A stretch of 64,000 bases of DNA from assembly GCA_963674705.1 (NCBI GenBank), contig OY771506.1, positions 576,001 to 640,000 of the forward strand, in the 5' to 3' direction. Under the pieces are notes generated by a model that was not told the DNA's origin, did no database searches, and saw only the letters and a program-made list of their open reading frames with translations. Of the stretch, positions 1 through 64,000 are shown piece by piece (position 1 is the first letter of the stretch; every line of letters begins with the position of its first letter). The stretch comes from Phycisphaeraceae bacterium (GTDB lineage: Bacteria; Planctomycetota; Phycisphaerae; Phycisphaerales; Phycisphaeraceae). Position numbers and translations under genes: made by a program.

Positions 1-252
1 CCAAGTTTGACGATCACACATCTCTAATCACCACATAACCGTGTCGGTGATTTGACAAAGTTGTTCTGAGCAACATCTCACGGAGTACCGCAATCCGCGG
101 CGGCGCTTGACAAGGCCATGGAAGCACTACTTATTGCCGAAAGACAAGCCAAAGAAGTGCTACAAGCTGATAGCCGGTGCTGTGCCACTCAGGCCCATGC
201 ATGCGGCGTGCATTCGCTCAGAGAGTAATAATCCCGCTTCGCGAGATGTTGG

Positions 253-1452
253 CTAACGTCGCTTGGTGATCAATAAAACACCCAGAACACTCAGGCTCAA
301 CATCGCGGGCTCGGGGACTGTTACGCTGCTGGAAGCCGGCAGGCTGGCGTTCCAGTTATTCAGTATCACGTCCAGGTCTTCCAGGCCGACGTACCCGTCT
401 CCGATGCCGGCCAAGTCACCCTGGCTCTTGTCGCCCACCGGGACGCTCTGATTCCAATTCGTTAACAACACATCGAGGTCATCGAGGCCGACGAATCCAT
501 CACCGTTGACGTCGCCTTCGAGTGTCGGATCTACCGGTGCGTGTTCGGCCTGATCGGCAAAGGTGGTCAAAGGATGGAAGTCGATCCCACCGATATCCGT
601 GCCGTGGTATGCATCTAGCGCATCTGCCATATTTAACAGGTCATCGAAAGTGAGGAACGTTTCGCCTGGGCCGATGGCGTTAGATTCCAAGCCGATGCGA
701 ACTTCACCGTTGAAGTTGTCGATCTCCCACTGGACGCCACTGTTGATGTGGCTGAGTGTCGAGCGTTCGTACGCCATCATGCTGATGCCGTCGAGAGACA
801 GAGCGATGTCGGTGAACCACTGGTCGCGTTCGCCGACGTTCCAAGCGATGCTGGAAGAGCTGTCGAACCAGACGGGCAGGTCGGCATAAATCTCGATCTG
901 CGTCTGGCCGTTCGTATCCAGCAGGTCCCGCACATCGGCGTAGGTATCACGCAACAGCAGCAGCAGATCACGCCTGTCAGTATCCGTACCGTTCTTCCAC
1001 GCGGTTAGGGCGTGCGGCTCGATGTCCAGATGCACCGCGTCGATCCATTCGCTGGTATCAACTCGGCTGAGGTTATAGTTGATGAGTCTGCTCTGGATAA
1101 GGTTCAGCAGGCTGTTACGAGCAGAGCCTTCATAAATCCAAGTCGCTTCGCCTAACAGCATTTGGGATTGGATACCGGCTGCGTCCAGGCCGGCGTTCCA
1201 GTGGGCAACACGCTCGGGATCGGTGGTGGGCCAGGTACCGAGGCTGGTGTAGATGCGATCAAAACCCCAGAGTTCGAAGTCGTTAATCAGGGCTGCTTCG
1301 GCCTCATTATCGCCAACGATGTTGTACGCACCATACGGATGTCCCGAAGACGACCACATCCAAGCGGATCGGTGCTCCTGGGCATGGGCGGACTGCAGAC
1401 AAGCCAACCCGAGAGCGATCGACGCGATACATAAACAATTTTTAACAAACAT
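253..1452 (-). CDS. Secreted TIM-barrel glycoside-hydrolase-like protein with dockerin-like repeat and PEP-CTERM tail
   Basis: Signal peptide, HLDIEPH motif shared with 25610 and 26696, GDVNGDGFVGLDDLD repeats, C-terminal VPEP-TM-KRR. Start moved to ATG 1452. Confidence 0.7.
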   Translation of the reverse strand: MFVKNCLCIASIALGLACLQSAHAQEHRSAWMWSSSGHPYGAYNIVGDNEAEAALINDFELWGFDRIYTSLGTWPTTDPERVAHWNAGLDAAGIQSQMLLGEATWIYEGSARNSLLNLIQSRLINYNLSRVDTSEWIDAVHLDIEPHALTAWKNGTDTDRRDLLLLLRDTYADVRDLLDTNGQTQIEIYADLPVWFDSSSSIAWNVGERDQWFTDIALSLDGISMMAYERSTLSHINSGVQWEIDNFNGEVRIGLESNAIGPGETFLTFDDLLNMADALDAYHGTDIGGIDFHPLTTFADQAEHAPVDPTLEGDVNGDGFVGLDDLDVLLTNWNQSVPVGDKSQGDLAGIGDGYVGLEDLDVILNNWNASLPASSSVTVPEPAMLSLSVLGVLLITKRR

Positions 1453-1566
1453 TTTATAACTCCAACATCCTGTAGACATACCTAGACCCCGGTACCATAT
1501 TCTAGCCGACTAATACGGAAATACAATTATTTTTTCATTTTTAAAGAAAATAAGGGTACGCGGATT

Positions 1567-2448
1567 CTAGCCTTTATCCCCACTAAGAAGCAGGCCTTTG
1601 ACCAGGAACCGCTGGGCCGCCAGAAACAGCAGTACGAGCGGCGCCAGAGCCACTACCGAGGCGGCCAGGAGTTGGTTGATCCAGGAGCCCTCCAAGGTGT
1701 TATACATCTGCAGGCCGAGGCTGATCGGGTAGCTCTCGAAGTCGGAGAGGTAGATCAGCGGCCGCATGAATTCCTTCCAATGGCCGATGAACGCCAGCAC
1801 ACCAACAGTCATCAGTACGGGCTTGGCGTTGGGCAGAAAGACCGACCAGAAGATGCGCCATTCGGACGCCCCATCGATCCGAGCCGCCTCCTCCATACCA
1901 CGCGGAATGCCTTTGAAGAATTGCCGGAACAGGAAGATGAAGAAAGCAGCGCCTCCTAACCACTCCGGCACGATCAAAGGCTTATAGGTATTGATCCAGC
2001 CCAGATACTTGAATTCCAGATATCGCGGGATCAACAGCACGGGTAGCGGCAGCATCATCGTCGCCAGCAACAGGATGAACCAGATATCCCGCCCTTTCCA
2101 CTTTAATCGTGCGAACGCATAGCCCACCATCGCAGCGCTTAATACCTGTCCCGTAACCGCGGAGAAACAGATCACCACCGTGTTCAAGATAAACCGGAAA
2201 AACGGCAGCTTGTTCATCGCTTTGCTGTAGTTCGACCATTGTGGGTCTTCGATCCACAGCGTAGGAAAGTCGTATACCTCTTTAAGCGGTCGCACCGAAC
2301 CGACAAGCGCCCAGATGATCGGGAACAGAAAGATCAAAGACAGACCGATCAACAGGCTGTACATCAACGCCTGCCAGAGCATTCGCTTGAGCGGACGTCG
2401 GCTGCCGGGAGTCAGCATCCGTGCCGGTGATGGCGTGATAGCACTCAT
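1567..2448 (-). CDS. Carbohydrate ABC transporter permease (MalG-like)
   Basis: EEAARIDGASEWRIF EAA loop and TM segments. Start overlaps the upstream stop (ATGA). Confidence 0.9.
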   Translation of the reverse strand: MSAITPSPARMLTPGSRRPLKRMLWQALMYSLLIGLSLIFLFPIIWALVGSVRPLKEVYDFPTLWIEDPQWSNYSKAMNKLPFFRFILNTVVICFSAVTGQVLSAAMVGYAFARLKWKGRDIWFILLLATMMLPLPVLLIPRYLEFKYLGWINTYKPLIVPEWLGGAAFFIFLFRQFFKGIPRGMEEAARIDGASEWRIFWSVFLPNAKPVLMTVGVLAFIGHWKEFMRPLIYLSDFESYPISLGLQMYNTLEGSWINQLLAASVVALAPLVLLFLAAQRFLVKGLLLSGDKG

Positions 2449-3419
2449 GCCGCATCCCCTTCGTAGTAAACCCACATCTTGGATGAACGCAGGATGACTA
2501 GCGTGAACGCCATGATGATGACGAACAGAATCCACGCCAAGGCTGAAGCGTAACCGAGGTTAAACTGCTCGAATGCCTGTCGATAAAGATACAAAACGAA
2601 GAAGAGCGTGGAATTGTCGGGCCCGCCCTTGGTCATTATGTATGCTTCATTAAACACCTGGAAGCTGCCGATCACACCCATGACGAGGTTGAAGAAAATC
2701 GTCGGCGTAAGTTGCGGCACCGTCACATTAATGAACTTGCCCCATCGCCCCGCGCCGTCGATATCGGCTGCTTCATAAAGTTGATCGGGCACGTTCTGTA
2801 AGCCGGCAAGGAAAATCAGCATTGCCCCACCGACACCCCAGACCGCCATGATGATCAGTGACGGCTTGGACCAGGTGCTGTCATAAATCCAGGCCGGGGT
2901 TGACGCCGTCGGGTCCAGCACACCGATCGAGATCAATGCGCTGTAGAACGGCCGAATGACCATATTCATCAAGCCCGCATCCGGATTAAAAACGAACAAC
3001 CACATCATGATCGTTGCGATGCCGCCGATGACGTGAGGCATGTAAAAGACCGTACGGAACAGTGAAATGCCACGTAGCGATTGATTGAGCAACACCGCCA
3101 GCATCAACGCCACCGTCAGGCCCAACGGCACGCTGACGAAGCTGAACACCATCGTGTTCCATAGCGCGGTGTACACCAGGTCGTCGCCCTGTTCATCAAG
3201 CCGCAGGGCGCTGGTGAAGTTCTCTAACCCGACCCAGCGGATCTGGCTGAGGCTGATTCCGTTCCACTCGGTGAATGACAACAACAGAGACGCCACCATC
3301 GGGAACGCGATCAATAGAAAGAATCCGACCAGCCAAGGCGACGCAAATAGATAACCGGTCAGGCCGAAACGGTCGGCAAACCTGCGCCATGAGGTTGTCT
3401 TTCGTATCACATCGGGCAT
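2445..3419 (-). CDS. Carbohydrate ABC transporter permease (MalF-like)
   Basis: LYEAADIDGAGRWGKF EAA loop, GYLFASPWLVGF. Confidence 0.9.
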   Translation of the reverse strand: MPDVIRKTTSWRRFADRFGLTGYLFASPWLVGFFLLIAFPMVASLLLSFTEWNGISLSQIRWVGLENFTSALRLDEQGDDLVYTALWNTMVFSFVSVPLGLTVALMLAVLLNQSLRGISLFRTVFYMPHVIGGIATIMMWLFVFNPDAGLMNMVIRPFYSALISIGVLDPTASTPAWIYDSTWSKPSLIIMAVWGVGGAMLIFLAGLQNVPDQLYEAADIDGAGRWGKFINVTVPQLTPTIFFNLVMGVIGSFQVFNEAYIMTKGGPDNSTLFFVLYLYRQAFEQFNLGYASALAWILFVIIMAFTLVILRSSKMWVYYEGDAA

Positions 3420-3449
3420 AAACTTTGTGAATCCGTCCGGGTGCTAAGG

Positions 3450-4766
3450 TTATTGTACACCACGCTCGGTGATCGCATGAGCGATCCGCTCAATCGCCAG
3501 TTCATATGCCGCCTGTCTAAATGATACATCACGATCCTTCGCCCTGTCAGCCACCTTGCGGTAGTTGGCAATCATCCGTGTCGTCAGTTTTTCAATCACC
3601 TCCTCATGTGTCCAGTACAACTCCTGATGGTTTTGTACCCATTCGAAGTAACTGACTATCACACCGCCGGTGTTTGCCAAAATATCCGGCACAACACATA
3701 CCCCCTTGCGATGCAGAACTTCGTCGGCTTTATGAGTCGTCGGGCCGTTCGCGCCTTCGCAGATGATCTTTGCCTGGATGTCATTGACGTTGTTGATCGT
3801 GATACTGTCCTCAAGCGCGGCGGGGATAAGGAAGTCGCACCGTGTGGTCAGAACAAGGTCTCGGTCGATCGCCTTGGCGTTGGGGCAGCCCACGATGCTT
3901 CCGGTTCGCTGGGTATGAGCGATCAAGGCTTCGACATCGATTCCCGACAGGTTCAACAGGCCGCCATTGATATCGGATACCGCGATCACTTTGCAGCCGC
4001 GCCGATGCAGTTCATGGGCTGCGCCTTGGCCGACATTGCCGAAGCCTTGGATCACGGCGGTGCTGCGTTTCATGTCGATACCCATATCGCCGGCCACCTC
4101 ACCCAACGTGATGATGCAGCCGCGCCCGGTTGCTTCGGCCCGGCCTTCGCTGCCGCCCATGTCCAGGGGTTTGCCCGTGATCATGGCACGGCTGTACGTG
4201 CCGTCGGCCATGCGCCAGGCATCCAGCATCCATGCCATCTCACGCTGGCCCGTGTTCACATCCGGCGCGGGGATATCCGTGCTCGCGCCAACCAGCCCGT
4301 GCAGCATCAACGCAAAACGCTTGGTCAATCGCTCTTTCTCAGACCGGCTAAGTGACGGGTAATCCACCGCGATGCCGCCCTTCGCGCCGCCGAACGGCAC
4401 ACCGGCAACCGCCGTCTTGAGATACATCCAGAACGCCATCGCCTTCATCTCATCTTCGGTCACACTCGGGTGGAAACGCAAGCCACCTTTGTAAGGCCCG
4501 AGATCATCATTGAACTGCACGCGATAGGCTTTGAATATCCGCACCGTGCCGTCGTCCATCTCAAGCGACAGGCGAAACGCCACCGTCTTGTCCGGCGTGG
4601 TCATCCTATCCAGGACACCGCGGCCGGGATACTTCTCGTTGAGCTTCAAAGGCTCGGCAAACTTCAGGAACGTTGTCCTGGCACGATCAAAAACAGAATC
4701 AGCGAGCCCGGTCGTAGGTTCCTGGACCGGCGGGGTCATAGTCGTCGTCATCGGAGTACTCCACAA
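3450..4766 (-). CDS. gdhA: Glu/Leu/Phe/Val dehydrogenase (glutamate dehydrogenase)
   Basis: GPYKGGLRFHP, PFGGAKGG, DIPAPDVNT, QGFGNVG, EGANGP motifs. Confidence 0.9.
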   Translation of the reverse strand: MWSTPMTTTMTPPVQEPTTGLADSVFDRARTTFLKFAEPLKLNEKYPGRGVLDRMTTPDKTVAFRLSLEMDDGTVRIFKAYRVQFNDDLGPYKGGLRFHPSVTEDEMKAMAFWMYLKTAVAGVPFGGAKGGIAVDYPSLSRSEKERLTKRFALMLHGLVGASTDIPAPDVNTGQREMAWMLDAWRMADGTYSRAMITGKPLDMGGSEGRAEATGRGCIITLGEVAGDMGIDMKRSTAVIQGFGNVGQGAAHELHRRGCKVIAVSDINGGLLNLSGIDVEALIAHTQRTGSIVGCPNAKAIDRDLVLTTRCDFLIPAALEDSITINNVNDIQAKIICEGANGPTTHKADEVLHRKGVCVVPDILANTGGVIVSYFEWVQNHQELYWTHEEVIEKLTTRMIANYRKVADRAKDRDVSFRQAAYELAIERIAHAITERGVQ

Positions 4767-4778
4767 TAGTGGTGCGGA

Positions 4779-6032
4779 CTAAACCAGATTCACACAGGGA
4801 TGTTCACCATAGGTGATACTGACATACTTACCGTCGTTGAGGATAGAAAGCCGGCCCGCTTCCATGACCAGCTCGTTGATCGCGCTGTTGGCGGGGGTAG
4901 CGATGATGCCACGGTCATCGATCTGCTTGATGAGTTTCTGCCGATCGCTTAACGAAGAGGCGGCGCTGCAGCGGATCGCAGACAAGACATTCGCCTCGAT
5001 CGAGTCGTAGCCGTAGCCGACCGGTTTCATGCCTTCACCTTCGTAAGGTACGAGACGCATGTAGTCGGGATTAATGAAGCGGAACGCGGCTTCGCCGTCT
5101 TTCAGTGCTCCTTGGTCATAGCCTTGGCTGACGCCGCGGAACTGATCGTTATGCTTGAGGATCGTGCCGCAGTCGTCACCTTCGCCGTACAGGCAGATAC
5201 CCTGGTCGTTCGTGCCGGCCCCCTTGTCCGGGTAACCCAAGCCGTTCGCCACGTTCAACAACCCGCCGTTCTCGAATCGCACGCGCGCAGCCGACCACAT
5301 GTAGCCTTCCTTGCCGTTCGGGAACTTACCCTTCACGCCTTGCACCGAAATACCAGTCGGTTTAAGGCCCGAGATGAAGTAAACCAGATCGACGTAGTGG
5401 CAACCGATATACGTAAACGGGTCGGTGTTCTCGCAGGTGAACCAGTTCTGGAAGTTGGAGTAGCGATAGAACCATGGCTCGATCAGCCGGGCCTCACCAC
5501 ACTTGAATTCACCCAGCCGCCCTTGTCGGTACGCTCCACGCGCATCGAGGCTGCGGCGGTCGAATCGCTTGTGGTACTCCACACCAACAAACAAGCCCTT
5601 CTCGTATGCGAGCTTCTCGATCTCGACCGATTGCGTGTACTTCAGCACCAACGGCTTGACGGCCAGCACGTGCTGATCCGCCTTCAGCGCCGCCATGATC
5701 ACGTCGTAGTGAAAATGATCCGGCACCGCGACGATCACCATGTTGTTGGCGGGCATCGAAGCAATCACTTGCTTGTACAGATCCGGATGCATTTCGTTCG
5801 GATCGGTATCCAGCGAAGGAAACGCCTCGAAGCTTTGGCTCGGGAACGCATCGGCCAGCTTCGTTGCATCCGCCAACTCGCGCAACGGCGCGGAATTCAG
5901 CGCGCATATCTTGATATTGCCGATCTTACCCTGCCGCTGCATGTGGTAGATCGTGGGCAGGATCTGATCGTGCGTAATCATCCCCCCGCCGATGATCACG
6001 ACATCGATTTTGGATGCTTCAACTGCACTCAT
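4779..6032 (-). CDS. Gfo/Idh/MocA family oxidoreductase
   Basis: IIGGGMI Rossmann start, VPDHFH, VKPL, YHKRFD, GCHYVD. Confidence 0.85.
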   Translation of the reverse strand: MSAVEASKIDVVIIGGGMITHDQILPTIYHMQRQGKIGNIKICALNSAPLRELADATKLADAFPSQSFEAFPSLDTDPNEMHPDLYKQVIASMPANNMVIVAVPDHFHYDVIMAALKADQHVLAVKPLVLKYTQSVEIEKLAYEKGLFVGVEYHKRFDRRSLDARGAYRQGRLGEFKCGEARLIEPWFYRYSNFQNWFTCENTDPFTYIGCHYVDLVYFISGLKPTGISVQGVKGKFPNGKEGYMWSAARVRFENGGLLNVANGLGYPDKGAGTNDQGICLYGEGDDCGTILKHNDQFRGVSQGYDQGALKDGEAAFRFINPDYMRLVPYEGEGMKPVGYGYDSIEANVLSAIRCSAASSLSDRQKLIKQIDDRGIIATPANSAINELVMEAGRLSILNDGKYVSITYGEHPCVNLV

Positions 6033-7417
6033 TGAATCGCCTCCTCAAGGCTTTCTTCCAGGACGCCGATCGCTTCACGCAGTACATCCTCGGGTGTGAT
6101 CAGCGGCGGTGCAATCTTCACCGTCCCACCACCCGTGCCGACCGGGGCGAACATGAGTAAACCACGTTCAATACACCCGCGAACGATCGCTGTCGCCAGC
6201 GGCTTGTCCGGCTCCGTCGTCCCGGGCTTGACCATCTGTAGCGTCGCCACCGCGCCGACCGCATCCGCGGCGCCGATTGGCCCATCAAACTTTTCTTTCA
6301 GCCGGTTCAATTCAACCGCCAGAATCTCGCCGATCTTGCGTGCGTTTTCGACCATGTTTTCAGTACGGATCGATCGCACACTCGCCAGCGCCGCTGCGAC
6401 ACAGACGGGGTTGCCCGTGTGTGTGCTCGTCATCGAGCCGGGTGGGAACTGATCAAGCAACTGTGCCCGGCCGATCACCGCGCTCAGCGGCATCCCGCTG
6501 GAAATACCCTTGCCGCAGCAGATCAGATCGGTCTCGATGTCATAATGCTCGAACGCCCAGAACTTACCCGTCCGTCCGAAGCCCGCCTGCACTTCGTCAA
6601 AGGTCAGCACCACATCATTTGCATCACACCATTCGCGCAGCTTCTTCATGTAGGGCACGGGTGCGAGCTTAGCGCTACCGCCCTGGTACGTTTCCATCAT
6701 CACGCCGGCAACATTTTCCGGCTTAATGCCCGCCTGCTTCAACGAATCCAGGAACACATCGAAGCTCGTATCCGGCTGACGGAATCCGTCCGGGTAAGGC
6801 ACCTGCACCATCGCAGGATCAAGGTTGACGATCCATTCCTTCTGGCCAGGCCAGCCACCGGCCATCTGCGACCCCATCGTTCTACCGTGGAAGCCGTTCA
6901 CGAATGACACAATCACAATCTTGCTGTTACCGCCGGCCGTTTTGCCGTGCTGACGCATCAGCTTGATCGCGCACTCGGTCGCTTCCGAACCTGTCGTCAG
7001 CAGGAACACTTTTTCCAGGCCTTTCGGCGCAACTTTTACGAGTTCCTCGATCAGTTTCCCACGGATCTCGGACGGGAAGCAGTAGTTATGCATCAAACCA
7101 TGGTTGATCTGATCGAGTGCAGCCTGCTTGACTGCCGGGTGGCTGTGCCCGGCATTGGTCACCAGCACGCCGCTGGACCAGTCGATCCACTGATTGCCCC
7201 ACTTATCGTAAACACAGAACCCCTCGGCCCGGTCCCAGATCACCGGCGGCTGGCCACCCATGGATTGCGGCTCATGTTCGCGCAGCTTCTCCAGGATCGG
7301 GATCGACTCCGGCACAGGGATCGCCGTAACGATCTTGCGGTACTTGGTTTTGACAGGGGTGACTTCGCGGGGTTGAAGGGTAGTAGCGGTTGTCACGGGG
7401 CACTCTCCAAATTCCAT
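6029..7417 (-). CDS. Class-III PLP-dependent aminotransferase
   Basis: TTGSEATE, FHGRT, FDEVQAGFGRTG, CGKGISSG. Confidence 0.9.
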   Translation of the reverse strand: MEFGECPVTTATTLQPREVTPVKTKYRKIVTAIPVPESIPILEKLREHEPQSMGGQPPVIWDRAEGFCVYDKWGNQWIDWSSGVLVTNAGHSHPAVKQAALDQINHGLMHNYCFPSEIRGKLIEELVKVAPKGLEKVFLLTTGSEATECAIKLMRQHGKTAGGNSKIVIVSFVNGFHGRTMGSQMAGGWPGQKEWIVNLDPAMVQVPYPDGFRQPDTSFDVFLDSLKQAGIKPENVAGVMMETYQGGSAKLAPVPYMKKLREWCDANDVVLTFDEVQAGFGRTGKFWAFEHYDIETDLICCGKGISSGMPLSAVIGRAQLLDQFPPGSMTSTHTGNPVCVAAALASVRSIRTENMVENARKIGEILAVELNRLKEKFDGPIGAADAVGAVATLQMVKPGTTEPDKPLATAIVRGCIERGLLMFAPVGTGGGTVKIAPPLITPEDVLREAIGVLEESLEEAIQ

Positions 7418-7690
7418 AACTCTGGCCGCCCGGTATTTCGGGTGATGGCCTGTTGGTTATGGCTCTTTGAGTGCTGACCTTGCCGCCACGGTTGCCAGCG
7501 AGCCGTCTATTTAATAGTGTCGAGGCAAGCCTGTAGACTCAGCTTCGACGCCAATACTATATCACCCCGCTCGCGCCGATTCAAGCTTGCGAATAAATGG
7601 CAAGTTACGCAAAATGAGAGTTTTCCACCTAATGTTCGTCTTGTATAACTGAATTTATAATTATCACACCGAGCCACTTCGAGGTGTAAC

Positions 7691-8620
7691 TTGAGCATTA
7701 CCAACAATCCCGGATATATCGACCTGCAGGTTAACGGTTATGGCGGCGTCGATTACAACACCGATAACCTTACAGCACAACAACTGCGCCAATCCTGCGA
7801 AGCTCTGCAAAAAGACGGCGTTGACAAGATCCTGGCGACGATCATTACCGAAAAGATCGACGTCATGTCCGCACGTCTTGCGAAGCTGGTGGAATTGCGA
7901 CAAGAGGATAACCTGGTCGCCGAGACAATCGCCGGTTTCCACATCGAAGGCCCTTTTATCAATGAGCAAATAGGCTACCGGGGCGCTCATCCCGAAGACG
8001 CTATCTGCCCCGCACAACCCGACGCGATGAAGAAGCTACTCGACGCTGCCGGCGGCCTAACCCGCATCGTCACCCTCGCGCCCGAACGCGATCCGGGCCT
8101 GAAAACCACGCGTTTTTTAGCAGATCAGGGCATCACCGTCTCGGCCGGCCACTGCGATCCGTCAACCGATGAGTTAATCGCCGCGATCGACGCAGGCCTC
8201 GGGATGGTCACCCACCTGGGCAACGGCTGCCCCATGCAGATGCACCGCCACGACAACATCGTACAACGCGTCCTGAGCCTCTCAGACAGGCTCTGGATCG
8301 GTTTCATCGCCGACGGGGCACACATCCCCTTCCCCGCCTTGAGCAACTACCTGAAGCTTGCCGGGCCCGACCACGCCATCGTCGTCACCGACGCGATCGC
8401 CCCCGCCGGCATGGGCCCCGGCCGTTACTCGCTCGGCCGATGGGACCTGTTGATCGGCGAAGACATGGTCGCCTGGGCCCCGGATAAATCCCACCTCGTC
8501 GGCTCTGCCATCAACATGCCGCGCAGCACCGAAAACCTCCGCTCCGCGCTTGGCCTGAGCAACGATTTAATCGAACGTTTAACCCGCACCAATCCCGCCA
8601 AAGCAGTCGGCCTGAATTAA
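7691..8620 (+). CDS. nagA: N-acetylglucosamine-6-phosphate deacetylase family
   Basis: PGYIDLQVNG, HIEGPF, TLAPE, THLGN, IADGAH, VTDA. Confidence 0.85.
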   Translation: MSITNNPGYIDLQVNGYGGVDYNTDNLTAQQLRQSCEALQKDGVDKILATIITEKIDVMSARLAKLVELRQEDNLVAETIAGFHIEGPFINEQIGYRGAHPEDAICPAQPDAMKKLLDAAGGLTRIVTLAPERDPGLKTTRFLADQGITVSAGHCDPSTDELIAAIDAGLGMVTHLGNGCPMQMHRHDNIVQRVLSLSDRLWIGFIADGAHIPFPALSNYLKLAGPDHAIVVTDAIAPAGMGPGRYSLGRWDLLIGEDMVAWAPDKSHLVGSAINMPRSTENLRSALGLSNDLIERLTRTNPAKAVGLN

Positions 8621-8715
8621 AATCTAAAATCGTATCTAAAAAGTATGTGCTAACTCCCTCTCCCCCCGGGAGAGGGCCAGGCTGAGGGCCGTTTTTTATA
8701 TGCGCTTCTTGAAAT

Positions 8716-10638
8716 TCAATAAACCTTAAACTCCCAAAGCCCCGCCGTGCCTTCGATGATGGTTACCTTGAAGTAGCGTGCATTTACCGATTTAACATCC
8801 TTGTGCGGTGACTGGATACGCACATCTTCATGCCCGCAGTACGGCTGCCATGTTTCCCCATCGAGTGAGTATTCAAGTTTATACGCATGCCCGACGGTCG
8901 GCTTCACAAAGTAAAGCTCCGTCCGTTCGACCTCGCGCTGCTGCCCTAGGTCCAACTGGTACCAGGCCTCGCTGTCTTCTTCATCAGCCATCCATCGGCT
9001 ACCATTGGAATCATCAAGCGCATTCTTGGGATCAAATTCTTCCAAGCGGTTCAATCTCGGATCTGCGATCGGCGGGATCCACAAGTCGGGGCGGATCGAA
9101 GAGGCTTTACCAAGTTTGCCATGCGCCAGGTTTGGCGAATCGTAATCCGGGTCGTGACCTATAGCGCCAACACCTTCCAGCGTTAATTGAATAGGCTTGA
9201 TCGTGCCGTCCGGGTTGAAGTACATCCTGGCGGTAAGAACCTGCCGGTTTGTACCGCTTCGGCCGTACTCAAGATAGGCAAAGTACCACTGATTTGAACC
9301 ATCCGGTTTAAAGAAGTAACCGTGGCCCGGACCATAAATACCCAGTTCATGATTGGTCGTGGAAATAATATCCTGCTGCGGCGCTACCCACGGACCAAGC
9401 ACCGATTCACGGCTCATCATGTATGCGTATTGGTAGTTTTCGCTGCCGCCTAACGTGTAAAGGTAATAGTAAATCCCGTTTCGCTTGATGATGCACGGCC
9501 CCTCGGAGTAACCGCCGCGCTTCGTCTGGATCAATACAGGCTCGCCATCGAACCCGGTAAAGTCGGGCTTCAGCTTGGCGATATAGCGCTGCGACCATGT
9601 CATGTAATATGAGCCGTCATCATCAAGAAAGATATCCGCATCAATCGGATGTCCAACATTGATCGGGAAGTGCTGCCAGCCGGAGGTTCGGGTGATGTCT
9701 TTGCCATCCAGTGTCTTGAACGGGCCTTCGGGTGAGTCGCTGACTAATGCGGTGATACGGTTATCGAGCGTGGGGAACAGATAATACTTGCCATCTTTAT
9801 AAACAGATGTGCTCGGCGCCCAATACTTCGCATCGTAATCGGGCGTAAACAGCGAGCCTTCAAAGCTCCAGTTCAAAAAGTCTTTCGACTTCCACACAAC
9901 CGGCAAGCCTGCGGTGGATAAACCCTGACCCATCCCGTCGGTCGTGCAGTAGCAGTAAAAGACCCCGTCATACTCCACGATACTCGGATCGGCCACCATG
10001 TCTGGAATCAACGCATGTGCGAATACCGTTTGCGGAGGCGTGCGTTTGGTCTCATGAATGAGCTGGCCATCAAGGTAAGCGAGGACAGTGTTGCCCTTCA
10101 ATTCGATCATGATGTCATACCAGCGATCTGTCTCGATCCGCCCAGCCACGCGCCCGGAGGAAGTCCCCGGCGATTCAATCCCATGTTGCGTATTACCCCA
10201 CCCGCCGATATTCCACCAGGATTTTGAACGCCCGTCCGGCATGCCGAACAGAATAAGAAATCCTTCATCGCCACCAAGCTTGCGCGCCTTAAGTGTGAGT
10301 GTGTAATCGCTCCACGAAGGATCGCCGATCAATGCACGCGCATCGGTTTGATTGCTTGTCTGACGCAACGCGCCGTCAATTACTTTCCACTCGCCACGGG
10401 ATGTCCGCCAGTCTCCCATGCCATCCGTAAAATCGCTGGCAAAGAGTGTTCGGCCATCCTTGGTGACCTTGATGTCTTTGAACTCAGCCTGCGTCGCCCA
10501 CGTGCCGACGCCGATCATGCCGCTGATTCCATCCGCCGCTTCGGCTGTTTGCATGTACGAGTGAAGCACAACAGATATCACAACGACCCAGATCGCGAGC
10601 GGTGTTGATAGCCGAAGTGTGCCAAGATTTTTCATCAT
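8716..10638 (-). CDS. Secreted GH43 glycosidase with N-terminal lectin-like and C-terminal F5/8-type-C domains
   Basis: ADPSI, WAPS, IDADIFLDDDG, YSEGP, GPGHG, and a discoidin-like tail (WYQLDLG). Confidence 0.85.
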   Translation of the reverse strand: MMKNLGTLRLSTPLAIWVVVISVVLHSYMQTAEAADGISGMIGVGTWATQAEFKDIKVTKDGRTLFASDFTDGMGDWRTSRGEWKVIDGALRQTSNQTDARALIGDPSWSDYTLTLKARKLGGDEGFLILFGMPDGRSKSWWNIGGWGNTQHGIESPGTSSGRVAGRIETDRWYDIMIELKGNTVLAYLDGQLIHETKRTPPQTVFAHALIPDMVADPSIVEYDGVFYCYCTTDGMGQGLSTAGLPVVWKSKDFLNWSFEGSLFTPDYDAKYWAPSTSVYKDGKYYLFPTLDNRITALVSDSPEGPFKTLDGKDITRTSGWQHFPINVGHPIDADIFLDDDGSYYMTWSQRYIAKLKPDFTGFDGEPVLIQTKRGGYSEGPCIIKRNGIYYYLYTLGGSENYQYAYMMSRESVLGPWVAPQQDIISTTNHELGIYGPGHGYFFKPDGSNQWYFAYLEYGRSGTNRQVLTARMYFNPDGTIKPIQLTLEGVGAIGHDPDYDSPNLAHGKLGKASSIRPDLWIPPIADPRLNRLEEFDPKNALDDSNGSRWMADEEDSEAWYQLDLGQQREVERTELYFVKPTVGHAYKLEYSLDGETWQPYCGHEDVRIQSPHKDVKSVNARYFKVTIIEGTAGLWEFKVY

Positions 10639-10769
10639 GCCCTCTGATTCATATGAACAATGGATTCAGTTCCGACCCCCCGGATAGCTGAGCAAGGGAT
10701 TGTACGTACACCGTAGCGCCGAACCAAACCCATCAAGGGCAACAAGCTGCAAACTGTGATTACATGAAA

Positions 10770-10803
10770 ACGGTGCGGCCAGTCTTACGCTGAGCCGCAC
10801 CGT
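10770..10803 (-). terminator. Intrinsic terminator-like hairpin downstream of the SGNH gene
   Basis: ACGGTGCGGC...GCCGCACCGT inverted repeat, followed by TTT on the minus strand. Confidence 0.55.
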
Positions 10804-10841
10804 GTCATTGAAGTCATTGTTATGAACCAGCAACTACAGGG

Positions 10842-11783
10842 TTAACGCCGGCGAGCAACCGCTAAGAGCAATCCGCCGAAGATCATCATGCTGGCGGGCT
10901 CGGGAACCAGTGCTTGCTTCAGAGCTTCAGCGACGACGCGCTGACCGAGGCCGTTGGGGTGGATCAGATCGGCAAGGATAAGGTCAGCCGGATCGAGGTC
11001 CAGGTAGTTATCCGGTAGAATCGCCAGCAATTCCGGATCGGTTACAACCGTATCAGCTTCGAGAATGTCATACAGCGCATAGATGTCGACGAGTTCGACG
11101 CCTTCCGACCCCGCGATGTCGCGGATCGCCTGGGCATACTGCGGAAGCGCGGTGATATCGACACCCGAGGAAGGCGCGGGTGTGTGATTGGGCGTCATCA
11201 GGATGACGCGCAAGCCTTCGGCCTTGGCCTGCTGAACCACCAGTGTCATGTTATCGATGAAGTTACCCCTGGTGTAAGACGGATCATAGGTTGCTTCTTC
11301 ATCCGCATCGAGCGCGACGTTGTGCTGGCCGTTCTTGAACACCGCGTCGTTAATCCCGAATTGAATGATAACCACATCAGCATCCTGGCCGAGCACATCC
11401 GTATCCAGCCGGGCAACCGCCTGGTGGGACATGTTACCGCTGAGGCCCTTGTTGACCGAGTCAACCGGCGTGCCGATCAGGTCCGGCAACTCATCGCGCA
11501 AGATGTCGCAATAGGTGTATAGCCAGCGAGTCGGACCATCCGCATCATGATCGAGCGTCATCAGGGTGTAGGGATCCATGTTGATCCCGACAGTCGTGGT
11601 GCCCGTCGAAGGCCGACCACTGGTTGTCGTGGTCACCCCGGTGACACGCGCGGCGGTTGTCGAGTCGCCGAAGCAGATGATCTTGTACGGCGCAACCGCG
11701 ATGGCAGATGCGCTACTTGGTAAAAAGGCGGTCAGTAATGCGAACGCTGCGGCATAAATCACTGTTGAACGTAACACGATCAA
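10842..11783 (-). CDS. SGNH/GDSL esterase with PEP-CTERM tail
   Basis: CFGDST, NKGLSG, QFGIND, DLIHPN, VPEP-TM-RRR. Confidence 0.85.
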   Translation of the reverse strand: MIVLRSTVIYAAAFALLTAFLPSSASAIAVAPYKIICFGDSTTAARVTGVTTTTSGRPSTGTTTVGINMDPYTLMTLDHDADGPTRWLYTYCDILRDELPDLIGTPVDSVNKGLSGNMSHQAVARLDTDVLGQDADVVIIQFGINDAVFKNGQHNVALDADEEATYDPSYTRGNFIDNMTLVVQQAKAEGLRVILMTPNHTPAPSSGVDITALPQYAQAIRDIAGSEGVELVDIYALYDILEADTVVTDPELLAILPDNYLDLDPADLILADLIHPNGLGQRVVAEALKQALVPEPASMMIFGGLLLAVARRR

Positions 11784-11840
11784 TTCTCCCTATAAGAAAG
11801 TCTTTTCGATCCGACAGGATCGTTTTCGTTGTCCTTACAC

Positions 11841-12602
11841 CTATTGCTTGCACTTCCCTGCAACTTTTTTGTATGCCTCGGCATAACGTTTGCCGAGAAT
11901 GATGACACCGTCGTGGTCATAATGCCCCCCATCGAAGCGCTCCAACCCATCCACAGAAACCACCCCCATGTAAGGCAGTTCCCCCGCAAGCGCATCCATC
12001 TGGTCGTTGATGATGTTCTCTCCGGAAATATGCCCCGCGATGAACGGCAACTCAGGCTGATTGAGGTCCTTACGGATGCCCAGTATCACATTGGTAAGTT
12101 TCTCTGCATACTGTTCGTCCATGCTGTTGCCTTCGCCTTGATGCCACAGCACGCCAACCAGCTTGACATCACCCAGGTCTTTGACACGCTTCAGTGCGTT
12201 TTCATAGAGTGCTTCACCCGGCTGCCAACGTTCGATTTTTGTACCGCCGCGTGCGTTGACGATCAGGCCGATGGTCGTATCCGGGTCGGCTTGATGCATC
12301 GTTTTGGCAAACGGCCCGCCCAGGTTGAACCGCTGCATCTCCAGGTCCTTGCGGTCGGAAGCGTAACGATTCAAAGGTTGCTGCGCAGGCTCCCACTTGC
12401 CTTGATCGTTCAGCAGGTACACGCCGGGGATCACCGCGTCGTCACCTTCGATCATATGCGCTCGGCCTGACATATTGGATTGGCCGATCAACAAATAAAC
12501 ATCCTTCGGCTGATGCGCACAGCCCGACAGTACAACCACGGCCAGGCACAGAGCCAGGACCCGCGAGATTCCCGCGTAGATGTATTTTGTGTATTTCATC
12601 AC
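11841..12602 (-). CDS. Sialate O-acetylesterase / SASA-domain lipoprotein
   Basis: IGQSNMSG, WHQGEGN, DGGH, lipobox LSGC. Confidence 0.85.
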   Translation of the reverse strand: MMKYTKYIYAGISRVLALCLAVVVLSGCAHQPKDVYLLIGQSNMSGRAHMIEGDDAVIPGVYLLNDQGKWEPAQQPLNRYASDRKDLEMQRFNLGGPFAKTMHQADPDTTIGLIVNARGGTKIERWQPGEALYENALKRVKDLGDVKLVGVLWHQGEGNSMDEQYAEKLTNVILGIRKDLNQPELPFIAGHISGENIINDQMDALAGELPYMGVVSVDGLERFDGGHYDHDGVIILGKRYAEAYKKVAGKCKQ

Positions 12603-13354
12603 TTCGATTCCGTTCGTTTAAAGATCAATGGACGATAACCCGGGTAGTAATGGAAGCCCCACTTCGGCGCTTCGGGGATCGACATCAGAAGTTGCATTTC
12701 TTCAAATGACTTTGAGTAGTTGTAGCGGAACGCTCCGAACGACCAGGCTCCCTGATGAATATCCCCGAGCGACTTGATTGGTATGGCCAGCTCAGCCGTA
12801 AAGGACACATCATCGTCATGCCAGTTGCCATCCGTGCCATTGATAACCGTTGCCACCTCGGCGTCGGCGTCCCACGTCTTGAAACGCCGCCCCCCCCCGC
12901 CACCTCGGCTCGCGTGGTACGCATCAAATAATGCGCCGCTTGGCGAAACGACGAATTCCTTGTAACCCAACCCGAACGTGTCCGCGTGGATGAAGAACTC
13001 TACCGCGTCCCCGTTCCACAGATCGTCATCATCCTTGTCCGAGAACGACCAGATGTCATCATCCTTACACTCGAACGCGACATATAGATAATCATCACCC
13101 CACAACAGGCGTACGCGCGTCGGTGAAAGCTCGGGATCTGTCGTCGGCGTATATGGGTAGAAAGTGCTGACAACTTCCGCGTTCTGCCAATCAGACTCAT
13201 CGAGTCGGCCGTCAACGGTAATATCACCGGCCGCTGCAACACAAATGTATCCAGGCTCCGCTACGCGCGACTCGGACACATGCGCGGACTTACATGAAAC
13301 CAGTACCATCATACTTATCGACAAGGCAATCATGTTGATGATTTTCGTTAACAT
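12599..13354 (-). CDS. CBM9-like (DOMON-type) sugar-binding lipoprotein
   Basis: ITVDGRLDESDW, LLWGDDYLYVAF, DAVEFFI, AELAIP. Confidence 0.75.
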   Translation of the reverse strand: MLTKIINMIALSISMMVLVSCKSAHVSESRVAEPGYICVAAAGDITVDGRLDESDWQNAEVVSTFYPYTPTTDPELSPTRVRLLWGDDYLYVAFECKDDDIWSFSDKDDDDLWNGDAVEFFIHADTFGLGYKEFVVSPSGALFDAYHASRGGGGGRRFKTWDADAEVATVINGTDGNWHDDDVSFTAELAIPIKSLGDIHQGAWSFGAFRYNYSKSFEEMQLLMSIPEAPKWGFHYYPGYRPLIFKRTESK

Positions 13355-13363
13355 GCTGAACCC

Positions 13364-15553
13364 CTAATGTGTCGATGGTGATTGGGACGATTCCGTAGTC
13401 TGACCAACGCCGTGTGCCGGTGATTGAACAGGTGTGTCATCGTCTAAATCACGCGTGACAAGCCCGACATCCGCGAAGTCGCGTTTCAGCGATCCAAGCG
13501 TCCGGAACAACCGGACGGTATCGACAATCCCACCGATCAGGAACCAGATGATCGTGCCTACCCCCAGTACCAGCATCAGGCTGAGGCGTGCTTCCCAGTA
13601 ATGGACCCAGGTTTCCTCAGATAAATGCCCCCACAATTCATACTTGGCCCCGATGAACTGGACCGTACCGATGATAAATACAAGGAACCAGATGAAGGTC
13701 CACGTGAGTTTGCCGTAGTAGATGCATTTATCGCCGAAGCTGAACTCTTCGGTTGGCAGAATGGCTCGCAGGCCCGAGACGGGCTTAACATCGTCACGGT
13801 CATGGTCGGTCTTGATTGCATACTTGCCGCGGTGAAGCATGCGGTCCATGTTGAACGCCGGCCGCTTGGTGGCCAGCCACGCAACGAGTGAACACACCAC
13901 GTATCCCACAATCGACAGGCTCATGGCAAAGAAGTTGACCCACTGACCATCCAACGGGAACTCATCGGGCCCAACCTTCCAGTTGATACCCCATACGTTG
14001 TTCGAGATGCCTTCGAGCACCGTCTTGAGGAAGCTCAGCAGCCACGGCGCGTCGCTTTCCATCCAGGGGTAAATCGGGTCAGCCCAATAGGCTTTCAGGA
14101 TCATGCCGCTAACCGCAATCACCCAACCGGTGGTCAGCGCCACCCATGCACCGCTGGTTGAGCCCCGTTTCCAATACAAACCCCCGATGATCAGTGAGCC
14201 GGCACCACCGATGTAAATCGCGCCGGTGATCGCAAAGAACATGAGGATCTTGTCGTTCTGCTCGTATAACAGACTGAAGAAGAAGATGAAGATCGCGACA
14301 AAAAAGATGGAAATCCGCAACATCCACATGTGCTGTTTCGGGGTGAACGGTTTCTTTCTGAAGGGCAGGATCACATCCTGAACAAACATGGCGCCCCATG
14401 AATGCAGGTAGGTATCGTGCGTGGCGGTATTGGCCGCGAGCATCGTCGCACACAACAGCCCGATCATGCCGACCGGCAACGCCTTGGCCAGCACCACCGG
14501 CACCGTCATCTGCTCACGGATCTGCGGGTTCTCGATACCGTCCAACACGCCCATCGCGTTGGCCACGACGTGTTCGTACCCGCCGTGATGCATGATCACA
14601 AACGCACCGATCGGTAAAAACATAGCCACCACGGAGAACACAAGCCCCCGCCATTCACCCAGAATGCCCGCCATCTTGGCTTCGTGCGCCGTCCTGGCCG
14701 AGGCGTTGTACCCCGATGATCCCTGCCACGCCTTCCACCCGTATACATAGGTGAACGCACCGATCAGAAAGTAGAAGATATTGAAACCATCAACCTTGGA
14801 TGTGTGGTATGGCTGGATCATCGATGCGTCTGCGGGGGCCTGCCTGAGTGTCTCGATAATCGTAGACCAGTCGAACATCCAGAAAATCGCGCCCAGGATC
14901 GCGATGAACACGATGTTCGTGAACACACCCTGGATGAAGTCCGTGATCATGATCGCGATCTGGCCACCGATGAATACGAAGAACAACGCGATCCCCAGCA
15001 TCACGATCATGACACCCGCGTAAACCATGTCGATGTCACGGCCCAGGATATTGACCGGGTAATGGGGGAATCCGCAGAAGTAGATCATGAACCGTGCGCC
15101 CACGGCCGGGAAAATACCGAAGTTCACGATCCCGGAGATCCAACCCAGGATGCCGGCATAGACGCGGATGCTCTTGCTGTAGCGGACCTCAAAGAATTGA
15201 GCCATCGTCATCACGCGCGTCTCGCGGTAACGGTAGATGACCCACCCCGATAGCGCGATGATCAGCGCCAACGGTGTCATCATCAGCATCCACCAGTCGG
15301 CCGTGAAGCCCGCCTTGTAGTACATCTCGAAGAAGCCGACGATGCTGATCGCGCCGAGGCCAGCGGTCCCCTGCGAAATACATAACAGGTACCGCCCGGC
15401 ACAGCGGTTGGCGGCAAGGAAGTCAGCGATGCTCTGGATGCACTTGCGTGTCGCGATCCCCGCCACCGTAATCCCGGCTAACAATCCGAGAACAATACAC
15501 CAGTCAATAAGGTGCATGTTTGCGGCAAAAACGGCTAGGCTGGATGTGGTCAT
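13364..15553 (-). CDS. Sodium:solute symporter family protein
   Basis: DFLAANR, TMAQFFEVRY, GGLYWKR and many TM helices. Confidence 0.85.
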   Translation of the reverse strand: MTTSSLAVFAANMHLIDWCIVLGLLAGITVAGIATRKCIQSIADFLAANRCAGRYLLCISQGTAGLGAISIVGFFEMYYKAGFTADWWMLMMTPLALIIALSGWVIYRYRETRVMTMAQFFEVRYSKSIRVYAGILGWISGIVNFGIFPAVGARFMIYFCGFPHYPVNILGRDIDMVYAGVMIVMLGIALFFVFIGGQIAIMITDFIQGVFTNIVFIAILGAIFWMFDWSTIIETLRQAPADASMIQPYHTSKVDGFNIFYFLIGAFTYVYGWKAWQGSSGYNASARTAHEAKMAGILGEWRGLVFSVVAMFLPIGAFVIMHHGGYEHVVANAMGVLDGIENPQIREQMTVPVVLAKALPVGMIGLLCATMLAANTATHDTYLHSWGAMFVQDVILPFRKKPFTPKQHMWMLRISIFFVAIFIFFFSLLYEQNDKILMFFAITGAIYIGGAGSLIIGGLYWKRGSTSGAWVALTTGWVIAVSGMILKAYWADPIYPWMESDAPWLLSFLKTVLEGISNNVWGINWKVGPDEFPLDGQWVNFFAMSLSIVGYVVCSLVAWLATKRPAFNMDRMLHRGKYAIKTDHDRDDVKPVSGLRAILPTEEFSFGDKCIYYGKLTWTFIWFLVFIIGTVQFIGAKYELWGHLSEETWVHYWEARLSLMLVLGVGTIIWFLIGGIVDTVRLFRTLGSLKRDFADVGLVTRDLDDDTPVQSPAHGVGQTTESSQSPSTH

Positions 15554-15587
15554 GGAACTGTGGGTCCTTCCATCGGGTTAGGGGACA

Positions 15588-17567
15588 TTATTGATTGGCA
15601 CGCCCCATCAGTGCGTGGTGGCGTGCTTTTTCCTCATCGCCATCCTCGCCTCCATATAACTTCGCCAGCCAGACGTGTGCCGGCCGGATCCCCGGCGCAA
15701 GACGCACACAAGTCTCAAACGCCTGGATCGCTTCCTTGTTCATCCCCGACTCAGCAAGCGCCACCCCCAGATTAAAGTGCGCCCGCGGGAAGTTGTGCGC
15801 CAGGCCCACCGCATGCAACGCGTAATCAATCGCCTTGTCGTATTCACCACGCGCGTTTGAAATACGCGCCAGTCCGTTGTACGCGGTCGGGCTTTCCTCG
15901 TCGGCTTCAAGCGCCAGCTTAAAGGCGCGTTCGGCTTCGTCGTATTGCTTCAAGCGCAAATACGCCTGCGCCATGGCCGGCTGTATCGCTAACATGTTCG
16001 GCGCGATCTCTTCGGCCTGCCGCAGCAGGTCCAGCGCCTGTTCGTATTCACCTTTTTGAATCATCAACTGTGAAAGCTTCACCTTGATAGCCGCGTTGTT
16101 CGGCATCCTTTGAAGCATCTCTCGGTATATCGCTTCGCATTCATCAAAACGCTTCAGCCGCATCAGGCAGTTGGACAATTGCAGGCTGTAAAAATCTTTG
16201 CTCTCATCATTGTTTGCAATCAACTCTTCCCACAGCGGCACCGCTTTTTCCAACCGGTGGCTGTCCGACAACGCCATCGCCAGGTTCACCTTCTGCCCAA
16301 GGATGGTCTTGTTCACGGTCTCCTGAATGTCATCGCTGGGTGCATCCACATAACCCAGTTCGACCAGGTGCCTGATCGCCTCGGCCGACTCGGTCGGGTC
16401 TTCGCGCCGATCTTCCGGGTGCATGCCCGCCTCGCCCGGGACCTCATCCCAACTGAGGATCGTCTCCGCCCTGACAGGCGGATCGAATATCTCAAGCCAG
16501 GGTCGGCCGTCCATGTCCCCGCCAATCGGCAGGCCGAACAGCGATAAGATCGTGGGCGTAACATCCAGCAACGTCGCGCCGTAAAGCTTGTCATTCTTCT
16601 TGATGCATGGTCCGCCAGCGCATACCACGCCGAACGGACGGTGCCAGCTCACTGGGTCTTTGTACCCATCTGTATCACGACGCCCTTCACCGCTGTGGAA
16701 CCCATGATCGCTGACCAGGATCACCGTCGTATCCTCACCGGCCTTGTTCAACAACGTTTCGAGCATCATGTCGTGGAAGCGATAGCACCCCACCATGACG
16801 TCTTTGTACAGCTCGGCATCCTCCTCAGAAACATCGTCCATCTTCGGCGGATGATATGGCATGAACGTATGCCCGAAGTGATCGATTGCGTCGTAATAGA
16901 CCGCCGCAAAGTCCCACTCCTGTGTATCCATCAGCCGACACGCCGCGGCGTGGACACTGGACGCCCGGGCAAGCAACTGTGCCAACTTCAGCAAACGATT
17001 ATCTTTCGACTGATCGATCTCCGCAGCCTTGGGGACAAACGGCAAGATTGCAGGCCCGCCAAGGTCATGGGGATTAACAAGGAACTGCATTATCTCGTCG
17101 CGGATACTTACCGGGTGGAACGCATCGTCCGGCATATTCGCCACGGTGGCATCTTTAGAGGACGGCGCGATATACCGATCCGTAACGATCGCGCCCTTGA
17201 TCGGTTCGGCGGGATGGCTCGCAAACCAGCCGACCACGATCGAACGCAGATCGTTCTGGCTGAGAATGTTCCACAGCGCCTTGGTCTTCCGGCTCGTACT
17301 CGTCACCGCACGGATACCCTGGCCGTCCGGTGTCGGCTCGGTAAAGGAATAAATCCCATGCTTGTCGGCACGCTTGCCTGTCGCGATCGAGTTCCAGAGC
17401 ATCGGCGAAAGAATCGGCTGGATCGTTGCGAGCTTGCCGCTGACGCCGCCCTTCATGAACTTCTCAAACGTCGGCATCAATCCCTGCTCGATCAGGGGAT
17501 TCATCATGACCCAATCGGCCGCGTCCCAGCCGATTAAAAGCACTTTCTTAGCGATTCGTTCTGACAT
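15588..17567 (-). CDS. Alkaline-phosphatase-superfamily (phosphodiesterase-type) protein with TPR repeats
   Basis: LIGWDAADW, SPMLWNSIATGK, VSDHGF, C-terminal TPRs. Confidence 0.85.
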   Translation of the reverse strand: MSERIAKKVLLIGWDAADWVMMNPLIEQGLMPTFEKFMKGGVSGKLATIQPILSPMLWNSIATGKRADKHGIYSFTEPTPDGQGIRAVTSTSRKTKALWNILSQNDLRSIVVGWFASHPAEPIKGAIVTDRYIAPSSKDATVANMPDDAFHPVSIRDEIMQFLVNPHDLGGPAILPFVPKAAEIDQSKDNRLLKLAQLLARASSVHAAACRLMDTQEWDFAAVYYDAIDHFGHTFMPYHPPKMDDVSEEDAELYKDVMVGCYRFHDMMLETLLNKAGEDTTVILVSDHGFHSGEGRRDTDGYKDPVSWHRPFGVVCAGGPCIKKNDKLYGATLLDVTPTILSLFGLPIGGDMDGRPWLEIFDPPVRAETILSWDEVPGEAGMHPEDRREDPTESAEAIRHLVELGYVDAPSDDIQETVNKTILGQKVNLAMALSDSHRLEKAVPLWEELIANNDESKDFYSLQLSNCLMRLKRFDECEAIYREMLQRMPNNAAIKVKLSQLMIQKGEYEQALDLLRQAEEIAPNMLAIQPAMAQAYLRLKQYDEAERAFKLALEADEESPTAYNGLARISNARGEYDKAIDYALHAVGLAHNFPRAHFNLGVALAESGMNKEAIQAFETCVRLAPGIRPAHVWLAKLYGGEDGDEEKARHHALMGRANQ

Positions 17568-17694
17568 GTGCGTGTCCGTCTTAAGGGGTGAAGGGTAATT
17601 ACACCCCTAACGATACCAAAGAAATAGCTGGGCCCACGGTCAGGTAAGCCCAGCTAGATGAAATACTTTCAAACACTACGTTTTCCGTATCGAA

Positions 17695-18360
17695 TTAGGA
17701 AGCTTTACGACGCCTGAAGGCCATGGCGCCTGCACCGGCGGCGAGCAGACCGAGCGAACCCGGTTCCGGGGTCGCACCGGCGATGATCGCGGTGTTCGGC
17801 TCGGTTTCATAAGCGAATTCATAAACCGTCACACCCTGCGGTAGCGTACCGTCCCAGAGCACCTGGACACGGACCCAACCGAAGTAGAAGTCGCTGCCGC
17901 CTTCTTCACGCAGCGCGATGGCCATGTACGAATCGACGTCACGGCCGAAACCAGGAGCAGAAGCTGCCGGCTTGAGGATGTCGTAGCCCGTGCAAACCGC
18001 TACGTTCGAGTTTTCAAACCCGATGATATCACCCACATCAAACGAACGGACGTAGTAACTGTTGCCCTTGCCGACATTGGTCAGCGCCAGGTTGTCGTGG
18101 GCGTCTACGCCACGGATAGATGCATACTGGGCACCCCACGGCACAAACCTGAACACGAAGTCGATGTCGTTGTCACGGTCGACGTTCACGTTAATCTCAT
18201 AGCCGGGTCCAATGGCCCGAGTATTCAACGTGATATCAACGATATCGGTGTGAATCACTTCTGCATCGGCCTGCTGACCGAAGGCAAACGCACCCAGGCT
18301 GGCTGCGGCGGAATAGGCCAACAGTCGCTTGGCTCGGTCTTGGCTTTCTCTCTTCTCCAT
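17695..18360 (-). CDS. PEP-CTERM surface protein
   Basis: RLLAYSAAASLGAF leader, YFGWVRV, TPEP-TM-RRRK. GGAG SD before ATG 18360. Confidence 0.85.
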   Translation of the reverse strand: MEKRESQDRAKRLLAYSAAASLGAFAFGQQADAEVIHTDIVDITLNTRAIGPGYEINVNVDRDNDIDFVFRFVPWGAQYASIRGVDAHDNLALTNVGKGNSYYVRSFDVGDIIGFENSNVAVCTGYDILKPAASAPGFGRDVDSYMAIALREEGGSDFYFGWVRVQVLWDGTLPQGVTVYEFAYETEPNTAIIAGATPEPGSLGLLAAGAGAMAFRRRKAS

Positions 18361-18485
18361 CTTTCTCTCCAATTTAAAAATAGTAAATGTTGTTCTTGAT
18401 ACACAAGCTACGATTAAAGAGTCGGTCACTTTATGTCGAGTTGCCATCATCAACTGATGTACTCGACAATCCACATCCTACTCAA

Positions 18486-19109
18486 TCACTTACGACGCCT
18501 GAAGGCCATAGCGCCTGCACCTACTGCGAGCAGTCCGAGCGAACCGGGTTCCGGGGTGATGGCATAGTCATAGACTTCTGCATAACCTACGCCCGAGGAG
18601 ATACCATCACGGAAGTAACGCATACGGATCCAACCCCAGTCGCCATCGCTGAGCTTGATCGCCATGTAATTGTCGTTGACCAGGTCACCGAAGTTCGAGG
18701 TATTCGAGTGAGCTACCGGCAGAGTCAACGCACCAGGCACACAGTTCACATTCAAGGGGCCGATCACATCACCGTCGTTGAACGAACGGATGTAGTTGGC
18801 GTTACCCTTCAGCAGATTCGTGTACTCGTCCGCACCATTGATGGCTTCAGCACGGAATCGAACGAACCATGCCTCAGATTGCCCAAGCATTTCGAGCTTG
18901 AGGTCATCGATGCTGTCGCCATCCAGATCCAGGTAAGTTGCGCCACCATCTTCCAACAACGTGATATCCGAGATATCGACATAGTCAGAAGGGCCCGGAA
19001 GGATCGGGGCTGCCTGAGTCGTCTGCGCCATACCAAATGCACCTAAACCAGCTGCGGCCGTGTAAGCGAGCAACCTGGTGGCGCGTTCTTTACTTTCTCT
19101 CATCTCCAT
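18486..19109 (-). CDS. PEP-CTERM surface protein (paralog of 17695)
   Basis: RLLAYTAAAGLGAF leader, WGWIRM, TPEP-TM-RRRK. Confidence 0.85.
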   Translation of the reverse strand: MEMRESKERATRLLAYTAAAGLGAFGMAQTTQAAPILPGPSDYVDISDITLLEDGGATYLDLDGDSIDDLKLEMLGQSEAWFVRFRAEAINGADEYTNLLKGNANYIRSFNDGDVIGPLNVNCVPGALTLPVAHSNTSNFGDLVNDNYMAIKLSDGDWGWIRMRYFRDGISSGVGYAEVYDYAITPEPGSLGLLAVGAGAMAFRRRK

Positions 19110-19320
19110 GTTTTCTCCCATCTTGTTTTGTAAATGAAGCAGTTTGAAGTGATACATCAACGTAAATAGCCGAAATTCGAACGCGTTTATTGATTAACCG
19201 ACGCTCCTTTCTAGCTCCTTCCTCAATCAATCAACCATATTCGTATCAACAGAGTTGATGCCTGGGACCGATCCCGCCGCCCCTCGATGGAGGGGCGGCG
19301 GCGCGGCCAACGCTGATTAT

Positions 19321-20364
19321 TTAGTTGCGACGACGCTTGAAGCTCAACGCACCGGCGCCGGCGGCCAACAGGCCCAGAGCACCCGGTTCGGGAACGGCGG
19401 CGACGGGCGGCGTGCCGTTGTTCCAGTTGTTCAACACAAAGTCCAAGTCGGTCAGACCGACAAACCCATCACCTGACGGATCACCCTCTAACCACACGCC
19501 CGGCGTCACATTCTGGTTCCAGCGGGTCAGGATGATATCCAGGTCGTCCAAGCCGACGAAGCCGTCACCATTCAGGTCGCCATCAAGCTGCGGGCTGCCC
19601 ATATCACCTGCGATGATATCCGTGTTCACATCGGTTTCATAGGCGAAGTCGTACAGGATCATGGTACGTTCGGTGTCCCAGAAGAAGTCGTGACGTGTGA
19701 GTTTTCCGTCCGGGATCGGGAAGTTGTTTTCGTTCGCCGCGTCATGGATGATCACCTGGAACCGTACCCAGGCATAGCGCACATTACCATCGAGGTCGAC
19801 CATGCGCAGACCGGCATATTCGTTGTAGTCATAGCCGTACGAACTCGGATTGGGCGAAGGATTCCAGAACGAGTTCTGGTCCCAGCCGGGGTACTGCGAC
19901 AGCAGGCCATAAAGCCGGCCGCCGGAGGTGCCGGTCTCATCCCAGCACTGCGAGTTGCTTGGGCCGATGATGTGGCCGTCGATGAACGAACGGCAGTAGT
20001 AGGCGTTGGTCCCTCTGGTTGCCGGGGCATCCATGTCGACCTGCAGGTACGAAGCCGTGCTGACGCCAGTCACAGGCAGGCCGTACCAGTCCGAGTCAAC
20101 CGTCGTGTTGAACTGCATGGTGCCGTAGCCGCCGATGCCACCGTTTTCGGTGTTCACCAGGCGGAAGTCAAGATAGCCGTCGCCATCGACGTCAACTTCG
20201 GTATACTCACCACGCTGAATCACGATCCCACCAAGGTCGGTGTAGACCACATCAGCCAGCGCCTCAGGGGCCTGTGCTCCGAAAGCAAACGCACCAAGAC
20301 CAGCCGCCGCCGAATAACGCATCAGGCGCGAACTAGTTTCCTGATCCAACCAGCCATCTTTCAT
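19321..20364 (-). CDS. PEP-CTERM surface protein with dockerin-like repeat
   Basis: RLMRYSAAAGLGAF leader, YAWVRF, GDLNGDGFVGLDDLD, VPEP-TM-KRRR. Confidence 0.85.
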   Translation of the reverse strand: MKDGWLDQETSSRLMRYSAAAGLGAFAFGAQAPEALADVVYTDLGGIVIQRGEYTEVDVDGDGYLDFRLVNTENGGIGGYGTMQFNTTVDSDWYGLPVTGVSTASYLQVDMDAPATRGTNAYYCRSFIDGHIIGPSNSQCWDETGTSGGRLYGLLSQYPGWDQNSFWNPSPNPSSYGYDYNEYAGLRMVDLDGNVRYAWVRFQVIIHDAANENNFPIPDGKLTRHDFFWDTERTMILYDFAYETDVNTDIIAGDMGSPQLDGDLNGDGFVGLDDLDIILTRWNQNVTPGVWLEGDPSGDGFVGLTDLDFVLNNWNNGTPPVAAVPEPGALGLLAAGAGALSFKRRRN

Positions 20365-20482
20365 CTGACTTCTCCTTCCTAAAGGGATGGGATAGAGACC
20401 CATTTAAAAATGATAATTCACGACTAAAGTAAACTAATATGTGCCTTTTGTCAAGACAATTTCCGTGACTTGGCTTGCTTTA

Positions 20483-22084
20483 TCATCCTTTTTTAACTGC
20501 CGTTAGAGCCTTCGGCGTAACACCCGTAAAAATAATAGGACTCGAAACTGACTTGAACTTCATCTTGCCATCACGACGCGATAATCGACGCGAAAAATCA
20601 TCAAAATTCTTTGACTCACGCGGCGACCACAAGGCTTCACTCAATGCCGCCAAACGAGGCATGACGTGTGACTCCAACTTGGCTTCATTCGGGATGAATT
20701 CAGTCCAGACCGGCGCCTCCCCACCAAGCACCAACTCACTCGCCGCCGGCTCACCCGCTTCACGGGCCGGATCAAAATCATAGATCTTGTCCAACGGCAG
20801 AACCGGCATCCACTTGGGCATGCGCTTCTGCATCTCTTCCGTCCACGGGTAATCCAGGTACACCCATTCGTGGGTTGAATTGATGATGGACCGACCTTCG
20901 CTGATCGCTTTTGCCGATTGATCCGGGTGCCAACCCTGAATGATCTGGTTCTCGGGGATGCCCACATCCAGTTTTTCCGCCCAACCGATCGATTGCCTGC
21001 CTAAATCATACCTCACAAAATCCGCAATGTGAGACATGAACCACACGTGCAGCGCGTCCTCATCCGGGACGCCCATCTGCTTCATGCGGGCCTGGCAGTG
21101 AGGACACTCACTCCAGACACCCGAAGGCCTTTCATCGCCGCCGACATGGATGTAAGGCGTGTCAAATACCTCAACAACCTCACACAGAATATCTTTGATG
21201 AATTCAAGCGTCTGGTCTTTACCCACGCAGAAAGGCAGCCGTCCGTCTACCTGCGTAAAAGCATTCCAGCCATCCTCACCGATCTTGATCGGATCACCCT
21301 TGCAAGATAGATACGGATACGCATGCAGCGCCGCGTTGCAGTGGCCGGGCATCTCGATCTCAGGCACGACGGTAATCCCACGCGCCTTCGCGTAGGCCAC
21401 GACCTCACGCGCCTGGTCTTTGGTATAGAACCCGCCGTAGCGTTTGCCGTCCTGCACACGCCAAGCCGAGACTTCCGTCAGCAACGGGTACTTATCAATC
21501 TGCAGCCGCCACGACTCATCATCACACAGATGCCAGTGGAAGCGATTGAGCTTCAACGCCGCCATCCGGTCGATCCACTTCTTGATCAGTTCGACATCCT
21601 GATAATGTCGCGCCGAATCAAGCATGAAACCGCGCCAGACAAAGCGGGGCCGATCCTTGATACGCACGCACGGCAGGTGCCGACCGTCACCGTTATTCCT
21701 CGGATCAGCTTCCGATAGATCAAACAACTGAACCAGCGACTCGGTCGCGTAGTACGCCCCGCGGGAATCAGAAGCATAGATCGTGATCATGTCCGCCTTG
21801 ACCGTCAGCAGATAGCCTTCTTCACCCAGCTCGGTCTTGCCCGGATCGATCACGATCACAACAGAGCCGATAGGCGCCGCGGAGCTGTCCAGATCACCCA
21901 GCCAGTCACAGTTACTGTCTTGGAGTTCCAGCCGTTCAGCTAATTGTTCACCGATCCAGCGCGCATGCTGATCATCATGCCGAGTCGCCAGACAAACCTT
22001 GCTGGTTGGCCTGAGGCGGAAGTCACCCGGAATCGTTTCTTGAACAGCTGGCTTTGGAATCATGGTGCAAACCTGTATGCACAT
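20483..22084 (-). CDS. Beta-N-acetylhexosaminidase (GH20)
   Basis: WRGFMLDSARH, FHWHLCDD, PEIEMPGH, HVGGDE. Confidence 0.92.
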   Translation of the reverse strand: MCIQVCTMIPKPAVQETIPGDFRLRPTSKVCLATRHDDQHARWIGEQLAERLELQDSNCDWLGDLDSSAAPIGSVVIVIDPGKTELGEEGYLLTVKADMITIYASDSRGAYYATESLVQLFDLSEADPRNNGDGRHLPCVRIKDRPRFVWRGFMLDSARHYQDVELIKKWIDRMAALKLNRFHWHLCDDESWRLQIDKYPLLTEVSAWRVQDGKRYGGFYTKDQAREVVAYAKARGITVVPEIEMPGHCNAALHAYPYLSCKGDPIKIGEDGWNAFTQVDGRLPFCVGKDQTLEFIKDILCEVVEVFDTPYIHVGGDERPSGVWSECPHCQARMKQMGVPDEDALHVWFMSHIADFVRYDLGRQSIGWAEKLDVGIPENQIIQGWHPDQSAKAISEGRSIINSTHEWVYLDYPWTEEMQKRMPKWMPVLPLDKIYDFDPAREAGEPAASELVLGGEAPVWTEFIPNEAKLESHVMPRLAALSEALWSPRESKNFDDFSRRLSRRDGKMKFKSVSSPIIFTGVTPKALTAVKKG

Positions 22085-22131
22085 ACACTCAGTCTAGGCC
22101 GGATTCCGAATCCAGCCCGAGCTTTGTGACT

Positions 22132-23388
22132 TTAACTCTTGTAGTACCGGGTATCTTCTCCCGCACCTTCCGGAATCGTGCCATTGGAACTTTGTAAACG
22201 CGACAACACACTCTCATCCAGGCTCAGCATCGCCGCATCGATCGCCGCGATCGCCGCACCCACCGAAACACCGCGGTCCTGATACGTCGACGGAAGCACA
22301 TGGATCTCTCTGCCTGGCGCCTGCAGCAACCGCTTGTTCATCTCGGCCTGGATACGCTCGATGAGCTTCGTATTCGAGATTCGGGCGTTGCCACCGAGGA
22401 TCACCGCCTTGGGATCGATCAGGTCGGCTATCGCCGCCATCGTCGTGGACAGCCGAACCGCCAACTGCCCCAGGTTATCGGTGATCGGGGCGTCCTCTCG
22501 ATCCATCAACAACAATTCCTCGGCCGACACACGCATGCGCTCTTCGGTCTGCAGCAGCAGGTCGATTTCACCGGCCGCAAAGTGCGATCCGCGACGCAGC
22601 CTGCCGTTCAGATACAACGATGAACCCAGGCTGCTGATGCGGTAGCTGTCGCCGTCGGTCATCACATTCATCAGGAAGAAGATGAAGTCAAGATGGTCCT
22701 GGGCGCTGCCGACCTGCGCCTCGGCGTGGGCCGCAAAATTCACGTCGTTATCGATGTAGGCATTAACCTTAAAGTGCTTCTTGATCAGCTTGGCCAGTTG
22801 AAAGTCACTGATGTGGTAGGCGGTCGACCGCATCACGACGCCGGCCTCCGGGTCCACCATGCCGGGGATGCCCATGCCGATGCTCAGCAACCGGCCGATC
22901 TCACTTCCCTTACGCTTGGCCCAGGAATCAACGTGCTCTTTCAAGAGCTTGATTGTTTCGTTGATGTCTGCGGTCACCTCGAACTGATCTCGATCGATCA
23001 TGTTCCGCGAGGCATCCACATAAGCCAACGACGCCAAGTCACCACCCAGACCGACGCCCACGCTCCATCCCAGATTCGGATTCACCTCAACCAGGATCTG
23101 CTTTCGGCCAACACTCTGCGACGCCACCTTGCCCACCGTACGTACGATCTTGTTCTGGATCAGGTCACGTACGATGTAGGTAATCGTCGAGGTCCGAAGC
23201 CCGGTGATCTCCGACAATTGACTCCTCGTCAACGGCCCTTCGTGCAGCAGCTTCAACACGAGACGACGATTGTGAATCGAGGCCCGCGGATGGCTGCCCC
23301 GGCTGTGGTCCGAAAAGTTCAAGGGGTCTTTCATTGGGCTTACACTTCTAATGGCTTCTTCGGTCTTACCCACATACGAGCGGGACAT
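22132..23388 (-). CDS. ROK-family transcriptional regulator
   Basis: N-terminal HTH (TRSQLSEITGLRTSTITYIVRDL), GIPGMVD, IDNDVN, AGEI. Confidence 0.9.
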   Translation of the reverse strand: MSRSYVGKTEEAIRSVSPMKDPLNFSDHSRGSHPRASIHNRRLVLKLLHEGPLTRSQLSEITGLRTSTITYIVRDLIQNKIVRTVGKVASQSVGRKQILVEVNPNLGWSVGVGLGGDLASLAYVDASRNMIDRDQFEVTADINETIKLLKEHVDSWAKRKGSEIGRLLSIGMGIPGMVDPEAGVVMRSTAYHISDFQLAKLIKKHFKVNAYIDNDVNFAAHAEAQVGSAQDHLDFIFFLMNVMTDGDSYRISSLGSSLYLNGRLRRGSHFAAGEIDLLLQTEERMRVSAEELLLMDREDAPITDNLGQLAVRLSTTMAAIADLIDPKAVILGGNARISNTKLIERIQAEMNKRLLQAPGREIHVLPSTYQDRGVSVGAAIAAIDAAMLSLDESVLSRLQSSNGTIPEGAGEDTRYYKS

Positions 23389-23421
23389 CGCAACAAATGT
23401 ACCCGCCCAACAGCTCCATAC

Positions 23422-24228
23422 TCACTTCTCAGGCCACTTCTTGTCAATATTGTCAAAACGCAGGTGCTTGTATGAGAACTCTTCACCGGTCATGGTGTCA
23501 ACGTGGCCGTCGAGGTATGCGTGGTTGCCGCCGCCACCCTGGTGCCGTTCGGGGTCGGGCCGGACGTTCTCCCAATAACTTTCCTCAAATGCACTGCTCA
23601 CAAAGTACCTGTCGTCGTGGCCATTGGAGAAGGGCTGCTGGTTCACGGTGCGGTGACCGGACGAATCATAGAACGTGGTGTACTGGGCCGGGTTCTTGAC
23701 CGCCAGACAGCTATCACCTGCCCACAGTTCGACCGTGTAATTGGGCTCGGGATACAAAGGTGCAATCAACACCCACTTCTTACCCGCCACGCGCCGCGAA
23801 GCCGTGGAATCAGATGTAATGTTTGCCGGGCCATGCCAGGTCAGGTCAGAGTTCATGAAGTAGCTGCCGCCGACCTCAACCGTTTCAGAGATATCCCCGT
23901 TATCCAGCGGCTCGGCATCATCCGGGCAGATCAGCGTGCAGTCTTCCAGATTGCCGCCACCGGAAGGGTTGATGATTTCGTTGGGGTACCGGTTCTGGAA
24001 GAGCCAGGGGAATCGGTTGCCACGGGCCGTGTGCCACATGGCGAGCTGATCGCTGTCGTTCAGCCAGAACTCGTAAGTCGTGGCGACCTGTTTCAGCTTG
24101 ACCTTGCACTTGAGGCTTCGCGCAGCCCCTCGTGCGGCACCAAGAGCAGGCAAGAGGATACCCACCAAGAGCGCGATGATGGAGATAACCACCAATAACT
24201 CGATCAGTGTGAATGCTTTACGTTTCAT
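23422..24228 (-). CDS. Prepilin-type N-terminal cleavage / H-X9-DG (DUF1559-like) protein
   Basis: [26 protein letters not shown] and [16 protein letters not shown]. Confidence 0.9.
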
Positions 24229-24304
24229 GTTCTCAGACCTTGTAATTCGGCTCCAAGAGGTGGGGCTGGCATCCAACCCTCAAGTATGACCTCTAACAAT
24301 TATG

Positions 24305-24360
24305 ATGCTAATCCGGCTCAATACAATTGTCAATATTAATTTTCTACTTTAATAAATTAA
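24305..24360 (-). promoter_or_regulatory. Sigma70-type promoter (TTGACA-N17-TAGCAT) with adjacent AT-rich dyad, copy 1
   Basis: -35 at 24328-24333, -10 at 24305-24310, TTAATTTTCTACTTTAATAAATTAA at 24336-24360. Confidence 0.6.
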
Positions 24361-24617
24361 TTGACCAGCCGAGCCGTTTCCTTTGCAAATCCCGATTTGC
24401 ATGTGATGAACACTGTTCAAAGGCCCCTGATTTCAAGTGCCTTCACGATATTCTTTTTTATTGATGTCTACCGAAAAGATGCCCGCTGGGCCCAGCACAA
24501 ATTCCCGATCTGGCACCCCGATTGACACAATCATCCAGTCGCCGCCCGTAACGGCCCTCGCAGCCGCGAACCAGTCGTGACGATGAGAGCCGACGAGACG
24601 AATTGCTTCAGAACTAC

Positions 24618-25442
24618 TTACTCACTGGTGCTACCGGTGTTGGTTTGCTCATCAATATTGTCCCAACGCAGATGCTTCCAGGAGAATTCCGCACCGGTCA
24701 ACGTCTCCACGTGACCGTCAAGGAAGGCGTGGTTGCCACCGCCACCCTGGTGGCGGTTGGGATCGGGACTGATCTGGGTCCGCAATGTTTCTTCCGGATA
24801 ATTCGCACTGACAAAGTACCGGTCCGGATAGCCGTTTGAGTTCGGTGTATGGACGACACTTCGGTGACCCGAGGAATCATAGAAAGTGGTGTATTGCGAG
24901 GGATTCTTGACCTGCATGGTCGAATCGCCCGCCCACAACTCGACGGTGACGTTAGGCTCATCATCCATCGTTGTCGGGGGAATCTTCACCCACTTGCCGG
25001 CCACACGATAACGGTCCACCATATTCGCCGCTACATGTCCCGGACCGTGCCAGGACAAGTCGGAGTTGATGTAGTAGCTGCCACCCAGATATACCGTCGC
25101 CTCGACATCACCGTTATCCAACGGCTCCGCATCGTCGGGGCAGATCAGCGTGCACTGGTTCAAGTCGCCATTCTCACCAACCATGGCGATCTCACCCGGA
25201 TACCGGTTGACCATGAACCAAGGCCAACGGTTACCACGGGCCACATGCCATAGGGCAAGCTGGTCGCTGTCGTTCAGCCAGAACTCGTAAGTCGTGGCGA
25301 CCTGCTTCAGCTTGACCTTGCATTTGAGGCTTCGTGCAGCTCCTCGTGCGGCGCCAAGAGCGGGCAACAAGATACCCACCAATAGCGCAATGATGGAAAT
25401 AACCACCAATAACTCAATTAGTGTGAATGCTTTACGTTTCAT
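24618..25442 (-). CDS. Prepilin-type N-terminal cleavage / H-X9-DG protein (tandem paralog of 23422)
   Basis: N-terminal ~60 aa identical to 23422; [16 protein letters not shown]. Confidence 0.9.
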
Positions 25443-25517
25443 ATTCTCCAACCTTGTTGTTCGGCTCCAGAAACAGAGCTGGTATCTCATCCTCAAATAT
25501 GTACTCCAACAAACATG

Positions 25518-25602
25518 ATGCTAATACGGCAACATGTATATGTCAACATTAATTTTCTACTTTAATAAATTAATTGACTCGCCGGCCTGGATCCGGTATA
25601 AA
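25518..25602. promoter_or_regulatory. Divergent sigma70-type promoters flanking the AT-rich dyad, copy 2
   Basis: Minus: TTGACA(25541-46)-N17-TAGCAT. Plus: TTGACT(25574-79)-N17-TATAAA. Dyad 25549-25573 is identical to copy 1. Confidence 0.6.
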
Positions 25603-25609
25603 TCCCGCT

Positions 25610-26641
25610 ATGCACACAATAAACATCATCCGTCGAACGCTGAAATCAGCTATCTCTTTCACATTTGTTATCTCTTGCCTGCTGATATTCTGTCAGCAGA
25701 GCCCGGCTCAAACCTCCGACCAGAATCCCCCAATGACCCAGACATCAAATACTTTCGATCCTTACCAGCTTTCCAACATCCAGGGGATGTGGGTCTGGCG
25801 CGCTTCATGGATCGATACCGACCAGGCCCAGGATCAGTTACTCGACTTCTGCCAGAAGTACGGGTTCAACCGCATCCTCATGCAGATCCATCCCGACAAT
25901 GATGCCGAGTCCTACACGCTTCGTCTGCCCGACGAACTCGCAAGACTCATCCGTGAAGCAACCAAACGCGGGATCGCGGTCGAAGCGCTAGACGGCGCTA
26001 AGGACATGGCGCTTGCTGAAAACCACGAAAAGTCGCTCAACATGCTCGACGTGCTGATCGACTTCAATCAGTCGCTGCCCGAAGGTGAACGCTTCGTCGC
26101 CATCCACTACGACATCGAACCCTATATCCTCCCGCAGTGGAAAGCCGCCGGCGAATCGCGCCTCGTCGTCATGCAGGACCTGCTCGACTACTACACCAAA
26201 GTCCGCAAGAAACTCGACGAGCGCGGCTCAAAGATGCTGCTCGCCGCCGACATCCCCATGTGGTACGACGCGAAGACCGACCCGAAAGATAGCTGTGTCC
26301 TTGAGTTCAACGGCCAGACTAAAAACCTGCATCAACACATCCAGGACATCTGCGACTACGTCGGCATCATGTCCTACCGCACAAGTGCGCTGGGCCCCAA
26401 CTCGGTTTCACAACACATCGAAAGCGAACTGGCGTACGCCGAGAAAATCAACAAGAAGATCTGTGCCGCGCTGGAAACCATCGAACTCAAAGATACGCCG
26501 CAGATCACCTTCTATGATTCAGAACCCGATACCTTCTGGAAAGAAGTCGATCTGCTTCAGACCAAGTACAAGAACCGCAAGGGCTACGCAGGCATCCTGA
26601 TCCATTGCTACCGGGGCCTGCGCGATCTGTTGCCCGAATAA
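25610..26641 (+). CDS. Secreted TIM-barrel glycoside-hydrolase-like protein
   Basis: GMWVW, HYDIEPY, DIPMWYD, IMSYR. Paralog of 26696. Confidence 0.65.
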   Translation: MHTINIIRRTLKSAISFTFVISCLLIFCQQSPAQTSDQNPPMTQTSNTFDPYQLSNIQGMWVWRASWIDTDQAQDQLLDFCQKYGFNRILMQIHPDNDAESYTLRLPDELARLIREATKRGIAVEALDGAKDMALAENHEKSLNMLDVLIDFNQSLPEGERFVAIHYDIEPYILPQWKAAGESRLVVMQDLLDYYTKVRKKLDERGSKMLLAADIPMWYDAKTDPKDSCVLEFNGQTKNLHQHIQDICDYVGIMSYRTSALGPNSVSQHIESELAYAEKINKKICAALETIELKDTPQITFYDSEPDTFWKEVDLLQTKYKNRKGYAGILIHCYRGLRDLLPE

Positions 26642-26695
26642 TATTTCGATCCGTCACATAACATCACGATTCACTTTTTCGCACACGGAAACATC

Positions 26696-27715
26696 ATGAC
26701 ACGTTACTCTATCCTGCATCTTTGTCTGTTCCTGATGGGCATCACGATCTTCCTGGGCGGCTGCAGCCAAACGCCTAAAGCGACTGGCAAAAGTGGATGT
26801 CAATGCAAATGCTCTACCCCCGGCATCCCCGATGAAATCCGCGGCGTATGGGTCTGGAAAGACATCGTCGTCAAAACCGACAAAGAACAGGACCGCCTGC
26901 TCGACTTCTGCCAGCGCCACGACATCAACCTGCTCCTGATGCAGGTCCACCAGATCGACAAAGAGACCGATCCGAAGATCGCTTATCCCGACAAACTCGC
27001 CCGCTTGATCCGTGAAGCCGCCAAGCGCGGGATCGTCGTCGAAGCGCTCGACGGCGCAAAAGACATGGCCATGGCCGAGAACCAGGAAAACACACTGGCG
27101 ATCCTCGACATGATCATCACGTTCAACCAGTCGCTGCCGAAGGGCGAGCGTTTCGTCGCCGTCCACTACGACATCGAGCCTTACCTCTTACCCGGCTGGA
27201 AGGAAAGCCAGGAATCACGCAACGTGATCATGCGCGACCTGCTCGATTACTACAGCAAGGCCCGCAAGAAACTCGACGAGCGGGGCTCCGAAATGCTGCT
27301 GGCCTGTGATATCCCGATGTGGTACGACGTCAAGACAGAACCGGGCGACTCGTGCATCATTGAATACAACGGCCAAACCAAGAACCTGCACATGCACATC
27401 CAGGACATCTGCGACTACATCGGCATCATGTCCTACCGTACCCACGCCGTAGGCAAAAACTCCATCACCGATATGGTTGATAACGAAATGACATATGCCG
27501 AGAGCCTCGGCAAGAAAGTCTGCGCCGCGTTTGAAGTCAGTAAACTGGAAAACACGCCGCAGATCAGTTTCTACGGCTGGGAACCCGACAAATTCCTTGA
27601 ACAGTATAACCTGACACGCTCGACGCTCGCCAACCGTCCGGGTTACGGCGGCGTGTTGATCCAATCCGTCCGCGCCCTGCGCGCCATGCTCGAGAACGAA
27701 CCGTTACCCGAGTAA
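26696..27715 (+). CDS. TIM-barrel glycoside-hydrolase-like lipoprotein
   Basis: Lipobox LGGC, GVWVW, HYDIEPY, DIPMWYD. Confidence 0.65.
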   Translation: MTRYSILHLCLFLMGITIFLGGCSQTPKATGKSGCQCKCSTPGIPDEIRGVWVWKDIVVKTDKEQDRLLDFCQRHDINLLLMQVHQIDKETDPKIAYPDKLARLIREAAKRGIVVEALDGAKDMAMAENQENTLAILDMIITFNQSLPKGERFVAVHYDIEPYLLPGWKESQESRNVIMRDLLDYYSKARKKLDERGSEMLLACDIPMWYDVKTEPGDSCIIEYNGQTKNLHMHIQDICDYIGIMSYRTHAVGKNSITDMVDNEMTYAESLGKKVCAAFEVSKLENTPQISFYGWEPDKFLEQYNLTRSTLANRPGYGGVLIQSVRALRAMLENEPLPE

Positions 27716-27759
27716 TTGAGAGTTTGTTTTACTCTTAACAAATCCATTCGGATCAAACC

Positions 27760-29208
27760 ATGAAACCACTGAAGATCAAAGGCCTGATGCTTGATATGGT
27801 GCGCGTCACCGAATGCTATCAGCATTACATGGATATAGCGGAATCCGCTTCGGCGTGGGGTTACAACACCATCTTCGCACACCTCACCGACGACGACGGC
27901 TGCGCCATGGTCTTTGAGAATCGGCCCGCCCTCGCCACGCCACATGCCCTCACAAGACAGCAGCTCAAGGACTGGATCCAAACAGCAAAGCGCAACGGCC
28001 TGAACATCATCCCCGAGATCGAATGCTTCGGGCACACCAAGTACATCCACTCGCTACCCAAGTACAAACACCTGGCTGTCAAATGTGTCGGCCATCACAA
28101 CGCCATCCACCCGATGCACCCGGACACGCACGCGATCGTCAGTGACATGCTGCGCGAAATCGCGGTCATCTTCGATTCGCCTTACATCCATGCCGGGTTC
28201 GACGAGGTCAACCTCGGCCAAGGCAAGCTCGGTGCCGCGGCCGTCGGCAAAGAACACTGGGAAATCTTCGCCGACTACGTCAACCACGTGCACCACATCA
28301 TCGATTCGCTCGGTAAGAAGATGATGATCTGGGGCGATCACCTGGTCAGCGAGCCGAGGATCGGCAAACGCATCAGCAAAGACATCATCATCTGTGACTG
28401 GCAGTATCACCCCGATGTCAACACGAAAACAACACAGTTGCTGCTGGATATGGGATTCACCGTGCTTTGTTGCCCATCAAGCAGCCGGTCCGGCGACATG
28501 ATCCTGCCCCGCTCCAACACGCAAGGCAACCTGCAACGCTTCTCGCGCATCGCACATTCGATCGGCGACAATGTCATGGGCCTGGTCAACACCGTCTGGT
28601 GCCCCGGCCGGATGCTCTGCGACACCGAACGCTTTGCCTACGCGCTGGGCGGCGCCTGGTTCAACGATCCCGAAGCCGACCCGCAGCCGGTCATGTGCGA
28701 ATACGTCAGCAAACGCTTCGGCGTTGATCCGCCGGACATGCTCGCTGATGCCATCCTCCGGCTCTCGATCCTCATGCCGCACAACAGCCTGCCGCGAAGG
28801 ATCATGCAGACCGAAACTTCCGAGAAAGCGCCGCCTTCCCCGGTGACAGACGCAGAAGTCATGCAGATGCGAGAGATCGCACTGGCGGTCAAGCCGATCC
28901 GCAAAGTATTTGAATCCTTACGCGACCAGGTTAAACGCAATAACGCGGAATACAACAACTTCATCCTGGCTTGCGACCTGATAGACTGGTGGGACAAACT
29001 TGCACACGTGCGACTCGGCCGGAATACAAGTAACACACTTTCGTGTATCAAAGAACACGGCCACCTGCTGCTCAAGCGATGCAAAGATGATTGGCAGCGC
29101 CGACGCTTCCCCGACGACCCGAAACGCGACGCCGACACCTATGCTGAAAAAGACGGCCTGATCACCAACCTGCTCAAGTCGCTCAACGATATGGAAGTTG
29201 CTCAGTAG
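27760..29208 (+). CDS. GH20-like hexosaminidase
   Basis: GLMLD, HLTDD, IPEIECFGH, IHAGFDE, MIWGD. Confidence 0.8.
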   Translation: MKPLKIKGLMLDMVRVTECYQHYMDIAESASAWGYNTIFAHLTDDDGCAMVFENRPALATPHALTRQQLKDWIQTAKRNGLNIIPEIECFGHTKYIHSLPKYKHLAVKCVGHHNAIHPMHPDTHAIVSDMLREIAVIFDSPYIHAGFDEVNLGQGKLGAAAVGKEHWEIFADYVNHVHHIIDSLGKKMMIWGDHLVSEPRIGKRISKDIIICDWQYHPDVNTKTTQLLLDMGFTVLCCPSSSRSGDMILPRSNTQGNLQRFSRIAHSIGDNVMGLVNTVWCPGRMLCDTERFAYALGGAWFNDPEADPQPVMCEYVSKRFGVDPPDMLADAILRLSILMPHNSLPRRIMQTETSEKAPPSPVTDAEVMQMREIALAVKPIRKVFESLRDQVKRNNAEYNNFILACDLIDWWDKLAHVRLGRNTSNTLSCIKEHGHLLLKRCKDDWQRRRFPDDPKRDADTYAEKDGLITNLLKSLNDMEVAQ

Positions 29209-29248
29209 GTCTCATTCGCCTGATAATGCAGTAGACAAGGAGGCAGAC

Positions 29249-30802
29249 CTGAGCGTTAGCGGAGTCATCAAGACACTACTGGCGGTGCTCGTGATCGGGG
29301 CCGTGGGCTATTGGCTTTTCAGTGATACTGTCCGCTTCTACAGCGGGTCGGGCGAAGACAAGCCGTTGCGTGTCTCCTTCGCGGCAACCAGCGAAGAGTT
29401 TGAAGTCTGGAAACAGATCCTTGATGACTTCCGCGAAAAGTACCCGGACATCCCCGTCAAGGGCGAGTTCATCCCGGCACGTTACGAGCAGAAGGTTCAG
29501 CAGTTGATGGTCGCCGACGACGCGGCGGATGTCATCCTCTACCAGGACGAGCCGTTCTTCCACATGGTCGAGTCCGGCAAGTTTGAAGACCTGATGCCCT
29601 ACATGCTGCGTGACATCGGCGCGACCGACAACGCGCAGGGCCTCGCCGAACTCAAAAGCCAGTACTGGCCGACCGGCCTCGAATCGTTCGGGCGATATGA
29701 GGGTGAAGGCGAAGACAAGCTGTGGCGTCAATACGCCGTGCCTGTCTGGTGCGGATGCAACCTGATCTTCTACAACCGCTCCGCTTTCGAAAAAGCAAAC
29801 CTCCGCGTTGAGAAACACGACGGACCTGAAGCGATCAAAGAACTGCCCGACGGCACATGGCTGCTGGATGATAATCGCTGGACGATCAGCGACTTCGTCC
29901 GCGTCTGCCAGCACCTGACCATCGACGCGGACGGCAACGGCAAACCAGAACAGTTCGGCACGACATTACCGCCTTGGATTTACTGGTTCCCCATCCACTG
30001 GGCGATCGGCGCCGACCTGCTTACGCCGGATAAGACGCACACCGTCGCGTACGGCCCGGCATGCGAGAAGTCTTACCAGCTCTACCACGACCTGCGATGG
30101 AAGTACAACGTCGTACCCACGCCCGCAGACCTCGGCACGATGACCGAACGCACCGGCTTCTTCACCGGTATCGCCGCAATGTTCAGCGACGGCCCATGGG
30201 GCATGCCCTTCTGCAACGCCGTCGCGGAGGAAGGCTTGTCCTACGGCCTGCTTCACATGCCACGCAATGATGAGACCGGCTACCGCGCGACTCGCATCAC
30301 CTGGGACGGCCTGGCGATGTACACCGGCTCGCAAAAGAAAGAAGAAGCCTGGCTGCTCATCCAACACCTCTGTTCCGAATCCTCGCAACGCGCGATCGCA
30401 AAGCTGCAACGCGCCATCCCCGCCAAGCGCCCACCCGATGATGTCTTCGAACGCGCCATCAAGCAGAACAACCCTACGCCGGACGACGAGCAATACGCTT
30501 CGATCTACTTCTGCACGGTTAATCCCGATGTCGACACGCGCAAGTTCATCGAAGCGATATTCGACTACGGCCGACTCCAGCCGATCACCGAACACTGGAA
30601 CGTGATGACACTCACCTGGGCCGAGGCGCTCGACGGGCTACAGCGCATCGATCCGGACCGCCGCTACACCGTCCCGGAAGCGATCGGCCGATTTTATGCA
30701 GACAAGGGCAATGCCAAGCGATTACAGGAAGTCCTGCCGCCGCTCGATCCCGAAGAAGCGGCCCGATACCGACAGATTTACGAAGCAAGTAATAAACCCT
30801 GA
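29249..30802 (+). CDS. Sugar ABC transporter substrate-binding protein
   Basis: FREKYPDIPVK, IFYNRSAF, FFTGIAAMF, KEEAWLLIQHL. Start uncertain; AAGGAGG precedes an in-frame CTG. Confidence 0.8.
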   Translation: MSVSGVIKTLLAVLVIGAVGYWLFSDTVRFYSGSGEDKPLRVSFAATSEEFEVWKQILDDFREKYPDIPVKGEFIPARYEQKVQQLMVADDAADVILYQDEPFFHMVESGKFEDLMPYMLRDIGATDNAQGLAELKSQYWPTGLESFGRYEGEGEDKLWRQYAVPVWCGCNLIFYNRSAFEKANLRVEKHDGPEAIKELPDGTWLLDDNRWTISDFVRVCQHLTIDADGNGKPEQFGTTLPPWIYWFPIHWAIGADLLTPDKTHTVAYGPACEKSYQLYHDLRWKYNVVPTPADLGTMTERTGFFTGIAAMFSDGPWGMPFCNAVAEEGLSYGLLHMPRNDETGYRATRITWDGLAMYTGSQKKEEAWLLIQHLCSESSQRAIAKLQRAIPAKRPPDDVFERAIKQNNPTPDDEQYASIYFCTVNPDVDTRKFIEAIFDYGRLQPITEHWNVMTLTWAEALDGLQRIDPDRRYTVPEAIGRFYADKGNAKRLQEVLPPLDPEEAARYRQIYEASNKP

Positions 30803-30817
30803 TTCCGAGATACAACC

Positions 30818-31831
30818 ATGCAACCACTACCCGTTGCCGTCGTCGGATGCGGCCTGTTCGGCGATATCCACGCCACTACCTATTCCCACTTCGAACAGAG
30901 CGAACTCGTCCTCGTCTGCGACCTCGATGAAAAACGTGCCAAGGCCGCGGCCGAGAAGTTCAACTGCGGCTACACCACCAACGTCGAAGACGTCGCGGAT
31001 TCAAAACACGTCAAGGCGGTCAGCGTCGTCACCCCCGAGTTCGCCCACCGCGACCCGTGCGTCATGCTCGCCAAGGCCGGCAAACACATCATGGTTGAAA
31101 AACCATTAGCCACCAGCACCGAAGACGCCAAGGCAATCGTCGACGCGGTCAATGAAGCCGACGTCATGGGCGCAATCGACTTCCACAACCGATACCACCC
31201 CTGCTTCCGCGCTTTTCAACGCAGAAAAGCAGAAGGCGAACTCGGCGACGTCCAGATGATTTTCGCACGTTTGAGCGACCGCATCGAAGTTGCCACGCAA
31301 TGGTTCGGCTGGTCAGGTAAGAGCGGCCCGCAGTGGTTCCTCGGCAGCCACCTCGTCGACACCGCGTGCTGGCTGATGAATGCCGAACCCGTGCGCGTCT
31401 ACGCCGATGCGACCAAGGGCGTGCTCGCCAGCAAGGGCATCGACTGCTACGACTGCGTGCAGATCCACCTTTCATTCCCCAACAGCATGGCTGTGCTCGA
31501 AACGTCATGGATCCTGCCCGACTCCTGGCCGAGTGTCGCCGACTTCTCGGTAAGCATCCAGACATCCAACAGCCGCGTCGATGTGCAGGGTTCCGACCAC
31601 GGCATGGTCCTCGCACGCCCGCACAGCTACCGCTGGCCCTTCCTGCACGGCCTGACAGCGATCGATGAAGACGACTGGGGCTACTTCAACCTGCCCATCA
31701 AGGACTTCGTCCGCGCCATCAACCGCGGCCAACCCGCGCCCGTCTCCGTTGAGGTCGGCCTGAAGAACGTGCAGATCATCGAAGCGGCGCTAAAATCCAT
31801 CGAGCAGAAAAAAGTCATCGAGCTTGCGTGA
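30818..31831 (+). CDS. Gfo/Idh/MocA family oxidoreductase
   Basis: VVGCGLFG, TPEFAH, MVEKPLA, GSHLVD. Confidence 0.9.
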   Translation: MQPLPVAVVGCGLFGDIHATTYSHFEQSELVLVCDLDEKRAKAAAEKFNCGYTTNVEDVADSKHVKAVSVVTPEFAHRDPCVMLAKAGKHIMVEKPLATSTEDAKAIVDAVNEADVMGAIDFHNRYHPCFRAFQRRKAEGELGDVQMIFARLSDRIEVATQWFGWSGKSGPQWFLGSHLVDTACWLMNAEPVRVYADATKGVLASKGIDCYDCVQIHLSFPNSMAVLETSWILPDSWPSVADFSVSIQTSNSRVDVQGSDHGMVLARPHSYRWPFLHGLTAIDEDDWGYFNLPIKDFVRAINRGQPAPVSVEVGLKNVQIIEAALKSIEQKKVIELA

Positions 31832-31832
31832 C

Positions 31833-32840
31833 TTACCAGTTCTGCCCCGGTAACGAAAATCCATCAATAAAAGGCTGATTGAAGAACTTGCGGTACCGCC
31901 GCGGCTCTGAGATCTCGTCGATCTTCTGCACGACTTCGTCCGGCAAAGATCGATCCGCGATCTCATACACTTGGCTGAAGTGCTCCGGCCGACTGCCGCC
32001 AAGAATCAAAGTCGTCGCGTAGGGCTTACTCATCAGCCACAGGATCGCGAGCTGGTTCAACTTCACACCCTGCTCATCCGCGATCGCTCGCAACTGCCCC
32101 ACCATCTCCGCGACCTGCTGATCTTCGATGAAGTTCTTCATGCGATTGGCGGTCGACTCGTGAATCGCTTCGTCCGTATACCCCGGCTGATGATACTTGC
32201 CTGTCAATATCCCCCGGCACAACGGCCCGTAACACATCAGCGCCACGTTAAACCTTTTCAAGAACGGCACCGTCTCCGGCTCGATCGCGCGATCCAGAAT
32301 GTTGTAACACGCCTGCTGTGAAATGATCGGCGACAACCCCGCCGCCTTCGCTTCGCAAATCATCGTCGCCATCTGCCACGCGTAATGATTCGCCACGCCG
32401 ACGTATCGCACCTTCCCCTGCGACACCAGGTTATCCAGCGTCGCGAGCGTTTCATCCAAAGGCGTCTCCGGATCTGGATGATGCAGCATCAGCAGGTCGA
32501 CATGATCCATCTTCATCAGCCGCAAACTGCGCTCAAGCGAAGCGTTGATATTCACCCGACTGTTCCGCCCCACTTCCTTGTTGCGCGTAAACCGATTGAA
32601 CACCTTCGTCGCAACATAGACTTGATCGCGCTTCACGGGCGCCAGCAACTTACCGAGCAACTCCTCACTCTGACCGTAGCTGTCTGCGGTATCGATAAAG
32701 TTCAGACCGTGCTCGATCGCCTCATCGATCGTGCGAGCGGTTTCTGTTTCATCCAGCTCGCCCTGCCCGAACGTCATCGCGCCCAGGCAAAACCGAGAAA
32801 CTTTCATCCCCGAATTGCCGAACCGTACCATTTGCATCAC
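31833..32840 (-). CDS. Aldo/keto reductase
   Basis: CLGAMTFG, FIDTADSYG, VATKV, GKVRYVG. Confidence 0.9.
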   Translation of the reverse strand: MMQMVRFGNSGMKVSRFCLGAMTFGQGELDETETARTIDEAIEHGLNFIDTADSYGQSEELLGKLLAPVKRDQVYVATKVFNRFTRNKEVGRNSRVNINASLERSLRLMKMDHVDLLMLHHPDPETPLDETLATLDNLVSQGKVRYVGVANHYAWQMATMICEAKAAGLSPIISQQACYNILDRAIEPETVPFLKRFNVALMCYGPLCRGILTGKYHQPGYTDEAIHESTANRMKNFIEDQQVAEMVGQLRAIADEQGVKLNQLAILWLMSKPYATTLILGGSRPEHFSQVYEIADRSLPDEVVQKIDEISEPRRYRKFFNQPFIDGFSLPGQNW

Positions 32841-32873
32841 GTCACTCCAATCTATTGCTTAATAATCTCAATA

Positions 32874-33953
32874 TTATTCAGGTAAATGTTCCCGGAAAAA
32901 TCGTAACCAGTTGCCGTGGAAAATCGCGTCGATATCCGCGTCACTGTATCCCCGATCTTTCAACAGCCCGTCAAGCTTCTGCAAATCCGTTATCCGTTTT
33001 AAATCGCGTGGCGTCTGCTCCGTACCGAACCCGCCATCCAGATCACTACCGATCGCCGCGTGCTTGCAGTTCCCAGCCAACTGACACACGTGATCGATAT
33101 GATCAACCACCGCTTCCAACCCAACGACGTCCGGCGAAGTCTTCCCATGCTCCCAACCCGTGTACAGCATCCACGCATCGAGCGCCGAACCAATCACCGC
33201 CCCGCGCTCGATCAACCGCTTCAACTGCTCATCATTAAACTGCCGCTCATCCGGCACAAGCGCCCGACAATTCGAATGACTCGCCAGCACCGCCCCATCA
33301 AAGTGATCCAGCGCCTCATCAAAACTCTGATCCGATAGATGCGTCACATCAAGAATCATCCCCAACTGTTCAAACGCTTTTAACATCTCAAACCCCGCCT
33401 GCGAGACAGGCCCGTTAAACCCCGTCCCCACCGCGTGTGCGCTCTGCCCGTAATGACACAACCCCGCCGCACGCAAACCCTCTTCCCACCACCGCGCCGC
33501 ATCATCCGCCGACAGGATCGGGTCCGTCCCTTCCATACTAAGAATCAAACCGATGGGCGACCCTTGCATTCCCCCGATTTCACACTTCGCCCAATGCGCG
33601 TTCAGCGTTTGCACATCCTTAATAAAAGCAATCTCACCGCGCTCCGCCAATACTTTGTAATACGCCAACTGTCCCTGCCCGACAGCGCGCGTGATCGCAA
33701 AGTCACGATGATCCAGGTCCGTACGCATCACCGCAGCCACAGCCGGATTGCACCGCGTCAAAATCGTCCCCAGACAGACAGCAATCCCCGCCTTGCGAAG
33801 CTCCGGCAGACTCAACGTCGCCTTGCCCCGGCAAGGATGATCCGACATCCCCCGCTCCGCCTCATTAATCGCATCAACCGTCTGCGTCAGATCGCGATTA
33901 AACGACAGCGCATTCCACGAAAGATCAAGATGTGCATCAATCATCAACCGCAT
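32874..33953 (-). CDS. Membrane dipeptidase family (peptidase M19) amidohydrolase
   Basis: DAHLD, SMEG, DVTHLS, ASHSN, IGSDLDGG. Confidence 0.88.
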   Translation of the reverse strand: MRLMIDAHLDLSWNALSFNRDLTQTVDAINEAERGMSDHPCRGKATLSLPELRKAGIAVCLGTILTRCNPAVAAVMRTDLDHRDFAITRAVGQGQLAYYKVLAERGEIAFIKDVQTLNAHWAKCEIGGMQGSPIGLILSMEGTDPILSADDAARWWEEGLRAAGLCHYGQSAHAVGTGFNGPVSQAGFEMLKAFEQLGMILDVTHLSDQSFDEALDHFDGAVLASHSNCRALVPDERQFNDEQLKRLIERGAVIGSALDAWMLYTGWEHGKTSPDVVGLEAVVDHIDHVCQLAGNCKHAAIGSDLDGGFGTEQTPRDLKRITDLQKLDGLLKDRGYSDADIDAIFHGNWLRFFREHLPE

Positions 33954-34042
33954 AATAAGCGCCTTGCATTACCTCCCTCTCCCCCTGGGAGAGGGCCGGG
34001 GTGAGGGCCGTCTTGCCCTCGATTAACATTATTCACAAAACC

Positions 34043-35134
34043 TTACGCCACCTTCCCCCGTGCATCCACACAACACCGCTGCAATTCCCCATCTTCCACC
34101 CACCAGAACGCATCCTGCAGATTCACACACGGGCAGACATGGTTCGGGATCACCATCACACGCTCGCCGACCTTCGGCATAGCATCGCACTTACTCATAT
34201 CCAATACGCCATGCTCTTCATTCGTCCACGCAATACGCGCCTGCGGATACTCCACCACGTGCCCGAATCCCAGATCATTATCACCCATGCAGCGGTCCGA
34301 ACTGAGCATCTTGCTGCCCGCATCGATCACCACCTGCCCCGGCACCGCATCACTGACCACAGTCGTCAACACACGCGCCGCACAGTCATCGATCGTGCAA
34401 TACCCACGAGCGACCGTGTTCATATCGTTATACACGTACGTGCCCGGCCGAATCTCCGTCACACCTTTAACCTGATGCGACTGATACGCCGTCGGCGTCG
34501 ATCCACCCGAAACGATCTTCGCCTCCAGCCCGTCCCGCTGCCACAACTCAAGCGCTTCTGCTACCAGAGCCGTCACCGCTTCAAGCTCTTTATTCTGCTG
34601 CTCGGGCGAGGTCCGGACATGCCCCGGGTAAATCATCAACCCATCCAGACGAAGCCCCGCCGCCTGATCGATCGCCCTCGCAAGCTCAAGCGTCTGCGAT
34701 GCTGTCTGCACGCCCGTCCGCTTCAAACCCACATCAAACTCAACCAGCACGCCGAGCGTGCTGCCCTTCCGCTTCGCTGCTTCGGCCAGGTTCTGCACAC
34801 CCACCATCGAATCCACATCGACGCGCACCGTCTTGTTTCGCGCAAGCTCCGCCAACAACTCGCACCCCTGCGGCGAAACCACCGGGTACGCTACCAGCAC
34901 ATCATCCCCCGCCCCCACCATCACTGCCGCCTCGCCCGGCTTCGCCACCGCAAGCCCCACCGCACCCAGCGCTAGCTGCATCCGCGCCAGCTTCACCGAC
35001 TTGTGCGTCTTCGTGTGCGGCCGTAGCCCGATCCCGTTCGCCTTCGTGTAATCCGCCAACCTTTGCAGATTCCGCTTCACCACCGCAGCGTCAACCAGCA
35101 GGCAAGGTGTCGCAACTCCGTTTGTTACTGTCAT
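34043..35134 (-). CDS. DSD1/D-threonine-aldolase family PLP enzyme (alanine racemase fold)
   Basis: RPHTKTHK, SGGSTP, EIRPGTY, DAGSK, EEHG, PNHVC. Confidence 0.88.
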   Translation of the reverse strand: MTVTNGVATPCLLVDAAVVKRNLQRLADYTKANGIGLRPHTKTHKSVKLARMQLALGAVGLAVAKPGEAAVMVGAGDDVLVAYPVVSPQGCELLAELARNKTVRVDVDSMVGVQNLAEAAKRKGSTLGVLVEFDVGLKRTGVQTASQTLELARAIDQAAGLRLDGLMIYPGHVRTSPEQQNKELEAVTALVAEALELWQRDGLEAKIVSGGSTPTAYQSHQVKGVTEIRPGTYVYNDMNTVARGYCTIDDCAARVLTTVVSDAVPGQVVIDAGSKMLSSDRCMGDNDLGFGHVVEYPQARIAWTNEEHGVLDMSKCDAMPKVGERVMVIPNHVCPCVNLQDAFWWVEDGELQRCCVDARGKVA

Positions 35135-35170
35135 CCGATTAATCTCACGTTCTTGTCAATAAATAAGTAT

Positions 35171-36496
35171 TCACGAAGCCAAACAGGCAGGCAACCGGCT
35201 CATCCGATCCGCGACCTTATCAAGGTCCTGCTCATGAAAATCCGCCAGCGTCGTATGCAGTGTATTGTTCAAGGGCTTGACCCACCTCTCATCCAAACCC
35301 TTCGGCCCGAAGTAACAACCCAGCAGCGACCCGGCCGTCGCCCCGTAGCTGTCCGTATCGTTACCCTGCATCACCTGTTTACAAATACCGTCGCCCACAT
35401 CCTCAGCAAACCGTAGCGTGTTGATCATCGTCGCGGTCTCTTGAAACACCTTGCAATGACCGAACGCTTTGTAACGCTCGTGGATGCGGTTGTAGCCATC
35501 AAGCCAATCGCTCGCCTGCTGAACATACGTAAGCCCGTTACGGACCGCCTCGGCAAATCGGCTGCGCTGCGGCACGAACTGTAGCGCGATGCGGAACATG
35601 TCCAGACGATCCTTAACGACCGCAGCACAAGCGATCGCTGCCGCAGTAAACATCGTGGCGTAGAGCCCCGTTCGGCGATGCGTTAAACCCGCATCACGCC
35701 AGGCAAGCTCCGCCGCCAGCGCCGGATTACCCACGCAGGCATAACCATACGCATCCGCACGGATCTGCGCGCCGCACAACTCGGCGCCCGGATTCCATAC
35801 CCGCACCCAACGCTCACAATCCACCTCCCCGCCATCCAACGACGCCTGACCAATCTTCAATAGCGTCGTACGCTCCGGCCCAAACGTCCAACCGACCGGA
35901 AGCTGCCGCAACCACTGATCCGCAAGATGCGCCCGCGTAAACGATCGGCCGTAACGCTCCAGGATCAGCATCCCCAGCACGCTGTAGTTAATGTCATCAT
36001 CCGGTATTGCGCAGAAGATTGTTTCACGACACGATCCCGTCTCCAACTTAGCGCCCGGCCGAAGCAAGGAAACCGCACGTTGCGAGATATAGTCGTTGAT
36101 AGGCCAGTCGCCCATAGGCTCCAGCACGTCGCGCAACTCGGCAAGCGTCGGATCACACTCGACGGGTTTACCGAGCATGCAGCCGCAGACCGAACCGAGA
36201 AATCCCGTACGTATCCGCTCTGCCATAGCCGATGGATCGACCTTCGCGATCGCTCCCTTCGGTCGGGCCGGATCGCACTCCGCACGGATCGCATCCAACT
36301 CATCTGGCTCAACGTATGGCCAATCGCCTCGCATCGGCAGGTCCGCAAGACGTTCAGCAAACGCCTGCATCGCGTCATAACTCGCCGGCAAAACCTTCAA
36401 CTCGTCGATCAAACCGCCCGTGTCATGACCCTGCGCTTCCCGGGTGTCTATGACGCCCAGCAACAAACGACGTAACTGCTCAATCGAGGCTAGCAT
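35171..36496 (-). CDS. ADP-ribosylglycohydrolase family protein
   Basis: GCMLGKPVE, DDDINY, GAQIRAD, GNDTDSYGATAGS. Confidence 0.85.
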   Translation of the reverse strand: MLASIEQLRRLLLGVIDTREAQGHDTGGLIDELKVLPASYDAMQAFAERLADLPMRGDWPYVEPDELDAIRAECDPARPKGAIAKVDPSAMAERIRTGFLGSVCGCMLGKPVECDPTLAELRDVLEPMGDWPINDYISQRAVSLLRPGAKLETGSCRETIFCAIPDDDINYSVLGMLILERYGRSFTRAHLADQWLRQLPVGWTFGPERTTLLKIGQASLDGGEVDCERWVRVWNPGAELCGAQIRADAYGYACVGNPALAAELAWRDAGLTHRRTGLYATMFTAAAIACAAVVKDRLDMFRIALQFVPQRSRFAEAVRNGLTYVQQASDWLDGYNRIHERYKAFGHCKVFQETATMINTLRFAEDVGDGICKQVMQGNDTDSYGATAGSLLGCYFGPKGLDERWVKPLNNTLHTTLADFHEQDLDKVADRMSRLPACLAS

Positions 36497-36655
36497 GGAA
36501 GCACTTTCTTCAATAACACCAAGGCGGATCAACCTTGAGCGCAACGGGATGGGTGCCACATCTTGATCGCGCAGCGACAAGGTGTGCTGCTGCCCGCACA
36601 CTTTGCTCCTGTGGAGTCAAAGTGTGGCACCCGATACGCCATCGGTTGATCCTCA

Positions 36656-38419
36656 CTAAAGTCCAGGTAAACGCAAACGCACCCTCATGGTAACCCGCTT
36701 GCCCTTGCCGCGCCTGCTTATCCGGTTCGCCAGGCAAACCCGGTTGTCCGAACCGATCGCCGGCGTCTGCGTTAGCGTAAAACCGCCACCCGCTTCTGCG
36801 CCGACCTGCTCGATCGCCACATCCCCCCGCGCTAACTGCAACACGGCTCGCTTGCCGCCCCGCTCAATCACCGCGTTAGCCGGCCCAAGATGCAATGGCT
36901 GCTCCACACGCGCCGCCTTGTTCGCATCAACCCGATCTTCGATCGTCACCGACTTATCCGTGATCGACACGCTCCGCCACCAGACATAGCTGAACCCATC
37001 CACGCCGCCCTTGCTTTCGATCATAACCTTCTCAGGCGAATACTTCTTGATCCGGATATCGGTATCCGAAAGATACTTCGGATCGAACCCACGCACGTTC
37101 GCGGGATTCACCAGCACCACGTTGTGCGACTGCGCCGAGCGGTACCAGTCTTCCCAAAGTTCAAGATCGTAGCTGCTGCACCCCGAATCCATTAGCACCT
37201 GTTCGTTGCCGACGAAAATCAGGACGTTCGGCTTACCCGCGTGGATGTGATGCGATTTGTTCGGCATCGCATCAATGTAAACACTCACATCCCCCTTACG
37301 CAGCACCACGATCTGGCTATCCGCAAAACACACGCTCCTGTTCGCCTTCGTCTGCGGGATCGGCAGTAACTCGCGAACGATCCGCAAGTCCTGCGCAACA
37401 TCCAGCGCGTACGAATCCGACACCTGCAACGTCTTGCCTTGCGGCGTCGCGGTCGCTTCAAGATGCTTGTACTGCTGCTTGATCCCGCGTTCCAGGCCCG
37501 CGATCGGCTTCAAGCCGTTCATTTTCAAAAGCAAATACGCATCGACATACAAGCGTGCAATGAAGTGGCTGTAGCTCGGGCTGCCCTCGATGCTGCCGCC
37601 ATCCTTGAAAATCTCTTTCGTCAATTGGTCCTTGACGATCTCGCGCCCCGCTTCGATGAAGCCTTCCGCGTTTTCAAGTTCCGGATATAGCGCGCCCGTG
37701 TACATCAGCGCGACGCCGTGCTGCAGGAAGTGGTTGCCGTGCCCGCTCTTCTTCTCAAGCGCGTTGAGCGCTTCTTCGTATAACCGTCCGCTGTGCAGGC
37801 CGATCGCCTGATAGATCTTTCGCCAGTGGTTGCGCTTCAGGCTCTTTGAACCGGCCAGCAGCTTCACACTGTGGATCATCACCAGTAGCCGCCAGGTGAT
37901 CTGCATGTCGAACCACGTGTACTTCGTCTTCACCCGCGCATCCGGCAAAGCCATATCTATATAAGGATTCGCCTTGCACCAGTCGTCGAAGTACTTGAAC
38001 CACAGCTTCGCCCAACGCTCCTCGCCCGACCGCAAAAACCGCTGTGCGATCGGCAGAAGGAAGTACAAGCGGTTCGCCCAGACATGCTGCTCGATGAGCG
38101 TACAGCAAGGCGAGCCGATCGTCTGATCGTACACCTTGTCCCAGACCATCCGCCCATCGACTAACCAGTCCGCCAGCAGCGTCCCGTCATCCAGCGCATC
38201 CAAAAAGTGCCGGGCAGTCGCCCCGCCCAGGCGGTGGTTCGTGCTGAAAAACGCCCCGCCATCCAGCACCAACAGCGGGAAGATGTCGTACCGCTTCAGC
38301 AGCTCATCACCGTAGGGATAGCGACCCTGTTTTACGGTAGATTTGTAAAAGTCTTTGCTATACGGCCTGTTATAACTGGACACCCAACACCTCCTAATCC
38401 CCCGCTTACCATCGATCAC
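36656..38419 (-). CDS. Heparinase II/III-like polysaccharide lyase
   Basis: GNHFL, DGGSIEGSPSY, HIHAG, DSGCSSY, SHNVVLVN. Confidence 0.8.
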   Translation of the reverse strand: MIDGKRGIRRCWVSSYNRPYSKDFYKSTVKQGRYPYGDELLKRYDIFPLLVLDGGAFFSTNHRLGGATARHFLDALDDGTLLADWLVDGRMVWDKVYDQTIGSPCCTLIEQHVWANRLYFLLPIAQRFLRSGEERWAKLWFKYFDDWCKANPYIDMALPDARVKTKYTWFDMQITWRLLVMIHSVKLLAGSKSLKRNHWRKIYQAIGLHSGRLYEEALNALEKKSGHGNHFLQHGVALMYTGALYPELENAEGFIEAGREIVKDQLTKEIFKDGGSIEGSPSYSHFIARLYVDAYLLLKMNGLKPIAGLERGIKQQYKHLEATATPQGKTLQVSDSYALDVAQDLRIVRELLPIPQTKANRSVCFADSQIVVLRKGDVSVYIDAMPNKSHHIHAGKPNVLIFVGNEQVLMDSGCSSYDLELWEDWYRSAQSHNVVLVNPANVRGFDPKYLSDTDIRIKKYSPEKVMIESKGGVDGFSYVWWRSVSITDKSVTIEDRVDANKAARVEQPLHLGPANAVIERGGKRAVLQLARGDVAIEQVGAEAGGGFTLTQTPAIGSDNRVCLANRISRRGKGKRVTMRVRLRLPGL

Positions 38420-38974
38420 TCATACCGCGTGACACGATCCTCCCCAATCCACGCCCTGAAGACAACATGATAATTAATTTTCTCAAATAGATAAAGAACG
38501 TGCCGCCCCTTGTATCTATAAAGTTCTCCCCTCCCCTCCCCCGGCGTGGTCGCTTCAGCGATCCACACGCCAACACCCCAATTCCCTCCCACTCCAAATT
38601 ACCTCCGGGCAATACCCATTCAACCGATCCGCCTTTACCTCCCTCCACACAACCAGACACAAAACAATCGGTTTTCACATCCACAATCAAACGGCTTATC
38701 TCATACCCTCTGGATACCGAATAATGACCGTGTTTGAGCACACATTCCGGTTCTGATCCGTGTTTATCCGTGTTCATCTGTGGCTAAAAATCAATGTCTT
38801 GAACCGTGTCGCATAAGCACTATTTACATGACTACAAACAATTGACCCGACCTTTTAATCCTGTTAGTTTTGACCGCGTGAGACCTTCACATCATGCCTT
38901 GCCTCGGCCGACACGGATGACACTCTCCCGATGCAGCGCATCATCCTCACAGCAACCACTTGAAAGGAACGCTC

Positions 38975-40264
38975 ATGGGTGTGTTTGATCCTCCCTCCGA
39001 TACCCAGATCGAATCCGCTTACGCCATCGCGAAAGACCGCTATGCAGCGCTAGGCGTCGATACCGAACAGGCGATCGCAAACGCACTCGCCACCCCGATC
39101 TCCCTGCACTGCTGGCAGGCCGATGACGTCGCGGGACTTGAAACACTGCCCGGCGTGACCGACGGCGGCGGGATCATGGCGACCGGCAACTACCCCGGCA
39201 AAGCAACCACCGGTGACCAGATGCGCCAGGACTACGATAAGGTCCTCTCGCTATTACCCGGCACGCAACGCCTGAACCTCCACGCCTGCTACGCAGAAAC
39301 CGGCGGCAAAGCGGTCGACCGCGACGGCTACACCGCCAAACACTTCGGCAAGTGGATCGACTGGGCCAGGCAATCCTCCATCGGCCTGGACTTCAACCCG
39401 ACCTTCTTCGCGCATCCCAAGGCGGAGGACGGCCTGACACTCAGCCACGCAGATAGCGGCATACGTAAATTCTGGATCGATCACGGCATCGCGTGTCGGA
39501 AGATCGCACAAGCGATGAGCGAAGCGCTGGGCACGCCTTGCGTTACCAATATCTGGATACCGGACGGCCTGAAGGATTCGCCAGCCGACCGCTGGTCGCC
39601 GCGCAAACGCCTGATCGAATCGCTCGATACGATCCTTGATAAAAACCTCGGTATCGATAACACCAAGTGCGTCGATGCAGTCGAAAGCAAACTCTTCGGC
39701 TTAGGCAGCGAAGATTACGTCGTCGGTTCGTTCGAGTTTTACAGCCATTACGCACTGACGCGCCACACGCTGCTTTGCTTGGATATGGGCCACTTCCACC
39801 CGACCGAAACCATTCACGACAAGCTCTCAGCGCTGCTGCAATATCATAAGAAACTGCTGCTGCACGTCAGCCGACCGATCCGCTGGGACAGCGACCACGT
39901 CGTGATTCTTAACGATGATGTGAAGAACGTCTTCCTGGAACTGGCGCGCGGCAACGCGCTTAACCGTGTCGTTGTGGCGATGGACTTCTTCGATGCAAGT
40001 ATCAACCGCCTGATGGCCTACGTCGTCGGCGCCCGCGCCACACGCCAGGCCATCCTAAACGCGTTACTCGACCCGTCATCCAGGCTCATCGAGCTGGAAG
40101 CGCAAGGCAAAGCCGGCCAAAAACTCGCCGCGATGGAAGCGGCAAAGGTGTTGCCATTCGGCGCGGTTTGGGACATGCTCTGTCTGCGCAGCGGCGTCCC
40201 CGCCGGCGCGGGTTGGGTGCCGATCGTGGAGGCGTATGAGAAGGATGTGCTTTCAAAACGCTGA
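38975..40264 (+). CDS. rhaA: L-rhamnose isomerase
   Basis: ISLHCWQADDV, ATGNYPG, DAVESKLFGLG, DMGHFHPTE, RWDSDHV. Confidence 0.95.
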   Translation: MGVFDPPSDTQIESAYAIAKDRYAALGVDTEQAIANALATPISLHCWQADDVAGLETLPGVTDGGGIMATGNYPGKATTGDQMRQDYDKVLSLLPGTQRLNLHACYAETGGKAVDRDGYTAKHFGKWIDWARQSSIGLDFNPTFFAHPKAEDGLTLSHADSGIRKFWIDHGIACRKIAQAMSEALGTPCVTNIWIPDGLKDSPADRWSPRKRLIESLDTILDKNLGIDNTKCVDAVESKLFGLGSEDYVVGSFEFYSHYALTRHTLLCLDMGHFHPTETIHDKLSALLQYHKKLLLHVSRPIRWDSDHVVILNDDVKNVFLELARGNALNRVVVAMDFFDASINRLMAYVVGARATRQAILNALLDPSSRLIELEAQGKAGQKLAAMEAAKVLPFGAVWDMLCLRSGVPAGAGWVPIVEAYEKDVLSKR

Positions 40265-40302
40265 AAAATAATCGGAAACGAATAAGATGTGATTAGATAA
40301 AT

Positions 40303-40420
40303 CCCTTCTCCCGCCGGGAGAAGGCAAAGATGAGGGCCGGGTTGATTGTGCATAGATTGCACAAACGCATGCACAAAGACTCCGGCCCTCACCCCAGCCC
40401 TCTCCCAAGGGCAGAGGGAG
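40303..40420. repeat. REP-like palindrome pair CCCTCACCCCRGCCCTCTCCC-N3-GGGAGAGGG (about 10 copies in the window)
   Basis: Copies near 8657, 33974, 40303, 40386, 41970, 42052, 43539, 46276, 52051 and 56516, all intergenic. Confidence 0.8.
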
Positions 40421-40435
40421 TAAGAAGCAGAAGGA

Positions 40436-41911
40436 ATGACAATGCCTCAAAACGGTGAGCGTGTTTACTTGGCGGTCGACCTCGGCGCAGAAAGCGGGCG
40501 TGTTGTCGCGGCGCAATTCGATGGCAAAGTGATCGAGCTGATCGAAGTACATCGTTTCCCGAACGGCCCCGTCGAACTCGATGACGGCCTGCACTGGGAC
40601 TTCTCCTCGCTGTGGGACAACATCGTTGAAGGCTTGAAACTGTCCGCCCAACGCTGGGGAAAAAGCATTGTTTCCATCGGTGTCGACACGTGGGGCGTAG
40701 ACTACGGCCTGGTTGATAGCCAAGGCAACCTGCTTGCCGAACCCTTCCACTACCGCGACAGCCGAAACGATGGCATGCAGGATGAGGCGTTCAAGCTCGT
40801 AACGAAGCGCGAAGTCTACGACCGAACTGGCATCCAGTTCCTGCCGTTCAATACGGTTTATCAACTGCTTGCCGAATCGCGTGCAAACACAAACGCTTAT
40901 CAACAAGCCAAGCATCTGCTTTTTATCCCCGACCTGATCAATCATCGCTTAACCGGACGACTCACCAACGAGTACACGATCGCCAGCACCAGCCAGGCGA
41001 TGGATGCACACTCGCGCCAATGGGCGCTGCCGATGCTAAAGCAACTCGGTATCCGCACCGACTTGTTCTGTGATCTCATTGAACCCGGCCAAACCATCGG
41101 CAAGATCACTTCAACGATCGCGCAACAAACCGGCTTGCATCCGAACGTGCAAGTCGTTGCGGTCGGCTCGCACGACACCGCCTCAGCGGTTGCCGGCGTT
41201 CCCGCTTCAGGTGATGGTTGGGCTTACTTAAGTTCAGGTACGTGGTCGCTGCTAGGCATCGAAGTCGATAAGCCGATCATCAACAACGAGTCTTTCGAGC
41301 ACAGTTTCACCAACGAAGGCGGCGTGCTCGGGACGGTTCGCGTGCTCAAGAACATCAGCGGGTTGTGGTTGCTCCAGGAGTGTCGTCGGCAGTGGCAACG
41401 CGAGGGTGACAACTACACATATGGCGAACTTGCATCGATGGCGGAATCGGCGCAGCCGTTCGTGCATCGGCTCGATCCGGACGACCCGATCTTCACCTCG
41501 CCGGGTCGCATGCCTGAGAAAATCAACAACTACCTTTGTGCGCACGCGCAACAAAAATGCCAGGATCGTGCGCTCATGGCGCGGTGCATTCTAGAATCAT
41601 TGGCGATCAAGTATTTTGACACATTGAGCATTTTAGCGCAGCTTTCAGATCGGCCTATCCAGACGTTGCATATCGTCGGCGGCGGGTCGAAAAATCGACT
41701 GCTCAACCAGTTCACCGCCAGCGCTACGGGCAAGCGCGTCGTCACCGGGCCGGTCGAAGCAACCGCCATGGGCAACATCCTCGTGCAACTGATCGCATCC
41801 AGCGCGGTCGCCGATCATGCAACCGGCCGCGCAATCATCGGCGCGGGTTCGGGCGGCAAGGTTTACGAACCGATCGATCACGAGAAGTGGTTGGCGCAGG
41901 CGCGAAAGTAG
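40436..41911 (+). CDS. rhaB: Rhamnulokinase
   Basis: AVDLGAESGR, DTWGVDY, SHDTASAV, SSGTWSLLG, GPVEATAMGN. Confidence 0.93.
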   Translation: MTMPQNGERVYLAVDLGAESGRVVAAQFDGKVIELIEVHRFPNGPVELDDGLHWDFSSLWDNIVEGLKLSAQRWGKSIVSIGVDTWGVDYGLVDSQGNLLAEPFHYRDSRNDGMQDEAFKLVTKREVYDRTGIQFLPFNTVYQLLAESRANTNAYQQAKHLLFIPDLINHRLTGRLTNEYTIASTSQAMDAHSRQWALPMLKQLGIRTDLFCDLIEPGQTIGKITSTIAQQTGLHPNVQVVAVGSHDTASAVAGVPASGDGWAYLSSGTWSLLGIEVDKPIINNESFEHSFTNEGGVLGTVRVLKNISGLWLLQECRRQWQREGDNYTYGELASMAESAQPFVHRLDPDDPIFTSPGRMPEKINNYLCAHAQQKCQDRALMARCILESLAIKYFDTLSILAQLSDRPIQTLHIVGGGSKNRLLNQFTASATGKRVVTGPVEATAMGNILVQLIASSAVADHATGRAIIGAGSGGKVYEPIDHEKWLAQARK

Positions 41912-42126
41912 TCGTTGCGATTACCACTTCACCTTCATTGATTACGTGTGTATAGCACATTGCGTAATACCTTCTCCCCTTGGGAGAAGGCAAGGATGGG
42001 GGCCGGATTGATAAAGCGCTCTTGTTGAAATCCGATTACACAAAGACTTCAGCCCTCACCCCGGCCCTCTCCCGCGGGGAGAGGGAGTAAAGTTAACTTT
42101 CATTCGCTCGATGAAGACAAACTTGA

Positions 42127-43443
42127 TCACACCGACATCAATACTGGTGTGGTCAGCATGGTATACGGGCCTTCGGGGATTACGGCGATGCGTCTATCAG
42201 GATTGTCTTTGATGAATTGATCGATGTACTGCTGCGCGCGGGTTTGTGCGTCGCCTTTACCCGGCGCGGGGGTGACAGCGACTTTATGTTGCGTTTCGAT
42301 AGGCAACCCGTCATTTGCGAAGAGGCTGCGTTCGATGCCGAGTTTTTGCAGGACGCGCGTCTGCATCTGGTAGCCCCACTGGTCTTTCTCTGTTGTTGCG
42401 CTTTGTTTGATGTGTTCGAGAAATGCTTGCCAGTCCGGGCCGAAGCGGTCGTAGATCGCGACGTATTCCGGGTCGCCGATGCGTTGACAATCCGCGACGG
42501 TCAGTAATATGCCGTCTTCTTTTACTGCGGGCAGCGCGCAGCACATGCCTTTGACGGTTTGATAGAAGCTTGTATCCAAGGGGAATCCGCCGCCGCAGGT
42601 GACGACAAGATCGAACGGTTCATCGAAGTCGGCGGACGCCCAGCGTGCAGAGTTTTTGCATCCTGCGATGAACGCTTGATCCAGATCACCCGCGTAAACG
42701 CCTGCAAGTTTTCGGTCGTGCGTGACAGCAACGTTAAGCAGGAAGTCGACGCCGACCTTGTGAGCCGCCATGTCTGCGATTTCGTGGCACGGGTTGCCGA
42801 CGAGTCTGCCTTCGACGGAGTTGGGGTCAGCCATGGTTGCGTAGCCGTGGAAGCGTTGCACGGTGGCAAGGTCGACGATGCCGGGGCAGATGCCTTTGCG
42901 TCCGCCGGAGAAACCTGCCATGAAGTGCGGCTCGATCAAACCCGTCACGATCTTGAGGTCTGCTTCGGCGTAGAGCTTGTTGATCGAGATCGGCGGATCA
43001 TCGGTGATGCGGATGTGCGTTTCGTGTTTGCGTGATTCGTGATCGACGACGTTGACTCGTTTCTGCAGTTCTTTGCCGATCAGGATGTCGAGTTCTTCCT
43101 GGGATGATGGCAGGTGCATGCCGGTCGCGATGAGTACTGTGCAGGCGGAATCGGGGATGCCGACAGCGTTAAGCTGCTCGAGGATCGCGGTAATGAGCAG
43201 TTCGTTTGGCACGGGGCGAGTGATATCACTGATCGTGATGACAACGGTTTTAGGCTTTTTTTCCGCGGCGATTTCGTGCAACGGTTTGCAGCCGATCGGG
43301 TTTTTTAAACCCTCGCGCACCGCGGCTTGCGGGTCGGGCAGTGCGGGGATGTGCGGGCCGATCAGGACGGTTGCGGATTCGGGGAAGCTGAGCTGCATGC
43401 GTCCTTTGCCGAAGCGCAACGATTGTGTGTTCTTGGTTTGCAT
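42127..43443 (-). CDS. larA: Nickel-dependent lactate racemase family
   Basis: SDITRPVP, ATGMH, EPHFMAGFSGGRK, YQTVKG. Confidence 0.88.
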   Translation of the reverse strand: MQTKNTQSLRFGKGRMQLSFPESATVLIGPHIPALPDPQAAVREGLKNPIGCKPLHEIAAEKKPKTVVITISDITRPVPNELLITAILEQLNAVGIPDSACTVLIATGMHLPSSQEELDILIGKELQKRVNVVDHESRKHETHIRITDDPPISINKLYAEADLKIVTGLIEPHFMAGFSGGRKGICPGIVDLATVQRFHGYATMADPNSVEGRLVGNPCHEIADMAAHKVGVDFLLNVAVTHDRKLAGVYAGDLDQAFIAGCKNSARWASADFDEPFDLVVTCGGGFPLDTSFYQTVKGMCCALPAVKEDGILLTVADCQRIGDPEYVAIYDRFGPDWQAFLEHIKQSATTEKDQWGYQMQTRVLQKLGIERSLFANDGLPIETQHKVAVTPAPGKGDAQTRAQQYIDQFIKDNPDRRIAVIPEGPYTMLTTPVLMSV

Positions 43444-43679
43444 GAGGATGTCTCTGATATTTTGTGCTTTGTGCATTTTACGCGAATTTACCTGGGGCTA
43501 TGAAGTTGATATGGCTGGGAAGTGTATGAAGCAAACGGCCCTCTCCCTTGCCCTCTCCCAAGCGGAGAGGTGATAAGAACACGTGCTTCTCATAGACTAA
43601 TCACCGATGGTCGGTTGAAATGACAACGTGCCGGGGTGTCCGGCACGTTGAGAGGGTATACAAGTTGTCGAGCAGTCGA

Positions 43680-44438
43680 TCAGCGTTTGCGGCGTGAGAG
43701 CACCGGCAGGCCGAGCGCCGCGAGGAGCATCGCGGAAGCGGGTTCGGGGAAGATGGTGACGGTGAGGCCTTGCAGGTCTTTCTTCTGGATTTCCGCGGAA
43801 GAGCCTGCTTCGCTGGTGGTTGCGAGGATGTTGTTGAGGATGACCTTGACTTCGGTCGCGCCGTAGGTGTAGTTGACGCCGGCGTCGATCAAGAGTTGTT
43901 CGACATCAATGTCGAGCACGCCGGTCCAGATCACACCGAAGCCTGCGCCGTCGTCGGCGAGGTTGTAGTCACCAGCCGAGGGGGTGAAGACGAGGTTGCC
44001 GTTGTAATTGATTGGCGAGATGCTGACGCCGTCAACTTCAACGATATTGATGAAGACCGGTGCGGCCACGGTTGCGGATGTTCCGACACCACCAGAACCA
44101 AAGATCGTGTAGTCGCCGGCTTCACTGAGCACGATCTGGTCAATGAAGTTTCCGGACGTAGCTTCGGCGGTGAAGTTGAGTACGCCGATGGTGCTGTCGA
44201 TTGCTCCGCCGCTGGAACTTGAGACGAAGTTGGTGGGGTTAAAGTCCAGCGCATCACCGGCGACCGTGGGAGCACCGAATAACGGCGTCGCGTCGGTGGC
44301 GGAGTCTTCGGTGACAGACAGGTAGTTCACTGTTGTACCGGAAAAGTTGCCGTAGTTAATCGGCACCGCCTGCGCAGTTGCTGCAAGCAGACCCATTCCC
44401 AGAAAAGTTGCTGCCCTACTGATCGAATATGACTTCAT
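43680..44438 (-). CDS. PEP-CTERM surface protein
   Basis: Signal peptide, acidic beta-rich body, FPEP-TM-RRKR. Confidence 0.85.
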   Translation of the reverse strand: MKSYSISRAATFLGMGLLAATAQAVPINYGNFSGTTVNYLSVTEDSATDATPLFGAPTVAGDALDFNPTNFVSSSSGGAIDSTIGVLNFTAEATSGNFIDQIVLSEAGDYTIFGSGGVGTSATVAAPVFINIVEVDGVSISPINYNGNLVFTPSAGDYNLADDGAGFGVIWTGVLDIDVEQLLIDAGVNYTYGATEVKVILNNILATTSEAGSSAEIQKKDLQGLTVTIFPEPASAMLLAALGLPVLSRRKR

Positions 44439-44852
44439 ATCACCCGCTCCTAAAGGTTAATGCCCGATGGCTATAAAGTGATTTACTTCAGGTAGGATAC
44501 AGAGTCGCAGAGGAACTTCAAGGGAAAAATGCCTGACGATCGGGAATGGCCCCGACTTTCAACCCCCCTCATTGAACCGGGCCATACACATACAAAGCCC
44601 TATGCAGTAACGCATTAGGCGCAAACTTTTTTGAAAAATCCTATCCCCGCCGGGCGTATTAATGCGTTTCTTACAAGACAACCACAGCCATAAAATCCGA
44701 GCCGAGACTGCGTAGCCCCCGGTTCAGACCGGTTAGGACCGGATGGTCCAGCGGTGGGGAGGGGCTATCAGACATTGCTGTCGTTATTGAAAGGTGTCTG
44801 TGGTTGCAGGTGCTGCAAAGCAACTGGCCCACAGTTCGGGATGTATATGTAA

Positions 44853-44882
44853 AGACAGTGCCGGTGTTAGCCGGCACTGTCT
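44853..44882 (-). terminator. Intrinsic terminator-like hairpin
   Basis: AGACAGTGCCGG-tgttag-CCGGCACTGTCT just downstream of the 44912 gene. Confidence 0.6.
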
Positions 44883-44911
44883 GTTACTTTTGTAGAGCGG
44901 GTAGCTGCGTT

Positions 44912-45673
44912 TTACTTCTTGCGGCGAGTTAAAATCGGCAGACCGATAGCTGTCAGGAGCACCAGCGAAGCGGGTTCGGGCACGACGGTCACGCCGAAGC
45001 CCTGGATATCCTTCTTCTGGATCTCAGCGAATGAGCCGGCTTCACTGGTCGTCGTGAGTGTATTGCTCAGTGAGACCATGACCTTGGTCGCACCGCCGGT
45101 GTAGGGGACAGCGGCGTTGGTCAGGAGCTGGGCGACGTCGACATCCAGGACACCGCTCCAGATCACGCCGAAGCCCGCGCCGTCGTTGGCCAGGTCGTAA
45201 TCGCCAGCCGATGGTGAGAAGACCATATTGGCGACGAAGTTAACCGGGACGATCGCAACGCCGTCGACCTCGAGGACGTCGATGTTGACCGGCGCGGTTA
45301 CGCTGGCGAGGGTCCCGACGCCCCCGGTGCCGAAGATGGTGTAGTCGCCGGCCTCGTAGAAGAGCACTTCATCCACGAAGTTACCGGGCAATGCTTCGAT
45401 GTAAAAATCGAGCACGGCGGTGGTGGTGTCGGACGCTCCTGCGCTTGAGCTGGAAACGAAGTTGGTCGGGTTGAAGTCCAATGCGTCACCCGCGACGGTC
45501 GGCACTCCGAACAGGGGAACCGGATCGGTCGTTGAATCTTCCGTGACTTGCATGAACTGGACGGTTGTACCGACGAAGTCCCCGTAGTTGATGGGAACCG
45601 CCTGTGCAGTGACTGATGTTAACAGTCCCACTGCGGTGCAGACCGTTACCCCAAAGATCGAATGTGTCTTCAT
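44912..45673 (-). CDS. PEP-CTERM surface protein (tandem paralog of 43680)
   Basis: Colinear with 43680 (AVPINYG...ALDFNPTNFVSSSS...AEIQKKD); VPEP-TM-RRKK. Confidence 0.85.
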   Translation of the reverse strand: MKTHSIFGVTVCTAVGLLTSVTAQAVPINYGDFVGTTVQFMQVTEDSTTDPVPLFGVPTVAGDALDFNPTNFVSSSSAGASDTTTAVLDFYIEALPGNFVDEVLFYEAGDYTIFGTGGVGTLASVTAPVNIDVLEVDGVAIVPVNFVANMVFSPSAGDYDLANDGAGFGVIWSGVLDVDVAQLLTNAAVPYTGGATKVMVSLSNTLTTTSEAGSFAEIQKKDIQGFGVTVVPEPASLVLLTAIGLPILTRRKK

Positions 45674-45943
45674 ATTCTCCCGCTCCTGATTGTGTGCCCC
45701 GAGGATCGTTAAACAAATTACTTATCGCAGGATACCGGTTTGCTGGATAACTTCAAGGGTAATTTTAGTTCTGTCATCAGGATTGCGCATCTTCGGTCCG
45801 GGTCGGCTGGGCGATATAACAGGCCGATTCCCGGTCGCAAGTAGGGTATATACGGTACTTTGCATAAAGCAATCCGATATAAATCCAGTGATAAAGAGGG
45901 TTTTAAATAATATTGTTTTCGCACGCGGAGACTGCAAATTACT

Positions 45944-46138
45944 TCAAGCTCTTGTGTGGCTGTTCATCAGTTGATCCAGCGCGCGGACGTGCTGTGGGCC
46001 GTAGCGGCGGTGGCCGCCGACCGTGCGGTGCGACGGCGGGATCAGGCCGAGGCGTTCCCAGACGCGCAGCGACTCGGGCGATACGCCGAAGCGGTCAGCG
46101 AGTTTTCCGATGCTCATCATGTGAAGTTCACGTTCCAT
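45944..46138 (-). CDS. Stand-alone MerR-family HTH protein
   Basis: MSIGKLADRFGVSPESLRVWERLGLI...GGHRRY; no effector domain. Confidence 0.85.
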   Translation of the reverse strand: MERELHMMSIGKLADRFGVSPESLRVWERLGLIPPSHRTVGGHRRYGPQHVRALDQLMNSHTRA

Positions 46139-46406
46139 GTCATGTCCCCCTGCATCCTTCTATATCGATCACAATTCCGATCGCCTTATAGGCTTGAGGG
46201 GTGAGGCTTGAGGTTGGAAGTTTGAATGATGAAGTATTAGAGGTTGTGATTGATCACGTAATCAATCCGGCCCTCCCCCTTGCCCTCTCCCGGGGGGAGA
46301 GGGGATATAGTTTGCTTTGTCATTCTTCATTCAAGTGAAACTGCAAATTCATACTTCCTATCTCAAGCCTCACTCCTCAAGTCTCAAGCCTTCCTCGCAA
46401 CAACAA

Positions 46407-46488
46407 TGAGGTGGGACGGAGTTGAACCGCCAGGGTCTTTCGACGGCTGGGTTACAGCCAGCGGGGCCTGCCAATGCCCAACCACCTC
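46407..46488 (-). tRNA. tRNA-Tyr(GTA)
   Basis: Anticodon arm GCTGG-CTGTAAC-CCAGC, long variable arm, GAGGTGG/CCACCTC acceptor. Confidence 0.85.
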
Positions 46489-46616
46489 GGATGAGCCGTT
46501 AGCCGTTAGGCTTTGGCCATGAGCACGGAGTTGTTCCGCCTTTGGCGGATGGGGGCAGCAAGCTGCCCCGCTTAACGGCAAGCCTTTTTGCGCTAACAGA
46601 TGGTGGCTTCATAAAG

Positions 46617-46701
46617 CGGAAGGCGGTGGGCACGATCCACAAACTCAAACGAGTCCCGACCGGTTAGCAACCGGTGCCCGTCCCCGACGGGTTCACCTTC
46701 C
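46617..46701 (-). tRNA. tRNA-Ser(GCT), atypical T-loop
   Basis: ACCGG-TTGCTAA-CCGGT, long variable arm, T arm GTGGATCGTGCCCAC, G73. Confidence 0.75.
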
Positions 46702-46805
46702 TGGTGTATGTAGGCTTGAGGCGTGAGTCTTGAGGCTTGATTAAGCATGCAAAACGTAAGCATTGCGATACTCAAGCCTCATCCCTCAAGTCTCAAGCCT
46801 TCCAA

Positions 46806-46876
46806 AGGCCGGGGCGGGAATCGAACCCGCTTGGACGGGGTTGCAGCCCGTCGCCTTGCCATTCGGCCACCCGGTC
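46806..46876 (-). tRNA. tRNA-Cys(GCA)
   Basis: ACGGG-CTGCAAC-CCCGT, U73. Confidence 0.9.
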
Positions 46877-46931
46877 TTGTGAAGAGTGGATGGATGTGAA
46901 TTGAAGCAATAAAAACCGTTAAAATCCACAT

Positions 46932-47822
46932 ATGGACTTTCTATTCTGCTGTTATCCAAATCGCATTCGTGAAGTTGATCCGGATTATCAGGCCGAGGCT
47001 GATTGCGTAAGACAACTCAGTTCATCTGTGAGTTTGTTGGATCATGACGCTCTGCTTGAGGGAAGTGTCTCCAAATCAATCCGAGGCGTTGAATCCCGTA
47101 CAGATCAGAAACAGCTGTGCTATCGGGGGTGGATGATCCCACCGCCGTTGTATAAACAGCTATACGAGGGTCTACTTGAAAAGAACCTAGTGCTAATCAA
47201 TTCACCCCAGCAGTATCAACATTGCCATTACCTGCCGGATTCATATGAATCTATCAAAGGCAAGACGCCTGAGACTGTGTGGATCCCGGGACGACCTCCG
47301 TTTGATCCAGCACAGATCATGGCGGCAATCAAACTGTTTGGTGGCAAACCGTTGGTCCTGAAAGATTATGTGAAGTCGCAGAAGCACTATTGGAAGGAAG
47401 CCTGCTACATACCTGACTCAAACAAGCAAGATGAAGTCATGTCCCGGGTTAACAGGTTCATCGAGCTACAGTGTGATGACATCGAGGGTGGATTGGTGTT
47501 TCGCGCGTATGTGCCGATCAAGATCATTGGGCGACATGCGGTTAGTGGTATGCCGTTAAGTCATGAATATCGTGTTGTGTGGTTTGAACAGAATCCGGTT
47601 GTGGTTTGGCCTTATTGGGATGCTGCTGATCCGAGGGAATGTGATCCGCCTTTGGATGCATTTCGCGAAGTCGCGAACCAGATCAACAGTCGGTTTTTCA
47701 CGATGGATATTGCTGAGCTTGACGACAGCAGTTGGATCATTGTTGAGCTAGGCGATGCGCAGGTCGCAGGATTACCGGAGAATGCTGATCCGGTGACTCT
47801 GTATAAACCGTTAATTGATTGA
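46932..47822 (+). CDS. ATP-grasp domain protein (R2K clade / DUF4343-like)
   Basis: YRGWM, CHYLPDSY, LKDYVKSQKHYW, EYRV, FFTMDIA, IVELGDAQVAGL. Confidence 0.8.
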   Translation: MDFLFCCYPNRIREVDPDYQAEADCVRQLSSSVSLLDHDALLEGSVSKSIRGVESRTDQKQLCYRGWMIPPPLYKQLYEGLLEKNLVLINSPQQYQHCHYLPDSYESIKGKTPETVWIPGRPPFDPAQIMAAIKLFGGKPLVLKDYVKSQKHYWKEACYIPDSNKQDEVMSRVNRFIELQCDDIEGGLVFRAYVPIKIIGRHAVSGMPLSHEYRVVWFEQNPVVVWPYWDAADPRECDPPLDAFREVANQINSRFFTMDIAELDDSSWIIVELGDAQVAGLPENADPVTLYKPLID

Positions 47823-47850
47823 CTTGGCATATCAGAATGCAATTCAAAAA

Positions 47851-47922
47851 TGCGGCCGACAGGGATCGAACCTGCTCCTCCGCCGTGGCGGGGCGGCGCT
47901 CGGCCAATTGAGCTTCGACCGC
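47851..47922 (-). tRNA. tRNA-Gly(GCC), C33
   Basis: CCGCC-CCGCCAC-GGCGG, T arm GCAGG-TTCGATC-CCTGT. Confidence 0.8.
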
Positions 47923-47956
47923 GTGGTGGGTAGTTCGTTGTGATATCGATTAGAAG

Positions 47957-48029
47957 CACGCACGGTAGGGGTTGAACCCACATCTGGTGGATTTGGAATC
48001 CACTGCTCTGCCGATTGAGCTACGTGCGT
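47957..48029 (-). tRNA. tRNA-Trp(CCA)
   Basis: GTGGA-TTCCAAA-TCCAC, G73. Confidence 0.9.
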
Positions 48030-48179
48030 GTGGGGAGAGCTGTTAGCTGTTAGCTGTTAGCCGTCAGTAAGAAGTATTCCGCCTGCGGCGGATGGGGGTA
48101 GCAAGCTGCCCCGCTAAACGGGGAGAACGCGAAACGCGAAACGGCTTGAGCTAATGGCTAAGGGCTAACGGCTCATAAA

Positions 48180-48251
48180 CTGCACCGGCAGGAATCGAAC
48201 CCGCAACCGTCTGCTTAACAGGCAGCCGCACTACCTTTGTGCTACGGTGCA
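48180..48251 (-). tRNA. tRNA-Asn(GTT)
   Basis: CTGC-CTGTTAA-GCAG, U1-A72, G73. Confidence 0.88.
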
Positions 48252-48302
48252 ATGTGTGTGATTGACTAAAGCCTCACCGCTCAAGTCTCAAGACTTTTCA
48301 AA

Positions 48303-48375
48303 TCACCCCGGCTGGGGTCGAACCAGCACGCTGCCGTTTAGAAGACGGCCGCTCTTCCGTTTGAGCTACGGGGCG
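48303..48375 (-). tRNA. tRNA-Arg(TCT)
   Basis: GCCGT-CTTCTAA-ACGGC. Confidence 0.9.
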
Positions 48376-48432
48376 ATGCTCGACTTATTCGATCGTTATT
48401 GACAGCGTGATGCGATACCTGACAATGCGGGT

Positions 48433-49470
48433 ATGTATGAAAATCAAACCAACAGTGACGGTGATAAAGGACCGGGGGCTGAGGCTGTCGCTCGTGTGGT
48501 TGACGCGGCGAATCAGCATCCCGATGAAGGGCCAACGGAAGAACTGATCACTGCGATCAATGAATTGGTTGCACAGGACAAGCATCTTGATGCGAACACG
48601 TATCGAGCCTTGTCGGAGAGCATCAAGCAGATACGGTCGCCGATGAGTGCGGGATTCGTCGCTGTCTGGTTAGGTGCGACGGTTGAAAATGGTGCGGACC
48701 CGCATGTGCCGTTGCCGCATGTTCTTGAATACCTGTACAACCTGATCGCCACGATCCAAACGCCGAAGGACGATGAGCCGGATGATGCGGTCCCCGAACC
48801 GGGCGAACTTGTGCAGCAAGCATTGGATCACCTGGGGCAGGCGCTGGTCGCGATGTTGATACGTTGTCCCGATGCGATCAGGGAACTCATCCGGCGCGAG
48901 CAGGCTGTATCCGAGCTTGAGCGCGTGGAGCATCTGGCGAGTGGACCCAAGTGGATATTAGCGTTACTTAGACAACGCAGCGGTGAGTTGCTTGTATTGC
49001 ACGGCGTTGAAGGGGTCGGCGTTCGTGTGAAGTATGAGAATATCGAAAACTGTTTTCACCTGTTCACGCTCCTTCAGGGTTTACTCCAGCGTGTGATGCC
49101 CGGCGCGAAGACGCAAAGCACGACGATGTACAAGATCGCGCGGGGTGAACTGGTCGGGCAGGTGCATGACTCGGCGTGGTGGCATTACGGCCGGGCCGGG
49201 GTGCCGAAGGCGGACTTTGTCGGGATGGTCTTTGGCGAGCCGACGCTAGATTCGATCGATGAGGTTGACGGACAACAGGTGTTGCTGCTCTGGCCGCCGA
49301 TCATCGCGGATCGTTCGTGGAACTCTGGCTTTTTCCAGCCGATCATCGATGCCAGGAAGCCGAACGTTGAGTTGCTGGAGAAGCTGTCGCCTGACGAGGT
49401 TAAACGCTGGCGCGAACGGTTGGGTTTGCCTGCGGCAAAGGCGCGGCCGTGGTGGCGTTTCTGGTCTTGA
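48433..49470 (+). CDS. Hypothetical protein with C-terminal RPWWRFW tail
   Basis: 345-aa ORF with TTGACA upstream; family not recognised. Confidence 0.7.
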   Translation: MYENQTNSDGDKGPGAEAVARVVDAANQHPDEGPTEELITAINELVAQDKHLDANTYRALSESIKQIRSPMSAGFVAVWLGATVENGADPHVPLPHVLEYLYNLIATIQTPKDDEPDDAVPEPGELVQQALDHLGQALVAMLIRCPDAIRELIRREQAVSELERVEHLASGPKWILALLRQRSGELLVLHGVEGVGVRVKYENIENCFHLFTLLQGLLQRVMPGAKTQSTTMYKIARGELVGQVHDSAWWHYGRAGVPKADFVGMVFGEPTLDSIDEVDGQQVLLLWPPIIADRSWNSGFFQPIIDARKPNVELLEKLSPDEVKRWRERLGLPAAKARPWWRFWS

Positions 49471-49483
49471 CCGTGAGTATGAA

Positions 49484-49555
49484 AGCCGGCGGCCGGGATC
49501 GAACCGGCGCCTCCGTGGTACGAGCACGGTGTTCTGCCTGTTGAACCACACCGGC
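49484..49555 (-). tRNA. tRNA-Thr(CGT)
   Basis: CCGTG-CTCGTAC-CACGG. Confidence 0.88.
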
Positions 49556-49632
49556 GATAAAACCCTCGGCCCGAAGACCGAGGGCTGCAGAGAAAAAACG
49601 CGAAACATTCGCATGCAGACACCATTAAGAAG

Positions 49633-49705
49633 TGGCCCCGGTGGGACTCGAACCCACACCCAGCGGATTAAAAGTCCGCTGCTCTGCCGATCGAGCTACA
49701 GGGCC
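49633..49705 (-). tRNA. tRNA-Lys(TTT)
   Basis: GCGGA-CTTTTAA-TCCGC. Confidence 0.92.
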
Positions 49706-49869
49706 TTGTCGTGTTGTTTTAAAATGGGAGAGCGAGCAGGCTGGCAGCCTGCGGCTAATGGGTGAGTGCGTTGGGATGAAGTTGTTGAAAACAAGATAGC
49801 CAGTTGATCTACGATGTTTCGCGGCGGGCTTTGTTACCCTACACCCCACACCCTAAACCCTATCCACAA

Positions 49870-49943
49870 TGCGCCGTGTCGGCCTCGAACCGACCACCTG
49901 CTGGTTGGAAGCCAGCCGCTCTGCCGAGATGAGCTAACGACGC
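49870..49943 (-). tRNA. tRNA-Gly(TCC)
   Basis: GCTGG-CTTCCAA-CCAGC. Confidence 0.9.
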
Positions 49944-50024
49944 CAGGTATGTTTCATTTCTGCATGCTCTGTGTGGCGCAGTCGCAATACGGCCACGGCC
50001 GATCATCTATAATGGGCGGCACCG

Positions 50025-51896
50025 ATGGGACAGCTTGCCGAGAATACGGTGTTGCGATCACAACGTGTTTACAAAACCCGTTGGATCTCGGGTTTTGTCC
50101 TGATCTCTGGTGTCACGATGGCTGGCGCCTGTCTGTTCATCATTCTCGCGACATTGCTTGCGGGCAAATCCAGCCCGATCATGCAAGTGATTGTCACAGT
50201 CTGGCTGGGGATCACGGCAGCTTTCTTTCTCTGGTATCCACTTCACATGTTCAGCCGATCGCTGACGCGATATATCTTCACACCTGAAGCGTTAATTGAA
50301 CGTTCGCTGTTCCGCAAGCAGGTCATGCCCTGGCGTGACGTGACGGATTATTCCGTGGTGGCTGGTGACGCGGGGGAGCCGTTGTCACACATCATCTTTC
50401 ATCTGGTCGACGGCCAGACCAAACAACTGCCGTTGGACCTGATCCCCGAAGGCCGGGTGGAGACGTTACTTTCGGCATATGTGCCGTTGATCGCGGAGCA
50501 TGGGTTGGAGCGACCGAGGCAAGCCGGATCGTCAAAAAGCGAACTGCGTAAAAGCACACGGAAGGAAGCCATCTCCGATTGGGCTACTCTTTGTTTCAAC
50601 ATTTTGTTTGGTGGGATTTGTATCACAGTATCTGTCTTTCTCATGCTTGGTCGCATGGAGTATCAACTAATCATCAGCGATCCGGTGGAAGTGACCGCGA
50701 CGGTTATTGAACTGGATGTTGATGAAGAGGATGCATCGTTAACATTTGAATTCACTGACGATCAAGGCCATGTTGTCCGATCTAGCCGGTCGGTCGAGGT
50801 GAGCACAGCTAAAACATTGGCTGTAGGCAGCGAAGTAACCGTCAAGCACCTGCGTGGTTCACCTACAAAAGTCCGATTGAAGAAGGGCGATCTGGATCAC
50901 CAAGAGTGGCTGTACGTATTCGTCAGCTTCCCGCTGGGGTGGTTGTGTATTTGGGGGTGTTTCCGGCTGCTCAGGTCGATTTTTGGGCCTAAGACAAAAT
51001 CGGCGTCATGGTCGGTCCAGTCTAATTATGACGAGGCGATTATCTCGTACAGCCCGGCATATATGGAAACCAGTGTTGCTATGATCCCCGAGCAACATGT
51101 CGGTGCGGCGGTTTTTCTTCGTCTGAACAGCAAGGAAAACAGCAATCAATTCGTGGATCAGATGTCCACTTTTTCACCAAGCTCGCATGAATTGAACGGG
51201 AACAATATCCAGTGTGAAAACATTGCCGGGATTTTCCTGTGTATGGGGCCCGTGGCGATGTCTCGTTTTGTATCCCGCTTGGGCGAGCCGGCCAAGACCC
51301 GTGCTGAATATGTCGTGCTCGACATGGCGGACAGTGTGGAAGTAAGCCGGTGGGCGGTACGGAATGATCCGAGGCATCGCGACATGGATGAATTATTCAG
51401 CGATGAAGTCGTTCGGTTCTGTTGCCGAAATAACACGGTTGGGCCGGTGCAGCCGGGTGAACTGACATACGTGTTTGATCGATTCATCATGCAAATGATC
51501 AAAGCCCTGTGTGAAGATCAGACGCCCGCGGGGCTATACGACGTCAGTATCTGTCAAATCCTGAATCTCTCACCCAAAGACCTTGATGCCAGGATCATGC
51601 TGTCGCTGCAGATGAACCGGTTGCGGATTTTTGTGCAGCTGCGCGGCGTCAATCAAGCTTCGGTGGCTGAGTATCAATTTGGACAGTGGCGGCGCACCCC
51701 GGAAATGCCCGTGCCATTAAGCATGCGCAACTTCAAGTGGTTGAAGTATGTGTTAGCGCTGCCGTATGGTCCGTGGCTGATATTGCCGGTGTTACCGTAT
51801 CTCATCTACTGGGCGATGGAATTGCCATGCAAATGGTATCGGCACTTTCAATTGAATAAAGCGCGGGCCGCGTTGTTGCAATCTTCCTCGATCTGA
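50025..51896 (+). CDS. Multi-pass membrane protein (bacterial PH-like and DUF3592-like segments)
   Basis: TM pairs, ERSLFRKQVMPWRDV, VTATVIEL...VGSEVTVKH, TATAAT upstream. Confidence 0.65.
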   Translation: MGQLAENTVLRSQRVYKTRWISGFVLISGVTMAGACLFIILATLLAGKSSPIMQVIVTVWLGITAAFFLWYPLHMFSRSLTRYIFTPEALIERSLFRKQVMPWRDVTDYSVVAGDAGEPLSHIIFHLVDGQTKQLPLDLIPEGRVETLLSAYVPLIAEHGLERPRQAGSSKSELRKSTRKEAISDWATLCFNILFGGICITVSVFLMLGRMEYQLIISDPVEVTATVIELDVDEEDASLTFEFTDDQGHVVRSSRSVEVSTAKTLAVGSEVTVKHLRGSPTKVRLKKGDLDHQEWLYVFVSFPLGWLCIWGCFRLLRSIFGPKTKSASWSVQSNYDEAIISYSPAYMETSVAMIPEQHVGAAVFLRLNSKENSNQFVDQMSTFSPSSHELNGNNIQCENIAGIFLCMGPVAMSRFVSRLGEPAKTRAEYVVLDMADSVEVSRWAVRNDPRHRDMDELFSDEVVRFCCRNNTVGPVQPGELTYVFDRFIMQMIKALCEDQTPAGLYDVSICQILNLSPKDLDARIMLSLQMNRLRIFVQLRGVNQASVAEYQFGQWRRTPEMPVPLSMRNFKWLKYVLALPYGPWLILPVLPYLIYWAMELPCKWYRHFQLNKARAALLQSSSI

Positions 51897-51915
51897 GCCC
51901 GACTCACAAAATCAA

Positions 51916-51990
51916 TCAGCCCGGCTGGATTCGAACCAGCGATCTCTCCCGCCCGAAGGGAGCGTGATGACCAAGCTTCACCACAGGCTG
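51916..51990 (-). tRNA. tRNA-Pro(CGG)
   Basis: CTCCC-TTCGGGC-GGGAG, C1-G72, A73. Confidence 0.9.
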
Positions 51991-52120
51991 TTAAGCACAA
52001 TGCATAGTTGATTGAGTGTTCAATCAAATATAGTTCACACGAGATTGCTGGCCCTCACCCCGGCCCTCTCCCAAGGGGAGAGGGAGTAAAACACTAAGCC
52101 GCAAGCGGCTTTTGGGTGAA

Positions 52121-52192
52121 TCAGGGGAGAGGGAGTCGAACCCGCTTCCTCGGGGTCACGGCCCGAAGCTTTACCGCATAAGCTATCCCCTG
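52121..52192 (-). tRNA. tRNA-His(GTG), atypical
   Basis: TCGGG-CCGTGAC-CCCGA; no encoded G-1, A73, one T-stem mismatch. Confidence 0.7.
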
Positions 52193-52233
52193 AATGACGG
52201 GCCCCCGATCCCGCCTCATTGAATCATGTGTGA

Positions 52234-52482
52234 TTATTGTCTGAAGTAATGGCTGCGGTTTGAGCCGTCGAGTTTGCCGGTCTTCATGCAGCACTTCTTA
52301 AAAGCGTTTGCCGCTGCCGCAAGGACATGGATCGTTGCGGCCGAGCTTTTCGATCAGTTCTTTGTTGCCATGAACGCATTGGTCGCCCCGCTTGACTTGT
52401 GACTCGGACGGGTAGCCGTAGCGTCGCTTGCTCATGGGCTGGAAAGGATTGGTCGTCGTTAAAAGCGATGGTCCTTGTGCAT
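52234..52482 (-). CDS. SEC-C motif metal-binding protein split across frames by three +1 shifts (81 aa when joined)
   Basis: SD AAAGGAGGTG before ATG 52482; [14 protein letters not shown] continues as KKCC in the +1 frame. Confidence 0.75.
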
Positions 52483-52548
52483 GGTGCACCTCCTTTGATA
52501 ATAGATTGTTACCACTCACACTCCCCCTCTCTTGCGTCAGAAGTTATA

Positions 52549-53529
52549 ATGCAGGAGATGAAATTACGGCCTAAAGCATTAGAAAACTTGGCGGTAATGA
52601 TTTGCGGAAATAAAGATGATCCGTATGGAATACCATTTTCATATCGCTCTAGTTCATACTTAACAGGTTTCTTTTCTGAGTGTGACTTAACATTTGTACA
52701 TGATGGCTCAACACGTAAAAGGTGGGTACTAGATGTTCTAAATTCACTAAACCAAAATGTCGCAAGTATGCCCGATCTCCCCTCAGATGACCTGGTTCGG
52801 GTAATCACCGAATTAATGGATCCAGACCATTTTGACGCGGAAGATACCGATCGAGGACAGGCCTTGAACAAGTTAAACCAAACTCTCAGCCGAGATTCCT
52901 TGATCGCATATATTGAAAATAATGGGCAGTGTTATTTACGACATACAGGCGCTGGTACAACATCTGCAATGTTGCCTCAACGACCCCGCCCACTATCTCC
53001 AGAAGAAAAACAACAGCGAGACACACTGTCCAAATTTCTCGATAACGCGAGCGAAGACGAGTTTACAGAAACAGTACTAGTCCCATTATTTCAGCGCCTT
53101 GGATATCACAGAGTCATAGCATCGGGGCACAAAGAAAAAGTATTAGAATTCGGGAAAGACTTATGGATGAAGTTTCAATTACCAACTGCCCATTGGATAT
53201 ACTTTGCCATACAGGTAAAAAGAGTGAAAATTGATGCCAAAGGTAAAAGCAGTGGTAATGTTACAGAAGTACTCAATCAGGTGAGAATGGCTCTGGACCA
53301 CGAGATATTTGATCCCGATGTAAATCGAACAGTACTACCAGATCATATCTACGTTATTTCGGCTGCAGAGATAACCCGAGCAGCACAAGCTTGGATCATT
53401 CGACATCTAGATAGAGAACAACGACGTCAAATCATCTTCATGGATCGCACGGAATTATTGAATTTCGCAGCTCGAATAGTTACAGAACTACCAACGCCGA
53501 ATTCTATCGATGACGAAATACCTTTCTAA
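52549..53529 (+). CDS. Putative restriction-endonuclease-fold (Mrr-like) protein with AbiJ-like N-terminal domain
   Basis: YRSSSYLTGFF...HDGSTRKRWV, EDEF...LFQRLGY, EFGKD, AIQVK; visibly AT-rich. Confidence 0.65.
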   Translation: MQEMKLRPKALENLAVMICGNKDDPYGIPFSYRSSSYLTGFFSECDLTFVHDGSTRKRWVLDVLNSLNQNVASMPDLPSDDLVRVITELMDPDHFDAEDTDRGQALNKLNQTLSRDSLIAYIENNGQCYLRHTGAGTTSAMLPQRPRPLSPEEKQQRDTLSKFLDNASEDEFTETVLVPLFQRLGYHRVIASGHKEKVLEFGKDLWMKFQLPTAHWIYFAIQVKRVKIDAKGKSSGNVTEVLNQVRMALDHEIFDPDVNRTVLPDHIYVISAAEITRAAQAWIIRHLDREQRRQIIFMDRTELLNFAARIVTELPTPNSIDDEIPF

Positions 53530-53532
53530 AAA

Positions 53533-53605
53533 TCAGAGCGGCAGGACTCGAACCTGCGGCCGCCTGGTCCCAAACCAGGCGCTCTGCCAACTGAGCTACG
53601 CTCTG
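53533..53605 (-). tRNA. tRNA-Pro(TGG)
   Basis: CCTGG-TTTGGGA-CCAGG. Confidence 0.92.
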
Positions 53606-53664
53606 TGATAAAGCCCGGCCGGGCGCGCTTGTGAGAAGCGGCCCGATGGCCGGGGATATAGGGG

Positions 53665-54279
53665 TTAATCGTGCAACTCGGTGTTCCAGTACGCGGTGTC
53701 CACGAAGTGTTTCCACGTGTCGTGGCGGAACCGATGCGAACGGAACATGAGTGCCGTCGGGTCCGGACGCTTCGGCTGACGGATCAACTTCAGGCCGGCC
53801 TCTTCGGGCGTGCGGTTGCCTTTGATCGCGTTAACTTCGACGCAGCAGCAAACCAGGTTTTCCCAATTCGTCTTGCCGCCACGCGAGGTGGGGATGACGT
53901 GGTCGAGGTTCAGCTTGCTGGCAGGGAGTTTGCGGCCGGTGTACTGGCAGGTGTAGTTATCCCGCAGGTACACGTTCTTTCGGCTCAAGCGCACGGCCTG
54001 GCGTTGCATACGCCGATCGAACCGCAGCATGCGGACGACGCTTGGGACGATGATGGCCGAGGTTACCGTTCGCACGAAGCTGTGGGCCTCGGGCTCGAAC
54101 TCATGTGCGAATTCACTGAGCTCGTGCCAGGATGCGAAGTCGTAAGCGCGATAGTTTTCGTCAACGGCTTCGACTCGGCCGACAAACAGATCGGCCAGCG
54201 CTTCAGCAGCGGTGATGATCCGCAGCGCGGCGTAGTTACGGTTCAGAACGAGCACATCATGCGACAGAGCCGACGTCAT
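53665..54279 (-). CDS. HNH endonuclease (McrA-like)
   Basis: VLVLNRNY, SRKNVYLRDNYTCQY, LDHVIP.SRGG..WENLV..C...N..KG; SD AAAGGAGGT. Confidence 0.92.
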   Translation of the reverse strand: MTSALSHDVLVLNRNYAALRIITAAEALADLFVGRVEAVDENYRAYDFASWHELSEFAHEFEPEAHSFVRTVTSAIIVPSVVRMLRFDRRMQRQAVRLSRKNVYLRDNYTCQYTGRKLPASKLNLDHVIPTSRGGKTNWENLVCCCVEVNAIKGNRTPEEAGLKLIRQPKRPDPTALMFRSHRFRHDTWKHFVDTAYWNTELHD

Positions 54280-54380
54280 GGCCGACCTCCTTTCAGGATT
54301 GAAGTTGATTGACTGGTTTTGTCCCCTCTCCCCAGGCAACGAATTCGATCTGCGTTGCAACTTCTTACAGAAGAAAACTA

Positions 54381-54549
54381 TTAGCCACCGATGAACACGG
54401 ATGAACACAGATCAGAATAAATCCTGTTTCGTGTTTCGAACACATTGACTCAAGATGCCTGTTCTGACTACTTGAACTGCGATGAATCTGATGCACTTAA
54501 GCTTCTCTTGCTTTGCATCTGTGTTCATCCGTGTTTATCTGTGGCTAAA
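54381..54549. repeat. MITE-like element with (GATGAACACR)n inverted arms
   Basis: TTAGCCACCGATGAACACGGATGAACACAGAT...ATCTGTGTTCATCCGTGTTTATCTGTGGCTAA. Confidence 0.8.
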
Positions 54550-54613
54550 ATTGGCTGGCTGAAGACTCCGAACGAATATGTTGCGAGGGAAGAGGGAGCA
54601 GGAGTAAAGCAAG

Positions 54614-54685
54614 TGGAGCTGCGGGGAATCGAACCCCGATCTCCCGGGTGCAAGCCGGGTGCTCTCCCGATTGAGCTACGGCCCC
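54614..54685 (-). tRNA. tRNA-Ala(TGC)
   Basis: CCCGG-CTTGCAC-CCGGG, G3-U70. Confidence 0.92.
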
Positions 54686-54696
54686 ATGAAAAGGAA

Positions 54697-54761
54697 TGTC
54701 GCGGAGAGGATTCGAACCTCCATCAACTGGGAAGTGCCTCTGCCGATTGGGCTACGACGAC
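54697..54761 (-). ncRNA. tRNA-like RNA lacking an anticodon arm (or tRNA pseudogene)
   Basis: Acceptor ends, D arm TAGCCCAATCGGCAGAGGC and T arm GGAGGTTCGAATCCTCT present, joined only by ACTTCCCAGTTGAT. Confidence 0.6.
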
Positions 54762-55993
54762 AAAATTAAAAAAAGTAAGTGGCCCGGGTGGGAGTCGAAC
54801 CCACAACGCACCGGATCTGAGCCGGCGTCCTCTGCCGGTTGGGATACCGAGCCGGAGATAGAGCAGGAGTAAAACAGAGCAGGAGAACAGGAGATAGGAG
54901 AGCAGGAGAAAAAGATAAGTGCTCTCGGCTGGGGTCGAACCAGCACGCCGTTGCCGGCAGCGGGGTTTAAATCCGCCGCGTCTGCCTGTTCCGCCACGAG
55001 AGCGTTTGTTTGTTTAACACGAATGCCGCCGGCAGGATTCGAACCTGCACGTTGCCGGGTTTGAGCCGGCTTCCTCTGCCGATTGGGATACGGCGGCCAG
55101 GTTGGTGCGTCGGGCGGGATGATGAGTTTGCTGCGATACGGGCGGACGGTTTGTCGCGGGGTGTGAAGTTGCCGAAAGCGTTTCGCTAGCAGCGTACAGA
55201 ATCGACAGTATTCAAGATCCACATCTTTTAGCTTAACTTGAATACAGCGTGAACCATCCAAGTATCTCTTAGCTTGCTTTTCGGCAATCTCTGTATACGA
55301 GCGTGCGTAATACGGGCCACCATAGATCCGCCACAACTCACTAATGCTGATAGGTGCTCTGCCCAGCACGGCGTCTATAAAGTCGAAACCCCAAGGGGGA
55401 TACCCCAAGATTCGCCGGGCGGTGATGGGCGCCAGGTCAATCATGAACCAACGATGACGCCGGTGATGCAATTGGAAACCGGCGCAGACATCAAAAAACA
55501 CACAAGGTGGGTCAAACTTTCTGCATGACCTAAACGACGGCGACATCATCAGTAGACCGGTGTCCGGATGCACATAGAACCGGTCGCGCCAATGGCGGCC
55601 CCAGATTGGTTGCCAACCGAAGGGGTAGCCGACCGAACAGGGTTGGCCGTCAATGATCCGGACATGTCGGACAACAAGCCAGAGCACGTGGTCGCGCACG
55701 TGGTTTTGAACGGTACTGTCAACCCGGACGTGTTGGCTGATCTCCGACCAGACATCGTTCCACGGCTTGCCGACCGAGCTCTGCAGGAAACGGATCAGTG
55801 GGGCCAGGTTTTCGCTTTGCCACTTCATATTTTTCCATGTCTGCCAGGCTCGTTTCATACCTTCTATATGGGGTAGGCCGGTGTCGTCATCGGCGTCGCG
55901 TGGTAATCGGTAGCGCTTGGCGCCACGGGGGAACTTATTACGGCAGCCTCCCCGCGGTCGCTCGACGATCAGCTTGGCCATGTCGCTTCGCAC
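54752..55993 (-). CDS. Hypothetical basic protein; ORF runs through three tRNA-Leu genes before a stop
   Basis: SD AAAGGAGGTG before GTG 55993; MRSDMAKLIVERPR, ENLAPLIRFLQSSVGKPWNDVWSEI, FYVHPDTGLL. Confidence 0.7.
   Translation of the reverse strand: MRSDMAKLIVERPRGGCRNKFPRGAKRYRLPRDADDDTGLPHIEGMKRAWQTWKNMKWQSENLAPLIRFLQSSVGKPWNDVWSEISQHVRVDSTVQNHVRDHVLWLVVRHVRIIDGQPCSVGYPFGWQPIWGRHWRDRFYVHPDTGLLMMSPSFRSCRKFDPPCVFFDVCAGFQLHHRRHRWFMIDLAPITARRILGYPPWGFDFIDAVLGRAPISISELWRIYGGPYYARSYTEIAEKQAKRYLDGSRCIQVKLKDVDLEYCRFCTLLAKRFRQLHTPRQTVRPYRSKLIIPPDAPTWPPYPNRQRKPAQTRQRAGSNPAGGIRVKQTNALVAEQADAADLNPAAGNGVLVRPQPRALIFFSCSPISCSPALFYSCSISGSVSQPAEDAGSDPVRCGFDSHPGHLLFLILSS
54780..54853 (-). tRNA. tRNA-Leu(CAG), short variable loop
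   Basis: GCCGG-CTCAGAT-CCGGT, 5-nt variable region, A73. Confidence 0.85.
54920..55003 (-). tRNA. tRNA-Leu(TAA)
   Basis: GCGGA-TTTAAAC-CCCGC, long variable arm. Confidence 0.88.
55024..55097 (-). tRNA. tRNA-Leu(CAA), short variable loop
   Basis: GCCGG-CTCAAAC-CCGGC, 5-nt variable region. Confidence 0.85.
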
Positions 55994-56048
55994 GGCACAC
56001 CTCCTTTCTGCTGTTGCGGTTGTTGCGGTTGCTACGAAGACAGGACAA

Positions 56049-56121
56049 TCACCCCGGCAAGAATCGAACTTGCAGCCTTCGGCTTCGGAGGCCGATGCTC
56101 TTCCGGTTGAGCTACGAGGTG
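56049..56121 (-). tRNA. tRNA-Arg(CCG)
   Basis: TCGGC-CTCCGAA-GCCGA. Confidence 0.9.
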
Positions 56122-56292
56122 TTAGTGAAAACAAAAGCGGTTTGCCACGAAAAGGCACAGAAGACACAAAAGGGCTGGCTTAAGAAGCACAGAACATTGC
56201 GTAACAAACCAATTGAATACTCATGTATTTCTATTTTGTGGTTTTTGTGCCTTTTGTGGCTACTTCTTAGTCTTACATGAATGTGAGATTAA

Positions 56293-56365
56293 ACAGGCCG
56301 GCGGGATTTGAACCCGCAACCTGCCGGTTCAAAGCCGGCCGCTCTTCCGGTTGAGCTACAGCCCG
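56293..56365 (-). tRNA. tRNA-Gln(TTG) with Arg-like body
   Basis: GCCGG-CTTTGAA-CCGGC; D arm identical to tRNA-Arg(CCG). Confidence 0.8.
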
Positions 56366-56366
56366 A

Positions 56367-56438
56367 TCGACCCGGCGTGACTCGAACCCACGCACAGGCC
56401 CTTATAAGGGACCCGCTCTGCCACTGAGCTACGGGTCG
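56367..56438 (-). tRNA. tRNA-Ile(TAT)
   Basis: GGTCC-CTTATAA-GGGCC, A73, one T-stem mismatch. Confidence 0.75.
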
Positions 56439-56594
56439 GGGGATTCGATCTGAAGTACCAATTCAATTGGATTACCCGCTCGATCATGTTGCATACGAAT
56501 ACACAATGAATTCGGCCCTCACCCCGGCCCTCTCCCGAGGGGAGAGGGGGAAAGTACAAGCCTCAAGACTCACGCCTCAAACCTTTTCAAAAAG

Positions 56595-56667
56595 CCACCC
56601 CGGCAGGATTCGAACCTGCACCTTCCGGATTCGTAGTCCGGCGCCCATCCGCTTGAGCTTCGGGGTG
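56595..56667 (-). tRNA. tRNA-Arg(ACG)
   Basis: CCGGA-CTACGAA-TCCGG. Confidence 0.9.
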
Positions 56668-56682
56668 AAGTACCCGACGGCG

Positions 56683-57417
56683 TTATGCAAACCGACGGGC
56701 GATGTATGTATTGATCGTGTCAACAACACGACGCTGCGATGCGAGCACATGGTCTGCGTGAAGTCGAAAATCACGAGGAATGTGGCCATGCTCATCGTAG
56801 GCCACCTCTCGCCAAAGGATCACCAGGCCGACGCCCGCGAATGTGTATTGATGGCGGTTTTCCGAAAAATGACAACGACGGACTAACTCTGCGCCGTACG
56901 ATACACGTGCCAGATCCCGGCCGAAGTTACCCGTCCAGGTCACGATCTGTTCGAGGTCGGCTTCAACAAGAGGCCAGCCGTTCGATGCAACAAGATCACG
57001 TAACGTCATCAGCTTCAGGACCCTCGCCATATCGCGATCACGTTTGCGTGGGTATACCTTATCGCCCAGCCGCCAGATCAGTCGATTGCAGAACCGGCAA
57101 CTGCAATGAATATCAACCGGTGTTTGCCGCAATGGGTGATCTGCGGAGGTATGTCCGAACGATACTAACATGCTTGTGTAAGCAACCATGTCAGCATCAT
57201 GAAGAAGTAGTTCTTCCGGGATAACGCCGCGGTTATTCACAAGCCAATCCGCAGCAGCTTCGCACTCAGGTATATGTTTGTGGTCGTGGTCGAACCGCAG
57301 GCCGGTTTTGAAACGGGCATCACGGAGCCAATCGATGAATGCGTAGACAATCTGTTGTACACGTATCGCCTGATCAACTGTTTGTTTTGTGAGTACGATG
57401 CACCTGCCTTTGAGCAA
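56683..57417 (-). CDS. Hypothetical protein with CxCxxC motif
   Basis: 244-aa ORF filling the gap between tRNA-Thr and tRNA-Arg; start uncertain. Confidence 0.6.
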   Translation of the reverse strand: MLKGRCIVLTKQTVDQAIRVQQIVYAFIDWLRDARFKTGLRFDHDHKHIPECEAAADWLVNNRGVIPEELLLHDADMVAYTSMLVSFGHTSADHPLRQTPVDIHCSCRFCNRLIWRLGDKVYPRKRDRDMARVLKLMTLRDLVASNGWPLVEADLEQIVTWTGNFGRDLARVSYGAELVRRCHFSENRHQYTFAGVGLVILWREVAYDEHGHIPRDFRLHADHVLASQRRVVDTINTYIARRFA

Positions 57418-57419
57418 AG

Positions 57420-57492
57420 AGCCACGAGTCGGGATTGAACCGACGACCTGCGGTTTACAAGACCGCTGCTCTGCCAGTTGAGCTACCGTGGC
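57420..57492 (-). tRNA. tRNA-Thr(TGT)
   Basis: GCGGT-CTTGTAA-ACCGC. Confidence 0.92.
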
Positions 57493-57538
57493 GGGGAACT
57501 TTCGGGGGGAAACTTCCGGGGGAAACTTCCGGGGGAAA
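57493..57538. repeat. Short tandem repeat (GGGGGAAACTTCC), about 3.5 units
   Basis: Seen directly between tRNA-Thr and tRNA-Asp. Confidence 0.75.
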
Positions 57539-57539
57539 G

Positions 57540-57613
57540 CGACGCCGACGGGGATCGAACCCGTGACCTCTTCCGTGACAGGGAAGTGCTCTTGCCGATT
57601 GAGCTACGGCGCC
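57540..57613 (-). tRNA. tRNA-Asp(GTC)
   Basis: CTTCC-CTGTCAC-GGAAG, G73. Confidence 0.92.
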
Positions 57614-57640
57614 GTGCTTCAATCTGAATAGAAAGTATTT

Positions 57641-57734
57641 TTAGCCACGGATGAACACGGATGAACACAGATAAGATTTGAAAATATCTCATTCAGATCG
57701 TAATCCGTGTTTATCTGTGTTCATCGGTGGCTAA
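57641..57734. repeat. MITE-like element with (GATGAACACR)n inverted arms
   Basis: Same arms as 54381-54549. Confidence 0.8.
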
Positions 57735-57754
57735 TACAGGTTAATACAGCACAA

Positions 57755-57836
57755 AGCTACCGACGGGAGCCCCCGGTTTTGAACCCGTGACCGCCCGCTT
57801 ACCACGCGGGTGCTCTTCCGGCCGAGCTCCGGCAGC
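57755..57836 (-). tRNA. tRNA-Thr(GGT) with 9-nt T-loop insertion (possibly pseudogene)
   Basis: CCCGC-GTGGTAA-GCGGG; T arm ACGGG-TTCAAAACCGGGGGCT-CCCGT. Confidence 0.65.
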
Positions 57837-57849
57837 ATTGTTAAAACAA

Positions 57850-57922
57850 TTGACCCGAGAGGAATTGAACCTCTTGCCCCCCGCTTATCAGGCGGGTGCT
57901 CTTGCCGGTGAGCTACGGGTCA
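57850..57922 (-). tRNA. tRNA-Ile(GAT)
   Basis: CCCGC-CTGATAA-GCGGG. Confidence 0.9.
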
Positions 57923-58000
57923 AGTCTGTAATAAAGCGCATCGCCCCGCCGCCCGATTGCGACGGGGCTTGCGATTTTTTTACATCCATCCACTCTTAAC

Positions 58001-58012
58001 TTGTCAATGAAC
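58001..58012 (-). promoter_or_regulatory. boxA-like antitermination element
   Basis: GTTCATTGACAA resembles the rRNA-operon boxA consensus (GYTCTTTRAMAA). Confidence 0.5.
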
Positions 58013-58039
58013 GCGTGGCTGTAAACACAGCCGACTAAG

Positions 58040-58111
58040 CCGCTGGTCCCGGATTCGAACCGGGGGCTCCCGGGCTTCAACCGAGCGCTTTACCCGCTAA
58101 GCGAACCAGCG
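58040..58111 (-). tRNA. tRNA-Phe(GAA), atypical (G37, C1-G72, G73)
   Basis: CTCGG-TTGAAGC-CCGGG; T arm CCCGG-TTCGAAT-CCGGG. Confidence 0.8.
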
Positions 58112-58185
58112 CCCCCCCGATCCCCGGAAGTTTTTCCCTCGTGTTATTCACACGGAAGGAATGCTTCCGGGGATCGGGTTAAAAG

Positions 58186-58257
58186 TCGCCGCGGTCGGGA
58201 TTGAACCGACGCACTTCCCCATGTAACGGGGATGCTCTACCGCTGAGCTACGCGGCA
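58186..58257 (-). tRNA. tRNA-Val(TAC)
   Basis: TCCCC-GTTACAT-GGGGA. Confidence 0.88.
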
Positions 58258-58439
58258 TCGTTGGCGCACCGATCGCGTGGACGGTTTTGGCCGTCTTTGT
58301 CGCACCGATCGGTGCGCCACTTTCGGGTTGTCTCGGCCGAGAAGGGATATACCCCCGTCTCTCAGCCTCTCCCCAGCCCCCGGAAGTTTTGTCACTCGCG
58401 CTACTCACGCGTAAGTAATCTTCCAGGGACGGTTGTTAA

Positions 58440-58511
58440 TGGCGGCGACGGGACTCGAACCCGTGTCTCCGGGACATGAACCCGGCAAGGAACCAACTCC
58501 TCCACACCGCT
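58440..58511 (-). tRNA. Initiator-like tRNA-fMet(CAT)
   Basis: CCGGG-TTCATGT-CCCGG (three G-C pairs), A1/C72 mismatch. Confidence 0.8.
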
Positions 58512-58525
58512 ATTTACTTTTTAAG

Positions 58526-58599
58526 TCGCGATGGCTGGACTTGAACCAGCAACCTTTCCCGTATGAAGGGCGTGCTCTACACTTTTGAGCTACATCGCG
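58526..58599 (-). tRNA. tRNA-Met(CAT) elongator (Ile2 not excluded)
   Basis: cgCCC-TTCATAC-GGGaa, weak anticodon stem. Confidence 0.75.
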
Positions 58600-58647
58600 A
58601 ATTTGTTGTTTTCGATCGTCCTTTCTTTTTAACACTCAAACTTTGAA

Positions 58648-58719
58648 TGGCCGCGGCTGGGATCGAACCAGCGCCCCCCTGCTTGTCGTGCAGGTGATCT
58701 ACCGCTGATCTACGCGGCC
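58648..58719 (-). tRNA. tRNA-Val(GAC), A32/C33
   Basis: CCTGC-ACGACAA-GCAGG. Confidence 0.82.
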
Positions 58720-58732
58720 ATGGGATAACCAA

Positions 58733-58803
58733 TAGCCTTGGCGGGAATTGAACCCGCGGCTCCGCCTTGAAAGGGCGGCGTGCTTCCACTGCACCACAAG
58801 GCC
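58733..58803 (-). tRNA. tRNA-Glu(TTC)
   Basis: CCGCC-CTTTCAA-GGCGG. Confidence 0.88.
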
Positions 58804-58872
58804 AATGCATAACGACAGTTACGTCGTTTCGAACGTCGTGTGGCGTCGGGTTTTGAGTCTGGGGAAGCGGGC

Positions 58873-59100
58873 TTACGCGGCGGATCGATCGCCCGGCATA
58901 AATCGCCGTGATCGACCTTTGCCGGCGGCCTGTGTCCCTGGTAGTAGCACGCATAACGCATGCCTGTAAATACCGAGGTAACTGAAGGCCGCTTGGCATA
59001 TGTCCGCAAGAATCGCGGACACGTCCCCAATGCCGCCAGACAGCATCGACGCACAGGACGTGCGTTCGTATGTATTCAGTTTTTGCTGTCTGAGGGTCAT
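58873..59100 (-). CDS. Putative 75-aa leader ORF of the tRNA operon
   Basis: SD TAGGTGA before ATG 59100; lies between the promoter and the first tRNA. Confidence 0.55.
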   Translation of the reverse strand: MTLRQQKLNTYERTSCASMLSGGIGDVSAILADICQAAFSYLGIYRHALCVLLPGTQAAGKGRSRRFMPGDRSAA

Positions 59101-59142
59101 CGGTTCACCTACTTCGTTAGAAGTTACTATTAACTGGCGAGA

Positions 59143-59171
59143 ACTATATCGGCGCATCGGCCGATGTGCAA
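59143..59171 (-). promoter_or_regulatory. Sigma70-type promoter of the tRNA operon, with a dyad in the spacer
   Basis: TTGCAC-N17-TATAGT; near-palindrome GCGCATCGGCCGATGTGC at 59152-59169. Confidence 0.65.
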
Positions 59172-59281
59172 CAGTAAATACGCGAATTCATGCAAAATTA
59201 TTGCAGCGCGTCGTCATAAGTTTAATAAATTGAGATTCTGGAGGAAAAAAAGTTGACGATTGGATCTATGAAAAAAGCATT

Positions 59282-59376
59282 TTAGCCACAGATGAACACA
59301 GATGAACACAGATAAGAATCAAATACATGGATTCATTCTGTTTGAATCCGTGTTTATCTGTGTTCATCGGTGGCAA
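59282..59376. repeat. MITE-like element with (GATGAACACR)n inverted arms
   Basis: Same arms as 54381-54549. Confidence 0.8.
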
Positions 59377-59407
59377 ATAGATTGGCTTTGATTAGCAGGA
59401 TGCATAC

Positions 59408-61156
59408 TTAGCCGATGATCTTGCGACGGTTGTTGACATAGTCCCACAGGACGTAGCGATCGAGGTCATGGCCGCCGGTGAAAAAGACGCGGCCGCTGGT
59501 TGCCTGGGCCATGCGTTGAGCGAAGCGCACATCTTCTTCGGACTGGCTCCAACTCGGGACCAGAAATACATTGATCGTGATCTGTTCACGCGCGCAGGCC
59601 ATGGCTTCGCGCATAGTTGCTTCTTCCGTCAACGGGTCCGGTGGGTAAAGTAGGTAGAGCATGGAATCGTCGAAGTGCGCGGTGGGCAGGCCGTCGGTGA
59701 TGAGGATAATCTGCCGGTTGGGCGTATCTTGTGCGCCGAGGAATTGCCGGGCAAGACGGAAGCTGTGCTGGATATTCGTGAAGTGCGGCGGGACCATCGA
59801 TTCGGCCACATCTTCCCGGCTCATATCAACACGCAAACGGACAACCGGGTCATAGATTGTCACGGGCTTGGGCAATAACTGCGGGACTTCGGAAATGTGT
59901 TTGGGCTTGGCGAAGGTTGCCATTTCCAGGAACTGTAGATAATCGCCGGGGTATTCGCGACGGATCAGGCCGTCCATCGCCAAGGCCATGCGTTTGGCGT
60001 CGATGAACAGGCCGTCGTAACGCATCGATCCGGACATATCCATGATGATGCTGGTGGCACACTTGGGTGTGTTTCGCGTTTGATGGATTTCGATGTCTTC
60101 GGAACGGAGGTTGATGCGTCCTTTATTGGCGCCGGCTTCCCAGGGCGGCGGGTTGTTGGCGCGTTCACGGAGCATGGCGTTGATCATGGATTGGGGCACA
60201 TCCATGTGTGTCGGGGAGTCGCCGAATTCGTACGCCTTGGTGCGTGGCAACTCGACTGCGCCTTCACCTGTGACTTTGCCTTCGTGTCGGCCGGAACGTG
60301 AGGCTTCGAGGTCAGCGAAGATTTCCTGGAGCAGTTTGCCCTGGAAGGTGCGGTAGGCCTGTGGCGTGAGTAGATAGTTGCCCGCGTCATCGATCTCCAG
60401 GCCCTGGCGTTCGGCCATCTCGCGCATGTAGTCTTCGACCTGTTGTTGCAGGCCTTGCAGTTGTTCGATGTCAGCTTCCTGCACGAACTGCGCTAACGCT
60501 TCCATATCGATCAAGGCGACCTGCGCGTTTTCCATCGCTTCGCGCAACTGCTCCAGGAGTTGATCGATGGTTTCGAGTTCCTCTTTGACTTCAAGTGCGC
60601 GAGGGACATCCATGGGGACGCGGCCGGTGAAGTCGTAGTTGGCGTCGAGTTCTTCGACCTGGTACTTGTCGCCGAGGCGTTCGGTGATATTGAGAAGATC
60701 GGCGGCGAACGGCGGGTCGGAGCGTTCGACGCCGTACCATAAGCGTTCGAGGTCGCGTATCTGCTGGTCGCGGATAATCCGCATGAACGGTTTCTGAAAA
60801 CGCTTGGGTACACGCGCCTGCGTGGCAGCGTCCATGTATTCTTTTTCGGCTTCTTTGATTGCTTCCGAAGTTTCGTAGGTTTCGAGGATTTTACGCTTGC
60901 GCTCTTCGAGCATCTCGATCAGTGATTCGAGGCTCGGACCGAGGCCGGCGATCTGCGAAGGGTCGAGCATGATCGCGTTGGCCAACTCTTCGGGTGTTAG
61001 TCTGCGCAGCGAACCGAAACGCATCATATGATCGAACGCAGCCGAGGCGATGTCCGGCTCAGGCTGGCTCGGGCTGGGGAAACGCTTGGGGTCGAACTTC
61101 TGGTATGCGTGTATCAACCCGCCGAGCGGTCGTGATGGATGGTCTTTGTTACTCAT
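59408..61156 (-). CDS. VWA-domain protein (partner of the adjacent AAA+ ATPase)
   Basis: MIDAS DMSGSM, TNIQH, ILITDGLPT. Confidence 0.88.
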   Translation of the reverse strand: MSNKDHPSRPLGGLIHAYQKFDPKRFPSPSQPEPDIASAAFDHMMRFGSLRRLTPEELANAIMLDPSQIAGLGPSLESLIEMLEERKRKILETYETSEAIKEAEKEYMDAATQARVPKRFQKPFMRIIRDQQIRDLERLWYGVERSDPPFAADLLNITERLGDKYQVEELDANYDFTGRVPMDVPRALEVKEELETIDQLLEQLREAMENAQVALIDMEALAQFVQEADIEQLQGLQQQVEDYMREMAERQGLEIDDAGNYLLTPQAYRTFQGKLLQEIFADLEASRSGRHEGKVTGEGAVELPRTKAYEFGDSPTHMDVPQSMINAMLRERANNPPPWEAGANKGRINLRSEDIEIHQTRNTPKCATSIIMDMSGSMRYDGLFIDAKRMALAMDGLIRREYPGDYLQFLEMATFAKPKHISEVPQLLPKPVTIYDPVVRLRVDMSREDVAESMVPPHFTNIQHSFRLARQFLGAQDTPNRQIILITDGLPTAHFDDSMLYLLYPPDPLTEEATMREAMACAREQITINVFLVPSWSQSEEDVRFAQRMAQATSGRVFFTGGHDLDRYVLWDYVNNRRKIIG

Positions 61157-61166
61157 ATCGATTATT

Positions 61167-61358
61167 CACCGCGAAGGCGCGAAGAGCGCAAAGAGGAAAA
61201 TAAAAACGGCCACAGATGAACACGGATGGACACAGATGGACACAGATAGGAAATTCAATTTGATTCCGTGATTTGAATCCAAGTTCAAATCCGTGTTTAT
61301 CTGTGTTCATCGGTGGCTAATTCCTGGATTTCTTCGTGCTCTTCGCGCCTTCGCGGTT
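61167..61358. repeat. Nested inverted-repeat element
   Basis: Outer ACCGCGAAGGCGCGAAGAGC/GCTCTTCGCGCCTTCGCGGT arms enclose a GATGAACAC-arm element (61208-61320). Confidence 0.8.
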
Positions 61359-61361
61359 TAA

Positions 61362-62804
61362 TCAAGTCTCATACTCGATCCGGCCATGGCGTTCGGCTCT
61401 ACTAATACGGTCGGTAGCGTATAAACCTGCGAGCACAAATTCGACGCAGGAGGCGCGGACGGCTTCGTCCTCGGCCGGGTTCACTTCAAACGCTTTTTCC
61501 CAGGCCGGGGGTACGCGCTTTAATAGCTTGGCGTAGTGCGAACTGGGGAGCATGTCGCCGACTTCGATCTTGACGCCCTGCCCGAAGATGTCGGTGATTT
61601 CATCGAGGCCGTGCTCGTCGACGTATTCATCGAAGACGTCGCGGATCGCTTCGGCGGCGATGGCTTCGAGCACCTGGTGTTCGGTCATCTGGTGTGTGCC
61701 CATCATGTCGAGTTCGAGCTTGCCGAGGGCCGAGGCGTGGTAGTGCGACAGGTCGCTGATGCGCGGTACGGCCGGCGTCTCACCGATGCGGATCGCACGC
61801 TGACGCGCGCTAGCGATCATCGTGCGGTAGTTGGCGATGCTGAAACGTGCGGAGACACCGGAGGCCTGATCGACGTACTTGCTCTTGCGTGCAACGACCG
61901 CCATCTGTTCGCAGACTTCAGCCATGAAGCGCGGAACGATAACGGGGTACTTGCCTTCGGTTTCGATACCCGCTTCCTGGATCATGATCTCGACGCCAAG
62001 ATCGCGCCTGCGCGGGTAGTGGGTCTGGATCGTTGTGCCGATGCGGTCCTTGAGCTGCGGGATCACCTTGCCCGAGCGGTTGTATGTCTGCGGGTTGGCG
62101 CTGAACATGACGAAGACATCGATGTCGAAGCTGACGGGATAGCCGCGGATCTGCACGTCGCGTTCTTCGAGGATGTTGAACAGGCCTGTCTGCACGAGTT
62201 CATCAAGGTCGGGCACTTCGTTCATTGCGAAGATGCCGCGGTGCATGCGGGGGATGAGCCCGAAGTGCAGCGCCTCTTCGGCGGACATGCTCGAACCGGC
62301 GGCGAGCTTGGCGGGATCGATCTCACCGATCACATCGGCGAACTTCGTGCCCGGTGCGAGGCGCTCGGCGTAGCGCTCAGCGCGCGGCCACCAGGCGATG
62401 GGTGTGTCTTCATCACCGTGCTGAGCAACATACGCCCGGCCGGCGGAGGTGATCGGATGGTACGGGTCTTCATGCACGGGGCACCCGCCGTGGAAATCGG
62501 CCGGGATGTCGAGGTACGGCAAATACGGATCGAGGAAGTTGACCAGAAGGCGCATGAGCTTGCTCTTGGCCTGGCCCTTCTCGCCCATAAAGAGGATGTC
62601 GTGTCCGGCGAGGATCGCGTTGATCAGTTCGGGGATGACGGTGTCTTCATAGCCGATGATGCCGGGGAACAACTCGTCGCCGCGCTCGAGCGCAGCGATG
62701 AGGTTTTCCTGCAGTTCCTGCTTGACGGGCCGGCTCTTCCAGCCGCTTGCCCGCAGCTCGCCCAGGGTCGTGATCTGTGTGTTGGGGGTACTCATCGTTG
62801 TCAT
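61362..62804 (-). CDS. Magnesium-chelatase-like AAA+ ATPase
   Basis: GEKGQAKS Walker A variant, [28 protein letters not shown]. Confidence 0.88.
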
Positions 62805-62892
62805 GCCAGCATTTTAGGCATGCAAATCCCGGGCAAGACAAATACTCGAAAGAATAGGGGTTGGTCCGAAGTAGTAAGGGCCCAAACGCAGG

Positions 62893-64000
62893 TTACGGCC
62901 GCATTTCGGCTTGCAGTTTGAGTGCGGGCTTGAAGTCGGGGTCGATTGCAAGCACCTCGTCGATGATGGCGAGCATCTGCTCGTTGGCATCGGATGCCTC
63001 AATGTCGCGATCGAAGTACTTGAGCCAGACCGCCTTGGCCCAGATGCGGTGGATGCGTTCGTAGTGCTCGAAGCGCTGTGTTTCTTCTTGGTCAGCATTC
63101 ACAAGCATCGACGCGATGGATTGCGGACGGAACGGCCGGATGCCGGCGACGCGCTTGCCGAACTCATCATCGACGTTGAAGTTGTAATAGCTGACCGCGG
63201 ACATGAATTCGAGATACGGATGGTCATCGGTGTGCAGCAGGCCGTCACCGATGTACTGGTGGTAGCCCTCTTCATCAAGGTATAGGCAAAGCGGGATCTG
63301 TACCGGGTCCTGAATGCTGATCGCTTCAAGATCTCGCATGATCTTCGGCGAGGATGCGTAATCGCGGATGCGGTCCATATCGAAAGCCATAGGGCCCGGT
63401 GTGCCGATGAGGATGCCGAAGTTGGTCTGTGAATAGTCGATGTACCACAGCGACGCGTGCGGGAAGACGTCGCCAAACGTGCGAAGAAGCATCTTGAATT
63501 CTTCATCGCTGATCGCCATCATCGGTATCCACGCACAGGCGATGCCATCATCGCTTAGCCGATCCTTCATCAACTGGAAGTATTCGCGCGTGTAGAGCGA
63601 GCTGTTCTGGCGGTATTGCAGGTTGGTGACGTCGGTGGAGATGACATCGTACTTGCGGTCGCTGACCAGCAGGTGGTTGCGTGCATCGTTGAGGATAAGC
63701 TCGAAGTTCGGCTCATCAAGCACGCCGTGGTTTTGATTGGCAAAAAGCTTTGCGGAGCAGATCACCTCGGGCTCGATCTCTACGGCGGTCGCTTTGATGT
63801 CGTGTTGCGTCATGGACCAGGATGTGCCACCACTGCCGAAGCCGACCGTCAGCGCGGACTGTGGATCGGGATGCAACAGCAGCGGGATGTGCGCGAGCAT
63901 TTTGGCATCGATGGTCGAGTGCATGTGCGTGGACGCGACGTGCAGGCCGTCGATGTAAAGCGCGTTGAATGGTGCATCGGGCTCGGAGGCAAGCGTGACG
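62893..64000 (-). CDS. Spermidine-synthase-like SAM-dependent domain protein, 5'-partial
   Basis: VGFGSGGT, VEIEPEV, NDARN, YDVISTD, LYTREYF, TDDHP; frame open to the window edge. Confidence 0.85.
   Translation of the reverse strand, partial: VTLASEPDAPFNALYIDGLHVASTHMHSTIDAKMLAHIPLLLHPDPQSALTVGFGSGGTSWSMTQHDIKATAVEIEPEVICSAKLFANQNHGVLDEPNFELILNDARNHLLVSDRKYDVISTDVTNLQYRQNSSLYTREYFQLMKDRLSDDGIACAWIPMMAISDEEFKMLLRTFGDVFPHASLWYIDYSQTNFGILIGTPGPMAFDMDRIRDYASSPKIMRDLEAISIQDPVQIPLCLYLDEEGYHQYIGDGLLHTDDHPYLEFMSAVSYYNFNVDDEFGKRVAGIRPFRPQSIASMLVNADQEETQRFEHYERIHRIWAKAVWLKYFDRDIEASDANEQMLAIIDEVLAIDPDFKPALKLQAEMRP

Follow-up and report, generated by a model that had tools for sequence, protein, structure and literature searches.

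The window, a stretch of 64,000 nucleotides from the Phycisphaeraceae genome G000, contains a spare and, judging from its genes, partly eroded Phycisphaerales long tRNA array in a conserved cassette of promoter, leader, payload and terminal HTH gene. The leaders of this cassette contain 19 or 20 amino acids and are followed by a C-rich tract. We infer that the array is likely induced by translation stress and that its leader would act as a ribosome-controlled, Rho-dependent attenuator, a reading to which we assign a probability of about one half.

A spare tRNA array

Thirty tRNA genes were called by ARAGORN, with all 20 amino acids represented. Their density is 2.42 per kb (30 in 12.4 kb); a tRNA array unit is defined as at least 20 tRNA genes at a minimum of two per kb (PMC4758250). 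The count refers to 30 intact-looking genes, and two damaged ones lie in the same interval.

46407..58804, minus strand: tRNA array, 30 intact-looking genes, 20 amino acids, 2.4 per kb
57762..57832, minus strand: degenerate tRNA-Thr(GGU) with a T-arm insertion relative to G008
54697..54761, minus strand: relic of tRNA-Leu(GAG), anticodon arm deleted, Rfam 32.2 bits

An earlier note on this DNA had listed 31 tRNAs. Its order matches the 30 ARAGORN calls exactly, all of them on the minus strand as it had stated; the 31st, Thr(GGU), was called at a lowered threshold only and is likely a pseudogene. The CAU gene at 58439-58512 is initiator-like, as had been proposed: its 1:72 pair is mismatched and its anticodon stem has three G-C pairs. 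The D-loop GG is present in 29 of the 30 array tRNAs. The tRNA described as armless is the Leu(GAG) relic, whose position is occupied by Leu(GAG) in G004, G005, G006 and G008; record 4 of contig X1 is identical to the window at this point, with no gaps.

The array is a spare set, as the note had suggested, and does not hold the only copies in the genome: 46 dispersed standard tRNAs also span 20 amino acids, and Ile(UAU) is the sole anticodon found in the array and not among them. The claim of completeness holds for amino acids only, since seven sense codons (UCN serine and CUU/CUC/CUA leucine) are left unread even when superwobble is allowed. No array gene encodes CCA (0/30), but this is a trait of the host, because it is equally absent from all 48 tRNAs called elsewhere in the genome. 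The array is thus real and spare, while its completeness and its lack of CCA had been overrated. Four features that bear on regulation had been missed, namely the phased element upstream of the promoter, the leader ORF with its full range of amino acids, the conserved HTH gene that ends the cassette and the frame breaks of one SD-led gene.

Also in agreement with the note, no integrase is visible nearby. The closest tyrosine-integrase match (PF00589) lies at 543510-543965 of the genome, about 78 kb from the array (about 621900-635200), and a PHROGs search with ten proteins returned HNH and HTH matches only. A prophage or integrative element was ruled against, there being no tyrosine integrase or phage genes beside the array.

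Promoter, leader and C-rich tract

We found 19 promoter-leader units in all, 16 of them at the head of arrays.

59215..59242, minus strand: conserved upstream element, candidate protein-binding site, in 19/19 units
59143..59171, minus strand: predicted sigma70-type promoter, TTGCAC-17 nt-TATAGT, conserved in aligned units
58873..59100, minus strand: leader ORF of 75 codons, SD-like AGGTG at 59106-59110
58805..58872, minus strand: C-rich, G-poor tract directly after the leader stop, then a hairpin at 58812-58827

The promoter has one copy in G000 by nhmmer; a scan of the region with the promoter consensus gave chance-level results (10 promoters, 10.2 expected). Its conservation suggests that one promoter serves the array and that the array forms one operon. 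The distance from the start of the upstream element's ACTT core to the -35 box downstream of it is 47-50 nt in 18 units and 60 nt in one. This element is single in G000, scoring 33.8 against 20.6 for the next site and a shuffled maximum of 21.0, with a PWM whose training set included G000.

The leader frame is open for 60-87 codons in 19/19 units despite indels, and the chance that a shuffled leader stays open for 59 codons is 17.5%. The conserved frame and the SD-like sequence suggest that the leader is translated. In G000 it contains 19 of the 20 amino acids (no Trp) and ends in Ala-stop, which for a single leader is unremarkable (P 0.42-0.60). Across the 19 leaders, 12 contain all 20 amino acids and seven contain 19, compared with about 18 under the null. 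For 12 divergent leaders, chosen by hand, the total was 235 amino acids, compared with null means of 216.1 (sd 4.7) and 216.7 (sd 4.0), and was matched in 0/200,000 null draws; five additional leaders beyond this set contain 20, 20, 18, 20 and 20. Leader codon diversity equals that of the shuffles. We note that an N-terminal motif common to the leaders supplies some rare residues by descent.

The 30 nt past the leader stop contain on average 14.6 C and 5.1 G (19 units). The tract is a candidate rut site or anti-SD arm, and the leader is predicted to act as an attenuator of the Rho type; rho in G000 scores above its family cut-off. No intrinsic terminator was called between 58873 and 58804, and the proposed off-switch therefore depends on a compositional, rut-like tract. 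The hairpin at 58812-58827 shows some compensatory changes, and a consensus fold gave local hairpins only, with a covariation term of -1.75. Duplexes between a unit's own SD and its post-stop sequence are stronger than swapped ones (p 0.002 for 16 units, 0.003 for ten divergent units), but the helix is predicted in the full-length ensemble in only about 5-7/19 units and several units rank poorly against swaps.

In our preferred interpretation, when charged tRNAs are plentiful the ribosomes would clear the leader, the C-rich tract would be exposed and Rho would halt transcription before the first tRNA. With almost any tRNA in short supply or damaged, ribosomes would slow within the leader, the tract would be masked, possibly by pairing with the leader SD region, and transcription would reach the tRNAs. 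Read-through would extend to rtcB where it is present; the tRNAs themselves function without being translated.

The terminal HTH gene and possible control at initiation

45944..46138, minus strand: terminal MerR-type HTH-only gene, 64 aa, Pfam MerR, E 1.6e-15

This gene lies 33-277 nt past the last tRNA in 14 genomes (15/30 loci) and encodes the most constant protein of the cassette. As the last cistron it would be expressed on recovery of translation, and its product would likely exert feedback on the promoter, perhaps by way of the phased element upstream. That element has no second copy in G000. The protein resembles the BldC-like HTH-only MerR family (NF033787) in consisting of an HTH alone, in its length of about 64 aa and in having no effector domain, but it is not a BldC member because its NF033787 score of 34.7 falls below the cut-off of 77. 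Classical MerR activators have a C-terminal effector domain and a promoter spacer of 19-20 nt; this assignment was rejected for a protein of only 64 aa, HTH alone, with a promoter spacer of 17 nt.

In Anabaena the trn operon is repressed at the level of transcription by TrcR, a ribbon-helix-helix protein reported to be confined to cyanobacteria (PMC10272220). Both there and here a small DNA-binding protein, a putative one in this cassette, is linked to a tRNA array and to translation-stress genes; the candidate regulator here differs in being of the MerR type and encoded within the cassette. Stress could accordingly act at initiation, with an unstable repressor, the terminal HTH protein, decaying under a translation block and freeing the promoter, while the leader ORF would merely protect the transcript or aid its processing. 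Autoregulated TrcR does drop under translation inhibitors in Anabaena (PMC10272220), and the constancy of the HTH protein, the phased and conserved upstream element and the lack of an intrinsic terminator 3' of the leader would all fit. This explanation leaves unaccounted for the 19-20 amino acids of all 19 leaders, and a palindrome common to the promoter and the region upstream of the G000 HTH gene is not conserved. Moreover, a site 5' of the -35 box, as this element is, would be more typical of an activator. We consider control at initiation doubtful as the main explanation.

Erosion and distribution of the array

As the earlier note had observed, three co-oriented minus-strand ORFs share an SD, AAAGGAGGT, at 52488-96, 54285-93 and 55999-56007. 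Further genes interrupt the array.

52234..52482, minus strand: SEC-C (zinc-knuckle) mini-gene, SD at 52488-96
53665..54279, minus strand: HNH endonuclease-family gene, 204 aa, SD-led, Pfam HNH_5, E 1e-11
54752..55993, minus strand: SD-led gene of an unnamed family with a VERPR motif, SD at 55999-56007
56683..57417, minus strand: sense-strand passenger ORF, 244 aa, no family found, in G004 only of six loci compared
52549..53529, plus strand: antisense passenger gene, no family found, in G004 only of six loci compared
50025..51896, plus strand: antisense passenger gene, 623 aa, no family found, in G004 only of six loci compared
48433..49470, plus strand: antisense passenger gene, 345 aa, no family found, missing from all six loci compared
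46932..47822, plus strand: antisense passenger gene, R2K-clade ATP-grasp domain, Pfam R2K_3, E 9e-32, missing from all six loci compared

The true 3' end of the VERPR gene is uncertain because its frame continues across four tRNA positions. Its family appears in the Atlas only as unnamed clusters; the cluster represented by its relative L089 occurs in 26/80 SEC-C loci, with direct tblastn matches in six. Array-type orthologues of the HNH gene in six relatives share 75-98% identity.

The tRNA order is largely common to related arrays, which also carry a band-7/slipin gene and, in 9/14 cases, rtcB. Both genes are missing from the G000 array, and an rtcB of 35% identity lies elsewhere in the genome (2322967-2324106). 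The distribution among relatives is patchy. An HNH match at E<1e-62 occurs in 4/401 genomes of the class (two of the four not inspected) and the leader pattern in 2/401 genomes of the phylum, and matches to the array query were not clustered in G009, a 96% complete genome of the same genus. The upstream neighbour, judged by N-terminal sequence, is unlike in 12/13 arrays.

G000 lacks three tRNAs that its close relative G004 has, namely Ser(CGA), Glu(CUC) and an undamaged Leu(GAG). From this gene content the G000 copy is an eroded one, complete for amino acids and incomplete for codons. The array could thus have once been functional and horizontally spread and now be silent and decaying here, with the leader and HTH gene retained to control other genes. 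Besides these missing tRNAs, such a history would fit the two pseudo-tRNAs, the four antisense insertions, the absence of rtcB and slipin, and the scattered single tRNA matches that were all a 1.7-kb array query gave in ten related genomes; in G163, G997, G895 and G265 the leader and HTH gene have outlasted the tRNAs, with zero or one relic between them. Decay of this copy also shows in stem mismatches, which affect nine of the 30 array tRNAs (4/46 outside the array), and in the tRNAs for His, Gly, Phe and Gln, which are unlike their housekeeping counterparts at the discriminator or -1 position. The retained genes argue against a silent array: 21 of the 30 tRNAs have no stem mismatch, the T-loop TTC is kept in 29/30, and the promoter, leader, HNH, SEC-C and HTH genes are all intact. 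The odd loop features are, in addition, common across arrays, G37 of tRNA-Phe being found in 11/15, and so are not private to G000. We regard silent decay as unlikely.

The array might instead serve mainly as a reserve against nucleases or phages that infection or released toxins would trigger, its anticodon loops being altered to resist tRNA-cutting toxins as proposed for phage tRNAs (PMC10264068). This would agree with C38 in 12/30 array tRNAs (1/46 outside), with A37 instead of G37 in the tRNAs for Arg(CCG), Arg(ACG), Leu(CAG) and His and with rtcB in relatives, but PADLOC returned only generic HNH matches and a weak mad1 HTH match, and we think this role improbable as the main one, though compatible with an attenuator because tRNA cleavage would stall the leader too.

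A mini-gene with conserved +1 frame breaks

In G000 the predicted 81-aa SEC-C product requires three +1 shifts, at UUU codons 52464-62 (next UAA), 52445-43 (next CCA) and 52303-01 (next UAA). A +1 break is present in 79/81 SEC-C loci from many phyla, with UUU at all 79 (59 UUU-C, 18 UUU-U and two UUU-G). The UUU-C/U form thus occurs in 77 loci, compared with 6.7% of Phe codons in G000 genes, and a control Phe within the same gene is UUC in 30/31. Codon position 3 is the least conserved before the break site and position 1 after it; the median pairwise identity is 70%. Sequencing error or a private pseudogene was rejected as the cause: the breaks span many phyla, occur in gap-free contigs from two studies (X1 may be the source sample), and natural in-frame variants exist for each shift site. 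The gene is a candidate for programmed +1 frameshifting. Automated gene calls mostly stop at the break.

The SEC-C gene is not specific to arrays, as just 9/80 loci hold at least five same-strand tRNAs; rtcB is present in 18/80. If it is decoded by programmed +1 shifts at UUU-C/U, the yield of full product would climb steeply as Phe decoding becomes slippery, because two or three serial slips are needed. One could imagine a self-testing circuit in which the leader meters ribosome speed and releases the tRNAs, SEC-C meters frame fidelity, its slips possibly aided by the G37 tRNA-Phe of the array, and the HTH protein closes the loop on recovery of translation. We offer this as a speculation and consider it unlikely.

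Comparison with known systems

By gene number, density, supernumerary status and patchiness the array is an L-array, and Planctomycetes are among the phyla listed with L-arrays or tRNA array units (PMC8421152; PMC4758250). L-arrays such as the trn operon of Anabaena PCC 7120 are likewise supernumerary to a full set, add few new anticodons, are patchily distributed and have HNH and rtcB neighbours (PMC8421152, PMC4758250); those of cyanobacteria adjoin rtcB, and the Anabaena one is induced by translation stress, with 23/26 tRNAs charged (PMC8421152). Unlike the Anabaena operon, the G000 array is chromosomal, and three features set it apart from the L-arrays described: the all-amino-acid leader ORF, the MerR-type HTH gene at its end and the mini-gene with its frame breaks. 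The words leader, attenuat-, frameshift, MerR and SEC-C are all absent from the main text of PMC8421152.

Leader-peptide attenuators include the trp/his type and the Rho-dependent mgtL and tnaC types. The G000-type leader resembles them in being a short SD-led ORF between promoter and payload, conserved in frame and poorly conserved in peptide. It differs in sampling all amino acids rather than one and in its predicted gating of tRNA genes, and in Phycisphaerales it has no U-tract terminator.

In bacteria UUU_Ynn is prone to +1 shifts (PMC5009743). Like the programmed +1 frameshifts at UUU-Y/YUU-U (prfB, YopN-TyeA and the influenza PA-X motif; PMC5009743), the SEC-C gene has a conserved break on a shift-prone Phe codon, often with a stop codon next, but it would need two or three serial shifts within about 80 codons. 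Neither the main text of PMC3711429 nor 300,000 characters of PMC5009743 mention SEC-C, and limited literature searches found neither an all-amino-acid leader nor a SEC-C frameshift gene.

The array by itself is ordinary for its kind. The switching-on of long tRNA arrays is known for one cyanobacterium, through TrcR, and the cassette described here may represent a different and directly testable design, in which the array is accompanied by an HTH gene and by a leader sampling all amino acids. As for the SEC-C gene, it recurs across many phyla in the neighbourhood of RNA-repair genes and is a candidate for programmed frameshifting; a need for two or three successive slips within some 80 codons would, if true, be an unusual form of recoding.

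Promoter and leader

The front end of the array in the genome holding the window (G000) consists of three features.

59242-59215, minus strand: phased upstream element
59171-59143, minus strand: sigma70-type promoter
59100-58873, minus strand: leader ORF of 75 codons, upstream of the first tRNA

A pattern derived from the element, promoter and leader identified 19 promoter-leader units in Phycisphaerales, 16 of them in front of arrays and three not; a 20th unit, in the related genome G265, came from a later profile search and was left out of the leader statistics. In every one of the 19 units the leader frame stays open, over 60-87 codons; the last residue is Ala in 18, and a C-rich, G-poor tract directly follows the stop codon. 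Each of the 19 leaders contains 19 or 20 different amino acids, compared with about 18 expected, and 12 contain all 20. The G000 leader is without Trp, and its coverage by itself is not significant. For 12 divergent leaders, picked by hand, the coverage sums to 235, where two nulls give 216-217 (0 of 200,000 draws), an excess which is inflated by kinship and a common N-terminal motif. A further five leaders, which come from another genus of Phycisphaeraceae, two gammaproteobacterial arrays and one acidobacterial locus and do not belong to this set, contain 20, 20, 18, 20 and 20 amino acids. Leader codon diversity was rejected as a signal, being the same as in shuffles, which leaves amino-acid coverage alone standing.

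No intrinsic terminator was called after the G000 leader, and a rho gene is present in G000. The SD region pairs with its own post-stop tract better than with swapped tracts (p 0.002-0.003), and in full-length ensembles this helix appears in a minority of units. In all of G000 the promoter-leader was found once, and no further site for the upstream element scored higher than the shuffled maximum; the element is unique there. The sole match in a metagenome pattern scan (locus L107) was false and lies inside a gene.

In our view, with a probability of about 0.5, the array is a stress-inducible operon for spare tRNAs and RNA repair, whose leader would act as a ribosome-controlled and probably Rho-dependent gate; all of the regulatory steps of the cassette are ones that we infer.

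Terminal HTH gene and persistence of the cassette

The final gene of the array encodes a MerR-type HTH protein of 64 amino acids which lacks an effector domain and falls under the BldC cut-off. Its profile matched 28 of the 301 genomes of the order. Array tRNAs lie 33-277 nt upstream at 15 of the 30 HTH loci (14 genomes); two further loci offer hardly any upstream sequence, and no tRNA was found in the sequence available for the other 13. Among relatives of G000 the HTH gene lies about 40 nt behind a tRNA. Promoter and leader stand immediately ahead of the HTH gene in genomes G163 and G997, and three other genes separate leader and HTH in G895 and G265, the latter also having one relic tRNA. 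Since leader and HTH gene are found together without an array in these four genomes, they form a cassette that survives loss of the tRNAs. The anatomy of this cassette and its conservation are directly observed.

Two other genera were noted. At three loci of genus g47 (L156, L157 and L146), three genes including an ABC-transporter-like pair replace the tRNAs between leader and HTH. Genus g25 (L116, L148 and L149) has a more divergent leader of 65-89 codons, both complete examples of which contain all 20 amino acids; leader and HTH gene are flanked there by a prmC-like gene and, downstream, by a conserved gene that occurs in G000 without leader or HTH.

The main rival reading is that the HTH protein controls initiation in a TrcR-like manner (PMC10272220, in excerpt), which we consider unlikely. 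One candidate operator shared by the G000 promoter and the HTH upstream region, ATCGG-N9-CGATATAG, is not conserved in relatives.

Array tRNA genes

The earlier note described 31 tRNAs; their order and minus-strand orientation hold, and the number called by ARAGORN is 30 (46407-58804). Two degenerate genes were also seen.

57762-57832, minus strand: degenerate tRNA-Thr(GGU) gene with a T-arm insertion, seen only at a lowered threshold
54697-54761, minus strand: Leu(GAG) gene lacking its anticodon arm through deletion ('armless')

Recognition of the latter as a Leu(GAG) deletion rules out a novel tRNA-like RNA; its YrlA match was weak (22.6 bits compared with 69) and was disregarded.

Outside the array, the single-contig G000 genome of 5.54 Mb has 48 tRNA calls, comprising two SeC and 46 standard tRNAs. 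Comparison with this housekeeping set bears out the proposal that the array is a spare set, as the 46 dispersed tRNAs already cover all 20 amino acids; Ile(UAU) is the sole tRNA exclusive to the array. The second SeC call (G000:C1:708446-708537) looks spurious next to the canonical one at 1821572. The set is complete, as had been claimed, for amino acids but not for codons, with four serine (UCN) and three leucine codons unreadable even with superwobble. CCA is encoded by none of the 30 genes, in agreement with the earlier note, and its absence is ruled out as a marker of foreign origin because it is also encoded by none of the 48 tRNAs outside the array.

A second rival, that the array is silent and decaying, we rank after HTH-controlled initiation and regard as less probable still. 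Stem mismatches number ten in nine of the 30 array genes, compared with four in four of the 46 outside. The T-loop TTC is present in 29 of the 30 array tRNAs, as is the D-loop GG. C38 occurs in 12 of 30 array tRNAs compared with one of 46 outside. Several array tRNAs have A37 where the housekeeping counterpart has G37; the array Phe is reversed, with G37 for A37, and this G37 was found again in 11 of 15 arrays. At the discriminator or -1 position, the array tRNAs for His, Gly, Phe and Gln depart from their housekeeping counterparts, which leaves the charging of these array tRNAs uncertain.

The spacers of window 46190-59380 contain REP-like repeats of genome-wide families with 65, 42 and 188 matches. 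A fourth spacer repeat has three copies in all, two of them here.

The SEC-C candidate frameshift gene

52482-52234, minus strand: SD-led SEC-C zinc knuckle gene in four pieces, with a +1 shift predicted at each of three UUU codons

A genome scan confirmed at least 201 SEC-C relatives in many phyla, of which the best 80 (three of them duplicating arrays already collected) were used; with G000 the set comprises 81 loci, with a median identity of 70%. A +1 shift is needed after the CPCGS motif in 79 of the 81 loci, the other two being in frame, and the site is UUU-C in 59, UUU-U in 18 and UUU-G in two. The SD-led start at the N-terminus lies +1 out of frame in 66 loci, 65 of which have an in-frame UUU-C/U, and +2 out of frame in six (three with two serial sites, three ambiguous); it is in frame in four loci and was not found in five. 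An extra break precedes the DG motif in 18 of the 81. As controls, UUU-C/U accounts for 775 of the 11,580 Phe codons of G000 genes, and the neighbouring conserved Phe of the SEC-C gene is UUC in 30 of 31 cases. The least conserved codon position shifts from 3 to 1 past the frameshift site.

Assembly errors are ruled out by the recurrence of the break in 79 of 81 loci and by contigs from two studies which are gap-free in this region. An internal start at an in-frame Met is unlikely, as the residue is Met in just 16 of the 81 loci. Transcriptional slippage is unlikely on runs of 3-4 T, and most sites have only such runs. According to the searched text of a review, UUU_Ynn is prone to +1 shifts in bacteria (PMC5009743); SEC-C is not mentioned there or in the main text of PMC3711429.

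Among 1,409 homologues, the C-terminal part is in frame in some proteins. A SEC-C scan of viral sequences yielded a single locus, whose C-terminal site is in frame. AlphaFold models of in-frame relatives are of low confidence (mean pLDDT 55, above 70 in the knuckle region alone).

Within 7 kb of the best 80 of at least 201 SEC-C loci we found rtcB at 18, slipin at 12, HNH at ten, an Rsr/TROVE-like family at six and prfH at five; nine have at least five same-strand tRNAs. The most frequent neighbour is an unnamed family (26 of these 80) to which another SD-led array gene, the VERPR gene, belongs. In the window (54752-55993) this gene has no stop ahead of the Leu tRNAs, and its frame crosses four tRNA positions; the copy in genome G007 is broken.

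Related arrays and implications

Querying 60 relatives with the HNH protein of the array gave six array-type orthologues, every one within an array of largely equal gene order; additional arrays were obtained via SEC-C and HTH searches. The HNH family was matched in 59 of 61 genomes searched, and a second HNH paralogue, with about 42-44% identity, is located at G000:C1:1408508-1409131, some 550 nt away from a housekeeping tRNA-Tyr. Nine of the 14 arrays with sufficient sequence contain rtcB, and many also contain a band-7/slipin gene; both genes are missing from the arrays of G000 and its relative G004. Ser(CGA), Glu(CUC) and intact Leu(GAG) are present in the G004 array and missing in G000, which has four antisense passenger genes inside its array. 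The distribution is patchy, and the upstream neighbour gene differs in 12 of 13 arrays. No integrase had been seen at the array, and indeed about 78 kb separate it from the closest tyrosine integrase.

Between tRNA-Trp and the slipin gene, related arrays share some 500-600 nt of non-coding sequence that contains tRNA-like hairpins; this stretch is missing in G000 and could be a Y-RNA-like RNA.

L022:3850-4490, L023:1550-2160, L025:8190-8745 and L026:1390-1980, minus strand: shared non-coding stretch

Rfam searches of seven related loci gave tRNA as the sole family among the 150 matches listed.

Two further observations concern other regions. Window 43680-45673 contains two tandem paralogues of about 250 amino acids with no Pfam match and a PEP...RRK tail, which we take to be a sorting-like motif. 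Phage-type primase-like and serine recombinase-like genes, judged by eye, lie at G000:C1:2121273-2128121 and are unrelated to the array.

Literature look-ups, covering largely open-access main texts, gave nothing relevant on the leader cassette or the SEC-C frameshift gene. The array fits the definitions of tRNA array units (PMC4758250) and L-arrays (PMC8421152) in the portions of these surveys consulted, both of which list Planctomycetes. The array itself is thus of a known kind, and it is the cassette and the frameshift gene that set it apart. A cleaner test case for attenuation is offered by two gammaproteobacterial arrays (L055 and L088). Their 54-codon leaders, located about 250-500 nt ahead of the first tRNA, have an N-terminal motif similar to the one above, and after them come alternative hairpins and a U-tract terminator (the hairpin with U-tract being judged by eye).
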